Source of the DNA: an uncultured Planctomycetia bacterium
GTDB lineage: Bacteria; Omnitrophota; Gorgyraeia; 2-02-FULL-51-18
Assembly (NCBI GenBank): GCA_964402785.1
Contig: CAYODQ010000004.1
Span: 159 to 64,158, forward strand
Direction of reading: 5' to 3'
DNA length: 64,000 bases
In this document: positions 1 through 64,000 of the stretch, piece by piece
Position numbering within the stretch: position 1 is the first letter of the stretch
Layout: each line of letters begins with the position of its first letter
Position numbers and translations under genes: made by a program
Notes under the pieces: generated by a model
The model's input: the letters and a program-made list of their open reading frames with translations, nothing else
The model's database searches: none
What the model was told of the DNA's origin: nothing

Positions 1-15
1 CAGTAGGAAAAAAAT

Positions 16-930
16 ATGCTGATCATAGCCTATGCAATTATTGGATTTCTTGCCCTGTGTGGTGTGGTGTCCATCTACAACTTCTTTACTGGTCGAGCGC
101 TTCACTCGTATGTTTTGAAGAAAGAAAAACATCCTGAGTTAGGAGTCATAAAGGGTGCCGAACCGATTTATCTTAAGAATCACACCGACAAAGCAGTTCT
201 TCTCATTCATGGTTTTATTGGATCCCCGGCCGATTTTGGAAGATTGCCCAACCTTCTTCATGCAGATGGATACACGGTCGTCGCGCCGCTTTTACCGGGT
301 CACGGAACCGATCCAAGGCATTTTTCAAAGACGACCCCGGAAGAGCTAGAGAGTTTTGTCCTTCGCCAATACAGGGAACTTAAAACCCGTTATAGGGAAG
401 TAACTCTTATCGGATTTTCTATGGGGGGCGCCTTAAGCATTTTAACTGCGCTGACCGAAAAGGTAGACCGACTTGTTCTCCTTGCGCCTTACCTTAAGAT
501 TGCACACCAGTGGTACTACGTTTTGCCCGCAGAGTGGCACAATGCGATATTTATAAATATCATTCCTTATACCTATCGGCCCATATCGTTTAAGCAGATC
601 AATAAAAAGGAAGCGATGGGCAATATTGTCGATTACGTCTACGTGTCACTTCGTGGAGCAGACACCGCTATTAAACTTGGTGACAAGGCTTTAAAAGTGG
701 CTGGCAACTTAAGACAACCAACGCTTATTATTCATGGTCTTAAAGATAGGGCCACAGATTATAAGTTTTCTGAGAAACTTACTAAGGATTTACAAAAAAA
801 TACTGAGTGTGTTTTTGTTTCATTGCCAAATACGAACCATATGATGATGTGGGATTATGATGCGGAGATTGCCGAGAAAGAGATATTAGCGTTTATTTCC
901 GGCCAAAGAACAACGGAGGTGGCTCGATGA
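16..930 (+). CDS. Membrane-anchored alpha/beta-hydrolase (esterase/lipase, S33-like)
   Basis: N-terminal hydrophobic helix, HGFIGSPADF oxyanion region and GFSMGG nucleophile elbow (GxSxG). 4-nt overlap with the downstream gene. Confidence 0.75.
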   Translation: MLIIAYAIIGFLALCGVVSIYNFFTGRALHSYVLKKEKHPELGVIKGAEPIYLKNHTDKAVLLIHGFIGSPADFGRLPNLLHADGYTVVAPLLPGHGTDPRHFSKTTPEELESFVLRQYRELKTRYREVTLIGFSMGGALSILTALTEKVDRLVLLAPYLKIAHQWYYVLPAEWHNAIFINIIPYTYRPISFKQINKKEAMGNIVDYVYVSLRGADTAIKLGDKALKVAGNLRQPTLIIHGLKDRATDYKFSEKLTKDLQKNTECVFVSLPNTNHMMMWDYDAEIAEKEILAFISGQRTTEVAR

Positions 931-3900
931 AGATATGTCCTAAATGCAACAAATCATACGATGACACCTGGAAGGTTTGTCTTACTTGCAGCATTCCTAT
1001 CGTAGATGCTGTTGACCAAGAGCTGCTGGACATGAAATCCGAGGTTTCTGAGGTAAGACGTACTATGTCCGATATCAACGTACGTTTAAACCGCATCGAA
1101 TACTTTCTTGAGAACCGTGGTAAGGAAAAGCCGAAACTGGTTCCGGCTACACAGGAAAATATAAGCAAGAAACCTCTCGACTTACAACCCGCAAGTGAAC
1201 CTGTGATCCCCAAAAAAGAGATAATTCTTCCCGCATCCGAGAGGGGAACGAGATTCAAATATATTTGGTCTTTGCCCGGACAGAAGAATATTGAGGGTGA
1301 ATTTACGTGTAGTGGCGTTGAGGAACTGAATGCGCACATTAAAAGCTTGGGCGGCGAACTTGTTCAGATTTTGTGGAAAACCGAAGTAAATCTCAAGCCT
1401 GAACCTAAACAAGATAAACCCATTCCTTCGATTGCTTCTGTAGAAAAGCCGGCAATCAGGCAGACAGTAAAAGCCCCCGAGCCCAAGAGAAGTCTCACAG
1501 AAAACTTTGAACAGGCTCTAGGTGAAAAATGGTTTAACAAACTGGGTATATTTGCGGTCGTTATAGGCGTAGCACTTCTCATCGGATATTCTTTTCAATA
1601 CTTGGGAGCTATCGGAAAAATCAGCATTGGTTTTGCTTTTGGTGTGGGCATGCTCTTATTTGGGCATTACATCGAAAAAAAGAAAGACTTTTCTGTTTAC
1701 GGGAAAGGTCTTATTGGCGGTGGGTGGGCCATCTCATATTTCACAACATTTGCGATGCACCACATTCCAATGGTTCGGCTTGTCGCTAGCCCTTTTCTTG
1801 GCATGGTTCTTTTGATACTCGTTGCGCTTGCGACCGTGTTGGATATATACAGGTACAAGTCGCAAACGGCTACGGGGTTTTCCTATCTACTTATTTTCAT
1901 CACCCTCATGATCGGCCCAGCAACAACCTTTACGATGCTCGCGACTATCCCCGTCGCTCTATCTCTTATATTTTTCATGAAGAAAATGAAATGGATGGAG
2001 TTCGGGTTGTACGGGATGTTCATGACCTATGTGACCTATATGGGCTGGTTCAGAATCGCCAACCTTTCTGGTAGGACGATTCTGACTCACGAACAGTTTG
2101 TGAGTGCAGTTATGTTTTTAGTTTTGTATTGGGCCATCTTCGTTTTTGCCGGATTTTTTTCGGACAAGGGTTCAAAGAGTAAATTATTTGACTCATTTGG
2201 ACTGAATATCGACATGGAGCACATCATTCACGTTCTAAATACATCAATTGCTTCATGCATTGGTTGGATGCTTATCGGAGCGGGGCATACTCAACACCTT
2301 CAACCGGCTCTTCAAGTGTCTTGTGCCGCTTATATCGGATTGACGGTGGCGGGGTATTTCTTAAATAGAAAACTTGTTCTTACGAGCTCGTCTTTTTCTA
2401 TTATTTATGCGGCTGTTTACCTGTCATTGAAATATACCGGGTACACGCTCATCACATCTGAGCTTGTGTTGGCATCAATAGTTTTGCTGATTGGCGTACT
2501 TATGAAAGAAAGCTATTGGCGCACTATTTCCTTGGGTGGCCTTGTTATCGTTGCTATTAAGCTCTGGACGAGTTACGGATTTCCTGCATCAAAGATTGAT
2601 CACGGGCAATTTGTTTTGTCTGCGATATTTTTAGCTACGTTTTGGGTATTTTCTTTATGTGCAGCCTTTTTATCGGATAGGGATTCAAAAAGCAAGGTAC
2701 TTTCGTCCTTTCAACTTGGCGTAAGAATGGATCACCTCATTTATGTTCTTATTGCTTCTATTGCATCTGACGCAGGATGGTTGATTATAAACGCCGGGCA
2801 CAAACAGCACTTGTTTTTAGCGCTTCAGCTAGCTTGTGCGGGCTATGTAGGTTTAACGGCTCTCGGTTATTTCTTCAAGAAAAAACTCATTCTTTTGAGT
2901 TCCTCCTTCGCAGTTATCTATGCGGTGACGTACCTATCGATGAAATATTCGGGGTATAGCCTAACAGTTTCATATCTTTTATTGGCAGAGATAATTCTGC
3001 TCGCCGGTGTTCTTCTTAAAGAAAGCTATTGGAGAGTTTTGTCGTTTGCCGGGCTTATGATAATAATTGCCAAACTTATGACGATCGATAGTTTTTATAC
3101 ACGAAATACGGTTATGGCCTACCACTTAAGCGCGCGGACACTTTTATTCGCATTGGCATTGGTAATGTATTTTATGAACACCTATTTGTACGGCAAATTA
3201 AGATCAAATAATCTATTAACTAAAATCGAAGAAAACCACCCAAACATTATTTCCTATAGCTATCCGCTAATTTATGCCATGGGGACTTGGCTTGATTTTC
3301 CAAAGGTATTAACAGCGCCATGCTGGGTTATTCTTGGAGTTGTTCTTCTTCATCTTGGCGTGGCGAAAAAGAACTATCACCAAAGGATGCAAGGATACAT
3401 CCTGACCACGGGTGCTTTTGTTCGACTGCTCATGTCTAACATGATCATTCAGGGCGGTATTAGTGTATTTAGCTACAGAATTCTAACGGCGATTCCTGTT
3501 ATTTTGATTCTGTATTATTGCTTGATGCTTCTGCAAGACAAAACGACAAAGAGTGTTTTAAGCGATCCCGAAAAGAAGATGGTTTATCTATATCCTTATA
3601 TGGTTTTTGTGGCCATCATGACCCTTGTCTGGTATGAGGCACCAAAAGACATGGTCGCTCCCGTGTGGGGTGTTATGGCAATGATTTATTCGTTGCGGGG
3701 GGTTTATACAAAAGAGAAGCATTACCTCTCCATCAGCTCAATCGCGGCGCTTGCGGCTTGTATGAGGGCGATATTCGTTAATCTTTACCAGGGAAAATAT
3801 CTTGTTGGCGCAGAAAGCAATATCATCCTGCCCATTTTGACAACGGCGTTGCTTTATGGTGGCAACATTTTCTATCTGAGTCAAAAGAATGCCGCAAACG

Positions 3901-4268
3901 AAACTGACGAACCGAAAGAAGGTCGGATTAAGGCATTTCTACATTCCTCTCGGCTAGTTTTTGGCTTTTCGGCGACAGCTCTTTTAACGGCTCTTTTGTA
4001 TATAAAGCTTGATGGGGCGCTATTAACCGTCGGCTTAGGGATTGAAGGTTTGCTGCTATTCTTACCGGGTATTTTTATTAAAGAAAAGCAATGGAGGATC
4101 TACGGCCTTTTGGTTTTACTTTTTACTCTGGCAAAAGCATTCCTGGTTGACCTGAGGCAGTTGAGCACGATCCACTATATTTTGTCATTAATTGCTCTAG
4201 GGTTGGCACTTCTGTTTGTATCGTATATCTATACAAAGCACAAAGATAAGATCAAGAAACTTATATGA
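927..4268 (+). CDS. Large polytopic membrane protein with N-terminal zinc ribbon (CPKC...CLTC), DUF2339-like
   Basis: CxxC-x14-CxxC at the N-terminus, then a coiled/charged linker, then >20 predicted TM helices. 'ENFEQALGEKWFNKLGIFAVVIGVALLIGYSF' matches the DUF2339 pattern. Contains an internal ~165-aa tandem duplication. Confidence 0.6.
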   Translation: MKICPKCNKSYDDTWKVCLTCSIPIVDAVDQELLDMKSEVSEVRRTMSDINVRLNRIEYFLENRGKEKPKLVPATQENISKKPLDLQPASEPVIPKKEIILPASERGTRFKYIWSLPGQKNIEGEFTCSGVEELNAHIKSLGGELVQILWKTEVNLKPEPKQDKPIPSIASVEKPAIRQTVKAPEPKRSLTENFEQALGEKWFNKLGIFAVVIGVALLIGYSFQYLGAIGKISIGFAFGVGMLLFGHYIEKKKDFSVYGKGLIGGGWAISYFTTFAMHHIPMVRLVASPFLGMVLLILVALATVLDIYRYKSQTATGFSYLLIFITLMIGPATTFTMLATIPVALSLIFFMKKMKWMEFGLYGMFMTYVTYMGWFRIANLSGRTILTHEQFVSAVMFLVLYWAIFVFAGFFSDKGSKSKLFDSFGLNIDMEHIIHVLNTSIASCIGWMLIGAGHTQHLQPALQVSCAAYIGLTVAGYFLNRKLVLTSSSFSIIYAAVYLSLKYTGYTLITSELVLASIVLLIGVLMKESYWRTISLGGLVIVAIKLWTSYGFPASKIDHGQFVLSAIFLATFWVFSLCAAFLSDRDSKSKVLSSFQLGVRMDHLIYVLIASIASDAGWLIINAGHKQHLFLALQLACAGYVGLTALGYFFKKKLILLSSSFAVIYAVTYLSMKYSGYSLTVSYLLLAEIILLAGVLLKESYWRVLSFAGLMIIIAKLMTIDSFYTRNTVMAYHLSARTLLFALALVMYFMNTYLYGKLRSNNLLTKIEENHPNIISYSYPLIYAMGTWLDFPKVLTAPCWVILGVVLLHLGVAKKNYHQRMQGYILTTGAFVRLLMSNMIIQGGISVFSYRILTAIPVILILYYCLMLLQDKTTKSVLSDPEKKMVYLYPYMVFVAIMTLVWYEAPKDMVAPVWGVMAMIYSLRGVYTKEKHYLSISSIAALAACMRAIFVNLYQGKYLVGAESNIILPILTTALLYGGNIFYLSQKNAANETDEPKEGRIKAFLHSSRLVFGFSATALLTALLYIKLDGALLTVGLGIEGLLLFLPGIFIKEKQWRIYGLLVLLFTLAKAFLVDLRQLSTIHYILSLIALGLALLFVSYIYTKHKDKIKKLI

Positions 4269-5242
4269 TGAATCTAAAACTGCGGCATATATTTCTAATC
4301 CTAAGCCTCTTGGTTTGTTTAAGCTCAATAGCGCTTATTATGGTCAAAGGACACCCTGAAGATCGAGTCAGCTTGGATTCTGTTTCAGAGATTGGTGAGG
4401 GGTTTTTAAGCAGTGTGAATAAAGCGGGGCATATCTTTGTCTCTACGGATGACCAAGAGGAAATGGAAATAGGGGATCAGATAAATACGAAAATACTAAA
4501 AACCCAACCAGGCAACCAAACAGGCAATGCGCTGTTGGAAAAATATGTGAATGATGTTGGAAACAGAGTTGTTGAAAATGTAAAAAGGCCAGGAATTAAA
4601 TATAAGTTTCATGTTGTAGAAGGCTTTTATCCCACAGCGCGTTCTGTCGCAGGCGGGCATGTCTATGTGACGACAGGCCTAATAAAAACTCTCAAATCGG
4701 AGGCCGAATTGGCGGGGGTTTTGGCTCATGAAATAACCCATGTAGACGCAAAACATTGCTTTAACGCAATTCAATTTAAAGTTCAAAATGGAAAGATCGA
4801 AGAATCTGGCTATGGGGCTCTTGCTGAGATCGGGTATGACGTGTTTTTTAAGCCGGGGTTTTCTGAAGCACAAGAAATAGAGGCGGATGCTGGAGGAGTT
4901 TATTTGGCATATCGAGCAGGTTACCACCCAATGGCAATTATTTATGCTTTTGAGCGTATCAATAAGGATGAGTTATCAAGGTCGGGTCAGGATAATTCAG
5001 CGACGTTAGTAGGGGACACGATGAATGCCGTTGGTGGGCTGCTTGTGAGGTATTTCAGCTCACATCCACCTACGGAAGATCGCATCAACATGATAAAAAG
5101 ATATATCGCTGATAACAAGCTGATGAGTTCAAATCAGCGATTTTATATTGGACAGAGAAATTACGAAGAAAAAATAGCCTACAAGATCAAGCCATATAGG
5201 GATGAATTAAAGAAGGAATATGTCCTGAAAGGAGCTTTATGA
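4265..5242 (+). CDS. M48-family zinc metallopeptidase (HtpX/BepA-like)
   Basis: N-terminal signal anchor and HEITHVDAKH (HExxH) motif with downstream acidic residues. ATGA overlap with both neighbours. Confidence 0.7.
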   Translation: MMNLKLRHIFLILSLLVCLSSIALIMVKGHPEDRVSLDSVSEIGEGFLSSVNKAGHIFVSTDDQEEMEIGDQINTKILKTQPGNQTGNALLEKYVNDVGNRVVENVKRPGIKYKFHVVEGFYPTARSVAGGHVYVTTGLIKTLKSEAELAGVLAHEITHVDAKHCFNAIQFKVQNGKIEESGYGALAEIGYDVFFKPGFSEAQEIEADAGGVYLAYRAGYHPMAIIYAFERINKDELSRSGQDNSATLVGDTMNAVGGLLVRYFSSHPPTEDRINMIKRYIADNKLMSSNQRFYIGQRNYEEKIAYKIKPYRDELKKEYVLKGAL

Positions 5243-6549
5243 ACAAAAAAGCGGTGCAATGGCTTCATAAAGAGTTGCCTGATTTGGTAAGTAAGGGGGT
5301 TATTTCTCAATCATCCGCCGATAATTTGCGTCAGCATTACCGCGACGTAAAAAGCGCGGATAAAAAATGGTTTGTCATCATTTTGTGCAGCGTGCTTGGG
5401 GCGCTGCTCATTGGGCTTGGTATTATTTTACTTTTTGGCCACAACTGGGAAGAATTGTCTCGTCCCGTGCGTGCGGTACTTTCTCTGTTGCCTTTAATGG
5501 TTGGGCAGGGACTGGCGATGTGGGTCGTGTTAAAAAGGCCTGAGTCTCAAGCTCTCAAAGAGGGCACAGCAACATTCTTGAGTCTTATGGTTGGGGCCTC
5601 TATCGCGCTTATTAGTCAAACATACAACATCCCCGGAGATACACCGTCATTCATTCTAATGTGGATGTTGCTCATTGTTCCGCTGACCTATCTTATGAGG
5701 GCTACGATACCGGCAGCTATTTTTGTTGCTGGAATTTCAGCTTGGGCCTGTCATTTTTGGGATGAGCCGCTCAAGGCGTTTCTTTTTTGGCCACTCTTGG
5801 TGATTGTAATTCCTCATTTTATTTGGTCATTACGACAGGAAAAATACACTATTCGTGCAGCGATCTTGGCGCTCGTTATGGCGGTGTCTGTGAGTGTTGG
5901 AGCACATTTTACTTTGGGCAGGTCATGGCCGGGATCCTGGGTTGTTATCTATTCAAGCCTTATTGCAGGGTTCTACCTTCTTGGTGCCTGGGAGTTTAAG
6001 GAAGTTTCGACAAACTGGCAGAGACCTTTTCAAGTTCTGGGAGGGTTGGGTATTTTCATCATAATGTTTATTCTTACTTTTCGGTGGCCATGGGAATCAG
6101 CGGCTGGGAAGTATTGGTATGCTAAGTATGACTTATCTCCTTGGATGGCTATCCCGGACCATATATTAAGTTTCTTGTTGGTGGCTGGTGCGCTGCTATT
6201 GTTCTATCAGTATGCCAAACGTCAGGACTGGATGAGGACGCTATTTGGAGTATTGCCCTTACTGGCTTTGGTTGGCTACGCTTTTAGCGGAACTTCAGCG
6301 GTCTTTCCCATGCTGTTATTCAATTTCTATTTACTCTCTGTCAGCGTCTTTCGTTTGATGACAGGAATACGGACAAATAATCTGAGTGTTATTAATACAG
6401 GTATGGTGATGTTGTCAGCGCTGGTTCTCGCAAGGTTTTTTGATAGTGAGATCAACTTCGTCCTCAAGGGACTTGTTTTTATATTTATTGGCGTTGGTTT
6501 TCTGGCGACAAATGTCATTATTTTGCGCCGCAAGGGAGGTGCAGCATGA
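5239..6549 (+). CDS. DUF2157-family membrane protein (soluble N-domain plus polytopic DUF4401-like membrane region)
   Basis: ~40-aa soluble N-terminus (VQWLHKELPDLVSKGVIS...NLRQHY) followed by ~12 TM helices. The layout and the gene context (next to a GDYXXLXY protein) are typical of the DUF2157/DUF4401/GDYXXLXY triad. Confidence 0.5.
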   Translation: MNKKAVQWLHKELPDLVSKGVISQSSADNLRQHYRDVKSADKKWFVIILCSVLGALLIGLGIILLFGHNWEELSRPVRAVLSLLPLMVGQGLAMWVVLKRPESQALKEGTATFLSLMVGASIALISQTYNIPGDTPSFILMWMLLIVPLTYLMRATIPAAIFVAGISAWACHFWDEPLKAFLFWPLLVIVIPHFIWSLRQEKYTIRAAILALVMAVSVSVGAHFTLGRSWPGSWVVIYSSLIAGFYLLGAWEFKEVSTNWQRPFQVLGGLGIFIIMFILTFRWPWESAAGKYWYAKYDLSPWMAIPDHILSFLLVAGALLLFYQYAKRQDWMRTLFGVLPLLALVGYAFSGTSAVFPMLLFNFYLLSVSVFRLMTGIRTNNLSVINTGMVMLSALVLARFFDSEINFVLKGLVFIFIGVGFLATNVIILRRKGGAA

Positions 6550-7109
6550 GAAAAGAACTTGTTGTTGGACTTTTTGCTGGTTTGATTGCACTGCAAATTG
6601 GTTTACCCGTATCTATGATCGCCAAAAGAGAATCAACACTAAGGGATGGCGCTGTTTTTCGTTTTAAAACCGCACCCGTAGACCCTTATGATGCTTTTCG
6701 TGGTCGATATGTAGCCATCAGAGCCGAGATAAACAAGGTCAAAATACCAGAAGGGGGGAATCTTAAATACGGACAGAAAGTTTATGCGCAGCTGACCGTT
6801 GATGAGAAAGGGTTTGCTCAAGTCTCGCAGATTACATTGCAGAGGCCCAAAGACTCTGCATATTTGACCGCGTCTGTTACATATCCTACCGGCAATGACA
6901 TCGGACTTAATTTGCCGATTGACCGTTATTACATGGAAGAGAAGGCAGCGCCTCGTGCTGAACAAGCGTACCGGGAGCATAGCAGACGCGATAAACAAGA
7001 TGCGTATATAACGGTAAAGATAAAGGATGGCTTTGCGGTCGTAGAGGGTTTATATGTGGGTGATCAGAAAATCGAAGATTTGGTGAGGCTCAAAGTCAAT
7101 ACAGCCTAA
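6546..7109 (+). CDS. GDYXXLXY-domain protein (variant GRYVAIRA)
   Basis: N-terminal TM anchor then 'PVDPYDAFRGRYVAIRAEI', which resembles the family signature DPrdllrGDYvxLxY. 187 aa, ATGA-coupled to the upstream gene. Confidence 0.5.
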   Translation: MRKELVVGLFAGLIALQIGLPVSMIAKRESTLRDGAVFRFKTAPVDPYDAFRGRYVAIRAEINKVKIPEGGNLKYGQKVYAQLTVDEKGFAQVSQITLQRPKDSAYLTASVTYPTGNDIGLNLPIDRYYMEEKAAPRAEQAYREHSRRDKQDAYITVKIKDGFAVVEGLYVGDQKIEDLVRLKVNTA

Positions 7110-7380
7110 TGATAAGTAACTTCTAGATGATGAAATTTGGGATACAACTGGGATACAGTCACTGCCACCGATGGACGAAATTAGACGAAAGTAGAAGAAC
7201 AGAGTTTTAGAGATTTATTGTCGTAACCCTTCTGAACTCGTATACTAATGCAAGTATGCGAATCTCTCCGAAAATAAACGAAAAAGAAAAATTCTTCTCA
7301 GAGCACAAGCACAAAATCTGGGGCGTAATGTAGGGCTGTTTCAGTTTTTGTGCGCCTAAGGTGGGTCGAAATATGCTATA

Positions 7381-9192
7381 GTGAGCGGCGTGACCGCTTA
7401 TACAACAAAAATAAAATTATTCAGGCCGTCCTGGAAGTTTTTGGTGCTGATAGTTTTTGTCGGTTTTATCGCCTATTCCAATTCGTTCCACGCTTCCTTC
7501 CACATGGATGATGAGGATTCGATTATCAAAAATGTGGCTATAAGGCACCTTTGGGACATTCGCGCGATCTGGGATTTCTATCCCAGCCGGTTCCTGACGT
7601 ATTTTACGTTCGCCATCAATTATGCTGTTGGCGGGCTCAATGTTGTGGGGTATCACTTTTTCAACATTTTCCTCCATCTGCTTTCGGGCATTCTCGTTTA
7701 TCAGCTGGCATTGTTAACCATTTCTCTGATACCGTTAGATGACGAGAAGTTGAAGGGGAGGCCCGAGTTGATGGCTGTTTTCGCCGCGCTCATTTTCGTA
7801 TCCCATCCTCTGCAGGTTGGGGCTGTTACTTATATCGTTCAGCGAGCCGTTGTGATGAGCTCATTTTTTTATCTACTTGCGATGGTTTGTTACATTCGCG
7901 GCGTCAGAGACAATTTACGCAGTTATCGGCGGGCCGCTCTGGGAGCTGCGGTGTTGTCTCTGTTTTCCAAAGAGATGGCGTTGACGCTGCCAGTTGCTCT
8001 CCTTGTTTACGATCGGACATTTTTTCGCGAAAAAAAAGGCGCTTTTTTGCGGCTCATGCCGTTTTTTATTGTAATGCTGCTAATGCCGGCCTCACTTGTC
8101 TTTTCCAAACATTTCAATCTAAAGTCATTCGAGCTTGCCATTGATTTGAGTTCTCGTCCCGCGCCCTTGAATTATTTGCTGACACAATTCAGAGTTTTTC
8201 TTACGTATACAAAGCTCCTGCTCTTTCCTTTACACCAGAACTTCGATTATGACTATCGTCTTTCAAAAACATTGTTTGAGCCTGGAGTGCTTGTGGGGCT
8301 GGGGATGGTTATATCATTATTGTTATCCGGATTGATCTTGCTCAAAAAAAATCACCCTTTTAAAGGGTTCGTGTTGATTTGGTTTTTCTTGTTATTGCTC
8401 CCAGAATCTAGCATTTTTCCGATACACGACCTCGCAGTTGAGCATAGGCTCTATCTCGTCGTGGCAGCGTTTTCGTTATTATTCGCAACCAGCCTTTTCT
8501 CTGTTTTGTCGGAAAAAGCCAGCGGCTATATTCTTTTATTTTTTGTCAGCTTCTTATTCCTATTGACTTACGACAGGAATATCGTGATGAGCGATGAGGT
8601 TAGCCTTTGGACAGATACAATCCAAAAATCTCCCAACAGCGCATCGGCTTACCTGGCGCGGGGAACAGCTTACAACGCCCGCGGGCAGATGGATCTCGCA
8701 ATTGAGGATTTCGACCGCTGTATCGAGATCGAGCCCCATTTTGTCCGAGCCTATAACAATCGGGGGATCGCTTATTACACAAAAGGGGATTTTTCACGTG
8801 CTCTTGAAGATTATAATAAGCTTCTGAAACTTAATCCAAAGTTTTCCTCAGCCTACCTTAATCGGGGGGCTGTTTATTATGCGCAGGGTAATGTGGGCAA
8901 GGCCTTTGAGGATTGGACCAAGGCGATAGAACTCGACCCGCTCTCCGCAGAAAACGCCTATAGCAATCGCGCCGTGATCTTTGGTGCTCGGGGTGATTTG
9001 CAGGGAGCTCTGCATGATCTCAATGCTGCGGTCGGATTGAACCCTTTAAACCCAAATTGGCGGTTGGCTCGCGCTCGCGTCCATTACAAGATGGATAATA
9101 AAAAGGCTTGCTTGGCGGATATACAAGAAGCGGAAAAAATCACACGAGAACTCCCCGAAGACATTCTGGCTGTGCTCAAAAATTTGAGGTAG
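7381..9192 (+). CDS. TMTC-like protein: GT-C (PMT/GT39-like) membrane domain fused to C-terminal TPR repeats
   Basis: N-terminal multi-TM region with an acidic loop motif (HMDDEDSII). At least six TPR units (AYLARGTAYNARGQMDLAIEDFDRCIEIEP..., AYNNRGIAYYTKGDFSRALEDYNKLLKLNP...). GTG start. Confidence 0.7.
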   Translation: MSGVTAYTTKIKLFRPSWKFLVLIVFVGFIAYSNSFHASFHMDDEDSIIKNVAIRHLWDIRAIWDFYPSRFLTYFTFAINYAVGGLNVVGYHFFNIFLHLLSGILVYQLALLTISLIPLDDEKLKGRPELMAVFAALIFVSHPLQVGAVTYIVQRAVVMSSFFYLLAMVCYIRGVRDNLRSYRRAALGAAVLSLFSKEMALTLPVALLVYDRTFFREKKGAFLRLMPFFIVMLLMPASLVFSKHFNLKSFELAIDLSSRPAPLNYLLTQFRVFLTYTKLLLFPLHQNFDYDYRLSKTLFEPGVLVGLGMVISLLLSGLILLKKNHPFKGFVLIWFFLLLLPESSIFPIHDLAVEHRLYLVVAAFSLLFATSLFSVLSEKASGYILLFFVSFLFLLTYDRNIVMSDEVSLWTDTIQKSPNSASAYLARGTAYNARGQMDLAIEDFDRCIEIEPHFVRAYNNRGIAYYTKGDFSRALEDYNKLLKLNPKFSSAYLNRGAVYYAQGNVGKAFEDWTKAIELDPLSAENAYSNRAVIFGARGDLQGALHDLNAAVGLNPLNPNWRLARARVHYKMDNKKACLADIQEAEKITRELPEDILAVLKNLR

Positions 9193-9201
9193 TAGTAATT
9201 A

Positions 9202-9918
9202 TTAAATAGTGGCTGAGATGGTTGGGCTCGGCTGATCAAGGGATGACTTGACGGCAGAAAATTTTTGAATAACAAAAATTGCCTGAGTGAATACTGTTGC
9301 CCAGATGATTTTGCAGCTTAAAACAGTGCCGTGTTGCGACGCTACCCTTTCAACCTCACCGATTGTTAGAGCGCGCTCATCAAAAAATATCCAGGATCCA
9401 AGTAATTCTGATAGGCGCCGGCTGATTTTGTACAGCCAGGTGGGTGTGGGGAAAGTTATCACGGCCACGCCTCCAGGTTTGAGAATATTCATATGCGCTC
9501 GAACAGCCTTTTTCATATCCTCGTGACCGAAGTGCTCGATCAATCCGATGCTGAGCGTTACATCCACTTGCGGCGAATGCTCAAAATCCAAAATATCTTT
9601 TTCATGAAAATGCAGAGACTTGCCGCAAAGCCGGCCGGGTTTAGTGGGATATTTGTCTATGATGTGATACTCCGCTGGGTTGAGCGAAAAATTAAGAATT
9701 GGGTAAACAAAGCTGTTTGCGCCACCAAATTCTGCGATGACAATAGATCCTTTGCCGAACAGGAGTTTTTTTAACTGCCGACTGACATGTCTACTGAGGA
9801 TGCCACGCGTCACTCCGGCCAAAGGATAGGGGTGTGTATAATAGTGATGCCAGTTAGTTTTTAGGTCGCGACGCTTCATTTGAATTAAAAGTATAGTAGA
9901 TTCTTGGGGTGAGGTCAT
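9202..9918 (-). CDS. Class I SAM-dependent methyltransferase
   Basis: Motif I 'IVIAEFGGANS', a post-I acidic residue (HIIDK) and motif II/III 'DVTLSIGLIEHF...LKPGGVAVITFP'. Confidence 0.55.
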   Translation of the reverse strand: MTSPQESTILLIQMKRRDLKTNWHHYYTHPYPLAGVTRGILSRHVSRQLKKLLFGKGSIVIAEFGGANSFVYPILNFSLNPAEYHIIDKYPTKPGRLCGKSLHFHEKDILDFEHSPQVDVTLSIGLIEHFGHEDMKKAVRAHMNILKPGGVAVITFPTPTWLYKISRRLSELLGSWIFFDERALTIGEVERVASQHGTVLSCKIIWATVFTQAIFVIQKFSAVKSSLDQPSPTISATI

Positions 9919-9985
9919 TTAAAATTTCGTGTGATGTGGTATGCTTTGATAGGGTTTTAAGAAGACGGAGTTATCGCGAGAAAAA

Positions 9986-10600
9986 GTGATTATGACAATA
10001 GTTGTTGCTACCCAGAATAAAGATAAATGCCTTGAGATTAAAACGTTGCTCAGAGATCTCAACATCAGGGTTTTGTCCTTGGAGGATTTTTCTAAGTCCT
10101 CAAAAGTTGTTGAAAATTGCGATACCTTTGAAGGTAACGCTGAAAAAAAAGCGCGGGTGTATTCTAAGCGGACTAAATCTCTTTGCGTGGCAGACGATTC
10201 GGGCTTGATGGTTCGCGCGCTGAATGGCAAGCCGGGTGTTTATTCAGCAAGGTACGCGGGAAAAAATTGCACTTATGATGACAATAATCGTAAGGTTCTG
10301 AGCGCGCTTGCTCGCGCGCCCTGGCCTAAGCGGACTGCTAAATTTGTTTCGGTTGTCTCTGTCTATGACAATGGCCGCAAGATCAAGACCGTGCGAGGGG
10401 AGTGTGTGGGACGTATCGGGTTCATGCCCAAAGGAGACAATGGATTTGGCTATGACCCGATCTTCATTCCAAAAGGCTCGCCCAAAACGTATGCCGAGAT
10501 GACCAGCGAGGCTAAGAACGGCATTAGTCATCGCGGGAAAGCGCTTCGCAAGGCAAAAAAGGTTATCCAGGTTTATCTTAAGAAGAAAGGATCTAGCTGA
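9986..10600 (+). CDS. rdgB: Non-canonical purine NTP pyrophosphatase (dITP/XTP pyrophosphatase, Ham1/RdgB family)
   Basis: N-terminal 'IVVATQNKDKCLEIKTLL', 'TFEGNAEKKAR' and C-terminal 'FGYDPIFIPKG...TYAEM...KNGISHRGKALRK' are hallmark RdgB motifs. Confidence 0.85.
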   Translation: MIMTIVVATQNKDKCLEIKTLLRDLNIRVLSLEDFSKSSKVVENCDTFEGNAEKKARVYSKRTKSLCVADDSGLMVRALNGKPGVYSARYAGKNCTYDDNNRKVLSALARAPWPKRTAKFVSVVSVYDNGRKIKTVRGECVGRIGFMPKGDNGFGYDPIFIPKGSPKTYAEMTSEAKNGISHRGKALRKAKKVIQVYLKKKGSS

Positions 10601-13154
10601 CGATCTTTTGAACGATCCCGCCCAAAGTCTTTCCCACGGCTCGTCCCGACGGAAGTATATTTTTTTCGAACACAGGCGCTTTTAAATTACCTCTGACACG
10701 ATGTTGAGAGATGAATCGGCCGGCTTCATTGACCATAAAATTCGCAAGGCCTCCGGTAGCCTGAGCACCGCGAAACACATCTTCCGAGTAATTGATGTCC
10801 ATGAGCATATCCAGATCGCCATTCAGATGAATATCCCCCTCTAAGGATAGATTCACCGAGTCGCCAAGCAAGCTTAGTCTAGGAGCGTGTATTTTTTCGT
10901 TCTCCAGAGTGAATTCGGAGGTGAGTTCATGAAATGTCACCCAATCCAGACCTTCGACGCGGACAAGAGGGAGTTTGCCCATGGCCTTGAATTTGTCCGT
11001 TTGGAAGATAAAGCCGTTCGTGATGCTGAGAGTCCCGCGGCCACGCCAGCTGGGGCGATTTTGTAAGATCCCGCTAACTTCTGTATTCAATAGGAGCGTC
11101 CCGGATAATTTACTTTGCGAGCCCGGCAGATCCTTCGCGAGCTCTTTTAAATTGACCTGGTTGACGAACAGTTTGGCCACGAATGGGGTGGGTGATTTGG
11201 ATAGATCAAATGCCCAGCTGCTGCCCATGGGGCCGCCATAAAAATCAGCGTGAAAATAGGGGATATTCAGGATCTTTTGCGCCATGCGCAGCTGAAGTTG
11301 AACGGATCTCAATTTGAATTTTTGATTGAATACCACCGACTTGGAGCTTGCATCCATTTGAATATTTGCCGCAAGCCAATTATCAACGCTGCCGTTAAAG
11401 GTGAATGCGCCCTCCAGCGTGCCATCGACGGCTGTGCGCTTTAGATCCGGATAGGTTTGAGCGGCCCAGGCAAGCGATCTTCGTAGATCGATAAGCGCCT
11501 GCCCTTGAAGATTTAGGTGTGGTTTTTGCCAATCGATCACTTGCCCCCTGAACGCCAGGGACGCGCCAGCCATGCGCAGGGTGGCGTTGGATAAATGAAT
11601 ATCGGAGCCCAGCACTTTAAAATCAGAAAAAAATCTCAGTCTTTGTGAGCGAGCCTTGATCGTTCCGCTAGGCGGGGTATTTTTCGGGATACTGCCATTG
11701 ATCTGCACGGCTTCAGCGCCCAGCATAAAATTTAGATCCTGGATCCGAAGTCCGGATGGATCCATAAAAAAATCGCCGGAGACTTGTTTTAGGCGGATAT
11801 TTTTAGGCTCGCTTGTGACAGCTCCTTCCGATAAACGGATCTTGTGTTGGGTTTCGACCCGAGCACCTTTTTTGAGCGAACCTGTGAGTTGTGTCAGTGT
11901 CTGGCACTGACCTTCAATTTTAAGATCTTTTATTTTGTCCAAAGTATCTTTGGGAATAAGCGCGCGCACCTGATCCATGGTCAGCGCGGATCGGATCTCT
12001 CCGTTCACCAAAAGCTCTTTGAACGAGCGGACATGGCCGACCGCTTCAAAGGCGATATTTTTATATTCCCCACGCAGAGAACGCACCGTCAGAAGGTCTT
12101 TCTCAAAACGGATCTCTCCGTTGAGATCTTCGATCTTGTCGATCTGTTGTGACAGCTTGAAGGCATTGACGCGAGCCATAGAAAGGCTGCCTTTATATTG
12201 TTCAAATTTACGAAGTATGGGGTCGAACACGCCCTCAGCCTCTAGTTTCATATGACCCTGATAAAAGCTTGGGGAGGTCGATATCTCGGCTTCTTTGAGA
12301 TCCGCATGGGTATGAAAAAGTAGCAGCGAATGCTGTCCGCTCCAAACTTGGGTTTCCAGATACAATCTGCCTTTTTGGAGCTGAATAAAATTATTTTTTT
12401 GATAGGCGCGCAGCCATTCGGGCACTTTTTTGCTATGCGTTTTAAGATTAAAAGTGTAGTTACCTTTTTTAAGGTCCCAATTTCCGGTCAGCGATACGTT
12501 GGCGTAGGAGTCTTGGCCGAGGCTGACGTTTCCATCAAATCGAATGACAGGTGGCTTGTGAAAGCCCATCCGTATATTAATCGAGCGGAGTGTTTCAGCT
12601 ACCGGTGATGTTTTGGTCGGGCTAATACGAACGACGCCATTGATGATCTCAATTTGCTCCAAATAAACATTCTCGGGCAGGAATGTATCAGGGCCGGTGG
12701 CAATATCCTCCAATTTATAATTCGGCTGATTGCTGATGATCGGGACGCTGATCTGTCCGGAGATCGCTGTTTTGGGGGCTTCGGGCTCTGCTTTTTTGGG
12801 TTGGGCGATCACGAGATCATAAACAGGCGTATCCAGCACAAAGTGGTCGATGATGATCTTTTTTTGTTGGAAAAAGGGGATCAGCTTGACGTTGACTGCG
12901 ACGCGCTTGGCCGAAAAAAGGAGAGACCCGTCTTCCTTGTACCAACGCACACCTTGCAAGTTGAGTCCTGAGAAAGGCAGGTAAACAGCTTTGTCAAAGT
13001 GAATATCTTGATGCGTGATCCGCTTGAGCTCAAGAATAGCCTTTTCTCGTAGTTGGCCGGGAAACAGCCCGATTTGGACATAAGTTAGGCCGAGCGCCGC
13101 CACGAAAGAAAATGCCAGGAACCATTTGAATGCCCTGCGATGTCGAGATTTCAT
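10593..13154 (-). CDS. AsmA-family / TamB-like envelope-assembly protein
   Basis: 853 aa with a single N-terminal TM anchor, then a long beta-rich region containing repeated G/N/S-rich segments. The N-terminal ~100 aa resemble the AsmA N-domain. Confidence 0.45.
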   Translation of the reverse strand: MKSRHRRAFKWFLAFSFVAALGLTYVQIGLFPGQLREKAILELKRITHQDIHFDKAVYLPFSGLNLQGVRWYKEDGSLLFSAKRVAVNVKLIPFFQQKKIIIDHFVLDTPVYDLVIAQPKKAEPEAPKTAISGQISVPIISNQPNYKLEDIATGPDTFLPENVYLEQIEIINGVVRISPTKTSPVAETLRSINIRMGFHKPPVIRFDGNVSLGQDSYANVSLTGNWDLKKGNYTFNLKTHSKKVPEWLRAYQKNNFIQLQKGRLYLETQVWSGQHSLLLFHTHADLKEAEISTSPSFYQGHMKLEAEGVFDPILRKFEQYKGSLSMARVNAFKLSQQIDKIEDLNGEIRFEKDLLTVRSLRGEYKNIAFEAVGHVRSFKELLVNGEIRSALTMDQVRALIPKDTLDKIKDLKIEGQCQTLTQLTGSLKKGARVETQHKIRLSEGAVTSEPKNIRLKQVSGDFFMDPSGLRIQDLNFMLGAEAVQINGSIPKNTPPSGTIKARSQRLRFFSDFKVLGSDIHLSNATLRMAGASLAFRGQVIDWQKPHLNLQGQALIDLRRSLAWAAQTYPDLKRTAVDGTLEGAFTFNGSVDNWLAANIQMDASSKSVVFNQKFKLRSVQLQLRMAQKILNIPYFHADFYGGPMGSSWAFDLSKSPTPFVAKLFVNQVNLKELAKDLPGSQSKLSGTLLLNTEVSGILQNRPSWRGRGTLSITNGFIFQTDKFKAMGKLPLVRVEGLDWVTFHELTSEFTLENEKIHAPRLSLLGDSVNLSLEGDIHLNGDLDMLMDINYSEDVFRGAQATGGLANFMVNEAGRFISQHRVRGNLKAPVFEKNILPSGRAVGKTLGGIVQKIVS

Positions 13155-13244
13155 AACTCCTGATTATAGCATGAGTTGAGATACAGCGGTCAGGAGCCGG
13201 AGAAAGTTGTTGCGGGGTATAATGCCTTTCTCTATAATGCGCGC

Positions 13245-13742
13245 ATGAAGAAACGCAGAACCAAGGGCATTTATCCAGGCACATTCGATCCCGTGACCAA
13301 CGGACACATAGATCTGATCCGGCGGGCACTGGGTATCTTTGACGAAGTGCTCGTGGCTGTGGCGGATGCCGGGTCTGATAAAAATCCGCTTTTTTCGACC
13401 CGGGAGCGCGTTGATTTTTTAAAACGAGCCACCCATGATCTGGGCTCGCGGGTGACGGTCGAGTCTTTTGACGGGCTGGTCGTAAATTTTGCGCAAAAAA
13501 AGGGTGCCGGCACCATGATCCGCGGTGTGCGTATGTTCTCAGATTTTGAATATGAGTTTCAGATGGCGCTTACCAATCGCAAGCTCAATAAAGAGATCGA
13601 GACGATGTTTTTGATGCCGCATGAATCGTATTCTTATTTATCGAGCCGGATGATCAAAGAGATAGCCAGGCTCTCGGGTGATATCCGGCCCTTTGTGCCG
13701 CCATACGTCGAAAAGGCATTGAAAAGCAAATATCAGAGCTGA
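13245..13742 (+). CDS. coaD: Phosphopantetheine adenylyltransferase
   Basis: 'GIYPGTFDPVTNGHIDLIRRA' (the T/HxGH nucleotidyltransferase motif) and a typical ~165-aa length. The start is chosen at the internal ATG 13245 within ORF 13176..13742. Confidence 0.9.
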   Translation: MKKRRTKGIYPGTFDPVTNGHIDLIRRALGIFDEVLVAVADAGSDKNPLFSTRERVDFLKRATHDLGSRVTVESFDGLVVNFAQKKGAGTMIRGVRMFSDFEYEFQMALTNRKLNKEIETMFLMPHESYSYLSSRMIKEIARLSGDIRPFVPPYVEKALKSKYQS

Positions 13743-13752
13743 AGATCTTTTA

Positions 13753-14175
13753 ATGAAAATCAATTTAAAGAACGCGGAAGACGATAAAACAATTTTTTTG
13801 GAAGATGTGCTGGATTCCAAGGCCCTGGATCTGGATATTGGGATCATGCATTTTCCGGAAGAGATCCGTTTGAAGGTGGAAGCCTGGAAAACGGGGGACG
13901 ATCTGACGGTCAACGCACATGTCGAAGGCGATCAGCAGTTTACGTGTTCGCGGTGCCTTGAAGAATTTGATAATCTATTTGAAAAAGATTTTACACTTCA
14001 TTATGATATCAAAGGTCTTGATTCGGTAAGTATCGACCAAGAGGTTCGGGAAGAGCTGATGCTTGAGTGCCCGATCCGTATTTTATGTAAGCCCGATTGT
14101 AAAGGGCTATGTGTATCTTGCGGGGCCAACTTAAACGAAGGACCCTGCGGCTGTAGAAAGGAATCTAATGCCTAA
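13753..14175 (+). CDS. yceD: YceD/DUF177 family protein (23S rRNA accumulation protein)
   Basis: C-terminal Cys cluster (CSRC...CKPDCKGLCVSCGANLNEGPCGC) and the conserved position immediately upstream of rpmF-plsX. Confidence 0.8.
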   Translation: MKINLKNAEDDKTIFLEDVLDSKALDLDIGIMHFPEEIRLKVEAWKTGDDLTVNAHVEGDQQFTCSRCLEEFDNLFEKDFTLHYDIKGLDSVSIDQEVREELMLECPIRILCKPDCKGLCVSCGANLNEGPCGCRKESNA

Positions 14176-14368
14176 TCCAAAAAGAAGACACTCGAATACC
14201 AGAACGCGGAAGCGCCGTACGCATGATGTGATGTATGCGACGCCAACGTCTGCTTGCAAACAATGTGGTAACCCTATTATGTCTCACCGCGTATGCCCCA
14301 AATGCGGTTTTTACAAAGGACGTCAGGTTATCAACATCAAAACCAAAGATAAGAAAAAGACTCGTTGA
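14168..14368 (+). CDS. rpmF: 50S ribosomal protein L32
   Basis: 'MPNPKRRHSNTRTRKRRTH' N-terminus and CxxC...CxxC zinc ribbon, 66 aa. Confidence 0.9.
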   Translation: MPNPKRRHSNTRTRKRRTHDVMYATPTSACKQCGNPIMSHRVCPKCGFYKGRQVINIKTKDKKKTR

Positions 14369-15360
14369 GGATAGCCCTTGACGCTATGGGCGGGGATGAT
14401 GCTCCCCAGTCCATGGTTGCGGGAGCGATCTTAGCTGCCCGCGAATACGGATATCGCATCGTGCTTGTCGGGGATCAGACGCTTGTGCAGTCTGAGCTTG
14501 AGAAGCACAAGAATGTACCCAACACGATCAGCGTTCATCATGCGGGAAGTTTTGTCCGCATGGATGAATCGGCTGCGTTGGCGATCCGCAAGAAAAAAGA
14601 CGCCTCTGTGTCCATTTGCGCTGAGCTCATCCGGGACGGAGTTGTGGATGCGATGGTCACGGCTGGACACACGGGCGCGGCCGTTGTGGCGTCTACGCTC
14701 AAACTTCGGCTTCTTGAGGGCATTGAACGCCCCGGCATCGGCATCCTTTTTCCCACACTCAAAACGCCTTGTTTTTTAATAGACGTTGGCGCCAACATCG
14801 ATATCAAGCCTGTTCATTTATTTCAATACGCTTTGATGGGGGATGTGTATTTCCGTTATATTCTCCGTAAAAATCGTCCATCTGTAGGTATTTTGAATAT
14901 CGGCGAGGAAGAATCCAAAGGCACCGAATACATCAAAGAGGCTCATCGTCTTCTCAGTGATTCCAAACTTCATTTTATAGGCAATGTCGAAGGCCGTGAC
15001 ATTTTCAACGGTAAAGTCGATATCGTCGTGTGCGACGGATTTGTGGGTAATGTTGTTTTAAAGGTAGCAGAATCGATCGCAGATGTTATTGGAAAGCTTT
15101 TAAAGCACGAGCTTAAGAAAAGCCCCGTTACTCAGCTGGGAGCTTTTTTAGCCATGCCCGCTTTTAAGGCGCTTAAGAAAGAGATCGATTATGCTGAGCA
15201 GGGCGGCGCGCCTCTTTTGGGTGTGAATGGCACGTGTATCATTGGACACGGATCCTCCAATCCTCTCGCGATTAAAAATGCTATCCGCGTCAGCGCCGAG
15301 TACGTCAAATACGAGATCAATCAGCATATTCTTGAAGCCGTTCGGGCGAGCAAGGCGTAG
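14365..15360 (+). CDS. plsX: Phosphate acyltransferase PlsX
   Basis: 'RIALDAMGGDDAP' N-terminus, 'TAGHTGA' and 'GNVEGRDI' motifs. TTG start overlaps the rpmF stop. Confidence 0.9.
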   Translation: MRIALDAMGGDDAPQSMVAGAILAAREYGYRIVLVGDQTLVQSELEKHKNVPNTISVHHAGSFVRMDESAALAIRKKKDASVSICAELIRDGVVDAMVTAGHTGAAVVASTLKLRLLEGIERPGIGILFPTLKTPCFLIDVGANIDIKPVHLFQYALMGDVYFRYILRKNRPSVGILNIGEEESKGTEYIKEAHRLLSDSKLHFIGNVEGRDIFNGKVDIVVCDGFVGNVVLKVAESIADVIGKLLKHELKKSPVTQLGAFLAMPAFKALKKEIDYAEQGGAPLLGVNGTCIIGHGSSNPLAIKNAIRVSAEYVKYEINQHILEAVRASKA

Positions 15361-15363
15361 TCC

Positions 15364-16344
15364 ATGACAAGGCGTGCCGCGATCGCAGGCTTGGGATATG
15401 CCGTGCCCCCAAAGATCCTCACTAACCAAGATCTTGAAAAATTGGTGGATACCAGCGATGAGTGGATCCGCACTCGCACCGGGATCTCCGAGCGACGTAT
15501 CGCAGAAAAAGGGTCTGGTACAAGTGATCTGGCTGCAAAAGCGGCTGAGAAAGCGCTCACATCCGCCGGCGTCAAAGCCGAAGAGATCGACCTCATCATT
15601 GCCGCCACGAGTACACCGGATATGCCGCTTCCATCGACCGCCTGTTTTATTCAGCAAAAGATCGGTGCCAAAAAAGCAGCTGCTTTTGATCTGGCAGCGG
15701 CTTGTGCTGGGTTTGTGTATGGGTTAAGTACCGCTGAACAGTTTATTCTGGGTGGTATGTATAAAAAGGTCTTAGTTATAGGTGCAGATGTGATCTCTCC
15801 TTATATAGACTGGTCCGACCGATCCACATGCGTGCTGTTTGGGGATGGTGCAGCTGCTGCTGTGTTGGTTGCTTCGGAATCGCACGGTATTCTTTCAAGT
15901 GTGTTGGGATCCGATGGACAGTACGCTGATCTGCTCACGATCAAATGTGGAGGCTCTCGTAATCCGGCCTCTCACGCCTCGGTGGATGCAAAGGGTCATT
16001 ATCTCCAGATGAACGGCGCTGAAGTCTTCAAGCTTGCTGTGCGCGGCATGACCGATGCTGTGATCGAAGCGCTTGAGAAGTCACATATCAAAAAAGACGA
16101 GATCTCTTGTTTTGTTCCGCATCAAGCCAATCTTCGCATCATAGACGCTGTGGCCGATAGGCTTGAGCTGCCCAAAGAAAAAATATTCGTGAACTTGCAA
16201 AAATACGGCAACACATCCGCAGCTTCATGCGCCATCGCTTTGTGCGAAGCGGTTGAATCCGGAAAAATTAAAAAGGGTGACAAAGTGGTGATCGCAACTT
16301 TTGGAAGCGGGCTTGTTTGGGCCGCGATGGTGATGGAATGGTGA
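15364..16344 (+). CDS. fabH: 3-oxoacyl-ACP synthase III
   Basis: 'AAIAGLGYAVPPKILTNQDLEK' N-terminus, active-site 'AACAGF' Cys and 'VPHQANLRI...GNTSAAS' His/Asn motifs. Confidence 0.92.
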   Translation: MTRRAAIAGLGYAVPPKILTNQDLEKLVDTSDEWIRTRTGISERRIAEKGSGTSDLAAKAAEKALTSAGVKAEEIDLIIAATSTPDMPLPSTACFIQQKIGAKKAAAFDLAAACAGFVYGLSTAEQFILGGMYKKVLVIGADVISPYIDWSDRSTCVLFGDGAAAAVLVASESHGILSSVLGSDGQYADLLTIKCGGSRNPASHASVDAKGHYLQMNGAEVFKLAVRGMTDAVIEALEKSHIKKDEISCFVPHQANLRIIDAVADRLELPKEKIFVNLQKYGNTSAASCAIALCEAVESGKIKKGDKVVIATFGSGLVWAAMVMEW

Positions 16345-17261
16345 AGTGCGCTTATCTTTTTCCGGGTCAAGGATCGCAGCATGTAGGGATGGGCAAAGAT
16401 CTTTACGATCATTACCCGGCCGCCAAGACGATCTATGACCGAGCCGCTCAGCTTTTGGATTTTGATATCAAGAAGATCTGTTTTGAAGGGCCAGCGGAAG
16501 AGTTGACCAAAACACGGTATGCTCAGTCCGCCATTTTTGTGACGAGCTTAGCGGCCTTGGAGGTCTTTAAACATCATCCCAAATTCAGTCAGTTTCAGCC
16601 CACATACGCAGCAGGGTTGAGCTTGGGAGAGGCGACGGCGTTGACGGCTGCGGGAGCGGTGAGTTTTGAGAATGGACTCGGCTTTGTGCGCGACCGAGGT
16701 CAATTCATGGACGAAGCCTCTATTGAAAGCCCTGGCCTTATGGCGGCTGTGCTGGGTATGGAGCTTAAAAGTGTTGAAGAGGTGTGTCAGGCAACTGGCG
16801 CCGAAGTGGGCAATCTTAATGCGCCCGGACAGATCGTCATCTCCGGTTTTAAGAAAAATGTTGAAGAGGCCATAGAAAAATTGCGCGAAAAGGGTGCTCG
16901 TAAGGTCATTCCGTTGGATGTGAGCGGCGCTTTTCATTCCAAGTGCATGGATTCGGCGTGTTTGCGGATTGAAAAGGCGCTGCGGTCTGTTGAGCTCAAG
17001 ACACCCGATATAGAGGTGGTCAGTAATTTGACAGCCGGCATCGAGACCGATCCCCAAAAGATCAAAGATAATTTGGTCAAGCAGATGAATCATCGTACCC
17101 TCTGGGAAGATTCCATGCGCTTTATTTTATCCAAAGGGGTCAAGACGTTCATTGAATTCGCTCCGGGAAAAGTGTTGAAGGGGCTTATGAAAAAAATAGA
17201 TCCGGAGGCAGAGGTGATCTGTCTAGGGTCAATGGAGGATTTTCATGTCTTCGAAAATTAA
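16338..17261 (+). CDS. fabD: Malonyl-CoA:ACP transacylase
   Basis: 'YLFPGQGSQHVGMG' and the 'GLSLGE' nucleophile motif. The start is taken at ATG 16338, which overlaps the fabH stop. Confidence 0.9.
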   Translation: MVKCAYLFPGQGSQHVGMGKDLYDHYPAAKTIYDRAAQLLDFDIKKICFEGPAEELTKTRYAQSAIFVTSLAALEVFKHHPKFSQFQPTYAAGLSLGEATALTAAGAVSFENGLGFVRDRGQFMDEASIESPGLMAAVLGMELKSVEEVCQATGAEVGNLNAPGQIVISGFKKNVEEAIEKLREKGARKVIPLDVSGAFHSKCMDSACLRIEKALRSVELKTPDIEVVSNLTAGIETDPQKIKDNLVKQMNHRTLWEDSMRFILSKGVKTFIEFAPGKVLKGLMKKIDPEAEVICLGSMEDFHVFEN

Positions 17262-18003
17262 ACGCCTTCAAGATAAAGTTGCGATCGTCACGGGTGCCAG
17301 TCGCGGTATCGGCAGGGAGCTTGCGCTGGTTTTTGCACAAGAGGGCGCAAAATTAGTACTCACAGCACGCTCGTTGGATCCGCTCAGATCTTTATCAGAT
17401 GAAATTGTAAAAGCGGGCGGCTTTGAGCCTCTTTGTATTGAATTGGATGTCAAAAATTCCGAAAAAGTGGACGAAATGGTGGACAAAACTCTTGACAAGT
17501 TTAGTCGTGTTGATATACTCGTCAACAATGCGGGCGTGACGCGCGATGGTTTGCTTTTGCGCATGTCCGATGACGACTGGGATGAAGTGCTGGATACAAA
17601 TTTAAAAGGCGCTTTTCACTGTCTACGCGCTGTCGCTAAGCCGATGATGCGTCAGCGAGCAGGAAGAATCATTAACATGGCCTCGGTGATCGGGTTGATC
17701 GGAAATGCCGGTCAGGCCAATTATGCAGCCAGCAAAGCAGGTTTGATCGCTTTGACAAAGTCGGCGGCCAAAGAGCTTGGTTCACGCAATATTTTGATCA
17801 ACGCGATAGCGCCGGGATTCATCGATACGGATATGACGCAGGCGCTGTCCGAAGAGGTTAGAAAAGCAATTTTGAAAAATATACCGACCGGCGTTTTTGG
17901 GAAACCGGTCGACGTCGCGAGAGCAGCGGTTTTTCTCGCTTCGGATGAAAGCAGTTTTGTGACAGGGCAGGTTCTCACCGTTGACGGTGGGATGGTCATG
18001 TGA
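17245..18003 (+). CDS. fabG: 3-oxoacyl-ACP reductase
   Basis: SDR 'VTGASRGIGRELA' and 'NAG' motifs plus the 'YAASKAG' catalytic YxxxK. Located in the fab operon. Confidence 0.9.
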   Translation: MSSKIKRLQDKVAIVTGASRGIGRELALVFAQEGAKLVLTARSLDPLRSLSDEIVKAGGFEPLCIELDVKNSEKVDEMVDKTLDKFSRVDILVNNAGVTRDGLLLRMSDDDWDEVLDTNLKGAFHCLRAVAKPMMRQRAGRIINMASVIGLIGNAGQANYAASKAGLIALTKSAAKELGSRNILINAIAPGFIDTDMTQALSEEVRKAILKNIPTGVFGKPVDVARAAVFLASDESSFVTGQVLTVDGGMVM

Positions 18004-18029
18004 AAAATTTAACGAGAGGAGCTTAATCG

Positions 18030-18278
18030 ATGAGCGATACAGCAGGTAAAGTAAGGTCCATCATTGCAGAGCAGCTGGGAGTTAAGATCGAGGAAGTCAC
18101 TGACTCAGCGTCTTTTGTGGACGATCTAGGTGCTGATTCATTGGACACGGTTGAGCTTGTGATGGCTCTCGAGGAAGAGTTTGGTATCGAGATCCCCGAT
18201 GAAGACGCCGAAAAGATGACCAACGTCGGCGAAGCTGTCCGTTACGTGGATCAGAAAGCCACCAAAAGCTCTAAGTAA
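18030..18278 (+). CDS. acpP: Acyl carrier protein
   Basis: '[26 protein letters not shown]' with the DSL phosphopantetheine attachment site, 82 aa. Confidence 0.92.
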
Positions 18279-18299
18279 CTTTTTTAGTCTAATATAGCA

Positions 18300-19547
18300 A
18301 TGTCATCCTATCCGCGTGTCGTAGTCACAGGCATAGGCGCGGTCACCCCGATTGGCAACACAGCCCAAGATTTTTGGGCTGCGGCAGTATCTGGTAAAAG
18401 CGGCGTTGATAGAATAACCGCTTTTGACCCGGCTGCCTTCGATTGTAAAATTGCCGCTGAAATAACTAATTATGATCCCAAGCTAACCATTCCCGTTAAA
18501 GAGTCCAGGAGGATGGAGCGCTTTTGCCAATTTGCCGTGACGGCCGCGGGTGAGGCGATAAAGGACGCAGCATTGGACATGAGCAAAGAAGATCCTCATG
18601 CCGTGGGCGTCATCATTGGTTCCGGCATCGGCAGCTTACGCATCGTCGAAGAGACGCATGCGCAGTACATGGCCAAAGGCCCCGATAAGTTCACCCCTTT
18701 TATGATCCCACTTCTTATTATCAACATGGCCTCTGGATGGGTCTCGATGTTGCATGGCTTAAAAGGCCCCAACACAGCGGTTGTGAGTGCTTGTGCAACC
18801 GGTACACATGCCATCGGCGAAGCGTATCGTATGATCAAGCACGGGTATGCCAAGGTTATGGTGTCGGGCGGAACGGAGAGTTGTGTCACGCCGCTAGGTA
18901 TTGGCGGTTTTTGTGCGCTCAAAGCCTTATCCAAAAGAAATGATGATCCTCAAAAAGCTTCCAGACCCTTTGATAAAGATCGTGACGGTTTTGTGATGGG
19001 AGAGGGCGCGGGCATTGTTGTTCTGGAGGAGCTGGAGCATGCCAAGGCGCGCGGCGCTAAGATCTATGGAGAGGTAGTGGGATATGCGCTAAACGGCGAT
19101 GCTTTTCACATGACAGCCCCTCATCCGGAAGGCGAGGGGGCAGTGTATTGTATGAATCTGGCATTAAAAGATGCCCGCATGAAGCCGGAAGATATCACGT
19201 ATGTAAACGCGCACGGAACTTCCACCGAGCTCAATGACAAGATAGAAACTTTGGCGATCAAAAAAACATTCGGTGATCATGCTAAAAAATTACAGATCAG
19301 CTCAACAAAGTCTATGACGGGCCATACATTGGGCGCTGCCGGTGGCATCGAATTTGTTGCGTGCTGTTTGTCACTCCAGCATCAAACGCTTCATCCGACC
19401 ATCAATCAGATCACGTCCGATCCGGAATGTGATCTGGATTATATCCCTAATACCGCGCGCAAGACACCGGTTGAAGTTTGTTTGTCCAATTCTTTGGGGT
19501 TTGGCGGTCACAACACCACCATCATAGTTAAAAAGTTCAGGGGGTAA
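18300..19547 (+). CDS. fabF: 3-oxoacyl-ACP synthase II
   Basis: 'RVVVTGIGAVTPIGN', 'SACATGTHAIG' (active Cys), 'NAHGTST' and 'GHTLGAAG' motifs. Confidence 0.92.
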   Translation: MSSYPRVVVTGIGAVTPIGNTAQDFWAAAVSGKSGVDRITAFDPAAFDCKIAAEITNYDPKLTIPVKESRRMERFCQFAVTAAGEAIKDAALDMSKEDPHAVGVIIGSGIGSLRIVEETHAQYMAKGPDKFTPFMIPLLIINMASGWVSMLHGLKGPNTAVVSACATGTHAIGEAYRMIKHGYAKVMVSGGTESCVTPLGIGGFCALKALSKRNDDPQKASRPFDKDRDGFVMGEGAGIVVLEELEHAKARGAKIYGEVVGYALNGDAFHMTAPHPEGEGAVYCMNLALKDARMKPEDITYVNAHGTSTELNDKIETLAIKKTFGDHAKKLQISSTKSMTGHTLGAAGGIEFVACCLSLQHQTLHPTINQITSDPECDLDYIPNTARKTPVEVCLSNSLGFGGHNTTIIVKKFRG

Positions 19548-19549
19548 GT

Positions 19550-20326
19550 ATGGCCGGATTATTAGAAGGTAAAAAGGGTTTGATCCTTGGCGTTGCCAAT
19601 AAAAGAAGCATTGCTTGGGGAGTGGCGCAAAGCTGTGCCAATCAAGGCGCTGAACTTGCTTTTACGTTTCAAGGCGAGAGGTTGGAAGAAAATGTTCGCG
19701 AACTCGCCAGTACGCTTAAAGGCTCTCTTGTGATGCCGTGTGATGTGATGAAAGAATCCGAATTGGATGCGGCCTTCAATAAAATAAAACAAGAATGGGG
19801 CGGATTGGATTTTGTAGCGCATTGCATTGCATATGCGCAAGCAGATGATCTCAAAGGCGAATACCTAAAAACAAAAAAAGATGGTTTTGATATGTCGATG
19901 GGCGTGAGCGCCTATTCCCTGACAGCTGTTTGTCAAAAAGCCGCACCGCTTTTGGAAGCGCGCGGCGGCGGAAGCATCATAACACTTACTTATTTGGGCG
20001 GTGATCGCGTATCTCCAGAATACAACGTGATGGGTGTTGCAAAAGCAGCGCTTCAATCCAGCGTTCGATATTTATCGTATGATCTAGGCCCCAAAAATAT
20101 TCGTGTCAATGCGATCTCGGCAGGCCCTGTGCAGACGTTGGCTGCACGCGGCATATCCGGCTTCATGGATATGTACAAAATTGCCCGTGAAAAAGCACCA
20201 CTTCGTCGCAACACCACTCCTGAAGAAGTGGGCGACACCGCTCTCTTTTTGGTGAGCGCTTTGGGGCGTGGTATCACGGGCCAGACTATTTTTGTCGACA
20301 ACGGCCTCAGCATTTTGGCGTTTTAA
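19550..20326 (+). CDS. fabI: Enoyl-ACP reductase (NADH), FabI type
   Basis: 'GKKGLILGVANKRSIAWG' and 'YNVMGVAKAAL' (the Y-x6-K catalytic pair). Confidence 0.88.
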   Translation: MAGLLEGKKGLILGVANKRSIAWGVAQSCANQGAELAFTFQGERLEENVRELASTLKGSLVMPCDVMKESELDAAFNKIKQEWGGLDFVAHCIAYAQADDLKGEYLKTKKDGFDMSMGVSAYSLTAVCQKAAPLLEARGGGSIITLTYLGGDRVSPEYNVMGVAKAALQSSVRYLSYDLGPKNIRVNAISAGPVQTLAARGISGFMDMYKIAREKAPLRRNTTPEEVGDTALFLVSALGRGITGQTIFVDNGLSILAF

Positions 20327-20371
20327 CACCAAAAATTCTCTCGTTTTTACCCCCTACATATAGTATTTAGT

Positions 20372-20400
20372 TTGACGTCGCACCCCAATCATGTTATTGT
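20372..20400 (+). promoter_or_regulatory. Putative sigma70-type promoter upstream of smc (TTGACG-17 nt-TATTGT)
   Basis: A −35/−10-like hexamer pair with 17-nt spacing ~35 nt upstream of the smc ATG. Sequence inspection only. Confidence 0.25.
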
Positions 20401-20435
20401 GCTCGCAACAACATTAACAAGGTCTAACTATAACT

Positions 20436-23393
20436 ATGTATTTTAAAAAACTGGAAATATTAGGCTTTAAATCGTTTGCGGATAAAACCGTAATTGAATT
20501 CCAACCCGGTGTCACAGCTATCGTAGGTCCCAATGGTTGCGGCAAATCCAATGTGTCGGATTCTATTCGATGGGTGTTGGGCGAGCAAAGCGCCAAATCA
20601 CTGCGCGGATCCAGCATGGAAGATGTGATATTCGGCGGTTCGATTGATAAGGAGCCGCTCAATCTTTCTGAAGTTTCTTTGACTCTTTCCAACGAAACCA
20701 AATTTTTGGCCATCGATTATGATGAAGTGACGATCACGCGGCGTTTGTACCGCTCCGGTGAAAGCGAGTATCTTCTCAATAAAAATGTTGTTCGGCTCAA
20801 AGATATTCATGAGCTTCTTTTGGGCACGGGCATCGGAACCGATAATTATTCGGTGATCGAGCAGGGTAAAATGGATCGCGTGCTCAATTCCAAACCTGAA
20901 GAGCGCCGCGTTATATTCGAAGAAGCGGCCGGCATCACCAAATTTAAATCCAAGAAAAAAGAAGCGCTGAGAAAATTAGAGCAAACGGACGCCAATCTTT
21001 TGCGCGTCAATGATATTATCCAAGAAGTGAAGCGTCAGATCGCAGCGGTCGAAAGACAAGCCAAAAAAGCCGAGCAGTACAAAGTCGAGTTCGAGCGCAT
21101 GAAGCAGCTGGAGTTGTCGCTGGCGAGCCGCGAATTTCTCACTTTCGAACAAAATAGAAAAGCAAAAGAGGATGAGCTTTGCCAACTCAGAGAAGAGGAG
21201 GCTGCGGCGCATGAAGTGGTATCTTCGATCGATACGCGTTATCAAGAATCACGTTCCCAGTTAAATGAGTTGGAAGAGCAGCTGAAGTCGTTAAGCCAGG
21301 ATGAGATGGCCTCTCAAAGCGAAATACGCCGCACCCAAGATCGTATTCTGATGAATCGTGAGCGTATGGGTGAGTTGGTTGAGCGGCGTGGTCAGCTTCT
21401 TTCGCAGAACGAGTCTATTCAGAGCCGACTGACCGAGCTGGAGTCCGAGATACAGAATTTATCGCGTGTGTATGATGAGGCGGTCGAGCAAGAAGCGCAA
21501 GGTGAAGGCTCTCTCTCAACAGCGCAAGCAAGTATGGATGAAGCGGAAAGTGTTTGTGTGTCCGCCCATGAAGAAGAAAATCGTATCAAGTCTTTGATGT
21601 CCGAAGTTACCAAACGGCGCTCCCAATGGCATGCGGATATGGCCAGGATACGCGCTGAGATCCAGTCAGCCGCCTCGCGTCAAAAGCGCTTGGCTCAAGA
21701 GCAAGAACAGCATTTGCAAGAGATCCAAAAAATTGACGAGCGTATGAGGCTGCCTCTTTTTGAGGATGCAGCGGGCGCCGGCTCAAATCATAGCAAGATC
21801 CAGGAAAAGATCCTTGGGTTTAAGTCCAAAGTGATGGATTTTGTCCGCAGGTTATTTCAGGGCGGAAACCTGTCGGATGCCAGTTTTGAATCTGAGATCG
21901 AAAATGAAATAAGACAGTTCACGGACGAGATCGGCTCTATCCAGGCAAAGATGGATGGCCGCGACATCGAGGTGCGGCATCTTTCTGAGAAGAGGCAGGA
22001 TGCAGAAAAGCGCATGCGGCTTCTTAATGAAGAAGAAGCTCAGGTGATCAAAGAGGAAGAAAATCTTAAGGAGCAGGAGCTTTCCTGCGGCTCCGATGAT
22101 CAGGCGATCGCTGTGGAAGAAACGCGATTTGAGAGCATGTTGGCCGAAGCACAAAATGTAACGGCAGAAGCGCTCAAGTCCAAGGATCAAGTTCTGGTGC
22201 AAGTGGTTGAAGTGCGTGAGCGCCAAAAAAGCATTAGTGACCGGCGTGCGCAGGCTGAAAAGGATAAGAATTGGATCACAGAAACACAGCGTCAGCAGCA
22301 GATCCAGCTGGAGACTCAGACAAAAGAAGCCGAAGATTGTATTTCTCGTAAGGATGCACTTGAGGCCGAAAATATCGCGTTGGAAGATGATGTGCAGCGT
22401 CATCAGTCCAATCGCGACGACATCCTTCGCAAAGTAGAGAATTTAAGGAGTGAGCGCGATGAGGCTTATGCCGGTTTATCCGTACTGGATCGCGAACGTC
22501 AGGAAAAACAGTCTTTTCTGGACGAGGCTCGCGATCGTGTTCACAAGTTTGAGATGGAAAGCGCTGAGCTTCGATTTGAAATGGATAAGCTCAAAGAAAG
22601 AATCTTTAACGCCTATCAAGTGGATCTGATGATCCAGAGCATCCAAGCTGAGACCGAAGCTGCGGCGACCGAAGCATTGATGGGAGATGCGGGCACATTT
22701 AACACAGAAGAGGCAAAAGCTGAGATCCAAAAGATCAAAGATAAGCTTAATCGTATGGGTCCCGTGAATCTGGTGGCGATCGAAGAGCATCAGGAGATGA
22801 CCGAGCGCTTTAATTTTCTGGTGCAGCAGCAGGATGATCTTCTGAAAGCAAAAGACGATCTTCATAAGGCTATCCAGAAGATCAATCGGACGACCAAGGA
22901 GCTTTTTGCTGAAACATTTGCCAAGGCTCAAGAGTATTTCGCCGAATATTTTAAGATCCTCTTTAACGGAGGCCAGGCAGAGCTGGTGCTTTTGGATGAG
23001 CAAGATATTTTGGAGTCGGGTATCGATATTATCGCCAAGCCGCCGGGTAAGAAGCTTCAAAACATCACGCTTTTGTCGGGTGGCGAAAAAGCGCTGACGG
23101 CGATCGCGCTCGTCTTTGCGCTTTTCAAGATCAAGCCCAGCCCATTTTGTATTTTGGACGAAATCGATGCTCCGCTGGATGAGTCCAATGTGGATCGTTT
23201 TTGCAATGTCTTGAAAGATTTTATAACAACATCGCAGTTCATCCTGATCACTCACAATAAACGCACGATGAACCTGGCGGATGCGATCTACGGTATCACG
23301 ATGGCGCAGACAGGTTGCAGCCGAGTGGTGTCGGTGAAATTTTCAGGCAAAAACGCCAAATCACAGGGCGCTGCAGCAGAAGTTATAGCTTAG
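20436..23393 (+). CDS. smc: SMC-family chromosome segregation ATPase (no canonical hinge detectable)
   Basis: N-terminal Walker A 'GPNGCGKSNVSDSIRWVLGEQSAKSLRG'; C-terminal signature 'LSGGEKALTAIALVFAL' and Walker B 'ILDEIDAPLD'. The central ~700 aa are coiled-coil. At 985 aa it is shorter than typical SMC proteins (~1150-1200 aa). Confidence 0.8.
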   Translation: MYFKKLEILGFKSFADKTVIEFQPGVTAIVGPNGCGKSNVSDSIRWVLGEQSAKSLRGSSMEDVIFGGSIDKEPLNLSEVSLTLSNETKFLAIDYDEVTITRRLYRSGESEYLLNKNVVRLKDIHELLLGTGIGTDNYSVIEQGKMDRVLNSKPEERRVIFEEAAGITKFKSKKKEALRKLEQTDANLLRVNDIIQEVKRQIAAVERQAKKAEQYKVEFERMKQLELSLASREFLTFEQNRKAKEDELCQLREEEAAAHEVVSSIDTRYQESRSQLNELEEQLKSLSQDEMASQSEIRRTQDRILMNRERMGELVERRGQLLSQNESIQSRLTELESEIQNLSRVYDEAVEQEAQGEGSLSTAQASMDEAESVCVSAHEEENRIKSLMSEVTKRRSQWHADMARIRAEIQSAASRQKRLAQEQEQHLQEIQKIDERMRLPLFEDAAGAGSNHSKIQEKILGFKSKVMDFVRRLFQGGNLSDASFESEIENEIRQFTDEIGSIQAKMDGRDIEVRHLSEKRQDAEKRMRLLNEEEAQVIKEEENLKEQELSCGSDDQAIAVEETRFESMLAEAQNVTAEALKSKDQVLVQVVEVRERQKSISDRRAQAEKDKNWITETQRQQQIQLETQTKEAEDCISRKDALEAENIALEDDVQRHQSNRDDILRKVENLRSERDEAYAGLSVLDRERQEKQSFLDEARDRVHKFEMESAELRFEMDKLKERIFNAYQVDLMIQSIQAETEAAATEALMGDAGTFNTEEAKAEIQKIKDKLNRMGPVNLVAIEEHQEMTERFNFLVQQQDDLLKAKDDLHKAIQKINRTTKELFAETFAKAQEYFAEYFKILFNGGQAELVLLDEQDILESGIDIIAKPPGKKLQNITLLSGGEKALTAIALVFALFKIKPSPFCILDEIDAPLDESNVDRFCNVLKDFITTSQFILITHNKRTMNLADAIYGITMAQTGCSRVVSVKFSGKNAKSQGAAAEVIA

Positions 23394-24561
23394 TCGGTTT
23401 TCGGTAGACGCGCACCCGGTTCTTTCCATCGCGCTTGGCGTCGTACAAGGCTCCGTCCGCACAAAAAATAAGCTTATCTTTGTCTTCAGCGTCTTCCGGA
23501 TAGCTCGCAACACCTATCGATACGGTTATTTGTTTGGGAAGGTCGTTGTGCGGTGAAGGGGTTGAATCTTTTTCGATCGCTTCGCGGAGACGTTCAGCCA
23601 ATCGAGTGGCTTCTTGCTTTCCGGTTCCGGGCAACACTGCGACGAATTCCTCTCCTCCGTAACGCGCCAGATTGTCCATGCGACGCATGACAGTTTTGGA
23701 GATCTTGGACACTTGCTCCAGAGCGCGGTCGCCGGCCGGGTGGCCAAAGGAGTCGTTGTAGGATTTGAAATCATCCACGTCGAAGACAATGAGGCTAAGG
23801 GGTTGATCTTTTGCTTTGGCCTCGCGAATGCCTTCCGCCAGGATAGTTTGGAAATGACCGTGGTTCCACAACTTGGTGAGTGAGTCTTGATGGGCCGAAG
23901 TGACCACTTGGTCGTATATTTTTGAATTCTCCAGCGCCAAAGCTGCGTGGTTGGCCAACATCATCACTCTGCGGATATCGGTCTCTTCCAATTTCTTTTT
24001 GGTGGTGATGTTGTCGACAAGCATGACGCCGATGACGCTATTTTTGCCCCGAAGCGGCACTACTAAAAACTCTTCAATGTCCAAGCTGATAAGATTTCTT
24101 TCCGATAGCGCATGTTTGGCATCCAACTTGCCGATCAAAGACGGTTTATCATAGATAATGGCATTGGCAAGCGCGCCATATGATTTTTCCACGGGCATAC
24201 GAACCTTGCTCACGATCTTGTTGAGCTCTATATCGATCTTCTTGTTGGCTTTGCGATACACATCCAAGAGGCCCTCTAACGTGATTTTTTTTTCTTCGAT
24301 CATCTTCCAGACCTGGGGCGACGTCTCCGGGTGTGTGGGGCCTATTCCCATGCGGCCTTCTAAAAAAGCGCCTGTGTCATCCAACAGAAAAAGGATGGCC
24401 CGATTGTAGCCAAGGCCTTCGTGACTTGTCACGGCACTTAAAATAAGATAGATGACCTCATCCAGGAGCAAGGTGGTGCGGATGAGGTTGCCGATTTCGT
24501 ACAAAAGCAGCAACTCTTGCCGTGTTTTTTTGAGTTCTTCTTGTAATTGATGGATGTCCAT
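23383..24561 (-). CDS. GAF-GGDEF diguanylate cyclase
   Basis: C-terminal 'RYGGEEFVAVLP' (the GGEEF active site) with an N-terminal GAF-like region. The start is taken at MDIHQ (24561) within ORF 23383..24675. The 3' end overlaps the smc 3' end by 11 nt in a convergent arrangement. Confidence 0.8.
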   Translation of the reverse strand: MDIHQLQEELKKTRQELLLLYEIGNLIRTTLLLDEVIYLILSAVTSHEGLGYNRAILFLLDDTGAFLEGRMGIGPTHPETSPQVWKMIEEKKITLEGLLDVYRKANKKIDIELNKIVSKVRMPVEKSYGALANAIIYDKPSLIGKLDAKHALSERNLISLDIEEFLVVPLRGKNSVIGVMLVDNITTKKKLEETDIRRVMMLANHAALALENSKIYDQVVTSAHQDSLTKLWNHGHFQTILAEGIREAKAKDQPLSLIVFDVDDFKSYNDSFGHPAGDRALEQVSKISKTVMRRMDNLARYGGEEFVAVLPGTGKQEATRLAERLREAIEKDSTPSPHNDLPKQITVSIGVASYPEDAEDKDKLIFCADGALYDAKRDGKNRVRVYRKPTKL

Positions 24562-24590
24562 AGTAGGATAGGTGAATAGTACCATATTTA

Positions 24591-25328
24591 TTGAGGTTCG
24601 CCCAATTGCCCGCCACAGATGAAGTGATTCAAGACCAAGCCCAGATTCGCGATATGTTTCAAGGGCTAGCCCCAAAATACGATATATTTAATCGATTAAC
24701 AAGTATGGGAATGGATAGTTTATGGCGAAAAGTAGCCTTGGAGGTTGTCCGGCCAGGAATGAGGGTGTTAGACCTGGGTTGCGGAACAGGTGATCTGACG
24801 CTCGGCGCGGCGCTTAAAATGGGGCCAGGTCAAGGTGAGGTTATCGGCTTGGATTTCTCTCAAAATATGCTGGCGATCGCCCAAAAAAGATACAAGAAGA
24901 TCGGGTTCAAATCAGCAACGGTTCGTTTTGTCGCACTGCGAGCGGAAGATATTCCGTTTGAGGATGCTGGCTACGATTTGGTGGTGTCTGGATTCGTGCT
25001 TCGAAACATATATGAGAACATAGATCTTATTTTAAAAAAGATCCATCGGTCGCTTTTGCCGCATGGAAAGATCAGGTTGCTGGATTTTACGGAGCCGCCA
25101 TCCAGAGCTTGGAAAAAAATGTGGCAGCTGTATATGAACACGGCGGTTAAGGTGTATGGACATATTCTTTTTGGGAGTCAATTTCCAGATACGTATTTGA
25201 CGCGATCTGCGGAGCGCTTTGCCAAACCGGCAGAGTTCGTTGGCAAACTCAAGTCCGCGGGATTTAGAAATATCGAGACCCAAACATTTCTTGGGGGCAT
25301 TATTATTTTGTACAAGGCGGATCGATAG
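24591..25328 (+). CDS. ubiE: Demethylmenaquinone/ubiquinone C-methyltransferase (UbiE/MenG family)
   Basis: 'FQGLAPKYDIFNRLTSMGMDSLWRK' and motif I 'VLDLGCGTGDL'. An alternative start at ATG 24654 is possible. Confidence 0.8.
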   Translation: MRFAQLPATDEVIQDQAQIRDMFQGLAPKYDIFNRLTSMGMDSLWRKVALEVVRPGMRVLDLGCGTGDLTLGAALKMGPGQGEVIGLDFSQNMLAIAQKRYKKIGFKSATVRFVALRAEDIPFEDAGYDLVVSGFVLRNIYENIDLILKKIHRSLLPHGKIRLLDFTEPPSRAWKKMWQLYMNTAVKVYGHILFGSQFPDTYLTRSAERFAKPAEFVGKLKSAGFRNIETQTFLGGIIILYKADR

Positions 25329-25332
25329 GAAC

Positions 25333-26793
25333 ATGAAAAGTAACTTTAAGAATTTAAGAGAATTCCTGAGTCTTCTTGAGAAAGAAGGTGAATTGATCCG
25401 AATACCCAAAGAAGTGGATCCAGAGCTTGAGATCACCGAGATCACCGACCGGGTTTCCAAGATGCCGGGTGGCGGCAAAGCACTTCTATTTGAGAATGTG
25501 AAGGGATCCAAGATGCCTGTTCTCATCAATGCGTTTGGTTCGTATCGGCGCATGGCGCTGGCCATGGGTGGAGAAAATATCGATCATGCCGCCAAGCGGA
25601 TAGAGAAGCTTCTCTCGATCAAAGGTGTGCCCAAGACTTTTGCCGGGAAATTTGATCTCTTGGGCGAGATGATCGATCTTTCTAAGATCCCGCCAAAGCA
25701 TGTCAAAAATGCCCCCTGTCAGGATGTCGTGGTGACGGACAAGGCGCGGCTTTCAAAAATACCCATTCTTAAATGCTGGCCCAAAGATGCGGGACGATTC
25801 ATTACATTGCCGCTTGTGTTCACGCGAGATCCGGATACCGGCGAGCGCAATATCGGGATGTACCGCATGCAGGTATTCGACGACAAATCGACGGGCATGC
25901 ATTGGCAAACACAGAAAGATGGTGCTATCCATGCTGAGAAAGCCAAGCGGCTAGGCAAAAAGCTGGAGGTGGCGGTGGTGATCGGGGCTGATCCTGCTAC
26001 GGTTTTTTCGGCGGTAGTACCGCTTCCTTATGGATTGGATGAGCTTTTGTTTGCGGGTTTTGTGCGTGGCTCGGGTGTGGAGCTGGTCAAATGCAAAACG
26101 GTGGATATCGATGTGCCGGCTGAAGCTGAGATCGTGCTCGAAGGCACTGTGGATCCCAATGATCTAAAAGAAGAGGGGCCTTTTGGAGACCATACAGGCG
26201 TGTACACTCCCGTAGAATTATTTCCTGTGTTTCGGATCCAATGCATCACGCATCGCAAAGATCCGATTTACTTAACGACGATCGTCGGTAAACCGCCAAT
26301 GGAGGATTATTACATGGGCAAAACAATTGAGCGGACATTTTTGCCGCTTTTACAAAAACAGATCCCGGAGCTGGTGGAGATGAATTTTCCCATGGAGGGG
26401 ACATTCAACAATGCTGTGATCGTGTCTATCGATAAAGCCTATCCGTTTCAGGCGCGAAAGGTCGCACATGCGATCTTTGGGCTTGGACAGCTGTCGTTCA
26501 CCAAATTTGTCATCGTCGTCGATAAAACGGTGAATGTGCACGATCTGTCCGCGGTGGCGCTGGCCGTATTCAACAATATCGATCCCAAGCGTGACATGTC
26601 ATTCGTCGAGGGCCCCGTGGATACACTCAATCATGCAGCGCCCATAAAGGATTTTGGATCGAAAGTGTGCATAGACGCCACGGCAAAAATGAAAGAAGAG
26701 GGTTACACAAGAGCCTGGCCGGAAGAGATCGAAATGGATCAGGCCACGAAATCAAAAGTGGACGGCATCTGGAAAGAGCTTGGGATTAAATAG
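25333..26793 (+). CDS. ubiD: UbiD-family decarboxylase (MqnL-like, menaquinone late step)
   Basis: 'LREFLSLLEKEGELIRI' N-terminus and UbiD-family length and fold signatures. The start is taken at ATG 25333 rather than the ORF-track start 25219, which overlaps ubiE. Confidence 0.8.
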   Translation: MKSNFKNLREFLSLLEKEGELIRIPKEVDPELEITEITDRVSKMPGGGKALLFENVKGSKMPVLINAFGSYRRMALAMGGENIDHAAKRIEKLLSIKGVPKTFAGKFDLLGEMIDLSKIPPKHVKNAPCQDVVVTDKARLSKIPILKCWPKDAGRFITLPLVFTRDPDTGERNIGMYRMQVFDDKSTGMHWQTQKDGAIHAEKAKRLGKKLEVAVVIGADPATVFSAVVPLPYGLDELLFAGFVRGSGVELVKCKTVDIDVPAEAEIVLEGTVDPNDLKEEGPFGDHTGVYTPVELFPVFRIQCITHRKDPIYLTTIVGKPPMEDYYMGKTIERTFLPLLQKQIPELVEMNFPMEGTFNNAVIVSIDKAYPFQARKVAHAIFGLGQLSFTKFVIVVDKTVNVHDLSAVALAVFNNIDPKRDMSFVEGPVDTLNHAAPIKDFGSKVCIDATAKMKEEGYTRAWPEEIEMDQATKSKVDGIWKELGIK

Positions 26794-26964
26794 ATATGAA
26801 TATACGTATGCGCGAACGGGGCCTGCCGCCGTGCTGCACCCCAAAAAGCCTCGTGTCGGCGCGCTTCGCGCTGGCACTACGTTATTTTGGGGGCCCCGCA
26901 CCGCGTCACCCGTTCGAGATGCGATATTCCACATCAATCGGCTCGCAATTTTTACTGACGACGT

Positions 26965-27528
26965 ATGATAACTAGCAACAAAACTGTTCTAGAAATGTTT
27001 AAGGATCTTTGTGATTCAGCACATGAGGCTTGGGCATTAAGAAAAAGTATTGATGAGCAAAAAAATTTACTATTATCGCACCCACAACTCAATGATTTTT
27101 TTTGTAGAATTTCCATCATTCTTCAGGATCACTGGATACTGGAGCTTACAAAGTTACATGACCCAGCATTAGATAAAAAGAGTTTAAATTTAACTATTGA
27201 TTACGTCGTAAGGTATGGAGGTTGGGATCCCGCCACAAAAGATAAGCTAAAAGGCTTGCAAATAAAATTAGATAAATTGAAGTCTGACCTGCTGCCAGCA
27301 AGAAATAAAATTATTTGTCATAATGATCTTGAGGCTCTGTTGGACGGGACTCGCTTGGGTAGTTTTGATGCCGGAAAAGATGAAAGTTATTTCAACGCAT
27401 TAAAAGAATTTCTCGAGCTTTGCTACGAAAAAGCGGGCATCGAACCATGTCTTTTTAACACTCATGATTTTTTTAAGACGGATGTGGCAATATTGGCTAA
27501 AATTATTAACGAAGCAGCTATGAGGTGA
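26965..27528 (+). CDS. Hypothetical all-alpha protein, possible HEPN-type (Rx5H) abortive-infection-like nuclease; AT-rich, probably horizontally acquired
   Basis: The ORF is markedly AT-rich relative to its flanks and is inserted between ubiD and ubiA. 'ARNKIICHND' fits the HEPN Rx4-6H motif. No other family motif recognized. Confidence 0.4.
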   Translation: MITSNKTVLEMFKDLCDSAHEAWALRKSIDEQKNLLLSHPQLNDFFCRISIILQDHWILELTKLHDPALDKKSLNLTIDYVVRYGGWDPATKDKLKGLQIKLDKLKSDLLPARNKIICHNDLEALLDGTRLGSFDAGKDESYFNALKEFLELCYEKAGIEPCLFNTHDFFKTDVAILAKIINEAAMR

Positions 27529-27531
27529 AGT

Positions 27532-27699
27532 ATGGGTTATGAGGCGGGGAATAAGGTGAGTTCGGTTTATTGGCAGTTTTTGGCGGCGGCGTTGGCGGCG
27601 TATGTGGCGGTGTCGAGTTTTTGGCTGGCCAATCTGATCACTCGCGTGGGTGATATTGAGCACGAGATAGAGCACAAGCATCATCCAGGACATAAATAG
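27532..27699 (+). CDS. Small (55 aa) single-TM protein with His-rich C-terminus
   Basis: Strong SD 'GAGGTGA' 7 nt upstream of the ATG. Hydrophobic core 'VYWQFLAAALAAYVAVSSFWLANLI' and tail 'HEIEHKHHPGHK'. Not in the ORF track because it is under 60 aa. Confidence 0.35.
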   Translation: MGYEAGNKVSSVYWQFLAAALAAYVAVSSFWLANLITRVGDIEHEIEHKHHPGHK

Positions 27700-27711
27700 T
27701 CATTTTGATAG

Positions 27712-28566
27712 ATGATGCTGAGCAAGCTAAAAACTTTTTTTGAATTGATCAAATTTGAGCATACGGTATTTGCGCTGCCTTTTGCTTATATGGGGATGGT
27801 GCTGGCGCAAAAAAGATGGCCGGGTTTCATCGTTTTTTTGTGGGTGACGCTGGCGATGGCATCTGCGCGGACAGCGGGGATGACGCTAAACCGCATCATA
27901 GATCGACAGATCGACGCCAAAAATCCACGCACCAAAAATCGCGCGCTCGTGACAGGTGAATTCAAGATCCTTTGGGCGATCGGCGCGGTCGTAGCAGGTA
28001 TTGCTTTGCTTCTCTTGTCATCCTGGCAATTGAATGAGCTTTGTCTCAAGCTTTCACCCGTAGCATTTATTTTGCTCACAGGTTATCATTACGCCAAGCG
28101 ATTTACTTTTTTGTGTCATTTTATTCTAGGTGCGGTGTTGGCGGTAGCACCCATCGGCGGGTGGCTGGCCGTGACAGGCGTTTTTGCTTGGCCTCCGTTC
28201 ATTTTGGGTTTGGCGGTTCTTTTTTGGGTGGCTGGTTTTGATATCCTATATGCGCTTCAGGATACGGATTTTGACCGCGCCTCTGGTTTGCATTCGATAC
28301 CCGTGAAATATGGCGAATCCAAGGCTCTTTTTATTTCAAAAATATGCCACTTGGTGACCGCGCTTTGGCTTATACTATTTGGGATCGTCGCTGGACTTGG
28401 GTCTATCTATTTCGTAGGTGTAGTCGTTACGTCTATTCTTTTGTGTGTGGAGCATTGGCTCATCTCGGAAGGCGGCCTCTCCAAAATCAACGCGGCTTTT
28501 TTTACGGTGAACGGATGGATCGGGATATTGCTTTTTATTTTCACACTCATGGAAATTTATAAATGA
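27712..28566 (+). CDS. ubiA: UbiA-family aromatic prenyltransferase (MqnP/UbiA-like)
   Basis: 'NRIIDRQIDAKNPRTKNRAL' (first Asp-rich motif) and 'DILYALQDTDFD' (second Asp-rich motif), with 8-9 TM helices. Confidence 0.85.
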   Translation: MMLSKLKTFFELIKFEHTVFALPFAYMGMVLAQKRWPGFIVFLWVTLAMASARTAGMTLNRIIDRQIDAKNPRTKNRALVTGEFKILWAIGAVVAGIALLLLSSWQLNELCLKLSPVAFILLTGYHYAKRFTFLCHFILGAVLAVAPIGGWLAVTGVFAWPPFILGLAVLFWVAGFDILYALQDTDFDRASGLHSIPVKYGESKALFISKICHLVTALWLILFGIVAGLGSIYFVGVVVTSILLCVEHWLISEGGLSKINAAFFTVNGWIGILLFIFTLMEIYK

Positions 28567-29174
28567 AACAAGTTATTGTTGGGATCACGGGTGCAAGTGG
28601 CGCCATCATCGGCGAGAGGCTGGTTCGTTTTCTTTTGGAGGCGGATGTGACCGTGCACGCGGTGGTGAGCCCCAATGCCGTGGAAGTTTTTAAAGCTGAG
28701 CATGATCTGGAGCTCTCGGGCAATTTTGAGTCCATGCAAAAGAAATTCATGAAACATTTTGGCCATTCGAAGAAATTAAATGTGGTGCCATGCAATGATT
28801 TTGCAGCGCGCATTTCGAGCGGTTCGGCGCCTATTGATGCCATGGTGATCGCGCCCTGCAGTCTTTCGACCGTGGGTGCTATCGCAGCGGGGATCACCAT
28901 GAATTTGATCCAACGTTCAGCGAGTGTGTCGATCAAAGAGAAAAGACCGCTTATTTTGGTGCCAAGAGAGAGTCCGCTCAGCCCCATCCATCTTCAGAAT
29001 TTACTGCGTTTATCCGAGATTGGCGTGCACATTGTCCCAGCCACAACCGCCTTCTATCATCGTCCCAAAACAGTCGAAGATATGGTGGATTTTACGATCG
29101 GAAGAGTGCTTGATATTTTAAAAATAAAGCATAAACTATTCACTCGTTGGCGTGAAACTGCCCAAGAGGAATAG
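28563..29174 (+). CDS. ubiX: Flavin prenyltransferase UbiX/Pad1 (prenyl-FMN synthase, MqnM-like)
   Basis: 'VIVGITGASGAIIGERL' flavoprotein fold N-terminus, ~200 aa, ATGA-coupled to ubiA. Confidence 0.85.
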   Translation: MKQVIVGITGASGAIIGERLVRFLLEADVTVHAVVSPNAVEVFKAEHDLELSGNFESMQKKFMKHFGHSKKLNVVPCNDFAARISSGSAPIDAMVIAPCSLSTVGAIAAGITMNLIQRSASVSIKEKRPLILVPRESPLSPIHLQNLLRLSEIGVHIVPATTAFYHRPKTVEDMVDFTIGRVLDILKIKHKLFTRWRETAQEE

Positions 29175-29202
29175 ATTGCCACGGCGCTTTCAGCGCCTCG
29201 CA

Positions 29203-30315
29203 ATGACGGGGGATTTGATGGAATTTGTAAGAGAATTTGCGGATATTTTTGACAAGGTCAAGGCCGGGATCCGTCTTTCGCAAGAAGACGGGGAGAGGCT
29301 GATCAGGTCTCACAATGTGCTCGAGTTGGGGATCATGGCTCAATATGCCAAAGAGCGCCTGCATGGCAAGAAAGTTCACTTCACTCACAGTATCAATGTA
29401 AACCATTCCAATATTTGCGTTCTTGAGTGCAAGTTTTGTGCATTTGCCAAAAAGAAAAAAGAGCCCGGCGCCTATCAGCTGTCCAATGACGAGATCGAGC
29501 GTAGGGTTGTTAACGCGGCCAAGCACGGTGTGTGGGAAGTGCATATCGTGGGCGGACTAGACCCCGAGCTTAAGCTTTCGTATTACGAAGAGATGCTAAG
29601 CCGCATCAAAAAAGCTTGTCCTGGAGTTTTGATTCAGGCATTTACTGCGGTGGAGCTTGATTTTTATGCTCGTCTTGAAAAGATCCCAGTTGAAGAAGTG
29701 ATCGATCGCTTGATCGCGGCTGGTTTGGGTGGTGTGCCAGGTGGCGGAGCTGAGATATTCAGCGAAAGAGCTCGGGCTCTTATTTGCGCACCCAAGATCA
29801 GTGCTACGCGTTGGCTAGGCGTGCACAAGCTTGTGCATGAGCGTGGGCTTAGATCCAATGCCACCATGTTGTACGGGCATGTGGAGACACCGGAAGAACG
29901 TGTGGATCATATGATCCGTTTGCGCGAGACACAGGATCAGTCCGGGGGTTTTCTGGCTTTTGTGCCACTGGCTTTTCAGCCGGAGAATAACGAGCTTTCA
30001 CATATACCACGCTCAAGTGGTATCACGGATATACAAGTTTTGGCCACGGCGCGTTTGATGTTGGATAATTTTCCGCATATACGCCAGCTCTGGAATTATG
30101 TGGATGAGAAGTTCATCCATATCGCCATGGACTATGGTGTGGATGATCTGGGCGGAACCAATTTTGATGAGATCATCGCCAAAGCCGCAGGCTCTGCATC
30201 CAAGGGCTTCACATATGATGAGCTGGTCGGCATGATCGAAAAATGTGGACGCATCCCGGTCGAAGTTAACAGCACCTACACTGATATCAACAAAGAGTGC
30301 CTCATCGCACAATGA
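29203..30315 (+). CDS. Radical SAM enzyme of the MqnE/MqnC (CofH-like) family: aminofutalosine synthase or cyclic dehypoxanthine futalosine synthase
   Basis: 'NICVLECKFCAF' CxxxCxxC cluster and the 'HIVGG' region. Adjacent to MqnA. The start is chosen at ATG 29203 within ORF 29152..30315. Confidence 0.75.
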   Translation: MTGDLMEFVREFADIFDKVKAGIRLSQEDGERLIRSHNVLELGIMAQYAKERLHGKKVHFTHSINVNHSNICVLECKFCAFAKKKKEPGAYQLSNDEIERRVVNAAKHGVWEVHIVGGLDPELKLSYYEEMLSRIKKACPGVLIQAFTAVELDFYARLEKIPVEEVIDRLIAAGLGGVPGGGAEIFSERARALICAPKISATRWLGVHKLVHERGLRSNATMLYGHVETPEERVDHMIRLRETQDQSGGFLAFVPLAFQPENNELSHIPRSSGITDIQVLATARLMLDNFPHIRQLWNYVDEKFIHIAMDYGVDDLGGTNFDEIIAKAAGSASKGFTYDELVGMIEKCGRIPVEVNSTYTDINKECLIAQ

Positions 30316-31163
30316 CCGTAAGACTAGGCTCTATCGAATTTATCAACTCGTTGCCCGTGGATCTGGGGCTTCTTTCAGGTGAAGTTGCTTTTCCTGAGGC
30401 CAGGATCTATCAGGCGTCGCCCGCAGTTCTCAATCAAAAGATCTCCGAGGGCGTGTTGGATGTGAGCCCGATATCTGCTTTGTGGTATGCGCAACACGCT
30501 AGGAGCTTGTTTGTGCTTCCTGATCTTTCTATTAGCTCAGATAGCGCTGTGGATAGCGTACTTCTTTTCTCAAAACAGCATTGGTCAAAGCTTTCCGGCG
30601 CCAATGTGGCTATTTCAGGCAAGGGGAGGACCACGCCAGTGTTATTCCAGATTCTCTGTCGCGAGTTGTTTGGATTTAAACCGACGCTCCAAATGATTCA
30701 AGGAGAGATTTCGGATATGCCATCGGATGCCTCTGCGGTTTTGTTGATCGGTGATGAGGCTCTTCAGTTCAGAGAAAACCCGCTTTCCAGGAAATATCAG
30801 GTCGTGGATCTGGCGGAAGAATGGAAGCGCATGACGGGGTGGCCGTTCGTGTTTGCATTGTGGGTGGCGCGTAAAGCATTTTGGATGGATGATGCTGAGA
30901 AAGTATTGCGGACGCACCAGGCGATCTTGAAGTCGAAGTACTGGGGTCTTTTGCATCAGCGGATGATATTCAATGAGGCGGTGCAGCGCTCAGGATTGCC
31001 GAGTGAGACCGTACAGCGCTATTTTTCAAAATTATCTTATGGTTTCGATGACAAATTAAAAAGCGGGCTTCGTGTTTACTTTGAGCTTGCCAAAAAACAC
31101 GGTTATTTGAACGAAACGCCGCAACTTGAGATGATCGATAAAGATCTGGCGTTGGTTTCTTAA
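30312..31163 (+). CDS. mqnA: MqnA/MqnD-family protein (chorismate dehydratase MqnA-like)
   Basis: 'VRLGSIEFINSLPV' N-terminus typical of MqnA (LRxGxIxYLNxxP). ~280 aa periplasmic-binding-like fold. ATGA-coupled to the upstream radical SAM gene. Confidence 0.65.
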   Translation: MTVRLGSIEFINSLPVDLGLLSGEVAFPEARIYQASPAVLNQKISEGVLDVSPISALWYAQHARSLFVLPDLSISSDSAVDSVLLFSKQHWSKLSGANVAISGKGRTTPVLFQILCRELFGFKPTLQMIQGEISDMPSDASAVLLIGDEALQFRENPLSRKYQVVDLAEEWKRMTGWPFVFALWVARKAFWMDDAEKVLRTHQAILKSKYWGLLHQRMIFNEAVQRSGLPSETVQRYFSKLSYGFDDKLKSGLRVYFELAKKHGYLNETPQLEMIDKDLALVS

Positions 31164-31175
31164 CCCAGGAGCATT

Positions 31176-32294
31176 ATGTCAATTCGGGAAATATTGAAGA
31201 AGGCGTGGGATGGTGAGCGTATCAATGTGGCTGAGGGTGCGCAGCTGTATCGCGAGGCCGATCTTTTTGAATTGGGCGTCGTGGCGGATGAACTCAATCT
31301 AAGAAAGAATCCAGAGTCTAAGTATCGCGCGACGTTTCTTGTGGATCGCAACATCAATTACACCAACATTTGCTACACGTATTGCAAATTTTGCGCCTTT
31401 TATCGTGAGCCGGGGGATGTCAAAGAAGGTTATTTGAGGTCCACTGAGGAGATCTTCCAAAAAATAGAAGAGCTGGTCGCTATCGGTGGCACGCAAGTGT
31501 TGATGCAGGGCGGGCACAACCCGCAGCTCGGTATTGAATTTTATGAAAAGCTGGTGCGGGATGTGCGCGAGCGTTTTCCGCAAGTGCATGTGCATTCCTT
31601 CTCCGCGTCTGAAGTCCAGCATATCTCGCGTGTTTCGAAGCTATCAATTCGTGATGTCCTCACGCGCTTAAAAGAGGCGGGGCTCAATAGTTTTCCAGGG
31701 GGTGGCGCAGAGATACTGATCGATCGCGTGCGCAACGAGGTCAGTCCCTTGAAGACCAAAGCTTCAGAATATTTTGAGATCCATCAAACAGCTCATGAGA
31801 TAGGCCTTATTTCTACAGGGACCATGGTTTACGGGTTGGGCGAGACGATCGAAGAGCGTATGATGCATTTGGATTCCTATCGTAAATTGCAGGATAAGAC
31901 GGGTGGGTTTAGAGCTTTTATTCCTTGGAGTTTTGAGTCCGAATCCACCGAGATGACCATGCCGCGTCGCACCGGATCGGAATATCTGCGCATGATAGCG
32001 CTTTGTCGGATTATGTTGGACAATATCCAGCATTTGCAGGCTGGCTGGGTGACCGAGGGTCCTAAACTTTCTCAGATAGCGCTTCGTTTTGGTGCGGATG
32101 ATTTTGGGGGGATCTTGATGGAGGAAAATGTCGTAAGCGCCACAGGATCCGATAAACTTTATTCCGGCGTGACAAAGGATGAGGCTATACGCCTGATCCG
32201 GGAAGCAGGCAAGATCCCAACCCAGCGAAATACCAACTACGAGATCGTAAAAGCCTATCCTGTCGAGATCGATTCTCCCATGGCTTTGGCTTAG
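31176..32294 (+). CDS. Second MqnE/MqnC-family radical SAM enzyme
   Basis: 'NICYTYCKFCAFYRE' CxxxCxxC and 'LMQGG' motifs. Paralogous to 29203..30315. Strong SD AGGAG upstream. Confidence 0.75.
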   Translation: MSIREILKKAWDGERINVAEGAQLYREADLFELGVVADELNLRKNPESKYRATFLVDRNINYTNICYTYCKFCAFYREPGDVKEGYLRSTEEIFQKIEELVAIGGTQVLMQGGHNPQLGIEFYEKLVRDVRERFPQVHVHSFSASEVQHISRVSKLSIRDVLTRLKEAGLNSFPGGGAEILIDRVRNEVSPLKTKASEYFEIHQTAHEIGLISTGTMVYGLGETIEERMMHLDSYRKLQDKTGGFRAFIPWSFESESTEMTMPRRTGSEYLRMIALCRIMLDNIQHLQAGWVTEGPKLSQIALRFGADDFGGILMEENVVSATGSDKLYSGVTKDEAIRLIREAGKIPTQRNTNYEIVKAYPVEIDSPMALA

Positions 32295-32309
32295 AAAAGG
32301 CCGAGTATC

Positions 32310-33416
32310 ATGGCAGTTCCTTTTATATATCTGGGTGACCAACATAAGCAGATCCGTCAAGAGGTGCTGCGCACACTTGCGCGTATCGCTGACTCACAGC
32401 TCTTTGTTCTGGGGGAGCATGTTCAGGCGCTTGAGCGGCGGATGGCTATTCGATGCGGAGTGCCGCATGCGATCGGCGTGGCCAATGGCTCAGACGCGCT
32501 TTTTTTATCGTTATTAGCGTTGGGGGTGGGCCCAGGCGACGAAGTGATCACCACACCTTTTACTTTTTTTGCATCCGCCGGATCCATCAGTCGCACGGGA
32601 GCCAAAGTTGTTTTTTGTGATGTGGATGCTAATACTTACAATATCGATCCGCAGAAAATAGCTAAGCGTGTCACGCCTCGCACTAAAGCAATTTTGCCTG
32701 TTCATTTATTTGGACTGCCTTCTGATATGGAGGCCATTCTTAAGATCGCGCGCAAACACCGCTTGTTCGTGGTCGAGGACGCGGCGCAAAGCTTTGGCTC
32801 ATCGTACAAAGGAAAACCAAGCGGCGTGTTGGGCGACACAGGATGTTTTTCGTTCTATCCCACCAAAAACTTGGGTGGTGCGGGCGACGGTGGAATGGTG
32901 ATCACGCGCTCTCAAAAGCTGGCGGATAAGATCCGTCTTTTGCGCAATCACGGCTCTTCGGTCAAATATCACCATGAAGTGGTCGGAATGAACAGCCGGC
33001 TGGATGAGATCCAGGCCGCGTGGATTGCCATCAAGCTGAAATATATCCATAAATGGAACGAGGCACGACGCAAACACGCGCGGGCGTACAATGCTGCGTT
33101 CAAAGGGCTTCCGATCCGCACACCGATTGAGCCTAAGGGCAGTGTTTCAAATTTCCATCTTTATACCATTCAAACCAGTCGGAGGGACGAGCTGGCATCG
33201 TATTTACATGAAAAAAAGATCGGCTGCGGGGTTTATTATCCCTTACCGCTTCATTTGCAGCCTTGTTATAAGGATCTGGGTCATCATAAAGGTGATTTTC
33301 CAGTAAGCGAACGGTTGGCATCCGAGGTCTTGTCTTTGCCCATGTATTCCGAGATGTCTGTATCGCAGCGCAGCGAAGTGATCCGTGCCGTGAAGAAATT
33401 TTTTGGTGGTCAATGA
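32310..33416 (+). CDS. DegT/DnrJ/EryC1/StrS-family PLP-dependent sugar aminotransferase
   Basis: 'GSDALFLSLLALGVGPGDEVITTPFTFFAS' and the 'SFYPTKNLG' lysine motif. Confidence 0.85.
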   Translation: MAVPFIYLGDQHKQIRQEVLRTLARIADSQLFVLGEHVQALERRMAIRCGVPHAIGVANGSDALFLSLLALGVGPGDEVITTPFTFFASAGSISRTGAKVVFCDVDANTYNIDPQKIAKRVTPRTKAILPVHLFGLPSDMEAILKIARKHRLFVVEDAAQSFGSSYKGKPSGVLGDTGCFSFYPTKNLGGAGDGGMVITRSQKLADKIRLLRNHGSSVKYHHEVVGMNSRLDEIQAAWIAIKLKYIHKWNEARRKHARAYNAAFKGLPIRTPIEPKGSVSNFHLYTIQTSRRDELASYLHEKKIGCGVYYPLPLHLQPCYKDLGHHKGDFPVSERLASEVLSLPMYSEMSVSQRSEVIRAVKKFFGGQ

Positions 33417-34156
33417 TCTGGGTATTTTTGCCTGCTTATAACGAAGAAATAGCATTGCCGCGGCTACTCAAAAAATTCGACGATGTTTTGAAGGCAGGCC
33501 CAGAGAAATACTGTGTCGTGATTCAAGACGACGGCAGCTCTGACGGGACAGCGGCTGTCGCAGAGAAGCTTTCTAAACAATATCCGATCACCGTGCTTCG
33601 TCATGAGAAAAATTTGGGTCTCGGCGAGACGATGCGTGACGGGTTTAATTATCTTGTTGGAAAGGTTTCTGATGAGGATGTGATTGTAACATTAGATTGC
33701 GATGATACACACGAGCCTAAATTTGTGCCGGCAGCTATTCAAAAACTTCGTTCTGGCTATGACTTGGTAGCTCTCTCGCGATTTTGTAAAGGGGGAGGGC
33801 AGGAAGGTTTGTCTGGGCTTAAAAGTATTTTAAGTATGGGGGCTGGGATTTTTTTAAAGATATTGTTTCCAATACGAGGCCTCCATGAATACAGCTGTAA
33901 TTTTAGGGTGTTTACCGGGGCTCTCCTTAAGAAGGCAGATAAAGTGCTGGGGAAAAATTTTATACAGCTGGCTCATTTGGGATTTGCAGTTTCTCCTGAG
34001 ATCTTGATCAGGATGCGAATGTTGGGCGCGAAGATAGCTGAGTCGCCATTTGTACTTCGCTACGATCAGAAGCCCACCGCAAGTAAAAATAACTCATTGA
34101 GGACGATCAGGGGTTATTTTGCATTGGCGCGTTTGTATTGGTTGAGAAAAGTTTGA
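33413..34156 (+). CDS. GT2 glycosyltransferase, polyprenyl-phosphate sugar synthase type (DPM1/GtrB-like)
   Basis: 'FLPAYNEE', 'QDDGSSDGT' and 'DCDDTHEP' (DxD) motifs. Confidence 0.8.
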   Translation: MIWVFLPAYNEEIALPRLLKKFDDVLKAGPEKYCVVIQDDGSSDGTAAVAEKLSKQYPITVLRHEKNLGLGETMRDGFNYLVGKVSDEDVIVTLDCDDTHEPKFVPAAIQKLRSGYDLVALSRFCKGGGQEGLSGLKSILSMGAGIFLKILFPIRGLHEYSCNFRVFTGALLKKADKVLGKNFIQLAHLGFAVSPEILIRMRMLGAKIAESPFVLRYDQKPTASKNNSLRTIRGYFALARLYWLRKV

Positions 34157-35247
34157 TTTCGGTTAAGGATCAGATCTTACCACTGACATCGATGCGATTT
34201 TTTGCTGCATGGGCTGTATTTTTTTACCATGTCAGCTATTTTACAATGGGCACGGATTACTCAACGGCTTTGGCATATTTTTTTACTTACGGTTATGCCG
34301 GAGTCAGTTTTTTCTTTATCCTATCCGGATTTATTCTTACCCATAATTATCTTGAGCGGTTTAGGGAGTTAGATTGTAAGGCTGTGCGAAGTTTTTACAT
34401 AACAAGATTTGCTCGAATATATCCTACTTACATTTTATTTTTTGCAGCCTCACTTCCTTTGATGATGGAGGTGTTTCAACAGTCTCCGTCTAAGACTCTG
34501 ATCAAGGCGGCATGCCATGCTTTTGCGCTACAGAGTTTCGTTCCTTCTAATACGATTTCTCAAACATTCAACCCGCCGGCATGGAGCATCTCGGACGAGT
34601 TTTTTTTCTACGCAATGCTGCCTTTTATATTATATTTTCTAAGTTTTCTAAAATGGTTTGGTGCGAGGATGTGGTGCATAACAGCGGTCATGATATGGTT
34701 TTTGTCCTGCGCAGTTGCTTTTATTTTTAAGGATTCTCAGCTAGCCAATTGGTTTTTATATTTCTTTCCTCCATTTAGGCTCTTTGATTTTGTCCTGGGC
34801 ACCGTCATTTATTTCATATATTTACACACAAAGGATTTTAATATAATAAATAGCCGCTTGCGTTTTACCCTACTTGAAATTTTTTCGCTGACACTTTTGG
34901 CGGCTACGTTTACGTATTGTCACCGCATCGACAAGCCTTACCTTTGGACGGTGGTTTTTACGCCTAGCATGGGATTTGTGATCTACGTCCATAGCTTTTC
35001 TAAGGGCTTTGTTTCCAAGTTTCTATCCAATAACTTTTTGGTATTTTTGGGACATATTAGCTATGTTTTTTATATGTGTCACGTTCTTGTGTTGCTATAC
35101 ACAAAGACGTGGTGGCCGGAAATGTTTACACAGTCGCCCGAGATCATCACGATTGGTGCCCTGGGGCTGTCTTTGGGTATTAGCTGTATCTGTTATAAGT
35201 GGTACGAGATTCCGGTGAAGCAATGGATCAAAGAAAGGTTTGCCTGA
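34138..35247 (+). CDS. Acyltransferase family 3 (membrane O-acyltransferase, OafA/OatA-like)
   Basis: 'LTSMRFFAAWAVFFYHV' conserved N-terminal Arg/His region, ~10 TM helices. TTG start. Confidence 0.75.
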   Translation: MVEKSLISVKDQILPLTSMRFFAAWAVFFYHVSYFTMGTDYSTALAYFFTYGYAGVSFFFILSGFILTHNYLERFRELDCKAVRSFYITRFARIYPTYILFFAASLPLMMEVFQQSPSKTLIKAACHAFALQSFVPSNTISQTFNPPAWSISDEFFFYAMLPFILYFLSFLKWFGARMWCITAVMIWFLSCAVAFIFKDSQLANWFLYFFPPFRLFDFVLGTVIYFIYLHTKDFNIINSRLRFTLLEIFSLTLLAATFTYCHRIDKPYLWTVVFTPSMGFVIYVHSFSKGFVSKFLSNNFLVFLGHISYVFYMCHVLVLLYTKTWWPEMFTQSPEIITIGALGLSLGISCICYKWYEIPVKQWIKERFA

Positions 35248-36605
35248 TGCCAAGAAAGATCCACTATTCCGTGAGCCTCATCTCCCTTTTGCTTATTGGT
35301 TTGGCGACTGTCACCTGGCATGATGGAAACCTACCTCCGTTGAAGCCTGCCGTTCGACACGTTATTCTTGCCTTGTATGCCAGCTGGTTTATTTCTTATT
35401 GGCGCATCATCCATATCCGCGAAACTTCCATCGATTGGTCTCGTTTGTGGCCCTGGGTTGTTTTTCCTTCATTTTTTTTATGTTTTATGCCCCCCATTTT
35501 CTCTGGGGATCTGTACGAGTATCTGATCCGTGGGCGTATCCTGAGCATATACCATCAAAATCCATATGTTGCGTTTCCTGTAAACTTTCCAAATGATCTA
35601 TTAAGGCCCTATTCGATTTGGATCACAAACCCTGATGCGTACGGCCCTATATCCGTTTTTATCCAGACCTTACCCGCTGCCTTATTTCAACACTCTGTCA
35701 TGGGTATGATAGCCGCGTATAAATGTATTGTATGGCTATTTATGGTGGCGTCCCTTTATTTCTTTTGGAAAATAGTTCACCGTTTATCGTTAGCTGAGCC
35801 GGGGCGCATCTGGGCTGTTTTTGCTCTTTGTCCATTGATATGGGTGCAGGGGCTTATCGATGGTCACAATGACCTCCTCATGATGACGTTCTCAATCATC
35901 TCGCTGTACTTTTTTTTGCTCAAACAGCACGGAAAGGCTTTTTTCTTTTGGACTTGCGCATTTCTGATCAAATATACGGTGATCTTGCACTTGCCGTTTA
36001 TGATCCTTTTTGCTGTCCGAGAGCGCTGGGAAGAGGAGGGGCGTTTTCCTAAGGCATTTATTATGCGTAATCTACTGATCAATCTCTTGGTGGTGATATT
36101 GTTTTTTTTGCCCTTCTGGAAGGGAGTCGGGGTTTTTGGAGCGGTCTTGCATCACTTGGGCCAAGAGGACCCATTTTATACCAACACCATTCCTTATTTG
36201 ATTGAATGGGCTATGAATCGCGTCGGTCTGGTTGTGCCCGCCATGTGGGTTAAATGGGGATGTGTCGGCTTCTACGGAGTTGTCTATGCGTTACTTCTGG
36301 TTTGGTGTTGGCGCGTAAAAAATATAAATGATGCTGATTTTTATCGCATTGTGAGCCTAGCTTACCTTGGTTTTTATGCTTCTCTGTACAGCCCTCTGGT
36401 GCAATGGTATTTGGTTTGGGCTCTTTTTTGGATCATATTGGCTCGTTGGCCTAAATCCTTATGGCTTGTGGTGCTTTACTCTGCCGTGGGAGTTCTAGCT
36501 TTTTATAAGCGGATCAATTTCTTGATTGCTATCGCTTTAGTTTTTTACATGACGCTGTTTGTTTCCGATGCTGTGTGTGCTAAAATACAAAAACATGAGT
36601 CCTGA
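35247..36605 (+). CDS. Polytopic membrane protein, GT-C-fold glycosyltransferase-like (GT87/DUF2029-like)
   Basis: Over 10 TM helices with an acidic loop motif (SGDLYEY) near the N-terminus and a 'GHNDLL' loop. Family assignment uncertain. Confidence 0.4.
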   Translation: MPRKIHYSVSLISLLLIGLATVTWHDGNLPPLKPAVRHVILALYASWFISYWRIIHIRETSIDWSRLWPWVVFPSFFLCFMPPIFSGDLYEYLIRGRILSIYHQNPYVAFPVNFPNDLLRPYSIWITNPDAYGPISVFIQTLPAALFQHSVMGMIAAYKCIVWLFMVASLYFFWKIVHRLSLAEPGRIWAVFALCPLIWVQGLIDGHNDLLMMTFSIISLYFFLLKQHGKAFFFWTCAFLIKYTVILHLPFMILFAVRERWEEEGRFPKAFIMRNLLINLLVVILFFLPFWKGVGVFGAVLHHLGQEDPFYTNTIPYLIEWAMNRVGLVVPAMWVKWGCVGFYGVVYALLLVWCWRVKNINDADFYRIVSLAYLGFYASLYSPLVQWYLVWALFWIILARWPKSLWLVVLYSAVGVLAFYKRINFLIAIALVFYMTLFVSDAVCAKIQKHES

Positions 36606-39033
36606 CAACAAAACGATGGCTTTTCAGAGGGCCGGCAAGCCCGCTTTTCTAGGCATATTCTTTGTATCGCTAGCTACCCTGATCTACGAAATTCTTCTCA
36701 CCCGTATATTCAGCGTTACGATGTGGTTTCATTTTGCATTTGTGGCTGTGTCAATTGCTATGTTTGGCATGACTGTGGGAGCTATTTTGGTCTATTTGTA
36801 TCCTCGTTATTTTCCAGAGCATAAATTGCTGCAACGATTGACTCAGGCATCAATGATGTTCGGGGTGACGGTGCTTTTAAGTTTTTTGGCACACCTTCAC
36901 ATTCCTTTTGTCACGGATGTCTCCTTTAAGAACCTTTTTTTTATTGGACTAACGTATTCGGTTATTTCAGTTCCATTTATTTTTAGCGGAATCTGTATTT
37001 GTCTTATATTGACGCGCTATCCTAAAGATGTAGGGAGATTATATGCGGCGGATCTTGCGGGTGCCGCCATCGGTTGTGTGCTTTTGATCGTGGTTCTTAG
37101 CGTAACAGATGCCTCATCAGCGGTTTTTTTTACGGCCACCCTAGCTTCTCTTGCCGGTGTCTTTTTTGCATCCTCTGATCGCGGCGCTTTTTTTAAGAGA
37201 GCCGTTGCTGTTGCTGCTATACTCGCCGTTGCTTATTTTGCGCATGCTTCTATCAGCGCTTTTACCGGATCACCAATTTTTCGTTTGAAGCTTATAAAGG
37301 GATCCGTCGAGTCAAAGCCTCTTTATGAAAAGTGGAATTCGTTTTCGCGTGTTACGGTCACAGAAGATCCCAATGGGCCGGCTGCTTTTGGTTGGGGTTT
37401 GAGCTCTGTACATGCTAATGATCTGGCTCCCAAAGAGCTGTGGCTTCGTATGGACTCGGGTGCCGCGACTCCCATCACCGAATTTAGCGGAGATTTGTCT
37501 CAGCACCAGTATCTTAAATACGATATAACGAATATGGTGCATTACATTCGGCCCGATGCCAATGTTTTGGTGGTGGGGATAGGAGGGGGGAGGGATATTC
37601 TATCGGCGCTGGTTTTTGATCAGCGTTCTGTGACAGGCGTCGAGATCAATCAGGCGATCATCGATACTGTAAATGGTCCTATGTTTGGTGATTTTTCTGG
37701 TCATCTCGATCTTAACCCAAAAGTTCGTATGATTAACGATGAAGCGCGGAGCTTTGTAGCGCGGTCGAGAGAGAAATTCGACATTATCCAAGTATCATTT
37801 ATTGATACAACCGCGGCTACTGCAGCCGGAGCCTTTGTTTTTACGGAAAACTCTCTTTATACCACCGAAGCGTGGAAGGCTTTTGTCCAGCATTTGACTC
37901 CGGATGGGATATTGTCGTTCTCGCGCTGGTATTATCTGGATCTTTCGGGAGAAATATACAGGATGATATCCATCGCCGATAACGTCCTCAGATCTATGGG
38001 TTTTGAAGATCCGCGCAAACACCTAGTTTGTGTGCGAAATATTCGCGAAGAAGGCATTGGTGAAGTAGGCACTCTCATGCTCAGTCTTTCACCCTTTACT
38101 GCGGAGCAGCTAGCGGAGTTGGATCGATTGAGCGGAGAGTTTAACTTTGAGGTCATGCTAAGCCCTTTAGTTTCCAAAGATCCTGTGTTTGACAAGCTCT
38201 TAGGAGAAGGTGATAAGGAAGAATTTTTAAATAAATTTCCGATCAATATTGCGGCTCCGACGGATGACAACCCATTTTTTTTCAGCATGGTGAGACCTTG
38301 GGATGTGCTTAAAGAAAGTATCACCGGATACAAGTTGGCTACTTTTAATGTCAAGGCTATATTTGTGCTGGCGGCTCTGCTTTTGATCGTCACCGTGCTT
38401 ACGCTGCTATGCATTTTAGTGCCGCTTCTTATGACGGCCGAGAAAAGCAGCCTGCGCGGAACACTGCCACTTCTTTTTTATTTTGCAATGATAGGGCTTG
38501 GTTTCATGTTTATTGAGATATCTCAAATGCAGCGCTTGAGCATATTTTTAGGTCATCCCGTCTATGGGTTATCCGTGGTTCTTTTTACTCTGCTCTTGGC
38601 GAGTGGCGTTGGAAGCTTTATGGTGGGCTCTGGGTCGGTAGATACTGTGGATCATCAGGGCAAAACAAGGCTTTTTGTGCTAATCGGCACGCTTATTCTT
38701 ATTGGTCTATTTACACCTTCTCTGGTAAGGAAGTTTGAGGTTTGTGGCACACCCGTACGCATTATGATCTCCATGTTGGTTTTGACGCCCATGGGGATCA
38801 CGATGGGCATGGCATTTCCCCTAGGGATGCGTTTAGCCGGGAAATATTCGTCATCCCTCACGCCATGGTTATGGGGCATCAATGGCGCAACCTCGGTTTA
38901 TGCTTCGGTTTTGGCGGTGATCGTTGCTATCTCATTTGGAGTTTCGGCCTCGTACTGGACAGGGTTAGTATGCTACTTTGGGGCATTTGTGGCTTTTTTG
39001 GTAGCAATGTATGGGATACGCCGACAATCGTAG
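36595..39033 (+). CDS. Fused polytopic membrane domain plus spermidine-synthase-like (aminopropyltransferase fold) protein
   Basis: The N-terminal ~230 aa hold multiple TM helices. The central domain has 'VLVVGIGGGRDILSAL' (Rossmann GxGxG of the spermidine synthase family) and 'DIIQVSFIDT'. There are additional C-terminal TM helices. Confidence 0.6.
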   Translation: MSPDNKTMAFQRAGKPAFLGIFFVSLATLIYEILLTRIFSVTMWFHFAFVAVSIAMFGMTVGAILVYLYPRYFPEHKLLQRLTQASMMFGVTVLLSFLAHLHIPFVTDVSFKNLFFIGLTYSVISVPFIFSGICICLILTRYPKDVGRLYAADLAGAAIGCVLLIVVLSVTDASSAVFFTATLASLAGVFFASSDRGAFFKRAVAVAAILAVAYFAHASISAFTGSPIFRLKLIKGSVESKPLYEKWNSFSRVTVTEDPNGPAAFGWGLSSVHANDLAPKELWLRMDSGAATPITEFSGDLSQHQYLKYDITNMVHYIRPDANVLVVGIGGGRDILSALVFDQRSVTGVEINQAIIDTVNGPMFGDFSGHLDLNPKVRMINDEARSFVARSREKFDIIQVSFIDTTAATAAGAFVFTENSLYTTEAWKAFVQHLTPDGILSFSRWYYLDLSGEIYRMISIADNVLRSMGFEDPRKHLVCVRNIREEGIGEVGTLMLSLSPFTAEQLAELDRLSGEFNFEVMLSPLVSKDPVFDKLLGEGDKEEFLNKFPINIAAPTDDNPFFFSMVRPWDVLKESITGYKLATFNVKAIFVLAALLLIVTVLTLLCILVPLLMTAEKSSLRGTLPLLFYFAMIGLGFMFIEISQMQRLSIFLGHPVYGLSVVLFTLLLASGVGSFMVGSGSVDTVDHQGKTRLFVLIGTLILIGLFTPSLVRKFEVCGTPVRIMISMLVLTPMGITMGMAFPLGMRLAGKYSSSLTPWLWGINGATSVYASVLAVIVAISFGVSASYWTGLVCYFGAFVAFLVAMYGIRRQS

Positions 39034-39034
39034 C

Positions 39035-39454
39035 ATGAAAGCATTTCGCTTTTCTGATATCCGTTTAGGGCAACAGAAAAGTAAGCGTTATATTCTCACC
39101 CGAGAGGTGTACGAGGGTTTCCTCGCCACTTTTAAAGACACAAACCCCCTTCATATCGATGATCGTTTTGCCAGAAGAGCCGGATTTAAATCCAAGGTCA
39201 TGCACGGCGCCATTCTTAATGGGTTTATATCGAATTTTATTGGTACTTGTTTTCCGGGAAAACATGCGGTGCTGCACTCGGTTAGCATACAATACCGCGC
39301 TCCTGTTTATTTGGGGGACGCTCTTCTTCTTAGATCAAAAGTTGAACATAAATCGGCAGGCACCAAAACAATTCTTTTGAATATTTCTTGGTTTCACGTT
39401 TCCCCTAAACATCTTGTTGCTACAGCAAAAGTTCAAGTGGGGGAGACCGCATGA
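39035..39454 (+). CDS. MaoC-like (hotdog-fold) dehydratase
   Basis: 'DTNPLHIDDRFARRAGFKSKVMHGAIL' is the hotdog hydratase signature. Confidence 0.75.
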   Translation: MKAFRFSDIRLGQQKSKRYILTREVYEGFLATFKDTNPLHIDDRFARRAGFKSKVMHGAILNGFISNFIGTCFPGKHAVLHSVSIQYRAPVYLGDALLLRSKVEHKSAGTKTILLNISWFHVSPKHLVATAKVQVGETA

Positions 39455-40164
39455 AGGTTTTGGTGGTGGGTGGCAGTGGCGGGATAGGCGCAGCTATTGT
39501 TGAGCAGCTATGCGCCGAGGGTAACGAAGTTTGGTTTACGTACCGATCCGGACGGGCTAAAGCGCAGGCTTTGGAGGCTAAAACGCAGGCAAAAAAGATC
39601 GAGTTTGATTCCAACTCCCAGGACTCATTGGATCGTCTGTCGGGGTGGTTGGGGGCAGCAATGCTGGATGGGCTGGTCTATTCAGCAGCCGAAAAATTTG
39701 AGAGAGAGACGCTTTTTAAAATGCAAACAGAGCCTTTTTTGGCCTACATCGATAAAAGCCTTCGCGGCTATTACGCGATCTCGCAAGCGTTCGCTTGCGC
39801 TCTTAAGGGCCGAAAATCACCGGGAGCCGTTGTAAATATCCTGTCCTCTGTTGTGACGGGTTTGCCTCCAGCCAAGCAGGCAAGTTATGTGACATCCAAG
39901 TATGCGCTTTTGGGGCTCATGCGCTGTCAGGCTATCGAGTTTGGGCCGTACCATGTTCGGGTCAACGCCGTGTCTCCCGGGATGGTTCGTACCGATTTTA
40001 ATTCGGATCTTCCAGATCGTTTCATCGAGATCTATGTCGAGTCTTTACCGATGAAGCGCCTTGTTTTGCCTGAAGATGTTGCTAAAGCAGCTTGCTATCT
40101 TTTATCGCCGGAAGCTTCGTTTATCACGGGCATCCAAGTACCTGTGACAGGTGGTGCGGCATGA
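39451..40164 (+). CDS. SDR-family oxidoreductase (ketoreductase-like)
   Basis: 'VLVVGGSGGIGAAIVEQL' Rossmann motif and 'YVTSKYAL' YxxxK. Confidence 0.75.
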   Translation: MKVLVVGGSGGIGAAIVEQLCAEGNEVWFTYRSGRAKAQALEAKTQAKKIEFDSNSQDSLDRLSGWLGAAMLDGLVYSAAEKFERETLFKMQTEPFLAYIDKSLRGYYAISQAFACALKGRKSPGAVVNILSSVVTGLPPAKQASYVTSKYALLGLMRCQAIEFGPYHVRVNAVSPGMVRTDFNSDLPDRFIEIYVESLPMKRLVLPEDVAKAACYLLSPEASFITGIQVPVTGGAA

Positions 40165-41948
40165 TGAAATACGGCTTAGAGGAACTAGACTATATGCGCC
40201 TTTGCAGGGAAGCAAAGAGGATCCCGCCGCAGGAAGGTGCTAAAAAATTAAAAATAGCCGTGATGGCGGATTTTTCTTCCCAACAATTGACGCTTGTCTT
40301 AAAGGCTCTCTGCCACAAAAGCGGGCTTGCAGCCGAGATCTTGGAAGCCGAGTTTGATTCCATAGATCATATGATCTTGGCCCAAGACTCAGCGTTGGAG
40401 GCTTTTTTGCCGGATCATATCGTGTTGCTCGAATCCACGCAGGCGCTGAGAAACCGATACGGCTCGTTTAAAGGCTCGGCGCAGGAATTTGCTTCTGAAA
40501 AGATACAAGAGTTGGAAAGGCGCTGGAATAAGATACGGCAGAAATACCCAAAGGCTACGATCCTTCAAACGAATTATGTTTTGCCGTACGAAAGGCCGTT
40601 TGGAAACTACGGAAATAGGGTTTCGGGATCTTTTTTGTCATCGGTTCAGCATATCAATGAGGCGGTCTCAAAAGGTAGTGTTTCGGGAGCTAATATTTTC
40701 AGGCTTGATATCGAGTCGCTCGCATCTTATGTAGGCAAAAAAACTTGGTTCGATGAGCGGCTATGGTCGTTGTATAAATACCCTTGTGCTCTTGAATTTC
40801 TTCCATTCATCGCACAATCGATTGTGGATGTGGCCGTGGCGCTTCAGGGCGGCGGCATCAAATGTGTCATACTGGATCTGGACAATACACTGTGGGGTGG
40901 TATTGTCGGAGATGACGGCGTGGATGGGATACAGCTGAGCCATGGCGAAGAAGGGGAGGCTTTCCTTCTCTTCCAATCGTTCCTTTTGGATCTTAAAAAA
41001 CGCGGTGTTCTTTTGGCTGCTTGCAGCAAAAATGATCCGGAGAACGCAAAGCTTCCTTTTACTCAGCGCCCGGAGATGATTCTTAAGCTGGATGATTTTG
41101 CGGTGTTCGTTGCCAATTGGGAGGATAAGCCCGGAAATATTCGGTTGATCCAGGAAACGCTCAATATAGGTTTTGATTCATTGCTGTTCTTGGATGACAG
41201 CGCTTTTGAGCGCAATTTTGTGCGTCAGGCATTACCCGATGTTGTGGTGCCTGAGATGCCGGAGGATCCGGCACAATTCGTTAAGTTTCTCACTGAACTG
41301 AATTTATTTGAAGTTGCATCGCACTCGGAGGCTGATTCTTCGCGTACCCAGATGTATCAAGAGGAGTTCCAACGCAAACAACTCAAGACAAGCTTTGAGG
41401 ATCATGATGATTATTTAAGATCGTTGGATATGAAGATACGGCTTGAGCGCTGTACATTACACCATTTACCGCGCATGGCGCAACTTTTGCAAAGAAGCAA
41501 TCAATTCAACCTTTTGACCCGCCGGTTCACTGAAGCGCAGTGCGAAAGTTTTATGAATGATGAGCGCGGAGTGCTGCCTTTGTGTGTTACGCTGCAGGAT
41601 AAATTCGGGGACTACGGGATGATCTCGAGTGTCGTTGTTTCCTGGGGCCAGCGCGAAGCAGCCATCGAGGAATGGGTGATGAGCTGCCGTGTTCTTTTTC
41701 GGGGCGTCGAGCAGTGCATCATGAATCATGTTGTCGAACAGGCCAAGTCCAGAGGATTTAAGCGGCTCTTGGGCCGCTACATTCCTACGGATAAAAATAA
41801 AATGGTAAAAGACTTCTATTTAGGTTTTGGTTTTGAGCCAAATGGCGCAGCTGCAAATGATGGCAGTCAGCAATGGACGCTGGATCTTGCTCATTATCAG
41901 CCCAAAAAAGTTTGGATGGAGGAAATATCACTCGCTCAGAAAGCATGA
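40161..41948 (+). CDS. FkbH-like HAD-IIIC family protein (putative ACP-loading glyceryl transferase/phosphatase)
   Basis: HAD motif I 'VILDLDNTLWGG' in the middle of the protein, an N-terminal ~230-aa accessory domain and a C-terminal GNAT-like domain. The architecture and ~600-aa size match FkbH/HAD-IIIC proteins. Confidence 0.65.
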   Translation: MMKYGLEELDYMRLCREAKRIPPQEGAKKLKIAVMADFSSQQLTLVLKALCHKSGLAAEILEAEFDSIDHMILAQDSALEAFLPDHIVLLESTQALRNRYGSFKGSAQEFASEKIQELERRWNKIRQKYPKATILQTNYVLPYERPFGNYGNRVSGSFLSSVQHINEAVSKGSVSGANIFRLDIESLASYVGKKTWFDERLWSLYKYPCALEFLPFIAQSIVDVAVALQGGGIKCVILDLDNTLWGGIVGDDGVDGIQLSHGEEGEAFLLFQSFLLDLKKRGVLLAACSKNDPENAKLPFTQRPEMILKLDDFAVFVANWEDKPGNIRLIQETLNIGFDSLLFLDDSAFERNFVRQALPDVVVPEMPEDPAQFVKFLTELNLFEVASHSEADSSRTQMYQEEFQRKQLKTSFEDHDDYLRSLDMKIRLERCTLHHLPRMAQLLQRSNQFNLLTRRFTEAQCESFMNDERGVLPLCVTLQDKFGDYGMISSVVVSWGQREAAIEEWVMSCRVLFRGVEQCIMNHVVEQAKSRGFKRLLGRYIPTDKNKMVKDFYLGFGFEPNGAAANDGSQQWTLDLAHYQPKKVWMEEISLAQKA

Positions 41949-42835
41949 TCCAGAGATTATCCAATATGGCTCAAGAGAAGACGCCTTTCTTTTCTGATGT
42001 GTGGAAGCGGCAAGAGGAGGAGTTTGGGCATGCATGGGCCAAGGATCTTTCAGAGAATATTTCAAGCCTGCTTGGCCGGGAGAGCGATGAGAGCTGGGAG
42101 AACATGCTCTTTGGATATGCTGATTTTTCAATGGAGGCCGTGCGGCATCAAAAGTATTTTGAGGAGCATCGCGAATACCAGAAGCTTTCTCCCGATCATT
42201 CGCTCCAGGCCTTTTATGATGATGAGAATTTCATGATGACCACCTATTTGCCGGGTTTGTTTCTTTCACATTATTTGTGGCGGCATCATTACCGTTTGCT
42301 CAACTATTTCAGGCAGGAGGTCTTGGCGGGCTTGGTGCCTCCGAAGATGTTCTATGAGATCGGTGTGGGAACGGGGCTTTATTCCTGCGAGACACTGAAG
42401 GCGTTCCCGCATGCAAAAGGCAAGGGCTTTGATATTTCAAGGTATTCGGTGGATTTTACAAAAAAGCTTCTGGATGCCCACAGTTTGTCCGGGCGTTATT
42501 CGTTGGAGATTGCGGATATATTCAAATCCAAGATATCGCCCGATAGCGCTGATTTTTTGATATGCCAGGAAGTGTTGGAGCACTTAGAGGATCCGGCTGC
42601 GCTTTGCCGTGTTTTACTGAAGATAACAAAGCCCGGTTCAAAGGCGTATATCACGGCGGCGCTCAACGCAGCTCACACGGATCATATTTATCTTTTTCGT
42701 ACTCCCTCTGAAGTGGAAGCAATGCTGCGTGGAGCGGGCTGGGACATCCTGGGATCGCGTTCAGAGTTGGCGTATGACGGGAAGCCGGCAGGCATCACGC
42801 CTTGTGTCGCCGGTTTCCTGTGCAAGAAACCATAA
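41945..42835 (+). CDS. Class I SAM-dependent methyltransferase (possible O-methyltransferase)
   Basis: Motif I 'YEIGVGTGL' and motif II 'ADFLICQEVLEHLEDP'. ATGA-coupled to the FkbH-like gene. Confidence 0.65.
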   Translation: MIQRLSNMAQEKTPFFSDVWKRQEEEFGHAWAKDLSENISSLLGRESDESWENMLFGYADFSMEAVRHQKYFEEHREYQKLSPDHSLQAFYDDENFMMTTYLPGLFLSHYLWRHHYRLLNYFRQEVLAGLVPPKMFYEIGVGTGLYSCETLKAFPHAKGKGFDISRYSVDFTKKLLDAHSLSGRYSLEIADIFKSKISPDSADFLICQEVLEHLEDPAALCRVLLKITKPGSKAYITAALNAAHTDHIYLFRTPSEVEAMLRGAGWDILGSRSELAYDGKPAGITPCVAGFLCKKP

Positions 42836-42857
42836 CGCTTTATTCATAGGAGATAAG

Positions 42858-43109
42858 ATGCCGGAAACCAATGCGCAAGATACAAGATCAAAGCTCAATC
42901 GGGTGTTTCAAGAAGTGTTTGGGGATGACTCCATCCAGATTTCGGATAATATGACCGCGAAGGATATCGATGGTTGGGACTCGCTGACCCATGTGAATCT
43001 GATCGTAGCGGTCGAGAAGCGGTTCAAGATCGCGCTCACCACGAAAGAGGTGGTGTCACTGCGCAATGTGGGTGATTTTTATAATCTGATCTTAAAAAAA
43101 ATCTCTTAA
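42858..43109 (+). CDS. Acyl/peptidyl carrier protein (DltC-like)
   Basis: 83 aa with 'DIDGWDSLTHVNLIVAVEKRF', the DSL phosphopantetheine site. Strong SD AGGAGA 7 nt upstream. Confidence 0.75.
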   Translation: MPETNAQDTRSKLNRVFQEVFGDDSIQISDNMTAKDIDGWDSLTHVNLIVAVEKRFKIALTTKEVVSLRNVGDFYNLILKKIS

Positions 43110-43112
43110 TCA

Positions 43113-44519
43113 ATGCCTTTTAATTCGATCGAGTTTTTTGTGTATTTGTGGCTGTCGCTGGCCGCATTTTATGCAACCCCTCTGCGATTTAGGCGGTATA
43201 CGCTTCTCTTTGCTTGTTATTTATTCTATGCGCTTTGGAACCTTAATTTTTTAGGGCTCCTGATCCTTTCAACAGCAATCGCTTACGGTTTGGCTCGATG
43301 GATGCAGCGAGCGGCGGATGCAGGCCAAAAGCGGATCATTTTGCTCGTCGGACTTGTTTATTTTCTCGGCAGTTTTGTTTTTTTTAAAGGTTTGCCAATT
43401 TGGCGCGGACAGTTTTGTTTTCTATCATCCGTGGTCATGCCTATCGGGCTTTCTTATTATACTTTTCGGCTTACGAGTTACCTGATCGATGTGTACTGGG
43501 AAAAAATAAACCCGGAAAATGAGCTGCTAAGCTTTGCATCGTACGCAGCCTTTTTTCCGCATCTTTTGAGCGGCCCAATTCAAAGATCGAATGAATATTT
43601 TCCTCAGCTCCATATCAATAAAAATGAGCCTAATATTGCACTATGGGCCTCCGGATTGCGCCTTATCCTCTGCGGTCTTTTTAAGAAACTTGTTATTGCG
43701 GATAATATTGGAGTGGTTGTGGATAATGTTTTTGGCCATGCTTCAATGTATAACTCAACGGCACTCTGGATAGCTGTGTACGCTTTTTATATCCAAATAT
43801 ACGCCGATTTTTCGGGGCTAGCCAATATCGCGATCGGTGCTGGTCAGTTGTTCGGAATTGATTCGCCGCCCAATTTTAATGCGCCTTATATGGCCAAGAA
43901 TGTGCAAGATTTCTGGAGGCGCTGGCATATGACGCTATGCCGATGGATTAATGATTATTTGTTTTTACCATTAAGAATGTTTTTGAGGGGTCAGGGAAAT
44001 GCTGGGTTAGTTTTGAGTGTTTTTATCAGCATGTTGGCTATAAGTCTTTGGCATGATGTTTCGTCGGGTTTTATTGCGTTTGGTATCATCCAGGGAACGC
44101 TGATTAGTATTTCTACTTTTAGCATGAGGCCGCGCGACGACTTTTTTAAGTGTCATAAAAGCTTGGCTCGTCTGCGTTCCATTGCAGGCGTATTCATTAC
44201 GTTTCATTTAATGGTATTTTCTTTTATTTTTTTTCGCTCGACTACCGCTGCGGCTGGATTTGATTATATACGCGGCTTATTTGCGGGATCGTTCAAATTC
44301 ACCGGGCTTGGGATGGGTTTAGGGCCCAAAGCTTTGATGGGATGTTTCTTGGCGTTGATTTTGGCCGAATTATTTGAATACTCACTCAAGACTCGAGGCC
44401 GGTGGGGTTTTGAACGCTTGCCTCAAGCGTCCCGATGGGGTGTCTATTATGGGATGATGGGTGCCTTTTTATGGTTTGGTCGATTTTGGCCCAAAGAATT
44501 TATATATTTTAAATTTTGA
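43113..44519 (+). CDS. MBOAT-family membrane-bound O-acyltransferase (DltB/AlgI-like)
   Basis: 'FWRRWHMTLCRWINDYLFLPL' is the conserved MBOAT His region, with about 10-11 TM helices. Confidence 0.8.
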   Translation: MPFNSIEFFVYLWLSLAAFYATPLRFRRYTLLFACYLFYALWNLNFLGLLILSTAIAYGLARWMQRAADAGQKRIILLVGLVYFLGSFVFFKGLPIWRGQFCFLSSVVMPIGLSYYTFRLTSYLIDVYWEKINPENELLSFASYAAFFPHLLSGPIQRSNEYFPQLHINKNEPNIALWASGLRLILCGLFKKLVIADNIGVVVDNVFGHASMYNSTALWIAVYAFYIQIYADFSGLANIAIGAGQLFGIDSPPNFNAPYMAKNVQDFWRRWHMTLCRWINDYLFLPLRMFLRGQGNAGLVLSVFISMLAISLWHDVSSGFIAFGIIQGTLISISTFSMRPRDDFFKCHKSLARLRSIAGVFITFHLMVFSFIFFRSTTAAAGFDYIRGLFAGSFKFTGLGMGLGPKALMGCFLALILAELFEYSLKTRGRWGFERLPQASRWGVYYGMMGAFLWFGRFWPKEFIYFKF

Positions 44520-45556
44520 TGATCAGACGCTTCATTAAATATTTTGGTTTCAGAATGGCGATATTTTTTTTACCTATCGCTCTGCTAATGTCTTTCCCAG
44601 CCTGGGTTCTTTGGGTTTCGGGAGAGTGGACTCCCATGGATAAAGTTGTGCAAGCACAGCAAGTATTAAAAGTGCCTTTGAGAGTGGGTTTGGCGTATAG
44701 CAACCCAGCCAAATATTACAAACTCAAGTCGCTTATGGCCAGAAATGCCGAAATCGTTGCTTTTGGGAGCTCTCACTTGATGGCGTTTCGCGAAAATTTT
44801 TTTACTCCCCGCACTTTTTACAATGCAGCTGTGGGCGGATCCCGTCTTAATGATTTTGAGAAATTCATCTCACATGTGCCGATAGATTGCCAGCCCAAGA
44901 TCTTGATCGTGGGGTTGGATCCTTTTTTTGCCAAACCTGATTTTGATTGGTCCCAAAAGGAAGAAGATCGCTTCGACCGTCGAGCGGGGCCGCTGGATGC
45001 TATTCGCATCCTGGGAACTTCCTGGAAAAGTGTTTACAAGGATCTTTTCTTGGGCAAGTTTTCCGCGAGTCAACTATTGGCCGCGAATGATATGGACGAT
45101 AAGCCCATAGGTCTCGAGGCGGTTGTGAAAGGAAGTGGATTTTTGAATGACGGGGCTTATTTCCATAATAAGCCCGCATCCGCAGCCGAAGGTGAGGCGC
45201 CCGACCGTTCCAATTTAAAAGACGGGGAAACGTACGACGAAGTCGGGATAAACATGTTGGATCGTTTTTTGCAGATATGCCATGACCGCAACCTACGTGT
45301 GATCGGTATCTTGCCGCCCGTGCGTGAGCGCGTATACGATCAGCTAAACTCATCCGGATATTTATATTGGAAGGAGCTACCTAAAAAACTTGAACCCTTT
45401 TTTAAAAGTAGGGGTTTTTCGATATATGATTTTTCAAGCCCATCTTTTTATGGCGGAAATGACGCGGAATTCTATGACGATTTTCATGCTGCCGAAGACG
45501 CATATAGACGCGTTGCAGATAAGATTATCGAGTTAGAACAGCTTTCCAAGCCCTAA
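44516..45556 (+). CDS. DltD/AlgJ-like SGNH-fold acyltransferase partner
   Basis: N-terminal TM anchor, 'VAFGSSHLMAF' (Ser nucleophile block) and 'DDFHAAE' (DxxH catalytic block). Confidence 0.55.
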   Translation: MMIRRFIKYFGFRMAIFFLPIALLMSFPAWVLWVSGEWTPMDKVVQAQQVLKVPLRVGLAYSNPAKYYKLKSLMARNAEIVAFGSSHLMAFRENFFTPRTFYNAAVGGSRLNDFEKFISHVPIDCQPKILIVGLDPFFAKPDFDWSQKEEDRFDRRAGPLDAIRILGTSWKSVYKDLFLGKFSASQLLAANDMDDKPIGLEAVVKGSGFLNDGAYFHNKPASAAEGEAPDRSNLKDGETYDEVGINMLDRFLQICHDRNLRVIGILPPVRERVYDQLNSSGYLYWKELPKKLEPFFKSRGFSIYDFSSPSFYGGNDAEFYDDFHAAEDAYRRVADKIIELEQLSKP

Positions 45557-45610
45557 CCTCTTTGCTATCATAAAGTAGATTCCGTAACTATATATTTAAA
45601 AAGGACTTAG

Positions 45611-47239
45611 ATGACTAAGCGCGCCTTATTTTCGGTTGTTTTGCTTTTGGCCGCTTTATTTGGTCAGATTTTTTTTTCCATGCAAAAAAAAGCCCCCACT
45701 TGTGATGAGTTTGCCCATCATACAGCCAGCGGCTTCTCACACTTGGTGACTCGGGATTTCCGGATGAATCCTGCTGCTCCGCCTCTGCCCAGGCTTCTAT
45801 CGGCGATACCTTTGTATTTTTTGGGTGTAAAGGCACCGCTGGACGATGTGTCTTGGGAACAGGGTGATAGTCCGGCGTTTGCTCAAAAATTTTTCTATCA
45901 AGAAGGTTTTACCCAGGATGAGATCATTTTTTGGGCGCGATTGCCCATATTGCTACTTTCTCTGGTTTTTGGTTTTTTTGTGTATCGATGGTCATCCGAG
46001 CTGTTTGGCTTTGTCGGCGGAATAGCCTCTTTGGTTTTATTTGCATTTTGTCCGGACATTCTTGCACACTCAGGGCTTGCAACGTCTGACCTATCCGTCG
46101 CCTTCTTTTTTTATATGACGATTTGGCGGTTTTGGAAATATTTGGATAAGCAAAACGCCAAGAATTTGGTTTTGGCCGGGGTGATGGCCGGACTAGCGTT
46201 TCTTTCTAAATTCTCGGCTATCCTTATTTTCCCCACACTGATATTGGTTGCCGCTCTTAGTCGCTCATGGAAAAAATTGTCGATCGGGAAGATCGCGATG
46301 TTTATTGCCGTGTGTTTGTTTGTCGTGTGGGCGGGCTATGGTTTTGAGATAAAACCTCTTCTAGAGAATACTCCAGACCCACCAAAAAAAATTGCCGTGT
46401 ATCGCCAAATTGGGGGAGAGAATTTGGTGCATTTTGCTGAAAAGGTTCCTGTGCCGCTGTCCACATTTGTATCCGCCTTTAGCAGTATGATGTTCACGCG
46501 AGCCAAAGGGACAAATGCATTTTTTATGGGCGAGTGGTCCCATGGAACCAAAAGTTTTTGGCAATATTATTTTGTCGCTTTTGTGATCAAGAATACAATT
46601 CCATTTTTGATTCTGATCTTATTTTCTTTTTTTACGATGCGTTCGCTGAGTATAGATAAGGTGACACAGGCAGCGCTTTTAACTCCTGTTGCTTTTTTGT
46701 TTTTGGTGACGACGGGTGACAAAGCTCAGGCGGGTATCCGCTATTTCCTGCCCATCTATCCGCTGCTGTTCGTGTTGTGTGGGGGTTGTGTAGCCTGGCT
46801 GTGGAAAAATAAAAAGATCATGCGCTGGCTCGCTGTTGCGTTGCTATTTTGGCACGCCTATGAGGCAATTCGAATTTATCCAGATTATTTATCCCATTTT
46901 AATCAGCTGATCGGTGGCCCTGATCAAGGTCATCGTTATTTGCGAGATTCGAATATTGATTGGGGTCAGGATTTGAAGGGTGTGGCCGAGTGGGCACATG
47001 AGAATCATCACGGTGAAATTACTTTGGTGACCATATCTCCTGTGGATATGAAAAAGGCTTATGGTGTTGAATGGCGACTCATGGCTCCCGAGGAAAACCT
47101 CCAGCCCGGGCCGTATGTTTATGCGCTGGGGCTACATAATTTTGATACAGCAAAATGGACGCAGCATATCAAACCCGATAAAATCGTAGGTCACTCGGTC
47201 TGGATATACGATTTTACAAAAAAAGGAGATCTGGTTTGA
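45611..47239 (+). CDS. GT-C glycosyltransferase, PMT/ArnT (GT39/GT83)-like
   Basis: N-terminal 'CDEFAH' DE motif in the first loop and a multi-TM PMT_2-like architecture. Confidence 0.7.
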   Translation: MTKRALFSVVLLLAALFGQIFFSMQKKAPTCDEFAHHTASGFSHLVTRDFRMNPAAPPLPRLLSAIPLYFLGVKAPLDDVSWEQGDSPAFAQKFFYQEGFTQDEIIFWARLPILLLSLVFGFFVYRWSSELFGFVGGIASLVLFAFCPDILAHSGLATSDLSVAFFFYMTIWRFWKYLDKQNAKNLVLAGVMAGLAFLSKFSAILIFPTLILVAALSRSWKKLSIGKIAMFIAVCLFVVWAGYGFEIKPLLENTPDPPKKIAVYRQIGGENLVHFAEKVPVPLSTFVSAFSSMMFTRAKGTNAFFMGEWSHGTKSFWQYYFVAFVIKNTIPFLILILFSFFTMRSLSIDKVTQAALLTPVAFLFLVTTGDKAQAGIRYFLPIYPLLFVLCGGCVAWLWKNKKIMRWLAVALLFWHAYEAIRIYPDYLSHFNQLIGGPDQGHRYLRDSNIDWGQDLKGVAEWAHENHHGEITLVTISPVDMKKAYGVEWRLMAPEENLQPGPYVYALGLHNFDTAKWTQHIKPDKIVGHSVWIYDFTKKGDLV

Positions 47240-48279
47240 GTCAGCTTGGGATCGGGATCATTGGCGGGGGATTTGGGGTTCGGGCTCATTTGCCGGCATT
47301 TCGAGCGGATAAGCGGTGCAAGATCCAAGCGATAGCGCTAAGCTCCAGCTCCAAAGCTGCGCGTGTTGCCAAAGCTTATAAGATCCCTAAAAGTTATGGA
47401 TCCTGGAAAAGCTTGATCGAAGACACGGGTATCCATGCGATCAGCCTTGCGGTGCCTGCCGTTTTACAGCCGGATATCATCGAGTACGCGATCAAACATC
47501 AAAAGCCATTTTTTATTGAAAAGCCTTTGGCTGTCGATTTGGCGACGGCTCGTGAAATATCCAAAAAAGTTCTCTTGTCTAAACTCCCGCATGTGATTGA
47601 TTTTGAATTGCCACAAACATCGGCTTGGAGCAAGGCTAAGGCATTGATAGAGGCCGGCAAGCTGGGTCAAGTGCGACATGTGCTTTTAAATTGGCAACTC
47701 ATCACAGCTGCTAATAAAGAGGGCCAGCGTTCTTGGAAGACGGAGTCTGCTCAGGGCGGGGGGGCGCTTAATCTTTTTGCGAGTCATTCATTTCATTATT
47801 TAGAATGGCTTCTGGGGCCCATTGATGCGGTGAATGCGCGCTTACTCAAGGGCGCGGGGATTGTCGGTGACCAAGAAACACTTTGTGCGATACGCGTCCG
47901 ATTTAAAAAAGGGTTTTATGGAAATTTGACGGTGGCGGGTCATTGTCTTCATGGCAGCGGTCATCGTTTGGAAATATATGGTGATCGCGGGACACTTGTA
48001 CTTGCCAATAGCGTCGCGGGTGCGCTCGATCAGTTTCAGCTTTTCTTTGGATCGATAAATGACAGAGGGTTAAAGCGTATCCATACGACCCTAGCTCGAA
48101 AGCCTAAGAATGCTCGCGGTCGGATAGGTGCGGTGAGTGCTCTTGTGACCGCATTTGTATCGGCCGTCATAAAGAGGGGGCAAGTCAAGCCGGATATTCA
48201 AGATGCCTTGCGCGTGCAAGAGCTTTTGGATGCGGTTCGGAGGTCGCATGATGCATCGGGGCAAGCTATTTTTCTATGA
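47236..48279 (+). CDS. Gfo/Idh/MocA-family NAD(P)-dependent oxidoreductase
   Basis: 'GIGIIGGGFGVRAHLPAF' Rossmann N-terminus and 'EKPLA' motif. Confidence 0.75.
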   Translation: MSQLGIGIIGGGFGVRAHLPAFRADKRCKIQAIALSSSSKAARVAKAYKIPKSYGSWKSLIEDTGIHAISLAVPAVLQPDIIEYAIKHQKPFFIEKPLAVDLATAREISKKVLLSKLPHVIDFELPQTSAWSKAKALIEAGKLGQVRHVLLNWQLITAANKEGQRSWKTESAQGGGALNLFASHSFHYLEWLLGPIDAVNARLLKGAGIVGDQETLCAIRVRFKKGFYGNLTVAGHCLHGSGHRLEIYGDRGTLVLANSVAGALDQFQLFFGSINDRGLKRIHTTLARKPKNARGRIGAVSALVTAFVSAVIKRGQVKPDIQDALRVQELLDAVRRSHDASGQAIFL

Positions 48280-49970
48280 TCTCGTATAAAAAAAAGATCA
48301 TGGGGATCCTTTTTATAGCATTTTTATTACGTATGATCGGAATAGGTTTTGGATTGCCACACATCTATCATCAAGATGAGCCCATTATTGTGAATCACGC
48401 ACTTTCGATAGGCGCGGGTGGCTGGAACACGCATTTTTTTGTGATACCTCCTTTTACGATCTATTTCTTTTTTATTGCCCAGGGCGTTTATTTTGTGGTC
48501 GGAAAGCTCATAGGTATATTTCAGACATCTTCTGATTTTGCTCTTATGTTTATGCGAGATCCCACATCCGTCTATTGGATAGGCCGGTTTTTGCTGGGTG
48601 TTTGTTTCGGGACAACCACTGTCTGGGCGCTGTGGGTTGGATCTAAGCGTTTTTTTGGTGAAAGGGTAGCTTTTTGGGCGGCGCTACTTTTAGCTATTAC
48701 GCCTTTGCACGTTCAACACAGCCACTATATTTACGCCGATATACCGCTGACATTGGTTGTGACGATAAGTTATTTTGTGCTTTTATCAATACTTGAAGCG
48801 CCTCTGCTTCTCAGCTATCTCCGCTTTGGGGCGCTGATGGGCTGGGCAGCGTCTATCAAATATACGGGGCTTTATTTTGCGCCAATGATTGGATTGGCGC
48901 ATATGATCAGTCAGCCTAAAAACTGGTATAAACCGTCGCAAGTTATCAAATTGATCTTGTCGGGCGCTTCCTGCATCACTGTTTTTTTTATTTTTGCGCC
49001 GTTTAGTTTTCTGGACTGGAAAAATTTTTGGGGACAAATAAGTCATCAGGGCGGCGCTGAGAGCTTTGTGGGGCTCACGCATCATGCGGTGTATTCGATC
49101 GTGGGTGGGAGTGGTGTCGCATTTGTTTCGCTGGGGGTTCTTGGACTAATTGTGCTGGCCAAGAATGACATGCGCAAGGCCTGGATCACGGCCGGACTAC
49201 TACTTGTCTATTATGGGATCAATGTTGTATTTTCTCAGAATTTTGCGCGCTACATGCTTCCGCTTATGCCTGTACTGGCGCTTCTAGCGGCGATGGCGCT
49301 ACATAGACTTGGTCAGCTTTTGGAAAAAAAACGCGGTTTAATGATCGCGCTTCTCACCGTTCTTTGTGCAGAGCTTTTGGCGCCCACGGTTTATTTGGAT
49401 GCACTCTTTCTGGGTCAAGATACGCGTACCGAATGTGCTCAGTGGTTTGCTGACAATGTTGACGAGTCAAGTCCAGTTGCTGTGGACAATCGTTTTTTTG
49501 GCCCGCCTCTTCCATTATCAGAAGCGCAAATCAAAGGGAAGTATGCGAAGCTTGGCGGGTCTCAAAAGGATGATGTGAGGAAAAAGCGGCTTGACCTGAT
49601 GCTTGAAGGCTTAAAAGATCGCAAAGGATATAATGTCTATCAATTGGTTGCTCATGAAGACGAGTCGACTTCTCCATTTCTTTTTATGGGCCCTTTTGTG
49701 AAACAAGATTGGGATTCTATTGAGAAAGCAGGCGTCGAATACATCGTGATCCATACCACTGATTTTGACCAGTCAGCTTCAAATTTTGTCCGCGCTTCTC
49801 CACAAAAGGCTGAACTTTTGCGTTCATTTAGCCCTTACCGCGATCCTTTGAGGAAAATGAGCTTCGATCCGGAGGCATCCACGGCGGCGCCGCATTTGCC
49901 GAATGAAATATTTAGCCGTCACCTCTTGGGCCCTTATTTGGAGGTGTATCGTGTCAAACGAGACGGCTGA
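48276..49970 (+). CDS. GT-C glycosyltransferase, PMT/ArnT-like
   Basis: 'HQDEP' DE-loop motif, multi-TM N-domain and a C-terminal soluble domain. Confidence 0.65.
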   Translation: MISYKKKIMGILFIAFLLRMIGIGFGLPHIYHQDEPIIVNHALSIGAGGWNTHFFVIPPFTIYFFFIAQGVYFVVGKLIGIFQTSSDFALMFMRDPTSVYWIGRFLLGVCFGTTTVWALWVGSKRFFGERVAFWAALLLAITPLHVQHSHYIYADIPLTLVVTISYFVLLSILEAPLLLSYLRFGALMGWAASIKYTGLYFAPMIGLAHMISQPKNWYKPSQVIKLILSGASCITVFFIFAPFSFLDWKNFWGQISHQGGAESFVGLTHHAVYSIVGGSGVAFVSLGVLGLIVLAKNDMRKAWITAGLLLVYYGINVVFSQNFARYMLPLMPVLALLAAMALHRLGQLLEKKRGLMIALLTVLCAELLAPTVYLDALFLGQDTRTECAQWFADNVDESSPVAVDNRFFGPPLPLSEAQIKGKYAKLGGSQKDDVRKKRLDLMLEGLKDRKGYNVYQLVAHEDESTSPFLFMGPFVKQDWDSIEKAGVEYIVIHTTDFDQSASNFVRASPQKAELLRSFSPYRDPLRKMSFDPEASTAAPHLPNEIFSRHLLGPYLEVYRVKRDG

Positions 49971-50658
49971 CTATTACAAGGATTATTGGGTGGATGAGAC
50001 CCAAAAACGAAATAAACGAGCTTATTATGAACGATTGTATTCACATATCCGACCTCGACTTTATTTGGATCCAGCTTGGCGACTTTTGGATGTGGCGGGC
50101 GGCAATGGACACCTCCTGCAATACCTTGGCGTCGTCAAGGCGGATATTCTTGATATAAGTGAATCGGGTCTTCTCGCCGCCAATGCAGCTGGCTACGGCG
50201 CAATTTGTGGTGATATCCAGCGCAGATTCCCTTTTCCAGAGCAAAGCTATGATGCCGCACTTTGCTTTGAAGTGCTGGAGCACTTGCCGTATCCGGGTAA
50301 GACTTTGGCAGAGATCAATAACGTCTTGAAGTCCGGAGGTGTTTTGTATGTTGGTCAACCCAATATGAGAGCCGATGGCGTGCACCACGTGAGGCGGTAT
50401 TATTTGAAACCGCTCTTGGACGATCTTAAAAAAGCAGGATTTGGTATTGAGTGGGTGGATCATGTTCCGGCGTATTCGATGCGAGATGCTATTGTGAGTG
50501 ACATCCGTCATAACAAATCCTTTGTTAGGAAGACAATCCAATGTCTCAATCTTGTTTTGAGTTTGCTTCCCTGGCGCGTGAGATATGCCATGGCAAGTAT
50601 TTGGCCGGATCGTTTTTCTCTCATATTGGTTGTGAAAGCTATCAAACCCAATGAATAG
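49903..50658 (+). CDS. Class I SAM-dependent methyltransferase
   Basis: Motif I 'LLDVAGGNGHL' and motif II 'YDAALCFEVLEHLPYP'. The start is uncertain; GTG 49951 is possible. Confidence 0.65.
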   Translation: MKYLAVTSWALIWRCIVSNETADYYKDYWVDETQKRNKRAYYERLYSHIRPRLYLDPAWRLLDVAGGNGHLLQYLGVVKADILDISESGLLAANAAGYGAICGDIQRRFPFPEQSYDAALCFEVLEHLPYPGKTLAEINNVLKSGGVLYVGQPNMRADGVHHVRRYYLKPLLDDLKKAGFGIEWVDHVPAYSMRDAIVSDIRHNKSFVRKTIQCLNLVLSLLPWRVRYAMASIWPDRFSLILVVKAIKPNE

Positions 50659-53053
50659 CTTTATCCGCAAACACATTTGTTTTATCGCTCTTTACGGGAG
50701 CTTGTTTGTGATGCTTTTATGGCCACTTTTGATTTTCCAGAAAACTTTTATTTTTGGCGACTATTGGCAGCAGCACTATCCATGGGCGTACGAATACGCA
50801 CGTCTTTTAAAAATGGGACAACTTCCTTATTGGGTGCCAAGCGTTGCTGGCGGGTTCCCATTGTTAGCCGAAGGGCAGGTTGGAGCCTATTATTTACCAC
50901 ATCTTTTGTTGTATTTCTTTCTCCCGTTTTCAGTTGCGTATTCGCTCCTAATTCTTCTCCACACGCTTTCCGGCGGTGTTGGATTTTATGTGTATGGCCA
51001 AAAGATAGGGTTTTCAAAAGAAGCGGCTACGCTCATGAGCCTGCTCTTCTCATTTTCTAGTGCTTTTGGCGGCTGTTTTTCCAACACCGCAAGCCTGAAA
51101 GTGTTGTCTTGGTTGCCATGGTGTTTGTTGGCTTGGGAGTCCCTTGGGCATTCATCCGGAAAAAATAAACTACTTTGGATATCAGCTATAGGTTTTATGT
51201 TTGCGCAGATGTGGACAGCTGGAGCGCCGCAGATGGCGCTGTACGGCGTGGGATATTTATTTTGTTTTTGGATGGCAGAAAAGAGAGGGAAGGGCTTTTT
51301 GTTTTTTTTAGCCGCCTTTGTTGTAGGCGCCACTCTTTCGCTACCCCAATGGGCTTCAACCATGGAGCTTGTTCGTGTGTCGACGCGCGCGGGAGAAACA
51401 GCCGGTTTTGTTTTTTGGGGCTCGGTTGAGTTGCCTGCCGTGATCTCTCTTGCCTATCCAAGATGGGGGACTTTTTTGGGCGTCTCGTTATACATTGGTC
51501 AGGCTGCACTTTTGCTGACCCTTATCTCGCTACTGTCAAAGAAATCGCGTCTTGAAAAGCTTCATTGGTGGTTGGCTGTTTTTTTCTTCGTGCTGGCTTT
51601 AGGCAACAACGTCCCTTTTTTAGAAGCGCCGCTATCGTATGTAGTGGAGAGATTTTCTCTCACAGCTCTGCGCAACCCTTCGAAGTTTTTATTTTTTAGC
51701 ACGGTTTCGCTGTCGATTATTGCGGGCTTTGCCTTTGACCGCCTGAGGCATTTGTCTTTAGAGGAGAAGACCAGGAAGCGGCTAAGATTGGGGCTTTGGA
51801 TTTTTTGGGTGGGAGTGGTAGCGGCGCCTTTGATGGGGCAAATGGTATTCCAGTATTTTGAAAAACCGCTCAAGGAATTTGCGAATCGCGGTGCGGAGGC
51901 AGCTTTTTCAGGAAAGAAAGACCCCTTCCATTCCATTTCTTATTATCAGGACAAAGCAGATCAAATGCTCGTTGAAGCACAAAAGCTTTTTAATTATACA
52001 GACAAGTGGAATATTCTAGCTATCTCATTTTTGTGCTTATCTTTTTTATTTGTCATGCTGCTCTTCAAGCGGGATTCTTCCGGCAAGTGGAAAAGAGGCG
52101 CTTTGCTTGCCGTGCTCTGGTTGGATCTCCTCATTTACGGATTGTTTATCGGCAACGGCTTTATTGGCAATGTTCGAGCGTATCCGAACGATCTTCCAAA
52201 AGTTTTTATCTCTGAGATTTTGGAACAGCAGCAGTCCAAGCACAGCGCTCTCATTGGTTGGCCGGATGAACACAATCAGGAAGCTCTACCCGCAAACACC
52301 AACCTGCTATATGGTTTTAATCATGCGGGCGGATACTCACCGCTATTGCTTAAGAGGTATTATGAGCTAACCAAGGAGCTTGGTATTTCCGACAGCTCGC
52401 TGGGTCGCCGTCCTTATTCGGAAGATATATGGAAAAATGAGTCCGGCCTCGTGCATGCGCTAGGAATAGGCCAAATACTATCTAACAAGGAGCTCTCAAT
52501 ATCAAGCACTCGTCTTTTGAGCCTCAGTCATCAGAGACGCTCCCCGGGTAACTCATCGGAGGATCATTATCTGTATACCTTCGAACCGATTCTGCCTTAT
52601 GCGTATCTGGTTTTTAATTGGAAAAGTATGTCGGATGAGAAGATCAGGCTGGCCTATTTGAAAAGTGATGAATTTGTTCCTTTCAAAGAGGCCGTCATTG
52701 AGAGCGCGCCCACGGATCGGCTGCCCCGCGCTGATCTTTTGATGACCCCTGTGCACACCCGATCAAAAAAAGACACAGAATTTGTTTTGGATGTCGATGT
52801 TGCGTCCGATGCGTTGCTCGTTGTCCGAAGTGCATTTTATCCGCGATGGAAAGCGGAGCTAGACGGAGAAGAGTTGGTTGTGATGCCGGTTAATCATATC
52901 TATTCAGGGGTATTTCTGAAAGCGGGGCAGTGTGAGGTCAGGTTTTTTTATGATACGAAGCCGCACCGTTTTTTTGAATCCATATCGCTGACGTTGGGTA
53001 TGGTTCTGCTGCTCATGCAAGTGATAATTTTATGGATTTTGCCAAAAAAATAA
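50651..53053 (+). CDS. YfhO-family membrane glycosyltransferase-like protein (GT-C fold)
   Basis: 800 aa polytopic with the YfhO-like N-terminus 'IFGDYWQQHYPWAYEYARLLKMGQLPYWVPSVAGGFPLLAEGQ'. Confidence 0.6.
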   Translation: MNSFIRKHICFIALYGSLFVMLLWPLLIFQKTFIFGDYWQQHYPWAYEYARLLKMGQLPYWVPSVAGGFPLLAEGQVGAYYLPHLLLYFFLPFSVAYSLLILLHTLSGGVGFYVYGQKIGFSKEAATLMSLLFSFSSAFGGCFSNTASLKVLSWLPWCLLAWESLGHSSGKNKLLWISAIGFMFAQMWTAGAPQMALYGVGYLFCFWMAEKRGKGFLFFLAAFVVGATLSLPQWASTMELVRVSTRAGETAGFVFWGSVELPAVISLAYPRWGTFLGVSLYIGQAALLLTLISLLSKKSRLEKLHWWLAVFFFVLALGNNVPFLEAPLSYVVERFSLTALRNPSKFLFFSTVSLSIIAGFAFDRLRHLSLEEKTRKRLRLGLWIFWVGVVAAPLMGQMVFQYFEKPLKEFANRGAEAAFSGKKDPFHSISYYQDKADQMLVEAQKLFNYTDKWNILAISFLCLSFLFVMLLFKRDSSGKWKRGALLAVLWLDLLIYGLFIGNGFIGNVRAYPNDLPKVFISEILEQQQSKHSALIGWPDEHNQEALPANTNLLYGFNHAGGYSPLLLKRYYELTKELGISDSSLGRRPYSEDIWKNESGLVHALGIGQILSNKELSISSTRLLSLSHQRRSPGNSSEDHYLYTFEPILPYAYLVFNWKSMSDEKIRLAYLKSDEFVPFKEAVIESAPTDRLPRADLLMTPVHTRSKKDTEFVLDVDVASDALLVVRSAFYPRWKAELDGEELVVMPVNHIYSGVFLKAGQCEVRFFYDTKPHRFFESISLTLGMVLLLMQVIILWILPKK

Positions 53054-53085
53054 TCTAGAGTTCTTTGGGATGGGGCGGGGGCGGT

Positions 53086-54561
53086 ATGCGCGGTAAAAAA
53101 TGGGTGGCCTTGATCTTTGCGCTTGCAATATTTGTGAGGGTCTATAATCTAAACGTCCCATTTGTAGAGCGTTTTAACAGTATATCTCGTCTCTCCAACT
53201 GCGCCTCGGTAGCGCGGAATTTCTACACGAACGGTTTTAATTTCTTTTACCCGGAAATTGACGAAAATGGCCCGGGACCTTATCTTCTCAATGCCGAGAT
53301 GCCGACCAATACTTATTTGATGGCGTTGGCATATGCACTTACGGGTGGTGTGCATGAGTGGGCCGCGCGCGCCGTCTCGGTGCTTTTTTCGCTGGGAACC
53401 CTTCTTGTCCTGTATCTGTTTATTCGAAAGCTTGCCAACGAAAAAATGGCGCTTTATGCTTTGGTCTTCGCATCCTTCTCACCCATGAATGTCGCTTTGG
53501 CTAGGTCTATTCAATGTGATACCACCATGGTCTTTGCAGGGCTATGGGCGCTATATTTATTTTATCGCTATAGTGAGACGGGACGATGGGCCCATCTTTT
53601 AGGATCTGCGTTTGCCATGGCTTTGGCTGTCGGGACCAAGATTTACGCTTTGTACTTATTCATCCCTATTATATATTTGGCTTGGGAGCGGGAAGGGTGG
53701 GTGATCTTTAGGCGGCCCCGATATTATTTGTACTGTTTTCTGGTTTCTCTTACTCTGATCTGGTATTTTTACATGTGGAAGGCGGGGAAAGGGCAACAGC
53801 TAGCCTACTCGACGTTTGGCTACCCGGAAGGTCTTGTTCAGGGTCGTTTTGGGTTTCTTAAGCTTTTTGGGATGCCCCATATAAAAATGCCCGCGGTGGG
53901 TTTGGCGGCTCATATCTTGACGCCTGCAGGCATAGTCTTATTTGCGTTCGGACTATTTAGGAACACATTTAAAAGTCATCGATTTGCATGGGTGTGGCTA
54001 TTTTCAGTTGGCTTTTATTTGCTGGTCATGTGGCCGATGGTTGTGATGCATCCGTATTATTTATTACCCGCGATTCCCCCCATTGCTTATTTTGTTGCTT
54101 TGGGAGCGCAGCGCATCCTTTTGAATCCGCGCTTTGCGATTGTTAGACGGACATGGTTTTGGTTGCCAGTTTGCGCACTCGTTCTACTGAGTGTGTTTTA
54201 TTATTACCGCCTGCTCTATTTTATCCCAAAAGATAGGATGTCCATTGTGGAGGCGGGGAAGGCGACCGACTCTTTGACTCCCAGGGATAGTTTGGTCATC
54301 GCTTCCTGGGGTGAGAGCCCGATCCAGCTATATTATTGTAACCGAAGGGGATGGTCTTTTAGTTTGGACAGACCAGACGGAAGCGGCTTGATCGAGAGTC
54401 TCGAAGAAAAAAGAAGTCGGGGTGCCGGCTATTTTATGACCACTCATGTTGATCAGCTTCATCGCTTGCCGCTGTTTGAGCAGTATTTACGTTCCCGATA
54501 CTCTGTGGTGAAGGAAAGCGGGGAGATGATCCTTTTTGACCTAAGGGCAGAGGGGGCTTGA
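53086..54561 (+). CDS. GT-C glycosyltransferase, ArnT/PMT-like
   Basis: 'YPEIDENGP' acidic loop, >10 TM helices and a C-terminal soluble domain. The start is taken at ATG 53086; the ORF-track start is TTG 53065. Confidence 0.65.
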   Translation: MRGKKWVALIFALAIFVRVYNLNVPFVERFNSISRLSNCASVARNFYTNGFNFFYPEIDENGPGPYLLNAEMPTNTYLMALAYALTGGVHEWAARAVSVLFSLGTLLVLYLFIRKLANEKMALYALVFASFSPMNVALARSIQCDTTMVFAGLWALYLFYRYSETGRWAHLLGSAFAMALAVGTKIYALYLFIPIIYLAWEREGWVIFRRPRYYLYCFLVSLTLIWYFYMWKAGKGQQLAYSTFGYPEGLVQGRFGFLKLFGMPHIKMPAVGLAAHILTPAGIVLFAFGLFRNTFKSHRFAWVWLFSVGFYLLVMWPMVVMHPYYLLPAIPPIAYFVALGAQRILLNPRFAIVRRTWFWLPVCALVLLSVFYYYRLLYFIPKDRMSIVEAGKATDSLTPRDSLVIASWGESPIQLYYCNRRGWSFSLDRPDGSGLIESLEEKRSRGAGYFMTTHVDQLHRLPLFEQYLRSRYSVVKESGEMILFDLRAEGA

Positions 54562-54678
54562 TGGATAAAAATCCAAACAACCGATATTTAGATATCGTTT
54601 ATGTTCTGTGGCTGGTTTGGGTTGTGAGCGTTTACGCACTGTTGGTGATCATTCCTAAAATCCAAGGAAAAATCTAAA

Positions 54679-56505
54679 ATGCAATTTATAGGAGCCGGAC
54701 CCATTGTGGCTCTATGGGCAACCACATTGTTGTTGATCGTGCTATTTGCCGCTTTTCGTGTAGGCAGCTTAATGCTTCAATTGCTGAAGCTGCCGGATAC
54801 CACATTAACAAAGCGCGAACATGTTCTTTTCGCGTTGGCGGCGGGACTTGTAATAGTTTCGCTTACTATTTTAGGTATTGGATCATTTGGTTTACTCACA
54901 AGGCCTTATGTTTGTGCAGCGCTGTGTTTTTTTATGATAGCACCCTATTCTGTCTCTTCGAAAAGACCCCCTTGCCAGCTGGTGTTGACAAGTGGATCCG
55001 TGAGATCAGCCGCTCAGGTAAAATTTTTTTGGATTCTCACAATACCTGTTTTTTTCTTCTCCTGGATCCAGGCACAGATGCCTGCTGGCGGAACGGACGC
55101 GCTGGCCTATCATTTGTTTCATCCGAAGCTGTACGTATTGCAACAAAAGATATTCCATATGCCACCAGAATTCAACCGAGAGTCGCTGTGGCCTTACCAA
55201 ACTGAAATGCTCTTCACTCTGGGACTGTTGTTGCAGGGAACACTTTTAGCTCAACTTTTTCACTGGGTTTTCTATATACTGACCTCTGCGGCTGTATTTA
55301 TGTTTGGCGAAAGATTCTTTGGGCGGAGCCTCGCGTATTTGTCGGCTCTGGTTTTTATTTTTACGCCCGCAGCGTTCGCCCAATCAGGTTATGCCTATGT
55401 TGATCTGAGCCTTGCTTTCTATACCTTTCTCGCTTTGTACGTTTTGCTGATCGCTTCCTATGGGAATTGTGTTCGGCCTTGGTTTTTGTCCGGATTCTTT
55501 GCGGGGGGCGCTGCCGCGACCAAGCTTCTGGGTTTAGGTTGTGTGCTAATTTTGTTTTTAGGTGCTTTGATAGTAACTAGAATTAATTGGAGGGTGCTCC
55601 TTTGTTTTGCGCTGGGATGTTTCGTGGCTTCGGGTGTTTGGTATTTGAGAAGCTGGATTATCTTGGGAAATCCCGTGTTCCCATTTTTCTCAAGTCTTTT
55701 TCAAGGAAATGGGTGGCATCACGAAATTAGCGAGGGAGTTAGTATGGGGAAAGATTTCAAAGCCTTCCTGCTTTTGCCTTGGAATATGACAATGTATCCC
55801 CGAAACTTCGGAGGAGAAATGGTGGGCCCCTTTTTTTTACTATTTCTGCCGCTATTTTTTGTTCAGTCCATCCGAAAGTCCTCGAGGGTGCTAGCTAGCC
55901 TTGCATTGTTTGCAGTTTTTTACGGCGGATTTCTGTTTACTCAGTCGCAGCACGTGCGCTTTTTTTTGTCCGTTCTACCGGTGATTTCTGTAGCTGTCGG
56001 TGTGTCACTAGAGTTATGCATGAGGCGAAGAGGTCCTCTGAGGCACGCTGTCATGGCGGTTCTGGCTTTAGTTTTTTTGACCCATATGGGTATATTTGTT
56101 TACCGTACAAGGGACTGTTGGCCCGTTGCCATAGGGAAAATGAGCGCCAGAGATTATTTGTTGGCTTATGAGCGCTCTTTCAAAGGAAACGATTATTTGC
56201 TGCGACACATGCAAGCGTCGGAGCAGCTTCTCTACTCCGCGGAAGTTCGTTATTTTTATAATGATAATAAAAATGTTGTGTGGGATTGCTATCCGCTGCG
56301 GCTTGTTTTGACGCAGAAGGGTATGACTCTGACCCAGTTTTTATCCGGAAAGCAGCTGGACTATGTTTGGCTTGGAGATGATACCACGCAAGAGTTGTGG
56401 GATTATGTACGAGACAGAGACTATGAGTTAGCCTATCAGTATCAGTTCATAGAAAAGCCAACCACTTTCAACAATTATATTTACCGGCTAAAAAAACAGC
56501 CCTAG
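54679..56505 (+). CDS. GT-C-fold membrane glycosyltransferase-like protein
   Basis: 608 aa with an N-terminal multi-TM region, periplasmic loop motifs (GTDALAYH, PEFNRE) and a C-terminal soluble domain. Confidence 0.5.
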   Translation: MQFIGAGPIVALWATTLLLIVLFAAFRVGSLMLQLLKLPDTTLTKREHVLFALAAGLVIVSLTILGIGSFGLLTRPYVCAALCFFMIAPYSVSSKRPPCQLVLTSGSVRSAAQVKFFWILTIPVFFFSWIQAQMPAGGTDALAYHLFHPKLYVLQQKIFHMPPEFNRESLWPYQTEMLFTLGLLLQGTLLAQLFHWVFYILTSAAVFMFGERFFGRSLAYLSALVFIFTPAAFAQSGYAYVDLSLAFYTFLALYVLLIASYGNCVRPWFLSGFFAGGAAATKLLGLGCVLILFLGALIVTRINWRVLLCFALGCFVASGVWYLRSWIILGNPVFPFFSSLFQGNGWHHEISEGVSMGKDFKAFLLLPWNMTMYPRNFGGEMVGPFFLLFLPLFFVQSIRKSSRVLASLALFAVFYGGFLFTQSQHVRFFLSVLPVISVAVGVSLELCMRRRGPLRHAVMAVLALVFLTHMGIFVYRTRDCWPVAIGKMSARDYLLAYERSFKGNDYLLRHMQASEQLLYSAEVRYFYNDNKNVVWDCYPLRLVLTQKGMTLTQFLSGKQLDYVWLGDDTTQELWDYVRDRDYELAYQYQFIEKPTTFNNYIYRLKKQP

Positions 56506-56564
56506 GGAATTGTTGCGCGGAGAAGCATTATCGAATAGACTGATAGGGTTGCGAAGCAAAAAGG

Positions 56565-57335
56565 ATGGATATGAGGATTTCGGCTTTTTTCCCTTGTTAT
56601 AACGAAGAAAAAAATCTGACAGATCTGGTGTCTAGCTGCGACAAGGTTTTGCGCGAGATCTGCGATGACTACGAGATCATCATTGTAGATGACGGAAGTA
56701 CGGATAACACCACTGCCGTTGCGCAGCTGTTGCAGCAACAATACGATAAGCTTCAGTATATCCGCCATGCCAAAAATCATGGGTATGGCGGGGCGGTTTA
56801 CACGGGCTTTAAAAAAAGCCGCTTTGAGTACATTTTTTTCTCGGATGGTGACAATCAATTTAATCTCGAAGAGATCCCGCTTTTAGTTAAAAAGATCTCC
56901 GAGGCGGACCTGGTCACGGGGTTTCGTCATCAGCGCGCTGATCCTCTGATGCGCCATATGATAGCCTGGGTTTATAGGTTGGTGGTGCGCATTGTTTTTG
57001 GACTCGGGATCACCGATATTGATTGTGCTTTTAAGCTTTTTAAACGCGATACGCTCCAAAGGATAGATATAAGAAATATTGTTTCCAGGGGTGCTCTTAT
57101 CAACACCGAGATTTATGCGCGTATGAAGAAGCTCAATATGACGGTGATAGAGGTGCCGGTTACACATTATGCGCGATTGACCGGAAAGCAAACCGGCGCA
57201 AGTCCCAGGGTTATTTTAAGAGCGATGTTTGAGTTAGTGAGCCTTTCTGTTAAGCTTCGGCGAGAAGGTCTTCAGATTCACACGGAAAAGCCGTCGAGGG
57301 TGCCCGATGGTTCTTTAGTCAACGAAACGAGGTAA
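56565..57335 (+). CDS. GT2 polyprenyl-phosphate sugar synthase (GtrB/DPM1-like)
   Basis: 'FFPCYNEEKNL', 'IIVDDGSTDNT' and 'SDGDNQ' DxD motifs. Confidence 0.8.
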   Translation: MDMRISAFFPCYNEEKNLTDLVSSCDKVLREICDDYEIIIVDDGSTDNTTAVAQLLQQQYDKLQYIRHAKNHGYGGAVYTGFKKSRFEYIFFSDGDNQFNLEEIPLLVKKISEADLVTGFRHQRADPLMRHMIAWVYRLVVRIVFGLGITDIDCAFKLFKRDTLQRIDIRNIVSRGALINTEIYARMKKLNMTVIEVPVTHYARLTGKQTGASPRVILRAMFELVSLSVKLRREGLQIHTEKPSRVPDGSLVNETR

Positions 57336-57337
57336 GA

Positions 57338-58528
57338 ATGTTTTCTAATCAATCAAAGATGACCATGATCAAAGCCGCGCTCAATCACGATGCGCCGGTT
57401 TACGTTCAATTTTTTGTCACGGCTCGATGCAATCTAACCTGTAAGCAGTGCAACGTTATCTACTCCAATGCGGATGTGCGGGAATGCACTCTCGAAGAAG
57501 TTAAGAGAATAGCCGATAATTTTAAAAAAATGGGCGTTGCGATGGTTGTGCTTACGGGTGGAGAGCCGTTTATTCGCCAAGATCTACCTGAGATCATACG
57601 AGAATTTGAAAGCCGCGGCATTCATGTGCGCATGCAAACCAACGGTCTGGCGACGGCTGAGCAAATCCACAAGGCGGTTGAGTATGGAGCAAAGGATGTT
57701 TCCATTTCGCTTGATTCGCTGGATCCGGCGATGCAGGATGATATCAACGGTGGTTTTGCCGAGTCTTGGCACAAAGCTTTGAAGGCCATAGCGTTATTCA
57801 CCCAATATCTACCCAAGAAGGATGGTTTTGGGGCCTTGGGTTGTGTCATGCAAAGTCAGAATCTCCATGAGATCGAGAACATTATCCGCTTTGGGACCGA
57901 GATCGGTTGGCATTCTTCGCTGGTGCCGATCCATGTATCGGATCATTCGATTCCACTTGGTTTTCGAACGCTCGATAAAAGCTTGAAATTTAAAGAGCAT
58001 GAATACGCGCAGGTAGATGCGCTTGTTGAGCGCGTTCGTAAGATGAGGGACAGCGGTTATCTTGTCTATGACAGCGATCAGTTCTTTGATGATGTGAAGC
58101 GTTTTGTGCGAGACGGCTCCTCCACTTGGCGCGACAAGAACGGTGGTGTTTGCGACAGTCCCGGACTTTATTTTACACTGCTTCCCAATGGCCATTTCGC
58201 CGTGTGCTGTGATTATCGGATGCCTTATGCTATACCCGCCTATGCGCCTGATTTTGTAAAAACTTATCATGACGAAAAATTCCGCAAGGACGTGCATAAA
58301 GTTGCCAAAAGCTGCACTGAGGGCTGCATGTATGGCTGTTTTCCCGAGATAACCATATCCAGTCGCTTTATGGGGGCTACTTTTCAGAGAGCCAAAACAT
58401 TCTTCCTTCAAAAAAGGAAAAATCCTTGGCCGCTTAGCTATGAGCAGATTCTTGCGATTGCCAAAAAACACAATCAACGCAACGTAGAAGCCAATAATTT
58501 AAGTTATGCCCAAAAAGATACGGTTTGA
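57338..58528 (+). CDS. Radical SAM protein with C-terminal Cys-rich (SPASM/twitch-like) region
   Basis: 'FVTARCNLTCKQCNV' CxxxCxxC and 'VLTGGEPF'. The C-terminal cysteine cluster is CDSPG...CCDYR...CTEGCMYGC. Confidence 0.7.
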   Translation: MFSNQSKMTMIKAALNHDAPVYVQFFVTARCNLTCKQCNVIYSNADVRECTLEEVKRIADNFKKMGVAMVVLTGGEPFIRQDLPEIIREFESRGIHVRMQTNGLATAEQIHKAVEYGAKDVSISLDSLDPAMQDDINGGFAESWHKALKAIALFTQYLPKKDGFGALGCVMQSQNLHEIENIIRFGTEIGWHSSLVPIHVSDHSIPLGFRTLDKSLKFKEHEYAQVDALVERVRKMRDSGYLVYDSDQFFDDVKRFVRDGSSTWRDKNGGVCDSPGLYFTLLPNGHFAVCCDYRMPYAIPAYAPDFVKTYHDEKFRKDVHKVAKSCTEGCMYGCFPEITISSRFMGATFQRAKTFFLQKRKNPWPLSYEQILAIAKKHNQRNVEANNLSYAQKDTV

Positions 58529-59675
58529 AAGTGCTGCGCATCAGTTTTTGACCGCAGTCCACTCGTCTAGGGCTGAAGCGGGAGGGTCGGGGTGGTCTTC
58601 CTTTACTCAGTCTCTTAAAGTTGAAGACGATCCTTCTGTGTCCTCCGGCGGTATACGCGTCCTTTGGGCTAGCCCCAAGCCCGGAGAAGCCCGCTTTTCT
58701 CTCCAAGATGCGCGGTTTTATCAGCGGGCGGGAAGTGTTGTTGCGGATGATGGGCAGCTGAGTTCTGGCTCCCTTGAAGATCCTATTCAGGAAATGAATC
58801 GGCAGTTTTTTAAGAATATCGCCTCGCAAGTCATTGCAAAAGCCGGATTTAACTCGAGCGCTGAAGCACCCGAAAGATTTGCCAAAGAAGAAGTTTTTCA
58901 TGATCAGTGGGCGAGCGAAACAGACATTTCCAAGATCGACGTCATCAAGATCTGTGAGGCTGCCACTTCTCCTGAGATACGCTATATCCGCGCCTCGATC
59001 CCTAACCTCAAAGGCAAAAAACTTCTGGATGTGGGCTCCGGGCTTGGGGAAGTGTCTGTTTATTTTGCTCTTCAGGGCGCACAAGTTACAGCGGTGGATA
59101 TATCCGAGAACATGCTTAGGTGCACCGCCGATCTCGCAAAGCGCTACGGCGTCACAGTGCGTACCCACAAAACAGCTTTGGAGACATTGACGCTGCCGGA
59201 TGGCGAGCTTTTTGATGTCATCTACGCAGGAAATATATTTCATCATGTGGATATTGAGGCGGCGCTCAAGGCGCTCAAAAAACATCTGAAGCCGGATGGG
59301 GCTCTCGTTAGCTGGGACCCAGTTGCTTATAATCCGGCCATCAATGTGTATCGAAAGATGGCTATGGATGTTCGTACGGTGGATGAACATCCGCTAACAT
59401 TGAAAGATATTAAGATATTCAAGAGACATTTTACCGATGTAAAAACACGCTGGTTTTGGCTTACAACCCTATCCATTTTTATTTACATGGCCTTGGTTCA
59501 AAAGCGAAATCCCGGTAAGGAGCGCTATTGGAAGGTGGTCGTGGATGAGGCTGACCGCTGGAAAAATCCTTACTCTTTTCTGGAAAAGATTGACAGGGGA
59601 TTGCTGACACTTCTTCCGTTTTTGAAATTATGGTGCTGGAACGTCGTCATTATTTCTAAAAAACCTGTAGCTTGA
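58506..59675 (+). CDS. Class I SAM-dependent methyltransferase with N-terminal extension
   Basis: Motif I 'LLDVGSGLGEV', post-I 'VTAVDIS' and motif II 'FDVIYAGNIFHHV'. An alternative start near 58794 is possible. Confidence 0.6.
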   Translation: MPKKIRFESAAHQFLTAVHSSRAEAGGSGWSSFTQSLKVEDDPSVSSGGIRVLWASPKPGEARFSLQDARFYQRAGSVVADDGQLSSGSLEDPIQEMNRQFFKNIASQVIAKAGFNSSAEAPERFAKEEVFHDQWASETDISKIDVIKICEAATSPEIRYIRASIPNLKGKKLLDVGSGLGEVSVYFALQGAQVTAVDISENMLRCTADLAKRYGVTVRTHKTALETLTLPDGELFDVIYAGNIFHHVDIEAALKALKKHLKPDGALVSWDPVAYNPAINVYRKMAMDVRTVDEHPLTLKDIKIFKRHFTDVKTRWFWLTTLSIFIYMALVQKRNPGKERYWKVVVDEADRWKNPYSFLEKIDRGLLTLLPFLKLWCWNVVIISKKPVA

Positions 59676-59770
59676 TCGGTTTTGCCCGCTTTTTTGATGA
59701 CCACTAATGACTACTATTGACATTTAATGACGTTAATAGATACACTCATAGATGGAAGAATTTTGGAGAA

Positions 59771-60022
59771 ATGGCCTTGGAAATCAAAGAAAATGAGGTT
59801 TACACCCACGAAGAAACGCAGGCGCTCCTCAAGGTCAGCGCTAGCACTGTCACGCGCATGATCAAGAAGGGGCTGATCCGTACAGCCAAGGTCGGAAAGC
59901 AGTACCGCATCATGGGCAAGGAGCTTTTGCGAGTACTATCCCCCAAACTAGAAGACAAGGTAGGCAAAGCCTATAACAAGGCTCGAAATTGGGCGCACAA
60001 GGATTATGAGAAAAAGATCTGA
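59771..60022 (+). CDS. Excisionase/MerR-type helix-turn-helix DNA-binding protein
   Basis: 'VYTHEETQALLKVSASTVTRMIKKGLIRTAKVGKQYRI' matches the HTH_17/excisionase-family pattern, 83 aa. Confidence 0.6.
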   Translation: MALEIKENEVYTHEETQALLKVSASTVTRMIKKGLIRTAKVGKQYRIMGKELLRVLSPKLEDKVGKAYNKARNWAHKDYEKKI

Positions 60023-61098
60023 CGTTTTCATTATCGCGGAGGCGGGCTCTAACTGGAAGGTGGGCGGAGGGCACTTAAAGGATGTGGCGTGCGCAAAAGC
60101 TCTAATTGATGGAGCTGCCAAAGCGGGCGCAGATGCAGTCAAGTTTCAGGTTTTTAGCGGCGCAGATGTCTACGTGCCGAATGCAGGAAAAAGTGACTAC
60201 CTTACCCAATTTAGAATCGATTCCCGACCAATAAACGACATATTTAAAGAATTAGCCATGCCGCATGGAATGGTTCAAGACCTCGCCGATTATTGCAAAA
60301 CAAAACAAATTGAATTTATGGCTTCTTTTTTTTCCGAGGCGGATTTTAGGGCCGTGGATCCATTTGTTTTACGACACAAAATTGCTTCCTATGAAATCAC
60401 ACATCCCGAATTGATTCGGTTGGCCGCAGAATCCGGAAAACCTCTAATCCTATCTACGGGTGCTTCCACGATGGAGGATATCGACTGGGCCGTTCAATAT
60501 TTCAAGAGATGCGGAGGAAAAGATATTTCGTTGATGCAGTGTACGGCCAAATATCCGGCCCGCCTGGAATACTTACATCTGCGTGTTATACCGGAGCTTT
60601 TAGAAAAAATGAATCTCGCTGTGGGTTTTTCAGACCACTCTATGGAGCCCGTATTCGGTCCATTGGTTGCGGTTTCTTTGGGCGCGAGAATCATAGAAAA
60701 ACATTTTACTATCAATAAGAAGTCAAAAGGACCTGACCACTCTTTTGCGCTGGAGATCAGCGAGCTTGAGCAGATGGTGAAGGCTATAAGAAAGTATGAG
60801 TCTGGCGATCATTCAGATTTCGAAGAGCTAAAAGCCAATAACATTTATGAGACCATTCTGGGGAGCGAAGGGAAAAAGGTTTTTCCGGAGGAGAAAGAGC
60901 TGAGGGACTATGCGCAACGAGCGGTTCAAGCTATAGTCGATATCCAAAAAAATGAAGCGTTTCGTTTGGGGAAAAATATTGCTATTCTGCGGCCAGGAAA
61001 AAAATCCAAAGGTGTTCATCCAAAAAAAATAGCAGATATCGAGGGTCGAAAGGCAAAGAGATTTATTCACATTGGAGAAGGGATCGTTGAGGCCTGTT

Positions 61099-61106
<8 letters not shown>
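60006..61106 (+). CDS. pseI: NeuB-family nonulosonic acid synthase (pseudaminic/legionaminic/sialic acid synthase)
   Basis: 'DVFIIAEAGSNW...GADAVKFQ' NeuB TIM-barrel N-terminus plus a C-terminal SAF domain. Context with pseB/pseC/GNAT/cytidylyltransferase. Confidence 0.8.
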
Positions 61107-63663
<2,557 letters not shown>

Positions 63664-63667
<4 letters not shown>

Positions 63668-64000
63668 GCTTCGGTGTCGTTATTCAAGCCCGCATGGGCT
63701 CCTCGCGCCTTCCGGGCAAGGTTTTGATAAAGCTATGTGGAAAGACCGTTCTTGCGCATACCGGTGAACGTGCGCAGGCAGCTGCGGGTGTGGACCGAGT
63801 CATTGTTGCGACAACTGACCTTGAAAAGGATGATGTTATTGTGGTTGAAGCGCGGGCTTGCGGGTTTGATGTTTTTAGGGGAAGTGAAAACGATGTGCTT
63901 TCACGTTTTCATAGCGCAGCACTAAAATTTAGGTTAAAAACAGTGATTCGTGTCACCGCGGACTGCCCGCTGTTGGATCCGCAGCTCTTGGCGGAAATGA
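63664..64000 (+). CDS. pseF: Acylneuraminate/pseudaminic acid cytidylyltransferase (PseF/NeuA-like), 3' partial at window end
   Basis: 'MSFGVVIQARMGSSRLPGKVL' is the CMP-sugar synthetase N-terminus. The frame is open to the end of the window and ATGA-coupled to pseC. Confidence 0.75.

Follow-up and report, generated by a model that had tools for sequence, protein, structure and literature searches.

An Omnitrophota membrane-protein operon as a probable variant of a known phospholipase-protection system with new accessory parts

Five overlapping genes for envelope proteins open a stretch of 64,000 nucleotides (hereafter, the window) from an uncultured Omnitrophota bacterium, and they raise the question of which process could bring a serine hydrolase, a giant DUF2339 protein, a metalloprotease, a DUF2157 protein and a GDYXXLXY protein under common control. 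Gene content and the neighbourhoods of related genes in other genomes lead us to favour, with a probability of roughly 55%, the view that these genes represent an Omnitrophota form of the arc3/aas-type systems, which guard the cytoplasmic membrane from phospholipase A damage and lysophospholipid stress.

Layout and boundaries of the operon

The five genes (g1 to g5; Table 1) share one strand, and ATGA start/stop overlaps join all four junctions (at 927, 4265, 5239 and 6546), which bears out both the gene coordinates given in the initial annotation and its view of a single compact operon of envelope proteins, all read in one direction. Strong Shine-Dalgarno-like sequences lie within the upstream gene ahead of g2 (GGAGGT), g4 (AAGGAG) and g5 (GGGAGGTG), and none is evident upstream of the start of g3. 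Overlaps of 4 nt are common in this compact genome, involving 12 of the 46 neighbour pairs that share a strand in the window and 8 of the 42 outside the operon, and a run of four in succession has a chance probability of about 0.001. Such a succession supports an operon, not the "fixed stoichiometry" formerly read into it. The motifs on which that annotation relied were all found (GFSMG in g1, C4/C7/C18/C21 in g2, HEITH in g3 and DPYDAFRGRYVAIRAEI in g5), and four of the five families that it named are right: PF10101, PF09925, PF14345 and PF01435 matched above the gathering score, whereas PF14351 (DUF4401) was undetected.

Table 1. Features at the start of the window
Feature	Coordinates	Strand	Length	Description
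Upstream gene end	1..6	+		Possible last sense codon and stop (CAG TAG) of a gene cut by the contig end
g1	16..930	+	304 aa	N-terminally membrane-anchored alpha/beta serine hydrolase (Hydrolase_4)
g2	927..4268	+	1113 aa	Arc3A-family (DUF2339) giant polytopic membrane protein with N-terminal CxxC...CxxC zinc ribbon
Tandem duplication inside g2	2127..3083	+		Residues ~401-548 and ~572-719
g3	4265..5242	+	325 aa	Membrane-anchored M48 zinc metalloprotease, predicted periplasmic catalytic domain
g4	5239..6549	+	436 aa	Polytopic membrane protein; DUF2157 N-terminal third, unannotated helical C-terminal domain (~280 aa)
g5	6546..7109	+	187 aa	Bitopic GDYXXLXY protein with a single TM helix at the N terminus and a beta-rich domain
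Intergenic region, operon 3' end	7110..7380			Synteny stop, promoter-like site, stem-loop

The g1 start lies 15 nt from the end of both window and contig. The six nucleotides at positions 1 to 6 align with the final CAG TAA of the LplT-Aas gene found ahead of the ortholog of g1 at locus L002, a weak hint, of 6 nt only, that they are the trace of an upstream LplT-Aas-like gene. At the other end, DNA synteny of the window with loci L014 and L007 stops at 7087-7089, and the following intergenic region, which matched no Rfam family, carries a promoter-like site (7218-7246) and a stem-loop (about 7309-7353).

The DUF2339 protein and its two hydrolytic neighbours

The protein encoded by g2 is, judged by its membership of PF10101 (E 3.8e-28; 99.1 bits for a cut-off of 33.6), an Arc3A homolog, this being the criterion of Ting et al. 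(PMC8926400) for homologs of Arc3A, which takes its name from antagonism resistance cluster 3. The description of DUF2339 as uncharacterized therefore cannot stand, as genetic and lipidomic data exist for the Arc3A family (PMC8926400; PMC12663445). Arc3A protects Pseudomonas against Tle3 and prevents the accumulation of lyso-PE (LPE) and monolyso-cardiolipin (MLCL) under phospholipase intoxication, divergent homologs complement in Pseudomonas, and aas, which in P. aeruginosa is the functionally linked gene PA3267, adjoins arc3 in many bacteria (PMC8926400). In a second, independent study, arc3A and aas were found to protect against lipase effectors (PMC12663445).

Like PA5114, the Arc3A of P. 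aeruginosa, for which 35 TM helices were reported (PMC8926400), g2 is very large and polytopic, with about 22-25 hydrophobic segments in a hydropathy scan. Its named homologs belong to Omnitrophota. The zinc-ribbon cysteines 4, 7, 18 and 21 are conserved in the M48-coupled orthologs of loci L002, L004 and L005, the ribbon itself falling under the Pfam threshold (E 0.008); it is cytoplasmic and followed by a coiled-coil-like segment. The orthologs in L004 and L005 have 837-874 aa, and the excess of g2 is explained in part by its internal duplication, the copies of which share 56% identity across 148 aa (E 2e-49); the remaining excess includes a lineage-specific N-terminal insert. Neither the N-terminal zinc ribbon nor the duplication, the coupled hydrolase or a downstream DUF2157-GDYXXLXY pair appears in the two Arc3 papers cited here (PMC8926400; PMC12663445). 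Furthermore, Arc3 of Pseudomonas is under Gac/Rsm regulation, whereas the window operon, from another phylum, has none.

The main departure from Arc3 concerns the partner. Arc3B (DUF3999, PF13163; PA5113), the sole experimentally supported partner of Arc3A, is not adjacent to g2, and the gene downstream, in the position that Arc3B occupies in Proteobacteria and Victivallales, is the M48 protease g3 (PF01435: E 4.7e-24, 85.7 bits for a cut-off of 20.3). HEITH (HExxH) is found at residues 155-159, and E204 and E206, the downstream Glu ligand region, are invariant among orthologs. The nearest solved structures are 3c37, an uncharacterized Geobacter M48 protein (E 2e-22), and the protease domain of BepA. 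With BepA, LoiP, HtpX and 3c37, g3 shares HExxH and the downstream Glu, a membrane tether and a probably periplasmic catalytic domain; unlike the multi-pass HtpX, it is single-pass. An assignment to BepA was rejected on a score of 70.7 bits for a cut-off of 570, a match limited to residues 65-172 and the lack in g3 of the TPR domain that BepA has, and all NCBIfam scores of g3 are far under equivalog cut-offs. Orthologs of 410-712 aa have additional C-terminal sequence, a domain missing from g3, and only in the 712-aa ortholog of L002 was a TPR seen, as a weak trace. DUF2339 lies directly upstream of M48 in every full-length relative having upstream DNA. The two genes adjoin at 12 loci (the window, L014, L002, L004, L005, L094, L096 and L099-L103) with M48 identities down to 27%; the more distant M48 genes of L104-L112 have no DUF2339 upstream. 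The M48 subfamily of g3 thus occurs next to DUF2339 only, and is a dedicated partner of the zinc-ribbon DUF2339 subtype.

On the other side of g2, the g1 product matches PF12146 (E 1.5e-19, 70.7 bits; gathering cut-off 27), with its nucleophile elbow (GxSxG) at residue 133, Asp and His triad motifs in the C-terminal sequence (HGLKDRATD and NTNHMM) and a single TM helix at residues 2-20. Among solved structures in the PDB, those of bacterial monoacylglycerol lipases and of Est30 carboxylesterases come nearest to it. It resembles a monoacylglycerol lipase- or lysophospholipase-like serine esterase, a prediction of substrate class only, and probably faces the cytoplasm.

The closest relative, L002/L095, has the order MarR, LplT-Aas, Hydrolase_4 (90% identical to g1), DUF2339 (81% to g2) and M48, with the hydrolase gene directly downstream of LplT-Aas after a gap of 4 nt. 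This LplT-Aas is a fusion of MFS, acyltransferase and AMP-binding domains, and its best NCBIfam match, acyl-[ACP]--phospholipid O-acyltransferase (E 7e-117), scores 392 bits, below the equivalog cut-off of 1221. Such a gene is missing from the window because the contig stops 15 nt upstream of g1; its presence there in the organism itself is predicted from L002/L095 only. Further LplT-Aas genes occur at L007, L019-L021 and in Victivallales, and across the associated loci the esterase slot is filled by at least three different alpha/beta-hydrolase subtypes. The adjacency of close relatives of g2 to a fused LplT-Aas and an esterase echoes the reported proximity of arc3 to estA and aas (PMC8926400).

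LplT and Aas make up the lysophospholipid repair system of E. coli and other Gram-negative bacteria, the former flipping lysophospholipids inward and the latter re-acylating them. This classical system has two components and involves neither Arc3A, proteases nor DUF proteins, whereas in the Omnitrophota locus the matching fusion gene, which begins the operon of the nearest relative, would be joined to all of these.

The DUF2157-GDYXXLXY pair and its surroundings

The match of g4 to PF09925 (E 2.7e-35) covers residues 15-157 only, and the AF2 model of this roughly 12-helix protein (pLDDT 83) is all-helical. For g5, which matches PF14345 (E 1.6e-28) and carries the signature with a degenerate GDY motif (GRYVAIRA), the model reached a pLDDT of 83 and a pTM of 0.72. 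Neither model had a significant fold match in the PDB (best E 0.056 for g5); structure therefore gives a lipid role no support. The initial annotation had cited a DUF2157/DUF4401/GDYXXLXY triad as a recurrent neighbourhood. DUF2157 does adjoin GDYXXLXY here and is translationally coupled to it, but DUF4401 was found neither in the C-terminal part of g4 (E<=1) nor in 40 family members or 10 distant partners (E<=0.1), and its place is taken by the fused helical domain.

Clustered at 50% identity, the GDYXXLXY family comprises 3862 representatives. In 78 of 80 species DUF2157 immediately precedes GDYXXLXY, with a 4-nt start/stop overlap in 65 of those 78 pairs, and the two form an obligate pair. 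When all genes around the pair were ranked by unbiased clustering, the commonest neighbours were LplT-Aas-like proteins (11 loci, and 9-11 species), alpha/beta hydrolases (9) and DUF2339 (6, plus L014), all of them sharing the strand of the pair. In Omnitrophota, Victivallales and Verrucomicrobia, the pair is found among these three in no fewer than six different gene orders. The window order is shared with L014, the contig of which begins inside DUF2339. L007 has LplT-Aas, hydrolase, Hexapep, DUF2339, DUF2157, GDYXXLXY and CDP-alcohol phosphatidyltransferase; L116 has ACT, DUF2339, DUF2157 and GDYXXLXY; and L020 has LplT-Aas, hydrolase, Hexapep, DUF2157, GDYXXLXY, M28 and DUF2339. Five Victivallales species share LplT-Aas, lipoprotein, DUF2157, GDYXXLXY, hydrolase, DUF2339 and DUF3999 (in L062, PF13163 at E 3.8e-18), DUF3999 adjoining DUF2339 in L115 as well, and the verrucomicrobial L088 has LplT-Aas, DUF2157, GDYXXLXY and hydrolase. 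Because DUF2339 and the pair meet again in further genomes, differently ordered, their link goes beyond a local accident. The initial annotation had expected a conserved neighbourhood: this link is conserved, while the five genes are not one block but a mosaic of three units.

The mosaic nature of the operon is visible in its DNA, where breakpoints fall exactly between g3 and g4 and again behind g5; synteny is with L002 to the left of the g3/g4 junction and with L007 to its right. The g3/g4 junction is therefore evolutionarily recent, and one could argue that independent modules were fused by chance during rearrangement of a compact genome in which 4-nt overlaps are frequent, the pair having a function apart from phospholipid repair. 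Indeed, in about 68 of the 80 species sampled (~85%) the pair occurs by itself, in unrelated surroundings and with no lipid gene nearby, and DUF2339-M48 loci such as L004, L005, L100 and L102 do without it. We regard this explanation as unlikely, although it deserves serious consideration. It has to contend with the variety of gene orders just described, spread over two clades that lie far apart in the DUF2157 tree, with the rank of LplT-Aas, hydrolase and DUF2339 as top neighbours in an unbiased clustering, and with the window lineage, in which one DUF2339 subtype gave way to another and DUF2339 stayed next to the pair. The linked loci represent perhaps only two to four independent evolutionary events, within PVC-related phyla.

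Some other genes were seen around these loci. Upstream, L002 has a MarR regulator, a terminase and an HTH-M78 gene, and L004 has a MarR regulator together with genes for TIR/ThsB, a nuclease and a nucleotidyltransferase. The core genes also occur in housekeeping contexts, at L005, L009 and L012.

A putative route to membrane protection

A first alternative to lipid repair is envelope-stress signalling with regulated proteolysis, in which DUF2157 would be a LiaI/LiaF-like sensor, GDYXXLXY its periplasmic partner, and M48 the protease that cleaves a membrane-bound regulator, for example g2 acting in an anti-sigma-like manner. DUF2157 has been unified with the N-terminal TM sensory domain of LiaI/LiaF from the PSP/Lia envelope-stress systems (PMC11237479), the only paper returned by a full-text literature search for DUF2157. 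The zinc ribbon and coiled-coil-like segment of g2, its obligate M48 neighbour and the MarR genes would also suit a signalling role. Nevertheless, g4 shares with Lia/PSP only the LiaI-LiaF-TM (DUF2157) module; no sigma factor, two-component system such as LiaRS, PspA/LiaH or LiaF Toastrack was found in the operon or conserved beside it, the zinc ribbon is missing from those DUF2339 subtypes that are the most frequent companions of DUF2157-GDYXXLXY, and lipid enzymes, not regulators, make up the recurrent neighbourhood. Such signalling is thus improbable. LplT-Aas, lipid esterases, CDP-alcohol phosphatidyltransferase and Arc3B point, as neighbours, to the repair of phospholipid damage rather than to generic signalling, and of the earlier suggestions "envelope remodelling" came close in spirit. 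That the operon is a mobile defence system on a variable island, directed against phages or otherwise, as the defence-like and phage genes of L004 and L002 could suggest, is highly improbable: none of the five proteins matched a PADLOC model, positions 1-7100 show no compositional anomaly, and the housekeeping contexts of the core genes speak against it.

The arc3/aas-type protection that we favour would be assembled from three conserved units, g1, g2 with g3, and g4 with g5, and the biochemical roles that we infer for them in the Omnitrophota organism are as follows. First, g1 would deacylate lysophospholipid that escapes re-acylation by Aas. Second, g2, as an Arc3A homolog, would limit the build-up of lysophospholipids after phospholipase attack, with g3 as its periplasmic partner, either for quality control or turnover of the huge g2 or for breakdown of periplasmic toxins that g2 captures. 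Finally, g4 and g5 may form an accessory sub-complex for sensing membrane perturbation or for lipid handling, the pair having been repeatedly recruited beside DUF2339, LplT-Aas and lipid esterases. A bolder version, which we hold as tentative and rather doubtful, is that DUF2157-GDYXXLXY is an unrecognized accessory sub-complex of the Arc3A/LplT-Aas lysophospholipid defence, and that the Omnitrophota M48 protease replaces Arc3B, for instance by degrading membrane-captured phospholipase toxins.

If true, this bolder version would describe an expanded and modular system of "membrane lipid immunity". DUF2157 and GDYXXLXY, which are widespread and count thousands of homologs, would be tied for the first time, together with a dedicated protease, to the known arc3/aas-type system of membrane protection.

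Operon architecture and family assignments

The five genes g1 to g5 were recovered by an ORF listing at exactly the positions given in the initial annotation, with the reported ATGA overlap at all four junctions. Good Shine-Dalgarno sequences precede g2, g4 and g5, each lying within the upstream gene; the same inspection found none for g3. The overlaps had been taken to imply co-translation and fixed stoichiometry. Four of them in succession argue for a single operon, but fixed stoichiometry does not follow; 4-nt overlaps are common here, joining 12 of the 46 neighbouring gene pairs on the same strand (8 of 42 without the operon). Pfam scores well above the gathering thresholds uphold every family call: Hydrolase_4 (g1, which also matches other alpha/beta-hydrolase models), DUF2339 (g2), Peptidase_M48 (g3), DUF2157 (g4, residues 15-157 only) and GDYXXLXY (g5). 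The motifs quoted from these proteins are all present. DUF4401, named as a member of the same neighbourhood, was undetectable even at lenient thresholds in g4, 40 family members and 10 distant partners.

The window opens only 15 nt before g1 and the source contig exceeds it by just 393 nt, so that the 5' boundary of the operon may lie beyond the sequence read. The first six bases, CAGTAG, align with CAGTAA, the end of the fused lysophospholipid recycling gene LplT-Aas in the closest related locus, L002, which is only suggestive of such a gene end here. Rfam returned no match on window positions 1-10000, promoter-like sites were as numerous as expected from shuffling, and terminator-like sites were in excess, yet none bounds the operon. 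Beyond a gap carrying a promoter-like site and a stable stem-loop lies g6, whose 603-aa product combines a polytopic N-terminal half without Pfam match and C-terminal TPR repeats. Farther on, 3.5 kb downstream of the operon, is a gene for an AsmA/YhdP/DUF748-like protein, a family implicated in inter-membrane phospholipid transport; an AsmA-like gene also occurs near the DUF2157-GDYXXLXY genes of L012. Homologs of g2, g4 and g5 that bear a source name are annotated as Candidatus Omnitrophota, and an exact-match search with g5 returned a single 758-bp contig.

Coordinates of the features in the window and in related loci (L-numbers)
Feature	Sequence	Position	Strand	Description
g1	window	16-930	+	304 aa
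g2	window	927-4268	+	1113 aa
g3	window	4265-5242	+	325 aa
g4	window	5239-6549	+	436 aa
g5	window	6546-7109	+	187 aa
g2 soluble insert	window	~1266-1420		residues ~114-165
g2 duplication, copy 1	window	2127-2570		residues ~401-548
g2 duplication, copy 2	window	2640-3083		residues ~572-719
Synteny with L002	window	10-5222		73-82% DNA identity
Synteny with L007	window	5227-7089		82% DNA identity
Region after g5	window	7110-9192		270-nt gap after g5
Promoter-like site	window	7218-7246
Stem-loop	window	~7309-7353		about -20 kcal/mol
AsmA-like gene	window	10593-13154	-	853 aa
Phage terminase and HTH-M78 gene	L002	1-2666
161-aa membrane protein ORF	L002	9487-9972
DAGK_cat/YegS-type lipid kinase and VTT/DedA-domain protein	L002	17957-18781 and 20786-21406
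Defence-like/mobile genes	L004	4399-9094
CDP-alcohol phosphatidyltransferase	L007	10555-11139
M28 metallopeptidase	L020	10552-11541
M28 metallopeptidase	L021	5600-6589
Conserved lipoprotein	L090	6007-8679
Ankyrin-repeat protein	L113	11576-13795
Ankyrin-repeat protein	L114	6813-7832

Partners of the Arc3A-family protein g2

DUF2339 (PF10101), initially described as uncharacterized, is the functionally studied Arc3A family. Of the genes that let Pseudomonas aeruginosa and P. protegens survive the T6SS phospholipase Tle3, arc3A is the most critical, and its product prevents accumulation of lyso-PE and monolyso-cardiolipin; the defect is complemented by divergent homologs (PMC8926400). The known partner of Arc3A is Arc3B (DUF3999, PF13163), the esterase gene estA abuts the arc3 locus, and aas neighbours arc3 genes in many bacteria (PMC8926400). 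An independent study of 2025 found the same two genes, arc3A and aas, to be protective against lipase effectors (PMC12663445). Both the family and the aas association are already on record in the literature.

The loci with the closest g2 orthologs (81% identity in L002, L003 and L095) encode a hydrolase 90% identical to g1 and a 1167-aa protein with the fused LplT-Aas architecture; its best NCBIfam match, acyl-[ACP]--phospholipid O-acyltransferase (E 7e-117), falls below the equivalog cut-off. The DUF2339-M48 arrangement is kept in L004 and L005 (54% and 45% identity to g2), the former also having Hydrolase_4, Hexapep and AMP-binding genes nearby, and in the distant L006 an M48-like reading frame lies directly downstream (tblastn). 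Outside the M48-coupled clade, DUF2339 stands alone or with a weak DUF3999 match. The zinc-ribbon cysteines of g2 (C4, C7, C18 and C21) are exactly conserved in M48-coupled DUF2339 proteins and absent from the other subtypes.

Reciprocally, a scan of metagenome contigs with the M48 alignment gave ten full-length-type matches (L094-L103). In every one of the eight whose upstream DNA could be used, DUF2339 comes immediately before M48 (M48 identities 27-78%); of the other two, L097 is truncated at its 5' end and shows no DUF2339 in its 531 nt of upstream sequence, and L098 is cut by a contig end. DUF2339 was absent at nine more distant, partial matches. On this conserved gene order, the M48 protein is a likely dedicated partner of DUF2339. 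The g3 product retains the catalytic HEITH and the Glu ligand behind one N-terminal transmembrane helix, its closest solved relatives being 3c37 and the protease domain of BepA; like its L014 counterpart, it is without the C-terminal domain found in orthologs of 410-712 aa. The M28 insertion in two Omnitrophota species (L020 and L021), in clusters with LplT-Aas, hydrolase, DUF2157-GDYXXLXY and DUF2339, indicates recruitment of a second, unrelated peptidase family to such loci.

Among solved structures, g1 comes closest to monoacylglycerol lipases of bacteria and to Est30-type carboxylesterases. Its slot is filled in L007, L020 and L041 by soluble orthologs without the N-terminal helix which, together with the positive residues after the g1 helix, suggests that the catalytic domain faces the cytoplasm.

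We consider that the operon is an arc3/aas-type locus for lysophospholipid and membrane-damage defence with new accessory parts (probability about 0.55). It differs from published Arc3 work in three features not described there: an obligate M48 in place of Arc3B, a translationally coupled lysophospholipase-like esterase, and clusters recurrently embedding DUF2157-GDYXXLXY (PMC8926400, PMC12663445). That the operon is instead an anti-phage system is highly improbable, given zero PADLOC matches.

Several other features of these loci were recorded. The tandem duplication in g2 comprises two copies of a module of ~148 aa and about four to five helices (56% identity, E 2e-49); absent from relatives of about 840-870 aa, it is presumably shared by the 1113-aa L002 ortholog. 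A lineage-specific soluble insert of ~50 aa (RGTRFKYIWSLPGQKNIEGEFTCSGVEELNAHIKSLGGELVQILWKTE), separating the zinc ribbon/coiled-coil from the membrane body, is carried only by the window and L002 proteins. The 161-aa ORF of L002, between hydrolase and DUF2339, has no counterpart in the window, and its sub-threshold DUF2157 match (E 0.006) was unsupported by the family HMM. The lipid kinase and VTT/DedA genes lie downstream of M48 in L002. Upstream of MarR-DUF2339-M48 are a phage terminase and an HTH-M78 gene in L002, and TPR-S, ThsB-type TIR, non-specific endonuclease and nucleotidyltransferase genes in L004.

The DUF2157-GDYXXLXY pair in lipid-repair clusters

One genome per species was scanned with a GDYXXLXY alignment, yielding 80 loci whose neighbours were called with purpose-built family HMMs. 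In 78 of them the gene just upstream, in the same orientation, encodes DUF2157, with start/stop overlap in 65 of these pairs; contig ends interrupt the other two loci. The partner protein, invariably about 436 aa, consists of DUF2157 followed by an unannotated helical domain. About a dozen pairs sit within lipid-repair clusters; the majority occur by themselves, in unrelated surroundings. That independent modules were fortuitously fused in the window is a possible, though clearly less probable, account.

Gene orders at related loci
Locus	Order
L002/L003/L095	MarR, 1167-aa MFS + Acyltransferase + AMP-binding, Hydrolase_4, 161-aa ORF, DUF2339, M48 (712 aa)
L014	same as window
L007/L008	LplT-Aas, Hydrolase_4, Hexapep, DUF2339, DUF2157, GDYXXLXY, CDP-alcohol phosphatidyltransferase
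L116-L118	ACT, DUF2339, DUF2157, GDYXXLXY
L020	LplT-Aas, hydrolase, Hexapep, DUF2157, GDYXXLXY, M28, DUF2339
L019, L021, L041	partial versions of the lipid-repair cluster
Five Victivallales species	LplT-Aas, ~890-aa lipoprotein, DUF2157, GDYXXLXY, hydrolase, DUF2339, DUF3999 (Arc3B)
L088 (verrucomicrobial)	LplT-Aas, DUF2157, GDYXXLXY, hydrolase

Unbiased all-against-all clustering of neighbouring ORFs ranked LplT-Aas-like proteins (11 loci), alpha/beta hydrolases (9) and DUF2339 (6, plus the frameshifted L014) first after the pair itself, all on the same strand. By our uncalculated estimate, a single-copy gene in a few-Mb genome would be a chance neighbour at well under one in 80 loci. The lipid-linked loci occupy two distant parts of the DUF2157 neighbour-joining tree, implying few independent events (2-4). 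The Victivallales DUF3999 matches PF13163 with E 3.8e-18 in L062 and more weakly in L090.

TPR proteins, ABC ATPases, histidine kinases, sigma-54 activators and an MscS-like channel were rejected as partners, being promiscuous families or one-subclade synteny. The MscS-like mechanosensitive channel gene, ~3 kb downstream of GDYXXLXY in L029, L032, L033, L044, L045, L047 and L048, probably reflects simple synteny in one Omnitrophota subclade. An envelope-stress signalling or regulated-proteolysis module is unlikely: DUF2157 has reportedly been unified with the transmembrane domain of LiaI/LiaF (PMC11237479), which speaks for it, but no conserved regulator or PSP partner is encoded nearby.

AlphaFold2 models were obtained for g5 (pLDDT 83, pTM 0.72; a transmembrane helix at residues 2-32 and a beta-rich domain) and for the all-helical g4 (pLDDT 83, pTM 0.75). 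Foldseek found nothing significant in the PDB (best E 0.056 for g5 and 0.10 for g4, TM-scores < 0.35), leaving an MCE/MlaD-like lipid-binding barrel for GDYXXLXY unsupported. The only domain fusions recovered for GDYXXLXY are rare C-terminal ankyrin repeats (P0408, P0431), uninformative on lipids; with ankyrin-repeat proteins also adjoining distant DUF2339 genes (L113, L114), these repeats may connect GDYXXLXY weakly with DUF2339 in the Rosetta-stone sense. In L007, the phosphatidyltransferase and GDYXXLXY genes have a 4-nt overlap. The conserved Victivallales lipoprotein (~890-990 aa in L090, L051, L058 and L062; truncated in L050), encoded between LplT-Aas and DUF2157 in arc3AB-containing clusters, matches no Pfam family; it begins with a lipobox signal peptide and contains numerous repeats rich in W/P/Y (WPL, FPFYY, VPLLY).

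Mosaic origin and significance

The window operon is syntenic with L002 up to the g3/g4 junction and with L007 from there to the end of g5, these being the DNA breakpoints; similarity to L014 and L007 stops at 7087-7089. In the window lineage, a zinc-ribbon DUF2339 and a truncated M48 came to precede a DUF2157-GDYXXLXY pair. In the nearest DNA relative of that pair, the DUF2339 protein encoded ahead of it is of another subtype, 756 aa long, so that the DUF2339-pair adjacency survived a subtype swap. The linkage has outlasted many rearrangements.

A full-text literature search retrieved mentions of GDYXXLXY and DUF2157, none of them on function. The operon is a good experimental lead rather than a categorically new system. 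How the 25-35 transmembrane helices of Arc3A halt lysophospholipid build-up is the question at stake, and the conserved new partners, namely the M48 protease, the lysophospholipase-like esterase and the DUF2157-GDYXXLXY pair, offer experimental handles on it. Phospholipid damage repair would be the first testable functional context for DUF2157 and GDYXXLXY, two widespread families with no assigned function; GDYXXLXY by itself counts about 3900 representatives (50% identity). In addition, a Pseudomonas pathway of defence in interbacterial antagonism would be extended to uncultured phyla of the PVC group, including Omnitrophota.

Follow-up and report, generated by a model that had tools for sequence, protein, structure and literature searches.

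The Dlt pathway (DltA-DltC-DltB-DltX-DltD), which D-alanylates teichoic acids, activates a small acyl group in the cytoplasm by ATP-dependent adenylation, links it as a thioester to a carrier protein of its own (~80 aa), passes it through an MBOAT, with the DltX microprotein, and delivers it by a membrane-anchored SGNH protein; two papers state that DltB is the sole MBOAT using a carrier protein. O-acetylation systems of the PatA/PatB and AlgI/AlgJ type, which are described as working with acetyl-CoA and no carrier protein, combine a separate SGNH partner with an MBOAT whose fused C-terminal FXYXXF motif serves as an acyl-Tyr shuttle; for such fused-shuttle enzymes, acetyl-CoA use has been demonstrated or is assumed (PMC12148441). 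FkbH-type loaders (FkbH, OzmB, ZmaN) sit beside a cognate stand-alone ACP that serves PKS/NRPS partners, and in FR901464 and lankacidin biosynthesis DH-KR proteins turn glyceryl-S-ACP into lactyl-S-ACP, according to PMC4765723, which cites He et al. 2014. In the literature that we searched, no earlier description was found of a cassette uniting FkbH, an ACP and an MBOAT.

An ORF check of the 64-kb window (the whole stretch of DNA analysed, from a Candidatus Omnitrophota genome) revealed seven ORFs, all on the + strand, at 39035-45556, in the order MaoC dehydratase, SDR, FkbH, class I methyltransferase, carrier protein, MBOAT and SGNH protein (Table 1). Consistently with a previous sequence-only reading, which had described seven tightly packed genes with these domains, the ORF positions, junctions and quoted motifs (DLDNTLWGG, WDSL, WRRWHMTL, GSSH and DDFH) agreed, with small corrections for the ACP (42858-43109) and for the start of gene 7, and profiles matched the MaoC, SDR, FkbH, methyltransferase, PP-binding and MBOAT domains, with a weak DltD/GDSL match for gene 7. 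The core idea of that reading, a carrier-protein-dependent MBOAT/SGNH O-acylation module with FkbH in place of the adenylating DltA, is supported: we propose, with a probability of about 0.6, that the seven genes work as a single operon-like unit, attaching a small acyl ester derived from glycerate to an extracytoplasmic polymer of the envelope. The analysis itself establishes the domains, their catalytic residues, the fold, the coupling of the genes and the co-occurrence across phyla.

Table 1 Features of the cassette and its flanks in the window.
Feature	Coordinates	Strand	Length
Upstream: GT-C (MptB/PMT_2-like) glycosyltransferase and 824-aa polytopic membrane protein with spermidine-synthase-like domain	35199..39033	+	
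MaoC-type (hydratase-2 hotdog) dehydratase	39035..39454	+	139 aa
FabG-like short-chain dehydrogenase/reductase	39451..40164	+	237 aa
Long-form FkbH (FkbH_N + HAD-IIIC + C-terminal Cys domain)	40161..41948	+	595 aa
Class I SAM-dependent methyltransferase	41945..42835	+	296 aa
Dedicated acyl carrier protein	42858..43109	+	83 aa
MBOAT with fused C-terminal acyl-shuttle motif	43113..44519	+	468 aa
Membrane-anchored SGNH-fold partner (DltD-like)	44519..45556	+	345 aa
Downstream: three PMT_2 GT-C glycosyltransferases, GFO/IDH/MocA oxidoreductase, methyltransferase, two large membrane proteins	45611..56505	+	

ATGA overlaps join MaoC to SDR, SDR to FkbH and FkbH to the methyltransferase; a 22-nt gap with an AGGAG precedes the ACP gene, only 3 nt separate ACP and MBOAT, and a TGATG overlap links the MBOAT to gene 7, whose most likely start is ATG 44519 (its 345 aa agree with P0121). 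Four further Omnitrophota contigs show the cassette genes in the same order (MBOAT identity 75%, 61% and 43%), so the seven-gene arrangement is not a chance juxtaposition. The gene for the 824-aa membrane protein ends 1 nt ahead of the MaoC gene and has a homologue at the equivalent position in loci L002 and L003, and the downstream gene set also follows the cassette in loci L001-L003. The module had been placed upstream of a GT-C locus, which is correct for the genes from 45611 onwards, but a GT-C gene also lies upstream (35199-36605). The downstream GT-C locus is a candidate source of the acceptor glycan, and the acceptor is probably the glycan that the GT-C glycosyltransferases on either side produce, a deduction that uses neighbouring genes in Omnitrophota only, the cassette occurring in other hosts without GT-C genes. 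A DegT aminotransferase is encoded in the window locus, and hexapeptide N-acyltransferases are encoded in related loci.

In profile searches, the FkbH protein matched TIGR01686 at 2.6e-92 (309 bits, above the cutoff of 147) and FkbH_N (PF21211) at 8.7e-30, and it matched PDB 3slr (BF1531) at 1e-81. The catalytic Cys and HAD residues, to which the earlier reading had attached weight, are all kept: D239, D241, T243, S289-K290-N291, K323, D345-D346 and S508-C509-R510-V511, including the HAD DxDxT and the SCRV cysteine, are invariant with a zwittermicin-cluster FkbH homologue that we take to be ZmaN. Unlike FkbH, OzmB and ZmaN, the window protein is a long form with an N-terminal FkbH_N, as are the lankacidin-cluster HAD-IIIC protein, which aligns with it full-length (2e-49), and B. 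fragilis BF1531; its downstream partner is an MBOAT and not a PKS/NRPS, and homologues of FkbK, FkbI and FkbG are absent from the cassette. We propose that FkbH loads the carrier protein with glyceryl from 1,3-bisphosphoglycerate; in contrast to Dlt, a loader drawing on this glycolytic acyl-phosphate would not need ATP-dependent adenylation. Every biochemically characterised FkbH comes from polyketide or natural-product pathways (PMC9057759, PMC4765723) and, in the literature searched, only cyanobacterial aeruginosin/suomilide papers mention both FkbH and MBOAT, as would suit a fragment of such a pathway, with FkbH-ACP as the source of a starter or extender unit (FK520, zwittermicin, lankacidin and tetronates being examples) and the MBOAT acylating a small molecule. 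We consider this very improbable: besides housekeeping FAS II, the window contains no ketosynthase, condensation, adenylation or thioesterase genes, the cassette neighbours are glycosyltransferases, and a membrane-anchored SGNH partner with a periplasm-facing domain is typical of envelope polymer acylation.

The ACP, distinct from the housekeeping AcpP (18030-18278), matched PP-binding at 9.5e-5 and PDB 2lml (a putative ACP) at 4e-17; its predicted phosphopantetheine site is Ser42 in WDSL, and WDS is kept in at least 80% of 75 cassette ACPs. It is not a DltC orthologue (E = 0.31 only) and retrieves ACPs linked to DltA-like, AMP-type loaders at 1e-13 to 1e-18; thus the ACP follows the MBOAT and not the loader, and these similarities suggest that one ACP family serves both loader types, FkbH and the DltA-like adenylation enzyme. 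Indeed, in sister cassettes with related MBOATs and this common ACP family, a DltA-like adenylation enzyme takes the position of FkbH, which bears out the postulated exchange of DltA for FkbH. Among 68 MBOAT-seeded genome loci, eight had an ACP, directly 5' of the MBOAT in seven of them, and all eight had a loader, either FkbH (4) or a DltA-like amino-acid adenylation enzyme (4), while the other 60 had neither an ACP nor a loader of either type. Of 34 metagenome loci seeded with FkbH and flanked by 3 kb or more in each direction, 30 had an ACP within 1.5 kb of FkbH and 25 an MBOAT within 5 kb, in support of the co-occurrence across phyla; the FkbH-MBOAT linkage is strong but not obligate, since about a quarter of these loci had no nearby MBOAT and FkbH also feeds other acceptors. 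The cassette was also found in Acidobacteriota, Bacteroidota and Alphaproteobacteria, its hosts being, unlike those of Dlt, diderm or non-Firmicute bacteria, and it stands alone, with no glycan locus, in Sinorhizobium meliloti pSymB (MBOAT, partner, ACP, FkbH), Rhodobacteraceae SC52 and Tistrella mobilis (partner, MBOAT, ACP, methyltransferase, FkbH). The module is not peculiar to the window locus: it is a mobile cassette of wide distribution, in many cases lacking GT-C neighbours, and an apparently uncharacterised variant of bacterial envelope-decoration machinery.

The MBOAT matched PF03062 at 5e-20 and the DltB model TIGR04091 at 1.1e-51, yet below the model cutoff, and DltB structures align with its residues 2-375 only (2e-25). 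Residues 376-468, beyond DltB, contain a clear hydrophobic segment (~403-421) and a weaker one (~439-457); as judged from its sequence, the MBOAT carries two additional helices with FIYFKF (F463-I-Y465-F-K-F468) at their end, a fused acyl-shuttle of PatA/AlgI type and not of DltB type. H272, H314 (which we take to be the universal MBOAT His), F463, Y465 and F468 are invariant in 22 homologues. Gene 7, directly downstream as in PatA/PatB and AlgI/AlgJ and of a partner family shared with ACP-less relatives, matched DltD, DUF1574 and GDSL models weakly (~1e-4, DltD below cutoff), but has an SGNH fold with DltD as its longest structural match and Ser86/His324 as catalytic residues, and is predicted to be membrane-anchored with the SGNH domain facing the periplasm. 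The proposed parallel with DltC-DltB-DltD was therefore retained for the DltD-like SGNH protein and abandoned as orthology, given the fused shuttle, the divergent ACP and the absence of a DltX microprotein from the locus.

Because the fused-shuttle architecture is that of acetyl-CoA enzymes, use of the ACP by this MBOAT is deduced only from gene linkage. MBOAT and SGNH protein could instead be an ordinary acetyl-CoA O-acetyltransferase pair of AlgI/AlgJ or PatA/PatB type, with FkbH-ACP-MaoC-SDR-methyltransferase forming a separate pathway that, for example, N-acylates an amino sugar, their adjacency reflecting only a common glycan locus. Besides the shuttle, this would account for the 60 of 68 related MBOAT loci without an ACP and for the aminotransferase and N-acyltransferases mentioned above; the FkbH-domain gene of Campylobacter jejuni likewise lies in a sugar-N-acylating locus. 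We nevertheless judge it improbable. Unlike PatA/PatB and AlgI/AlgJ, the cassette has a tightly linked carrier-protein gene and loader; the FkbH-ACP-MBOAT linkage spans phyla and includes the stand-alone islands without any glycan genes, ACP presence correlates perfectly with loader presence, the ACP position 5' of the MBOAT is nearly constant, the cassette is not consistently accompanied by any candidate N-acyltransferase, and a DltA-like loader at the equivalent position follows the same scheme as the dlt operon. Moreover, FkbH-linked MBOATs group together, apart from ACP-less MBOATs, in a clustering that is confounded by the sampling of the two sets, and the loop after WRRWH differs between them.

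Regarding the tailoring enzymes, which have no Dlt counterpart, the MaoC dehydratase matched PF01575 (2.9e-12), with Asp35 and His40 of its hydratase-2 motif invariant in 14 cassette-linked homologues, and hhalign related it to the DH half of a fused DH-KR family that includes lankacidin-cluster and FR901464-producer proteins (98.3% probability, E = 1.1e-14). The SDR, separate from the housekeeping FabG (17245-18003), matched adh_short_C2 at 3.5e-44 and FabG models at ~1e-40, below their cutoffs, and has GGSGGIG and Y146-x3-K150 motifs. The methyltransferase matched Methyltransf_11/31/12/25/23 (1e-8 to 1e-10) and, in the profile search, did not match the FkbG-type O-methyltransferase family. 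An FkbK/FkbI/FkbG-like, methoxymalonyl tailoring route, suggested previously, was rejected, as the cassette contains no acyl-CoA dehydrogenase, HADH-type dehydrogenase or FkbG-type methyltransferase; MaoC and SDR beside FkbH-ACP fit the lactyl-making DH-KR pair outlined in PMC4765723. By this analogy, we propose that MaoC converts glyceryl-S-ACP to pyruvoyl-S-ACP, whose alpha-keto group the SDR reduces in turn, yielding lactyl-S-ACP. In locus L006, whose MBOAT is the closest relative of the window MBOAT in the genome collection, a fused MaoC-SDR adjoins an FkbH-ACP-MBOAT cassette and is similar to the protein of the lankacidin cluster (8e-32) as well as to the N-terminus of a giant PKS gene of the FR901464 producer (7e-29); split MaoC and SDR genes beside FkbH-ACP occur in 9 of 80 loci. 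Since the window proteins, encoded by separate genes, are only distantly related to characterised DH-KR proteins (BLASTP 0.006 for MaoC and 2e-7 for the SDR) and the SDR resembles FabG more, the lactyl step is based on domain-level analogy and gene position.

From these data we infer all chemical steps, the acceptor and the nature of the acyl group, either lactyl or O-methyl-lactyl. FkbH would take up glyceryl from 1,3-bisphosphoglycerate on Cys509, with the HAD domain removing phosphate, and hand it to the Ser42-phosphopantetheine of the carrier protein; water loss through MaoC and reduction by the SDR would yield lactyl-S-ACP, and the methyltransferase, a proposed optional tailoring enzyme for the carrier-bound hydroxy-acid, may O-methylate its free hydroxyl to 2-methoxypropanoyl. 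The MBOAT would receive the acyl-ACP at its cytoplasmic face, its catalytic His passing the acyl group through the membrane to its own Tyr465, from which the SGNH partner would transfer it to Ser86 and then esterify an acceptor in the periplasm or at the cell surface. Should lactyl be the product, the group passed on would be the hydroxy analogue of the alanyl of Dlt.

The small, possibly methylated hydroxyacyl or glyceryl decoration initially predicted persists as a small glycerate-derived C3 group, with lactyl or O-methyl-lactyl now preferred. The group moved by the same machine might nonetheless be glyceryl, O-methyl-glyceryl or a different C3 derivative, with MaoC and SDR performing other chemistry such as oxidation at C3. 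Most FkbH-ACP-MBOAT cassettes are without MaoC/SDR and would transfer plain glyceryl; methyltransferase homologues occur in such cassettes in L129, L157, L162 and Tistrella mobilis pTM1 (7e-27 over 248 aa), implying an O-methyl-glyceryl product there, while the Omnitrophota cassette L004 is without a methyltransferase. Campylobacter jejuni flagellin glycans have been reported to bear di-O-methylglyceroyl groups. The corresponding locus includes the FkbH-domain gene cj1302 (PMC7099621). Together with the remoteness of the window MaoC and SDR from characterised DH-KR proteins, these observations give a non-lactyl group some weight, but we still find it unlikely: a hotdog dehydratase plus SDR beside FkbH-ACP is the lactyl-ACP domain set reported in PMC4765723, a fused orthologue of the DH-KR enzymes adjoins the L006 MBOAT, and ATGA coupling joins MaoC and SDR to FkbH.

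The seven genes at 39035-45556 probably encode a carrier-protein-dependent MBOAT/SGNH acylation system with an FkbH loader, a general mechanism to which we give a probability of about 0.6. All seven ORFs of this cassette are co-oriented on the + strand (table). Every motif quoted in the sequence-only reading was found in the cassette, and its overall span stood, with slight amendments to the limits of the acyl carrier protein (ACP) gene and to the start of gene 7. Three junctions show ATGA overlaps, the ACP stop codon and the MBOAT start are 3 nt apart, and gene 7 begins within the stop codon of the MBOAT gene. Scanning for promoters and terminators was uninformative, with counts that did not exceed those of shuffled controls. 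Because of these tight junctions and the shuffled-level scan, we read the cassette genes as one unit in a long co-directional array. Since a complete housekeeping FAS II cluster is also encoded in the window at 14365-20326 [plsX, fabH, fabD, fabG (17245), acpP (18030-18278), fabF and fabI], the SDR and the ACP of the cassette are extra, dedicated paralogues. We rejected a reading of the cassette as a PKS fragment because, beyond housekeeping FAS II, the window holds no gene for KS, A, C or TE.

Genes of the FkbH-ACP-MBOAT cassette, in order, with their profile matches
Gene	Position	Strand	Match
MaoC dehydratase	in 39035-45556	+	PF01575, 2.9e-12
FabG-like SDR	in 39035-45556	+	adh_short_C2, 3.5e-44
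FkbH	in 39035-45556	+	TIGR01686, 2.6e-92; FkbH_N (N-terminal), 8.7e-30
Class I SAM methyltransferase	in 39035-45556	+	
ACP	42858-43109	+	PP-binding, 9.5e-5
MBOAT	in 39035-45556	+	PF03062, 5e-20
Gene 7 (SGNH partner)	start most likely 44519	+	weak DltD, DUF1574 and GDSL matches, ~1e-4

The FkbH protein scored 309 bits against TIGR01686 (cutoff 147), covering positions 3-320 of 323, and 62 bits against TIGR01681 (cutoff 36). It is of the long form: the lankacidin-cluster HAD-IIIC protein matched it over the whole length (2e-49), and it also aligned with the part of B. fragilis BF1531 whose structure is solved (1e-81). We aligned it with six cassette homologues and with a homologue encoded in the zwittermicin cluster on a plasmid of Bacillus thuringiensis, annotated in its record only as a HAD-IIIC phosphatase and taken, from the gene order, to be the characterised enzyme ZmaN. 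D239/D241/T243, S289, K323, D345/D346 and C509 of the MSCRV motif were invariant in this alignment, so that all the catalytic Cys and HAD residues of FkbH, whose loss would have spoken against the proposed loader, are kept. From its motif and its invariance, Cys509 is presumably the acyl-accepting cysteine. FkbH enzymes transfer the glyceryl unit of 1,3-bisphosphoglycerate to an ACP, and an S-linked enzyme intermediate has been described for them (PMC9057759). Within 39035-45556 there is no gene for an AMP-binding protein, and FkbH would hold the loader role; DltA-like enzymes were confined to four sister cassettes (L023, L053, L061 and L085), in which related MBOATs and the same ACP family are found with a DltA-like adenylating enzyme in the FkbH position.

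Across genomes, the ACP and a loader came together. In a scan seeded with the MBOAT, 8 of the 68 loci with enough upstream sequence had an ACP, which lay directly upstream of the MBOAT in seven of them; all eight had a loader, and the other 60 had neither ACP nor loader. The loader was FkbH in Acidobacteriaceae, Bryobacteraceae, Prevotella and Muribaculaceae, and in four Bacteroidota it was a ~500-aa amino-acid adenylation enzyme that aligned over its full length to DltA models (~1e-80). A metagenome scan seeded with FkbH gave 34 loci flanked by 3 kb or more at each end, of which 30 had an ACP within 1.5 kb and 25 an MBOAT within 5 kb, bearing out the co-occurrence of FkbH, ACP and MBOAT on which the sequence-only reading had proposed a check. 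The order MaoC-SDR-FkbH-(methyltransferase)-ACP-MBOAT-partner recurs in Omnitrophota contigs with MBOAT identities of 75%, 61% and 43%, the most distant of these cassettes being without the methyltransferase. Moreover, three cultured Alphaproteobacteria carry stand-alone cassettes outside any glycan locus: on S. meliloti pSymB (MBOAT, partner, ACP and FkbH, beside an lsr/AI-2 transporter operon), on a Rhodobacteraceae plasmid and on Tistrella mobilis pTM1. One ACP family serves cassettes of both loader types, and therefore the ACP tracks the MBOAT. FkbH-linked MBOATs grouped together, separately from the ACP-less ones, a separation weakened by the different sampling of the two sets. Altogether, there is strong genomic evidence for the ACP as the putative acyl donor of the MBOAT, and the same kind of evidence shows FkbH and the DltA-like enzyme as apparently interchangeable loaders. 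The replacement of DltA by FkbH is thus well supported by the locus scans and by the sister cassettes, and it is the part of the sequence-only interpretation that stood; orthology to Dlt and the methoxymalonyl analogy did not.

The last three genes had been likened to DltC, DltB and DltD. The ACP has a PP-binding domain with the WDSL serine, a motif conserved in its family; its match to the DltC model NF003464 (6.7e-4) was far under the model cutoff, and its best solved relative was the uncharacterised ACP 2lml (4e-17), DltC structures in the PDB reaching only 0.31. In the MBOAT, H272 (within WRRWH) and H314 were invariant across 22 homologues, and by its position we take H314 to be the universal MBOAT His. 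The protein scored 176 bits against the DltB model TIGR04091 (cutoff 375) and aligned with DltB crystal structures over residues 2-375 only (2e-25). Residues 376-468 run past DltB, contain hydrophobic segments at ~403-421 (clear) and ~439-457 (weaker), and end in FIYFKF (F463-I-Y465-F-K-F468); F463, Y465 and F468 were invariant in the 22 homologues, and the FXYXXF motif was found in all three classes of related MBOATs. PatA/AlgI-type MBOATs have an FXYXXF acyl-shuttle fused on two extra helices, whereas DltB is without these helices and works with the microprotein DltX (Anderson et al., PMC12148441). As judged from its sequence, the C-terminal extension of the window MBOAT matches the PatA/AlgI-type description in that paper, and no DltX-like small ORF with an FxYxxF C-terminus was found in 38500-46000. 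Orthology of the ACP to DltC and of the MBOAT to DltB is thus not supported, given the DltC and TIGR04091 scores, the fused FIYFKF and the lack of DltX.

The cassette would share with Dlt the path from carrier protein to MBOAT, SGNH partner and polymer, but it encodes neither DltA nor DltX, its ACP is not an orthologue of DltC, and its MBOAT is not of the DltB type. By its sequence features it belongs structurally with the PatA/AlgI-type MBOAT-SGNH pairs, with which it shares the catalytic His, the fused FXYXXF and a separate gene for the SGNH partner, and from which it differs in the presence of a carrier protein and a loader. DltB has been stated to be the sole MBOAT with a carrier-protein donor (2023 review, PMC10213974), and other bacterial MBOAT/SGNH pathways to be without carrier protein (2025 mechanistic paper, PMC12148441). 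With a dedicated ACP gene 3 nt upstream of the MBOAT and a loader in the same operon, the gene content departs from the carrier-free acyl-CoA scheme. The FkbH-ACP-MBOAT cassette is widespread beyond this window and apparently uncharacterised: in literature on FkbH with MBOAT, DltB, polysaccharide or HAD-IIIC, outside Schultz et al. 2023, we found no description of it. ACP-linked and ACP-less MBOATs also differed in the loop after WRRWH (residues 280-293, about 43950-43991), which in the ACP-less class is shorter, has Gly-Gly at 288-289 and mostly (91%) has Arg at position 280; in the ACP-linked class it is without the Arg and has a few extra residues. This difference could reflect recognition of acyl-CoA versus acyl-ACP.

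Gene 7, encoding a putatively membrane-anchored protein of 345 aa proposed to pass the acyl group to the acceptor, has an SGNH fold. A word-based search for its homologues gave 13 proteins only, and the fetched loci were searched with an iterated profile instead; this profile may drift, and its 109 matches are validated by their position, nearly all being beside MBOAT genes. In S. meliloti pSymB (6703-11266 of the fetched locus, with locus L086 alike), the MBOAT partner is a 409-aa protein annotated as 'TonB-dependent receptor'; since it matched the SGNH-partner profile (1.2e-14), this label is probably a misannotation. The Omnitrophota cassette of 43% MBOAT identity (L004) has an extra ALGX-like gene (PF16822, weak) after the SGNH partner, at 12522-13898. 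Nonulosonic-acid genes (NeuB/PglD/DegT) come next and hint that this cassette may act on another acceptor sugar. An 853-aa AsmA/YhdP-like protein encoded in the window at 10593-13154 (- strand) fits a diderm envelope, which would give the SGNH partner a periplasm to act in.

To approach the nature of the acyl group, we compared the tailoring genes with known pathways. Bifunctional dehydratase-ketoreductase (DH-KR) proteins convert glyceryl-S-ACP into lactyl-S-ACP in FR901464 and lankacidin biosynthesis, according to a passage of PMC4765723 that cites He et al., Angew Chem 2014. In an Acidobacteriaceae cassette (L006), a fused MaoC-SDR protein adjoins FkbH-ACP-MBOAT. It matched a protein annotated as SDR in the pSGRIFU1 lankacidin cluster (8e-32), itself adjoining ACP and HAD-IIIC genes. 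In Burkholderia sp. FERM BP-3421, which produces FR901464, it matched the N-terminal part of a giant PKS (7e-29), and these matches support its orthology to the DH-KR proteins. A split MaoC and SDR beside FkbH-ACP was present in 9 of 80 metagenome loci. The hydratase-2 Asp/His pair (D35, H40) is invariant in the split MaoC proteins, and the window SDR has Y146-x3-K150; a hotdog dehydratase with Asp/His and an SDR with YxxxK are therefore encoded with FkbH and an ACP in the window. At the profile level, the split MaoC matched the DH half of the fused family with 98.3% probability. Orthology of the window MaoC and SDR to characterised DH-KR proteins was dropped (BLASTP against the lankacidin-cluster protein, 0.006 and 2e-7); because of this remote similarity, a lactyl step would be a domain-level analogy rather than orthology. 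BryA of the bryostatin pathway probably has a DH-KR-FkbH-ACP loading module.

Members of the methyltransferase family are also found in cassettes that have no MaoC/SDR (L129, L157 and L162, as well as the Tistrella cassette, 7e-27 over 248 residues), so the tailoring genes look combinatorial. FkbH-ACP without tailoring genes would yield glyceryl, DH and KR would give lactyl, the methyltransferase alone O-methyl-glyceryl, and the set of all three in the window probably O-methyl-lactyl. Provided that the general mechanism holds, these analogies point only tentatively to lactyl or O-methyl-lactyl as the acyl group. O-methylated glyceroyl groups are found on the flagellin glycans of C. jejuni. The corresponding glycan locus has an FkbH-domain gene, cj1302 (PMC7099621). 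The SDR, dehydratase and methyltransferase had been likened to FkbK, FkbI and FkbG of the methoxymalonyl-ACP pathway, which is composed of FkbG/H/I/J/K (PMC9057759). No cassette protein matched the families of FkbK (3-hydroxyacyl-CoA dehydrogenase), FkbI (acyl-CoA dehydrogenase) or FkbG (O-methyltransferase family 3), and the methoxymalonyl-ACP reading was rejected for lack of these homologues.

Beyond this window, the cassettes might represent a second, widespread lineage of carrier-protein-dependent MBOATs, of which the present one would be the first to be noticed, a broader proposal that we regard as an even bet: PatA/AlgI-type enzymes with their own acyl-tyrosine shuttle, fed by ACP rather than acyl-CoA, with the ACP charged by FkbH or a DltA-like enzyme and with optional, combinatorial tailoring on the carrier. 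Charging would proceed either through ATP-independent FkbH acting on glycolytic 1,3-bisphosphoglycerate or else through the DltA-like enzyme. If true, envelope glycans of Omnitrophota, Acidobacteriota, Bacteroidota and Alphaproteobacteria would bear unrecognised glyceryl/lactyl esters; glyceryl, lactyl and their O-methyl ethers would be new ester substituents of surface polymers. The cassette family would overturn the generalisation that DltB alone among MBOATs takes a carrier-protein donor (PMC10213974, PMC12148441), and would couple the decoration of the envelope directly to central glycolysis, with no need for an ATP-dependent activation step. The predicted modification could bear on symbiosis, on recognition by phages or the immune system, and on the properties of polysaccharides. 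Since the hosts include cultured, genetically tractable bacteria (Sinorhizobium meliloti with its pSymB cassette, Tistrella mobilis and gut Bacteroidota), the hypothesis is directly testable.

Around the cassette, both in this window and in its Omnitrophota relatives, lie genes for GT-C (PMT_2/MptB-like) glycosyltransferases, polyprenyl-phosphate-type GT2s, a DegT aminotransferase and a GFO/IDH/MocA oxidoreductase. Judging from these Omnitrophota neighbours, the acceptor here is most likely a periplasmic or surface glycan built by the neighbouring enzymes; other hosts carry the cassette without GT-C/glycan-type neighbours. The GT-C array (35199-36605 and 45611-56505) is unusually dense, with four PMT_2/MptB-like members, and is kept together with the cassette in Omnitrophota. 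It also holds two large membrane proteins (800 and 608 aa) without Pfam match, the former having a homologue with a faint YfhO match in the Omnitrophota locus L002. The gene at 36559-39033, which ends 1 nt upstream of MaoC, encodes a polytopic membrane protein of 824 aa whose central domain is spermidine-synthase-like (aminopropyl/methyltransferase fold); L002 and L003 have a homologue in this position, and the protein could be part of the same modification pathway. The glycan locus also encodes a membrane acyltransferase of the AT3 family (PF01757; 34138-35247), which is not fused to an SGNH domain and may provide a second, independent acylation route. Directly upstream of this locus lies a menaquinone (futalosine-route) gene set at 25219-32294, comprising UbiD, a UbiA prenyltransferase, a UbiX-type flavoprotein, two MqnC/MqnE-like radical SAM enzymes and MqnA (PF02621). 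Finally, tightly packed, co-oriented membrane-protein genes at 927-7109 encode a DUF2339 protein (1113 aa), an M48 peptidase, a DUF2157 protein and a GDYXXLXY protein.

Follow-up and report, generated by a model that had tools for sequence, protein, structure and literature searches.

It is established for LPS, teichoic acids and cell-wall polysaccharides that a GT-A enzyme, a flippase and a GT-C enzyme can act as one system, and the GT-Cs of such systems include YfhO-type and PMT_2-type enzymes (PMC8035078). We analyzed a 64,000-nucleotide stretch of DNA (hereafter the window) from an uncultured Omnitrophota genome. An AsmA-like protein, typical of diderms, is encoded in it. Within positions 45611-56505, we identified five GT-C membrane proteins by using Pfam and AlphaFold models. 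A dense GT-C array with a donor synthase, as claimed in a preliminary description of this DNA, is thus confirmed as an observation, and every open reading frame named there exists at its coordinates on the + strand. The gene set, which is conserved in the phylum, encodes lipid-linked-sugar synthases and five to seven membrane GT-Cs that most likely glycosylate a putative envelope acceptor on the periplasmic side. We assign a probability of about 0.72 to the conclusion that the region is an envelope-glycan super-locus of an Omnitrophota bacterium, with steps leading from lipid-linked sugars to GT-Cs. Mechanistically the gene set is of a known type; in composition it is unusual.

Three proteins of the array exceed the Pfam PMT_2 gathering score of 26.1 bits, namely GTC1 (45611..47239, +; 61 bits), GTC2 (48276..49970, +; 45 bits) and GTC3 (53086..54561, +, alternative start 53065; 71.7 bits, plus 34.8 bits for PMT). 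GTC3 is identical to an NCBI protein (P0001). GTC4 (54679..56505, +), which has three extra N-terminal helices, reaches just 18.6 bits, under the gathering score, and its homologues carry PMT, PMT_2 or DUF8201 domains. Its AlphaFold model (pLDDT 92.1, pTM 0.93) best matches ArnT 5f15 in Foldseek searches (E 1.6e-8, TM 0.54/0.60), and all 36 of the 36 best-ranked matches are GT-C enzymes. The fifth protein, of 800 aa (50651..53053, +), has no match in a direct Pfam search; YfhO (PF09586) is found in 30 of its 37 homologues. Its model (pLDDT 91.3, pTM 0.90) retrieved AftD as the best match in the PDB, along with ArnT, STT3, PglB and Pmt4, and includes a beta-rich C-terminal outside domain followed by a final helix. 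Both proteins that lack a clear family match are modeled as GT-Cs, with no non-GT fold, and by these models their assignment as GT-C enzymes is confirmed. The preliminary description of four PMT/ArnT-like proteins and one YfhO-like protein holds, for GTC4 by way of its model. The four PMT_2-type families are homologous to one another at the profile level (hhalign against the GTC4 family: 99.2% for GTC1, 99.6% for GTC2 and 99% for GTC3). None of the GT-Cs of the array reaches the cut-off of a curated equivalog profile, and comparison with solved GT-C structures by sequence alone gave no match. Therefore, specificity is not transferable from a characterized enzyme.

Alignments of orthologues that are roughly 30% identical reveal, in each of the five GT-Cs, an invariant acidic residue after the first helix, in the predicted first outside loop. 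In GTC1, D32-E33 and H36-H37 are invariant after helix 1, and the DE pair persists in orthologues from seven loci (31-67% identity). In GTC2, H32 and D34-E35 are invariant among orthologues of 31-74% identity. D37 of the 800-aa protein is kept in every aligned orthologue that covers the N-terminus, and D140, D242 and K282 are invariant in GTC4. The loop motifs reported earlier (CDEFAH, HQDEP and PEIDENGP) are all present, and CDEFAH and HQDEP keep their DE pair without exception in orthologues; PEIDENGP, in GTC3, keeps only D59, and E28 is an additional conserved acid of that protein.

Two more proteins may extend the set. GTC0 (35199..36605, +, alternative start 35247) is a borderline MptA/MptB (GT87)-like GT-C, scoring 25.8 bits for PMT_2 against the cut-off of 26.1, 38.4 for the NCBIfam MptB profile against a cut-off of 40, and 43.7 for MptA. 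A 42% identical orthologue occurs in one other locus (L007), and a GT87/PMT_2 gene occupies the same sub-module in L016. This gene is the GT-C-like member of what had been described as a GT2/GT-C-like pair at 33413/35247; the frame at 34138..35247 (+) instead encodes an Acyl_transf_3 membrane O-acyltransferase (PF01757, 79.6 bits), and L016 has a gene of this kind next to its DegT, GT2 and GT87-like genes. The protein at 7381..9192 (+), 38 kb away from the array, is probably a seventh GT-C, judging from a TMTC-like membrane domain of about 10 predicted helices and from TPR matches. Its family keeps F40, D43-D44, H142-P143 and K197-E198, and these conserved residues correspond to the DD, HPxxT and KExxT motifs of TMTC proteins (PMC7801869). 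Its earlier designation as TMTC-like is favored by these three motifs and left undecided by a Pfam search, which gave no DUF1736 match, and by a profile comparison with the GTC4 family, which gave a weak match (E 6.7e-4).

A TMTC-motif TPR protein in the same window, together with the PMT and PMT_2 matches, could indicate that the GT-Cs are protein O-glycosyltransferases of PMT/TMTC/Pgf type, acting on regions rich in Ser and Thr in surface proteins, pilins or the giant proteins that typify Omnitrophota. The GT2 encoded at 56565 resembles PgfS of the streptococcal protein-glycosylation system, and streptococcal GT-Cs are reported to glycosylate Ser/Thr-rich regions from Und-P-sugar (PMC12041528). 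We consider this explanation unlikely. No candidate acceptor protein is encoded in or near the cassette, and both fold searches place ArnT ahead of the Pmt structures. Known YfhO-type and MptB-like enzymes use polymer or lipoglycan acceptors, which also counts against protein glycosylation.

We sampled Omnitrophota loci by means of a single peptide pattern and several look-ups. A set of DegT, GT2, three PMT_2-type GT-C genes and one YfhO-type GT-C gene recurs in nine or more further Omnitrophota contigs, at no more than 26-60% identity, and in most cases an HTH gene and pseudaminic-acid-type genes come next. In L001, L006, L009, L010, L013/L015, L014, L017 and L018, the four GT-C orthogroups lie side by side with a GT2, and in L005, L011, L012 and L016 the orthogroups are partly together; identities in these loci are 26-75%. 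L017 has the core alone and, like the window, has it after menaquinone genes, at the same site of the chromosome. The conserved core consists of DegT, the GT2 at 33413, the GT-Cs at 45611, 48276, 50651 and 54679, and a 38-aa protein; the rest of the window is accessory. To this core, the window adds the MptB-like GTC0, GTC3 with its Arn-like context elsewhere, a second GT2 with a radical SAM enzyme and a methyltransferase, and an FkbH-ACP-DltB-DltD-like acylation set. Because the gene set recurs in other contigs, the array is a lineage-typical cassette and not a local oddity. The density that had been called exceptional is real, but is no peculiarity of this genome.

Co-location of the GT-C orthogroups is more than chance. 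The density could in principle be accidental and without functional unity, in a surface-polysaccharide island that is hypervariable and was acquired horizontally. Glycosyltransferase genes for LPS and capsule are reported from hypervariable Omnitrophota loci (bioRxiv 10.64898/2026.06.07.730766), GC falls to 0.42 with a flat skew at 34-36 kb, and accessory content differs among loci. However, the four orthogroups, the GT2 and a micro-ORF stay together at 26-60% identity, L017 retains the chromosomal position after menaquinone genes, and the composition of the 45-60 kb segment agrees with that of the rest of the window. Synteny thus largely refutes this very improbable explanation.

The 38-aa single-helix micro-protein of the core (54561..54677, +) has no Pfam match. 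Its gene has a TGATG overlap with the upstream gene and ends 1 nt before the ATG of GTC4, an arrangement that predicts translational coupling to both neighbors. A W-x7-Y micro-ORF lies directly 5' of the GTC4-type gene in 15 of 15 loci, and the pattern elsewhere gave just 14 matches in six frames of 334 kb. Coupling and strict co-location suggest that the micro-protein probably binds GTC4 or the GT2. Possible parallels are Ost4, a single helix of 36 residues that is a subunit of a complex with the GT-C STT3, and DltX, a small membrane protein encoded in the dlt operon. The likeness is of a single-helix protein of roughly 35-40 residues encoded with, and probably attached to, a polytopic membrane transferase; no relation in sequence is expected.

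The first core gene (32310..33416, +; DegT_DnrJ_EryC1, 406 bits) encodes a DegT/PseC-like nucleotide-sugar 4-aminotransferase whose best NCBIfam matches (PseC, WecE-type, LegC and ArnB) are all under cut-off. It lies directly 5' of a 33413-type GT2 in L006 and L017, and 5' of a GT2 in L013/L015. The core GT2, GT2a (33413..34156, +; Glycos_transf_2, 81 bits), is a DPM1/ArnC/GtrB-like polyprenyl-phosphate sugar synthase without a hydrophobic C-terminal helix. The accessory GT2b (56565..57335, +; Glycos_transf_2, 105 bits), also helix-less, has NCBIfam matches to ArnC, PgfS, PpgS and AglJ and a 94% identical counterpart in L001. For both, PDB matches are only or chiefly to polyprenyl-phosphate sugar synthases: DPMS 5mlz (5.5e-21), ArnC and GtrB alone for GT2a, and ArnC 9hwj (2.8e-18), DPMS and GtrB for GT2b. 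GT2b is therefore GtrB/DPM1-like, as proposed, but the GT2 that travels with the cassette, beside DegT, is GT2a, with orthologues (58-59% identity) that adjoin a 45611-type gene in L006, L017 and L018. GT2a displaces GT2b as the cassette's own donor synthase, its activity being predicted from sequence.

Several accessory genes would modify sugars. The anticipated Gfo/Idh/MocA oxidoreductase (47236..48279, +; Pfam) is present in L001, and the minimal cassette of L017 lacks it. Two of the "two or three methyltransferases" are class-I SAM enzymes: one (49903..50658, +; Methyltransf_11, 56.6 bits) has an 83% identical orthologue in L001, and the other (58506..59675, +; Methyltransf_11, 68.4 bits), with a hydrophobic C-terminus, has orthologues of 38-39% identity located 3' of a GT2 in L007 and L010. 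The frame at 57338..58528 (+) is ruled out as a methyltransferase by its Radical_SAM match (93.8 bits). This radical SAM enzyme has a Cys-rich C-terminal part, its similarity to GDGT-MAS, MoaA and others is confined to the core domain, and L001 and L004 have counterparts of 98% and 93% identity, respectively.

The combination of DegT, GT2 and GT-C parallels ArnB-ArnC-ArnT. It is possible, at less than even odds, that each GT-C decorates a separate existing acceptor with one sugar in an Arn/Gtr/Csb-like manner, as independent systems that share donors. The acceptors might then include the phosphates of lipid A, the core or O-antigen of LPS, or a polysaccharide that contains pseudaminic acid. 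For example, the 44% identical orthologue of GTC3 in L002/L003 follows genes for a formyltransferase, a deacetylase, a dehydrogenase and a GT2, an Arn-like set, and in Listeria the GT-A GttA feeds the GT-Cs GtlB and GttB (PMC8035078). Gain and loss of accessory genes between genomes and the AsmA-like protein also fit. However, strict association of four GT-C orthogroups over a large evolutionary distance is beyond expectation for independent systems, none of the GT-Cs scores as an ArnT equivalog, and ArnA and ArnD genes were not found in the window.

A carrier-protein acylation module (39011..45556, +; Pfam and NCBIfam), also accessory, encodes a MaoC dehydratase (39011-39454; MaoC match), an SDR (39451-40164), FkbH (40092-41948; 309 bits, above cut-off), a methyltransferase (41873-42835), an ACP (42729-43109; PP-binding), a DltB-like MBOAT (43113-44519; DltB, 176 bits) and a DltD/SGNH-like protein (44516-45556; weak DltD match), all on the + strand. 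MBOAT and DltD-like genes adjoin GT-Cs in L001 and L016, and L005 has FkbH and methyltransferase genes. Downstream of the array, a small HTH_17 DNA-binding protein (59717..60022, +; Pfam) precedes pseudaminic-acid-type genes for NeuB, GNAT, PseB-like and PseC-like proteins (60006..63667, +; Pfam NeuB 238.6, Polysacc_synt_2 350.6 and DegT 355.1 bits). The HTH gene holds the same place, between cassette and nonulosonic-acid genes, in L002, L015 and L017; in L016 and L018 it also lies between the cassette and sugar genes, but a few genes farther downstream. Pseudaminic-acid-type genes are also 3' of the cassette in L002, L009, L013 and L017.

The core cassette might alternatively build one glycan, which we advance only tentatively. 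Its assembly would take place wholly on the periplasmic face, with one polyprenyl-phosphate amino sugar as the donor, and the product would be a homo-oligomer, a polymer or the glycan part of a lipoglycan. The four GT-Cs of the core would then perform priming, elongation and branching, like MptB/MptA/MptC/PimE or AftA-D/Emb of mycobacteria, and the Dlt-like module would esterify the same polymer. Minimal cassettes (L017 and L018) do have a single GT2 for four deeply divergent, always co-located GT-Cs, and between 32 and 64 kb we found neither a phosphoglycosyltransferase for initiation nor Wzx/Wzy, an ABC exporter or a GT-B of the cytoplasm. The MptA/MptB-like GT-C, AftD as best structural match of the 800-aa protein, and the DltB/DltD-like pair beside GT-Cs in three loci, the window included, point the same way. 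On the other hand, the PMT_2 and YfhO enzymes that have been characterized attach one sugar each (PMC8035078), the distant L010 and L013 have two or three GT2 genes, so that more than one donor is possible, and a polymer anchor or ligase was not found.

For the super-locus as a whole, folds, family membership, conserved acidic residues and conserved co-location are shown here, and we infer from them the donors, topology, flipping step, acceptors and enzyme activities of the following scheme. In the cytoplasm, DegT, Gfo/Idh/MocA, the methyltransferases and the radical SAM enzyme would produce modified nucleotide sugars, probably 4-amino sugars, and the two helix-less GT2s would transfer single sugars to polyprenyl phosphate. 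A flippase presumably encoded outside the window, where none of GtrA, ArnE/F or Wzx type was found, would bring the lipid-linked sugar to the periplasmic face. The GT-Cs at 45611, 48276, 50651, 53086 and 54679 would then move the sugar to envelope acceptors by using the acidic residue of the first outside loop, and GTC0 probably has the same transfer role. The analysis thus supports the earlier reading of periplasmic-face glycosylation from lipid-linked sugars, with activities that are predicted.

The locus shares parts with several known systems. Like eukaryotic and actinobacterial PMT/TMTC O-mannosyltransferases and the streptococcal Pgf system, it has PMT/PMT_2 domains, a DE motif after helix 1 (GTC1 and GTC2) and a TPR protein with DD, HPxxT and KExxT; unlike them, it shows no MIR domains and no DUF1736 match, and the fold searches put ArnT and STT3 before the Pmt structures. 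Mycobacterial arabinogalactan and lipomannan/LAM loci (AftA-EmbCAB, AftB/D, MptA/B/C, PimE and Ppm1) also cluster several GT-Cs with a donor synthase for periplasmic assembly from polyprenyl-phosphate monosaccharides, and GTC0 and the 800-aa protein approach MptB (just under cut-off) and AftD (best fold match), respectively. However, Emb/Aft orthology and a decaprenyl-phosphoribose pathway are absent here, and phylum and envelope differ. The Arn pathway for lipid A aminoarabinose (ArnB-ArnC-ArnA-ArnD-ArnE/F-ArnT) likewise pairs a DegT 4-aminotransferase with an ArnC-like GT2 and ArnT-fold GT-Cs, ArnT being the best structural match of GTC4, and the L002/L003 orthologue of GTC3 is accompanied by a formyltransferase and a deacetylase. 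In contrast, the window has no ArnT or ArnC equivalog score, no sequence-level match to ArnT structures, no ArnA, ArnD or ArnE/F, and four to six GT-Cs rather than one.

Multi-component, or three-component, transmembrane glycosylation systems (CsbB/GtcA/YfhO, GtlA/GtlB, GacI/J/K/L and GtrABC; PMC8035078) share with this locus a polyprenyl-phosphate monosaccharide synthase of the GT2 family (GT-A fold) and PMT_2- or YfhO-type GT-Cs that have an acidic motif in one of their outside loops. A further common point is a GT2 that lacks the helix and may depend on a small membrane protein, as GacI does on GacJ (PMC8035078). Our locus differs in having no GtrA/Wzx-type flippase nearby and in belonging to a diderm candidate phylum. 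Moreover, those systems combine one GT-A with one, rarely two, GT-Cs, whereas here one GT2 accompanies four divergent GT-Cs and a 38-aa protein.

The array of membrane glycosyltransferases (GT-Cs) is a conserved gene cassette and is not local to this genome. Genes are named here by their start in the window, and L001 to L018 denote related contigs with which it was compared. The core of the cassette consists of a DegT gene (32310-33416), a GT2 gene (GT2a, 33413-34156), four GT-C genes (45611-47239, 48276-49970, 50651-53053, which encodes an 800-aa YfhO-type protein, and 54679-56505) and a gene for a 38-aa micro-protein; we term the other genes accessory. L001 has the same gene order as the window, with proteins that are 64-98% identical. 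In L006, L009, L010, L013/L015 (a pair), L014, L017 and L018, the 45611, 48276, YfhO and 54679 types and a GT2 lie side by side, and the truncated contigs L005, L011, L012 and L016 exhibit the same pattern. Protein identity between the window and the distant cassette contigs, which are from Omnitrophota, is just 26-60%. Window proteins have identical counterparts among NCBI metagenome proteins, and their close relatives carry the names Candidatus Omnitrophica or Omnitrophota.

The core is found bare in L017, where menaquinone genes are followed by DegT, a GT2 (59% identical to GT2a), the 45611 type, the 48276 type, YfhO, the 54679 type, an HTH_17 gene and PseB-like genes. The chromosomal setting is that of the window, which is therefore the core plus insertions. 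The insertion at 34138-45556 carries an acyltransferase, an MptB-like GT-C, an 824-aa spermine-synthase-like protein and a MaoC-SDR-FkbH-methyltransferase-ACP-DltB-DltD-like set. The other insertions are a Gfo oxidoreductase, a methyltransferase, the GT-C gene 53086-54561, and a trio comprising a second GT2 (GT2b, 56565-57335), a radical SAM enzyme and a methyltransferase. Accessory content clearly varies between genomes, as it might if the cluster were an accidental mobile island, but the conserved synteny contradicts both a purely mobile island and chance clustering.

Housekeeping genes fill the window from 14 to 32 kb, and this stretch reaches back to the Ham1 and AsmA-like genes near 10-13 kb. 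Among them are genes for fatty-acid synthesis, for SMC, for a GGDEF protein and, on the quinone side, for UbiE/UbiD/UbiA/UbiX and the futalosine route to menaquinone. An AbiU2-type HEPN gene (26965-27528, + strand, 38.5 bits), a member of a phage-defence family, lies between UbiD and UbiA. From 32.3 kb to the end of the window, the genes all lie on the + strand, overlap or are separated by short gaps, and all concern sugars or modification of the envelope. Scanning 44-61 kb for promoters and terminators yielded no more matches than shuffled sequence did, so operon boundaries could not be drawn. The top promoter-like match of that scan (10/12) is at 59717-59746, and the HTH_17 small-protein gene at 59717-60022 (+) is kept between the GT-C cassette and nonulosonic-acid genes. 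L002, L015 and L017 have this gene in the position that it takes in the window; L016 and L018 have it a few genes further downstream.

The open reading frames and motifs named in the preliminary description of the array are present as described, and its assignment of five array proteins to GT-C holds, for three by Pfam PMT_2 and for 50651 and 54679 by fold searches with structure models. The PMT_2 scores of 45611 (61 bits), 48276 (45 bits) and 53086 (71.7 bits, with PMT also matched) are above the gathering score. The score of 54679 is only 18.6 bits, and the 800-aa protein matched no Pfam family, YfhO included, at E-values up to 10. Structures were predicted for these last two proteins, the ones that lack a clear Pfam match. 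The model of 54679 (pLDDT 92.1, pTM 0.93) has ArnT as its best PDB match (5f15, E 1.6e-8, TM 0.54/0.60), followed solely by GT-C enzymes through rank 36 (STT3, ALG12, ALG9, AglB, AftA, PglB and Pmt4). For the 800-aa protein, a model built with 36 homologues (pLDDT 91.3, pTM 0.90) has AftD, ArnT, STT3, PglB and Pmt4 as its best PDB matches. YfhO (PF09586) was matched by 30 of the 37 aligned homologues of this protein, which are 19-74% identical to it (best E-value 5e-30), and these intermediate sequences indicate that it is homologous to YfhO-family members. Both models consist of a helical bundle and then a C-terminal mixed or beta domain. Transporter or other non-GT folds were ruled out by the fold searches, and hydropathy analysis gave 8-13 hydrophobic segments in each GT-C candidate.

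The remaining three proteins (45611, 48276 and 53086) are tied to the GT-C fold by their above-threshold PMT_2 scores and by hhalign. Profiles of the four PMT_2-type families recognize each other with probabilities of 98.6-99.6%, and pairwise BLAST detects only faint similarity among the GT-Cs of the window. The four proteins are therefore old, divergent paralogues, and a recent tandem duplication was rejected because of the faint BLAST similarity. When 53086 (alone and as a family profile), 45611 and 48276 were searched against PDB sequences, no GT-C was retrieved, so these three proteins have diverged too far to be placed with ArnT or PMT at the sequence level. There is likewise no ArnT model among the NCBIfam hits, and no phmmer or profile match to ArnT chains. 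For a genome scan, the seed was taken from the 54679 family, because the 800-aa family gave an alignment with too much variation. A protein identical to the product of 53065/53086-54561 exists at NCBI.

Alignments with orthologues drawn from related loci revealed, immediately behind helix 1, conserved acidic residues that do not vary even where identity is as low as 26-35%. These are D32-E33 of 45611 (with H36-H37), D34-E35 of 48276 (within HQDEP), D37 of the YfhO-type 50651, and E28 and D59 of 53086; D140 of 54679 occupies an invariant column of its family. The preliminary description had listed PEIDENGP among the loop motifs; in 53086, which carries it, D59 of this motif is conserved, but its other acids are replaced in the L014 orthologue. 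Given their position after helix 1, the acidic loops are predicted to face outside. The co-located GT2 synthases suggest that the GT-Cs may transfer sugar from a polyprenyl-phosphate-linked donor.

Both GT2 proteins resemble donor synthases. GT2b had been described as GtrB/DPM1-like, and this label fits its best PDB matches, which are ArnC (2.8e-18), Pyrococcus DPMS (2.8e-17) and then GtrB; its nearest NCBIfam models are ArnC, PgfS, PpgS and AglJ. GT2a has PDB matches only to DPMS (5.5e-21), ArnC and GtrB. For both proteins, all top NCBIfam matches fall below equivalog cut-offs. As judged from sequence, the catalytic domains are most similar to polyprenyl-phosphate sugar synthases. The C-terminal hydrophobic segment is absent from both proteins (247 and 256 aa), which thus lack the two-helix feature of GtrB and ArnC. 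They resemble instead the helix-less DPM1/PpgS/GacI type, which uses a membrane partner. In known systems, a DPM1/GacI-kind GT2 needs a small membrane partner (PMC8035078).

No small polytopic open reading frame was found in the window, and Pfam searches of its genes gave no flippase family of the GtrA, ArnE/F or Wzx kind. In L018, an EamA (DMT superfamily) gene with no equivalent in the window lies inside the GT-C cassette (5040-5873, - strand), and its product is a candidate flippase for a lipid-linked sugar.

From the observed folds, families, conserved residues and co-location, we infer the following donor, topology, flipping step and acceptors. Nucleotide sugars would be tailored in the cytoplasm, probably to an amino sugar, because the DegT protein encoded beside GT2a is a 4-keto-sugar aminotransferase by best hits. 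GT2a and GT2b would load single sugars onto polyprenyl phosphate, a protein encoded outside the window would flip the products, and the GT-Cs would transfer the sugar on the periplasmic face. Three readings of the acceptor, which are not mutually exclusive, are considered below.

A 38-codon unannotated open reading frame (54561-54677, +) lies between the GT-C genes 53086 and 54679. Its start codon shares bases with the stop codon before it (TGATG), and a single base separates its own stop from the ATG that follows, an arrangement that points to translational coupling with both neighbors. Every Omnitrophota locus that includes the 5' end of a 54679-type gene (15/15) has an equivalent of 33-45 codons in this place. 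The predicted products have a basic N-terminus and one helix with an invariant W-x7-Y, usually followed by (I/V)-P-(K/R)-(I/L). The window micro-protein has no Pfam match. A loose pattern for this open reading frame matched 29 times in 334 kb searched in six frames, and 15 of these matches are exactly at this position. The micro-protein might be a subunit of the 54679-type GT-C, in a role perhaps like that of Ost4 with its GT-C partner STT3, or might be the membrane partner of the helix-less GT2.

One acceptor reading is that the GT-Cs might O-glycosylate proteins, for which the similarities to PMT, TMTC and PgfS argue. The protein encoded at 7381-9192 had been called TMTC-like. TMTC O-mannosyltransferases are characterized by DD, HPxxT and KE(T/Q)xxT motifs (PMC7801869). 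The 7381 family keeps D43-D44 after helix 1, H142-P143-x-Q145-T146 and K197-E198, and strong TPR hits mark C-terminal repeats. Its membrane-domain family comprises 50,673 representative proteins at E ≤ 0.001, and the domain itself has no Pfam hit, DUF1736 included. The motifs and repeats agree with the label; profile comparison with the 54679 family by hhalign gave E 6.7e-4 with a probability of 27%, in the expected register. A single-sequence profile comparison of the N-terminal domain with that family was nonsignificant, and TPR matches swamped a PDB profile search. We regard the protein as probably TMTC-like. Just upstream (927-7109, +) is a run of membrane-protein genes without assigned function, namely DUF2339 (1113 aa), an M48 peptidase, DUF2157 and GDYXXLXY.

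Alternatively, single sugars might decorate several existing molecules, such as lipid A. This reading draws on the DegT-GT2-GT-C gene order and on the Arn-like context of L002. The 53086 type occurs in some loci only, and L002/L003 (a pair) encode a 44% identical orthologue within an Arn-like set (3067-11494): a 453-aa dehydrogenase/epimerase, a formyltransferase, a polysaccharide deacetylase, a Gfo/Idh/MocA protein, two epimerases, a GT2 and the GT-C. Behind the set comes the HTH_17-NeuB-GNAT-PseB-PseC run that the window also has. DegT and ArnC-like GT2 genes are present in the window, and no formyltransferase or deformylase gene was found in it.

Several accessory genes differ from their initial annotation. 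In the upstream pair thought to encode a GT2 and a GT-C-like protein, the GT2 at 33413 stands, but the GT-C-like gene is 35199-36605, and 34138-35247 encodes an Acyl_transf_3 acyltransferase. The 35199 product is borderline for PMT_2 (25.8 bits versus a cut-off of 26.1) and nonsignificant in a single-sequence profile comparison with the 54679 family. It is below curated cut-offs for MptB (38.4 versus 40) and MptA (43.7 versus 439), so the near miss for MptB counts as similarity and not as membership in GT87 MptA/MptB. GC content is 0.42 and GC skew about zero at 34001-36000, versus about 0.48 and +0.1 around it; this accessory segment, with the acyltransferase and MptB-like GT-C, may therefore have been acquired. 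The gene at 36559-39033 (+) encodes the 824-aa protein, in which a spermine/spermidine-synthase-like domain (30 bits) is flanked on either side by membrane domains; the other loci examined contain no counterpart.

Among the array methyltransferases, 49903 and 58506 are retained, but 57338-58528 encodes a radical SAM enzyme. Only its core is similar to GDGT-MAS, MoaA and others, with scores far below curated cut-offs. GT2b and this enzyme (56565-58528) are 94% and 98% identical, respectively, between the window and L001 (13586-14825), whereas the GT-Cs beside them are only 64-84% identical; L004 (1400-2705) was also compared with this segment. The difference points either to a recent exchange of the segment or to cytoplasmic enzymes that are held under much stronger constraint.

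The genes at 39011-45556 (+) encode a MaoC dehydratase, a FabG-like SDR, FkbH (309 bits), a methyltransferase, an ACP, a DltB-like MBOAT and a DltD/SGNH-like protein. This module resembles a Dlt-type pathway for extracytoplasmic acylation in which a glycerate-derived unit would take the place of D-alanine. Parts of it recur beside GT-Cs in L001, L005 and L016. We found no description of an FkbH-loaded Dlt-like module, and among the 12 best-ranked papers of a literature search on FkbH, MBOAT and DltB, none combined FkbH with DltB. If real, the module would be a new way to acylate extracytoplasmic polymers.

The third acceptor reading is that one glycan might be built in the periplasm, resembling the assembly of mycobacterial mannan or arabinan. 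It is consistent with a single GT2 accompanied by four inseparable GT-Cs, with the absence of an initiating transferase, Wzx/Wzy and exporter, with the MptB-like and AftD-like similarities and with the adjacent Dlt-like pair. In its fullest form, to which we assign a probability of roughly one in five, a phylum-specific envelope glycopolymer or lipoglycan would be assembled entirely on the periplasmic side, with a polyprenyl-phosphate amino sugar as its source, by a fixed team of four GT-Cs, one of them paired with a dedicated Ost4-like 38-aa subunit, and in some lineages would carry a glycerate-derived ester added by the FkbH-Dlt-like module. Such a polymer would amount to a layer like teichoic acid or LAM in a diderm candidate phylum.

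Bacteria of the phylum Omnitrophota are widely distributed; most are uncultured, many are ultra-small, and they may depend on hosts. A cassette kept across this phylum points to a major uncharacterized surface glycoconjugate, which could shape contact with hosts or prey, phage recognition and cell-surface charge. The cassette also provides defined targets for heterologous reconstitution, and the conserved pair of micro-protein and GT-C allows one to ask whether small subunits serve bacterial GT-Cs as they serve OST in eukaryotes.

In the searchable literature, we came across no account of GT-C arrays in Omnitrophota, nor of the fixed set that unites a helix-less GT2, four GT-Cs (three of PMT_2 type and one of YfhO type) and a micro-protein. 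This fixed combination and its conservation across a candidate phylum appear to be new. The individual enzymes are nevertheless of well-known families, as is the overall mechanism, and mycobacteria offer a precedent for loci rich in GT-Cs.
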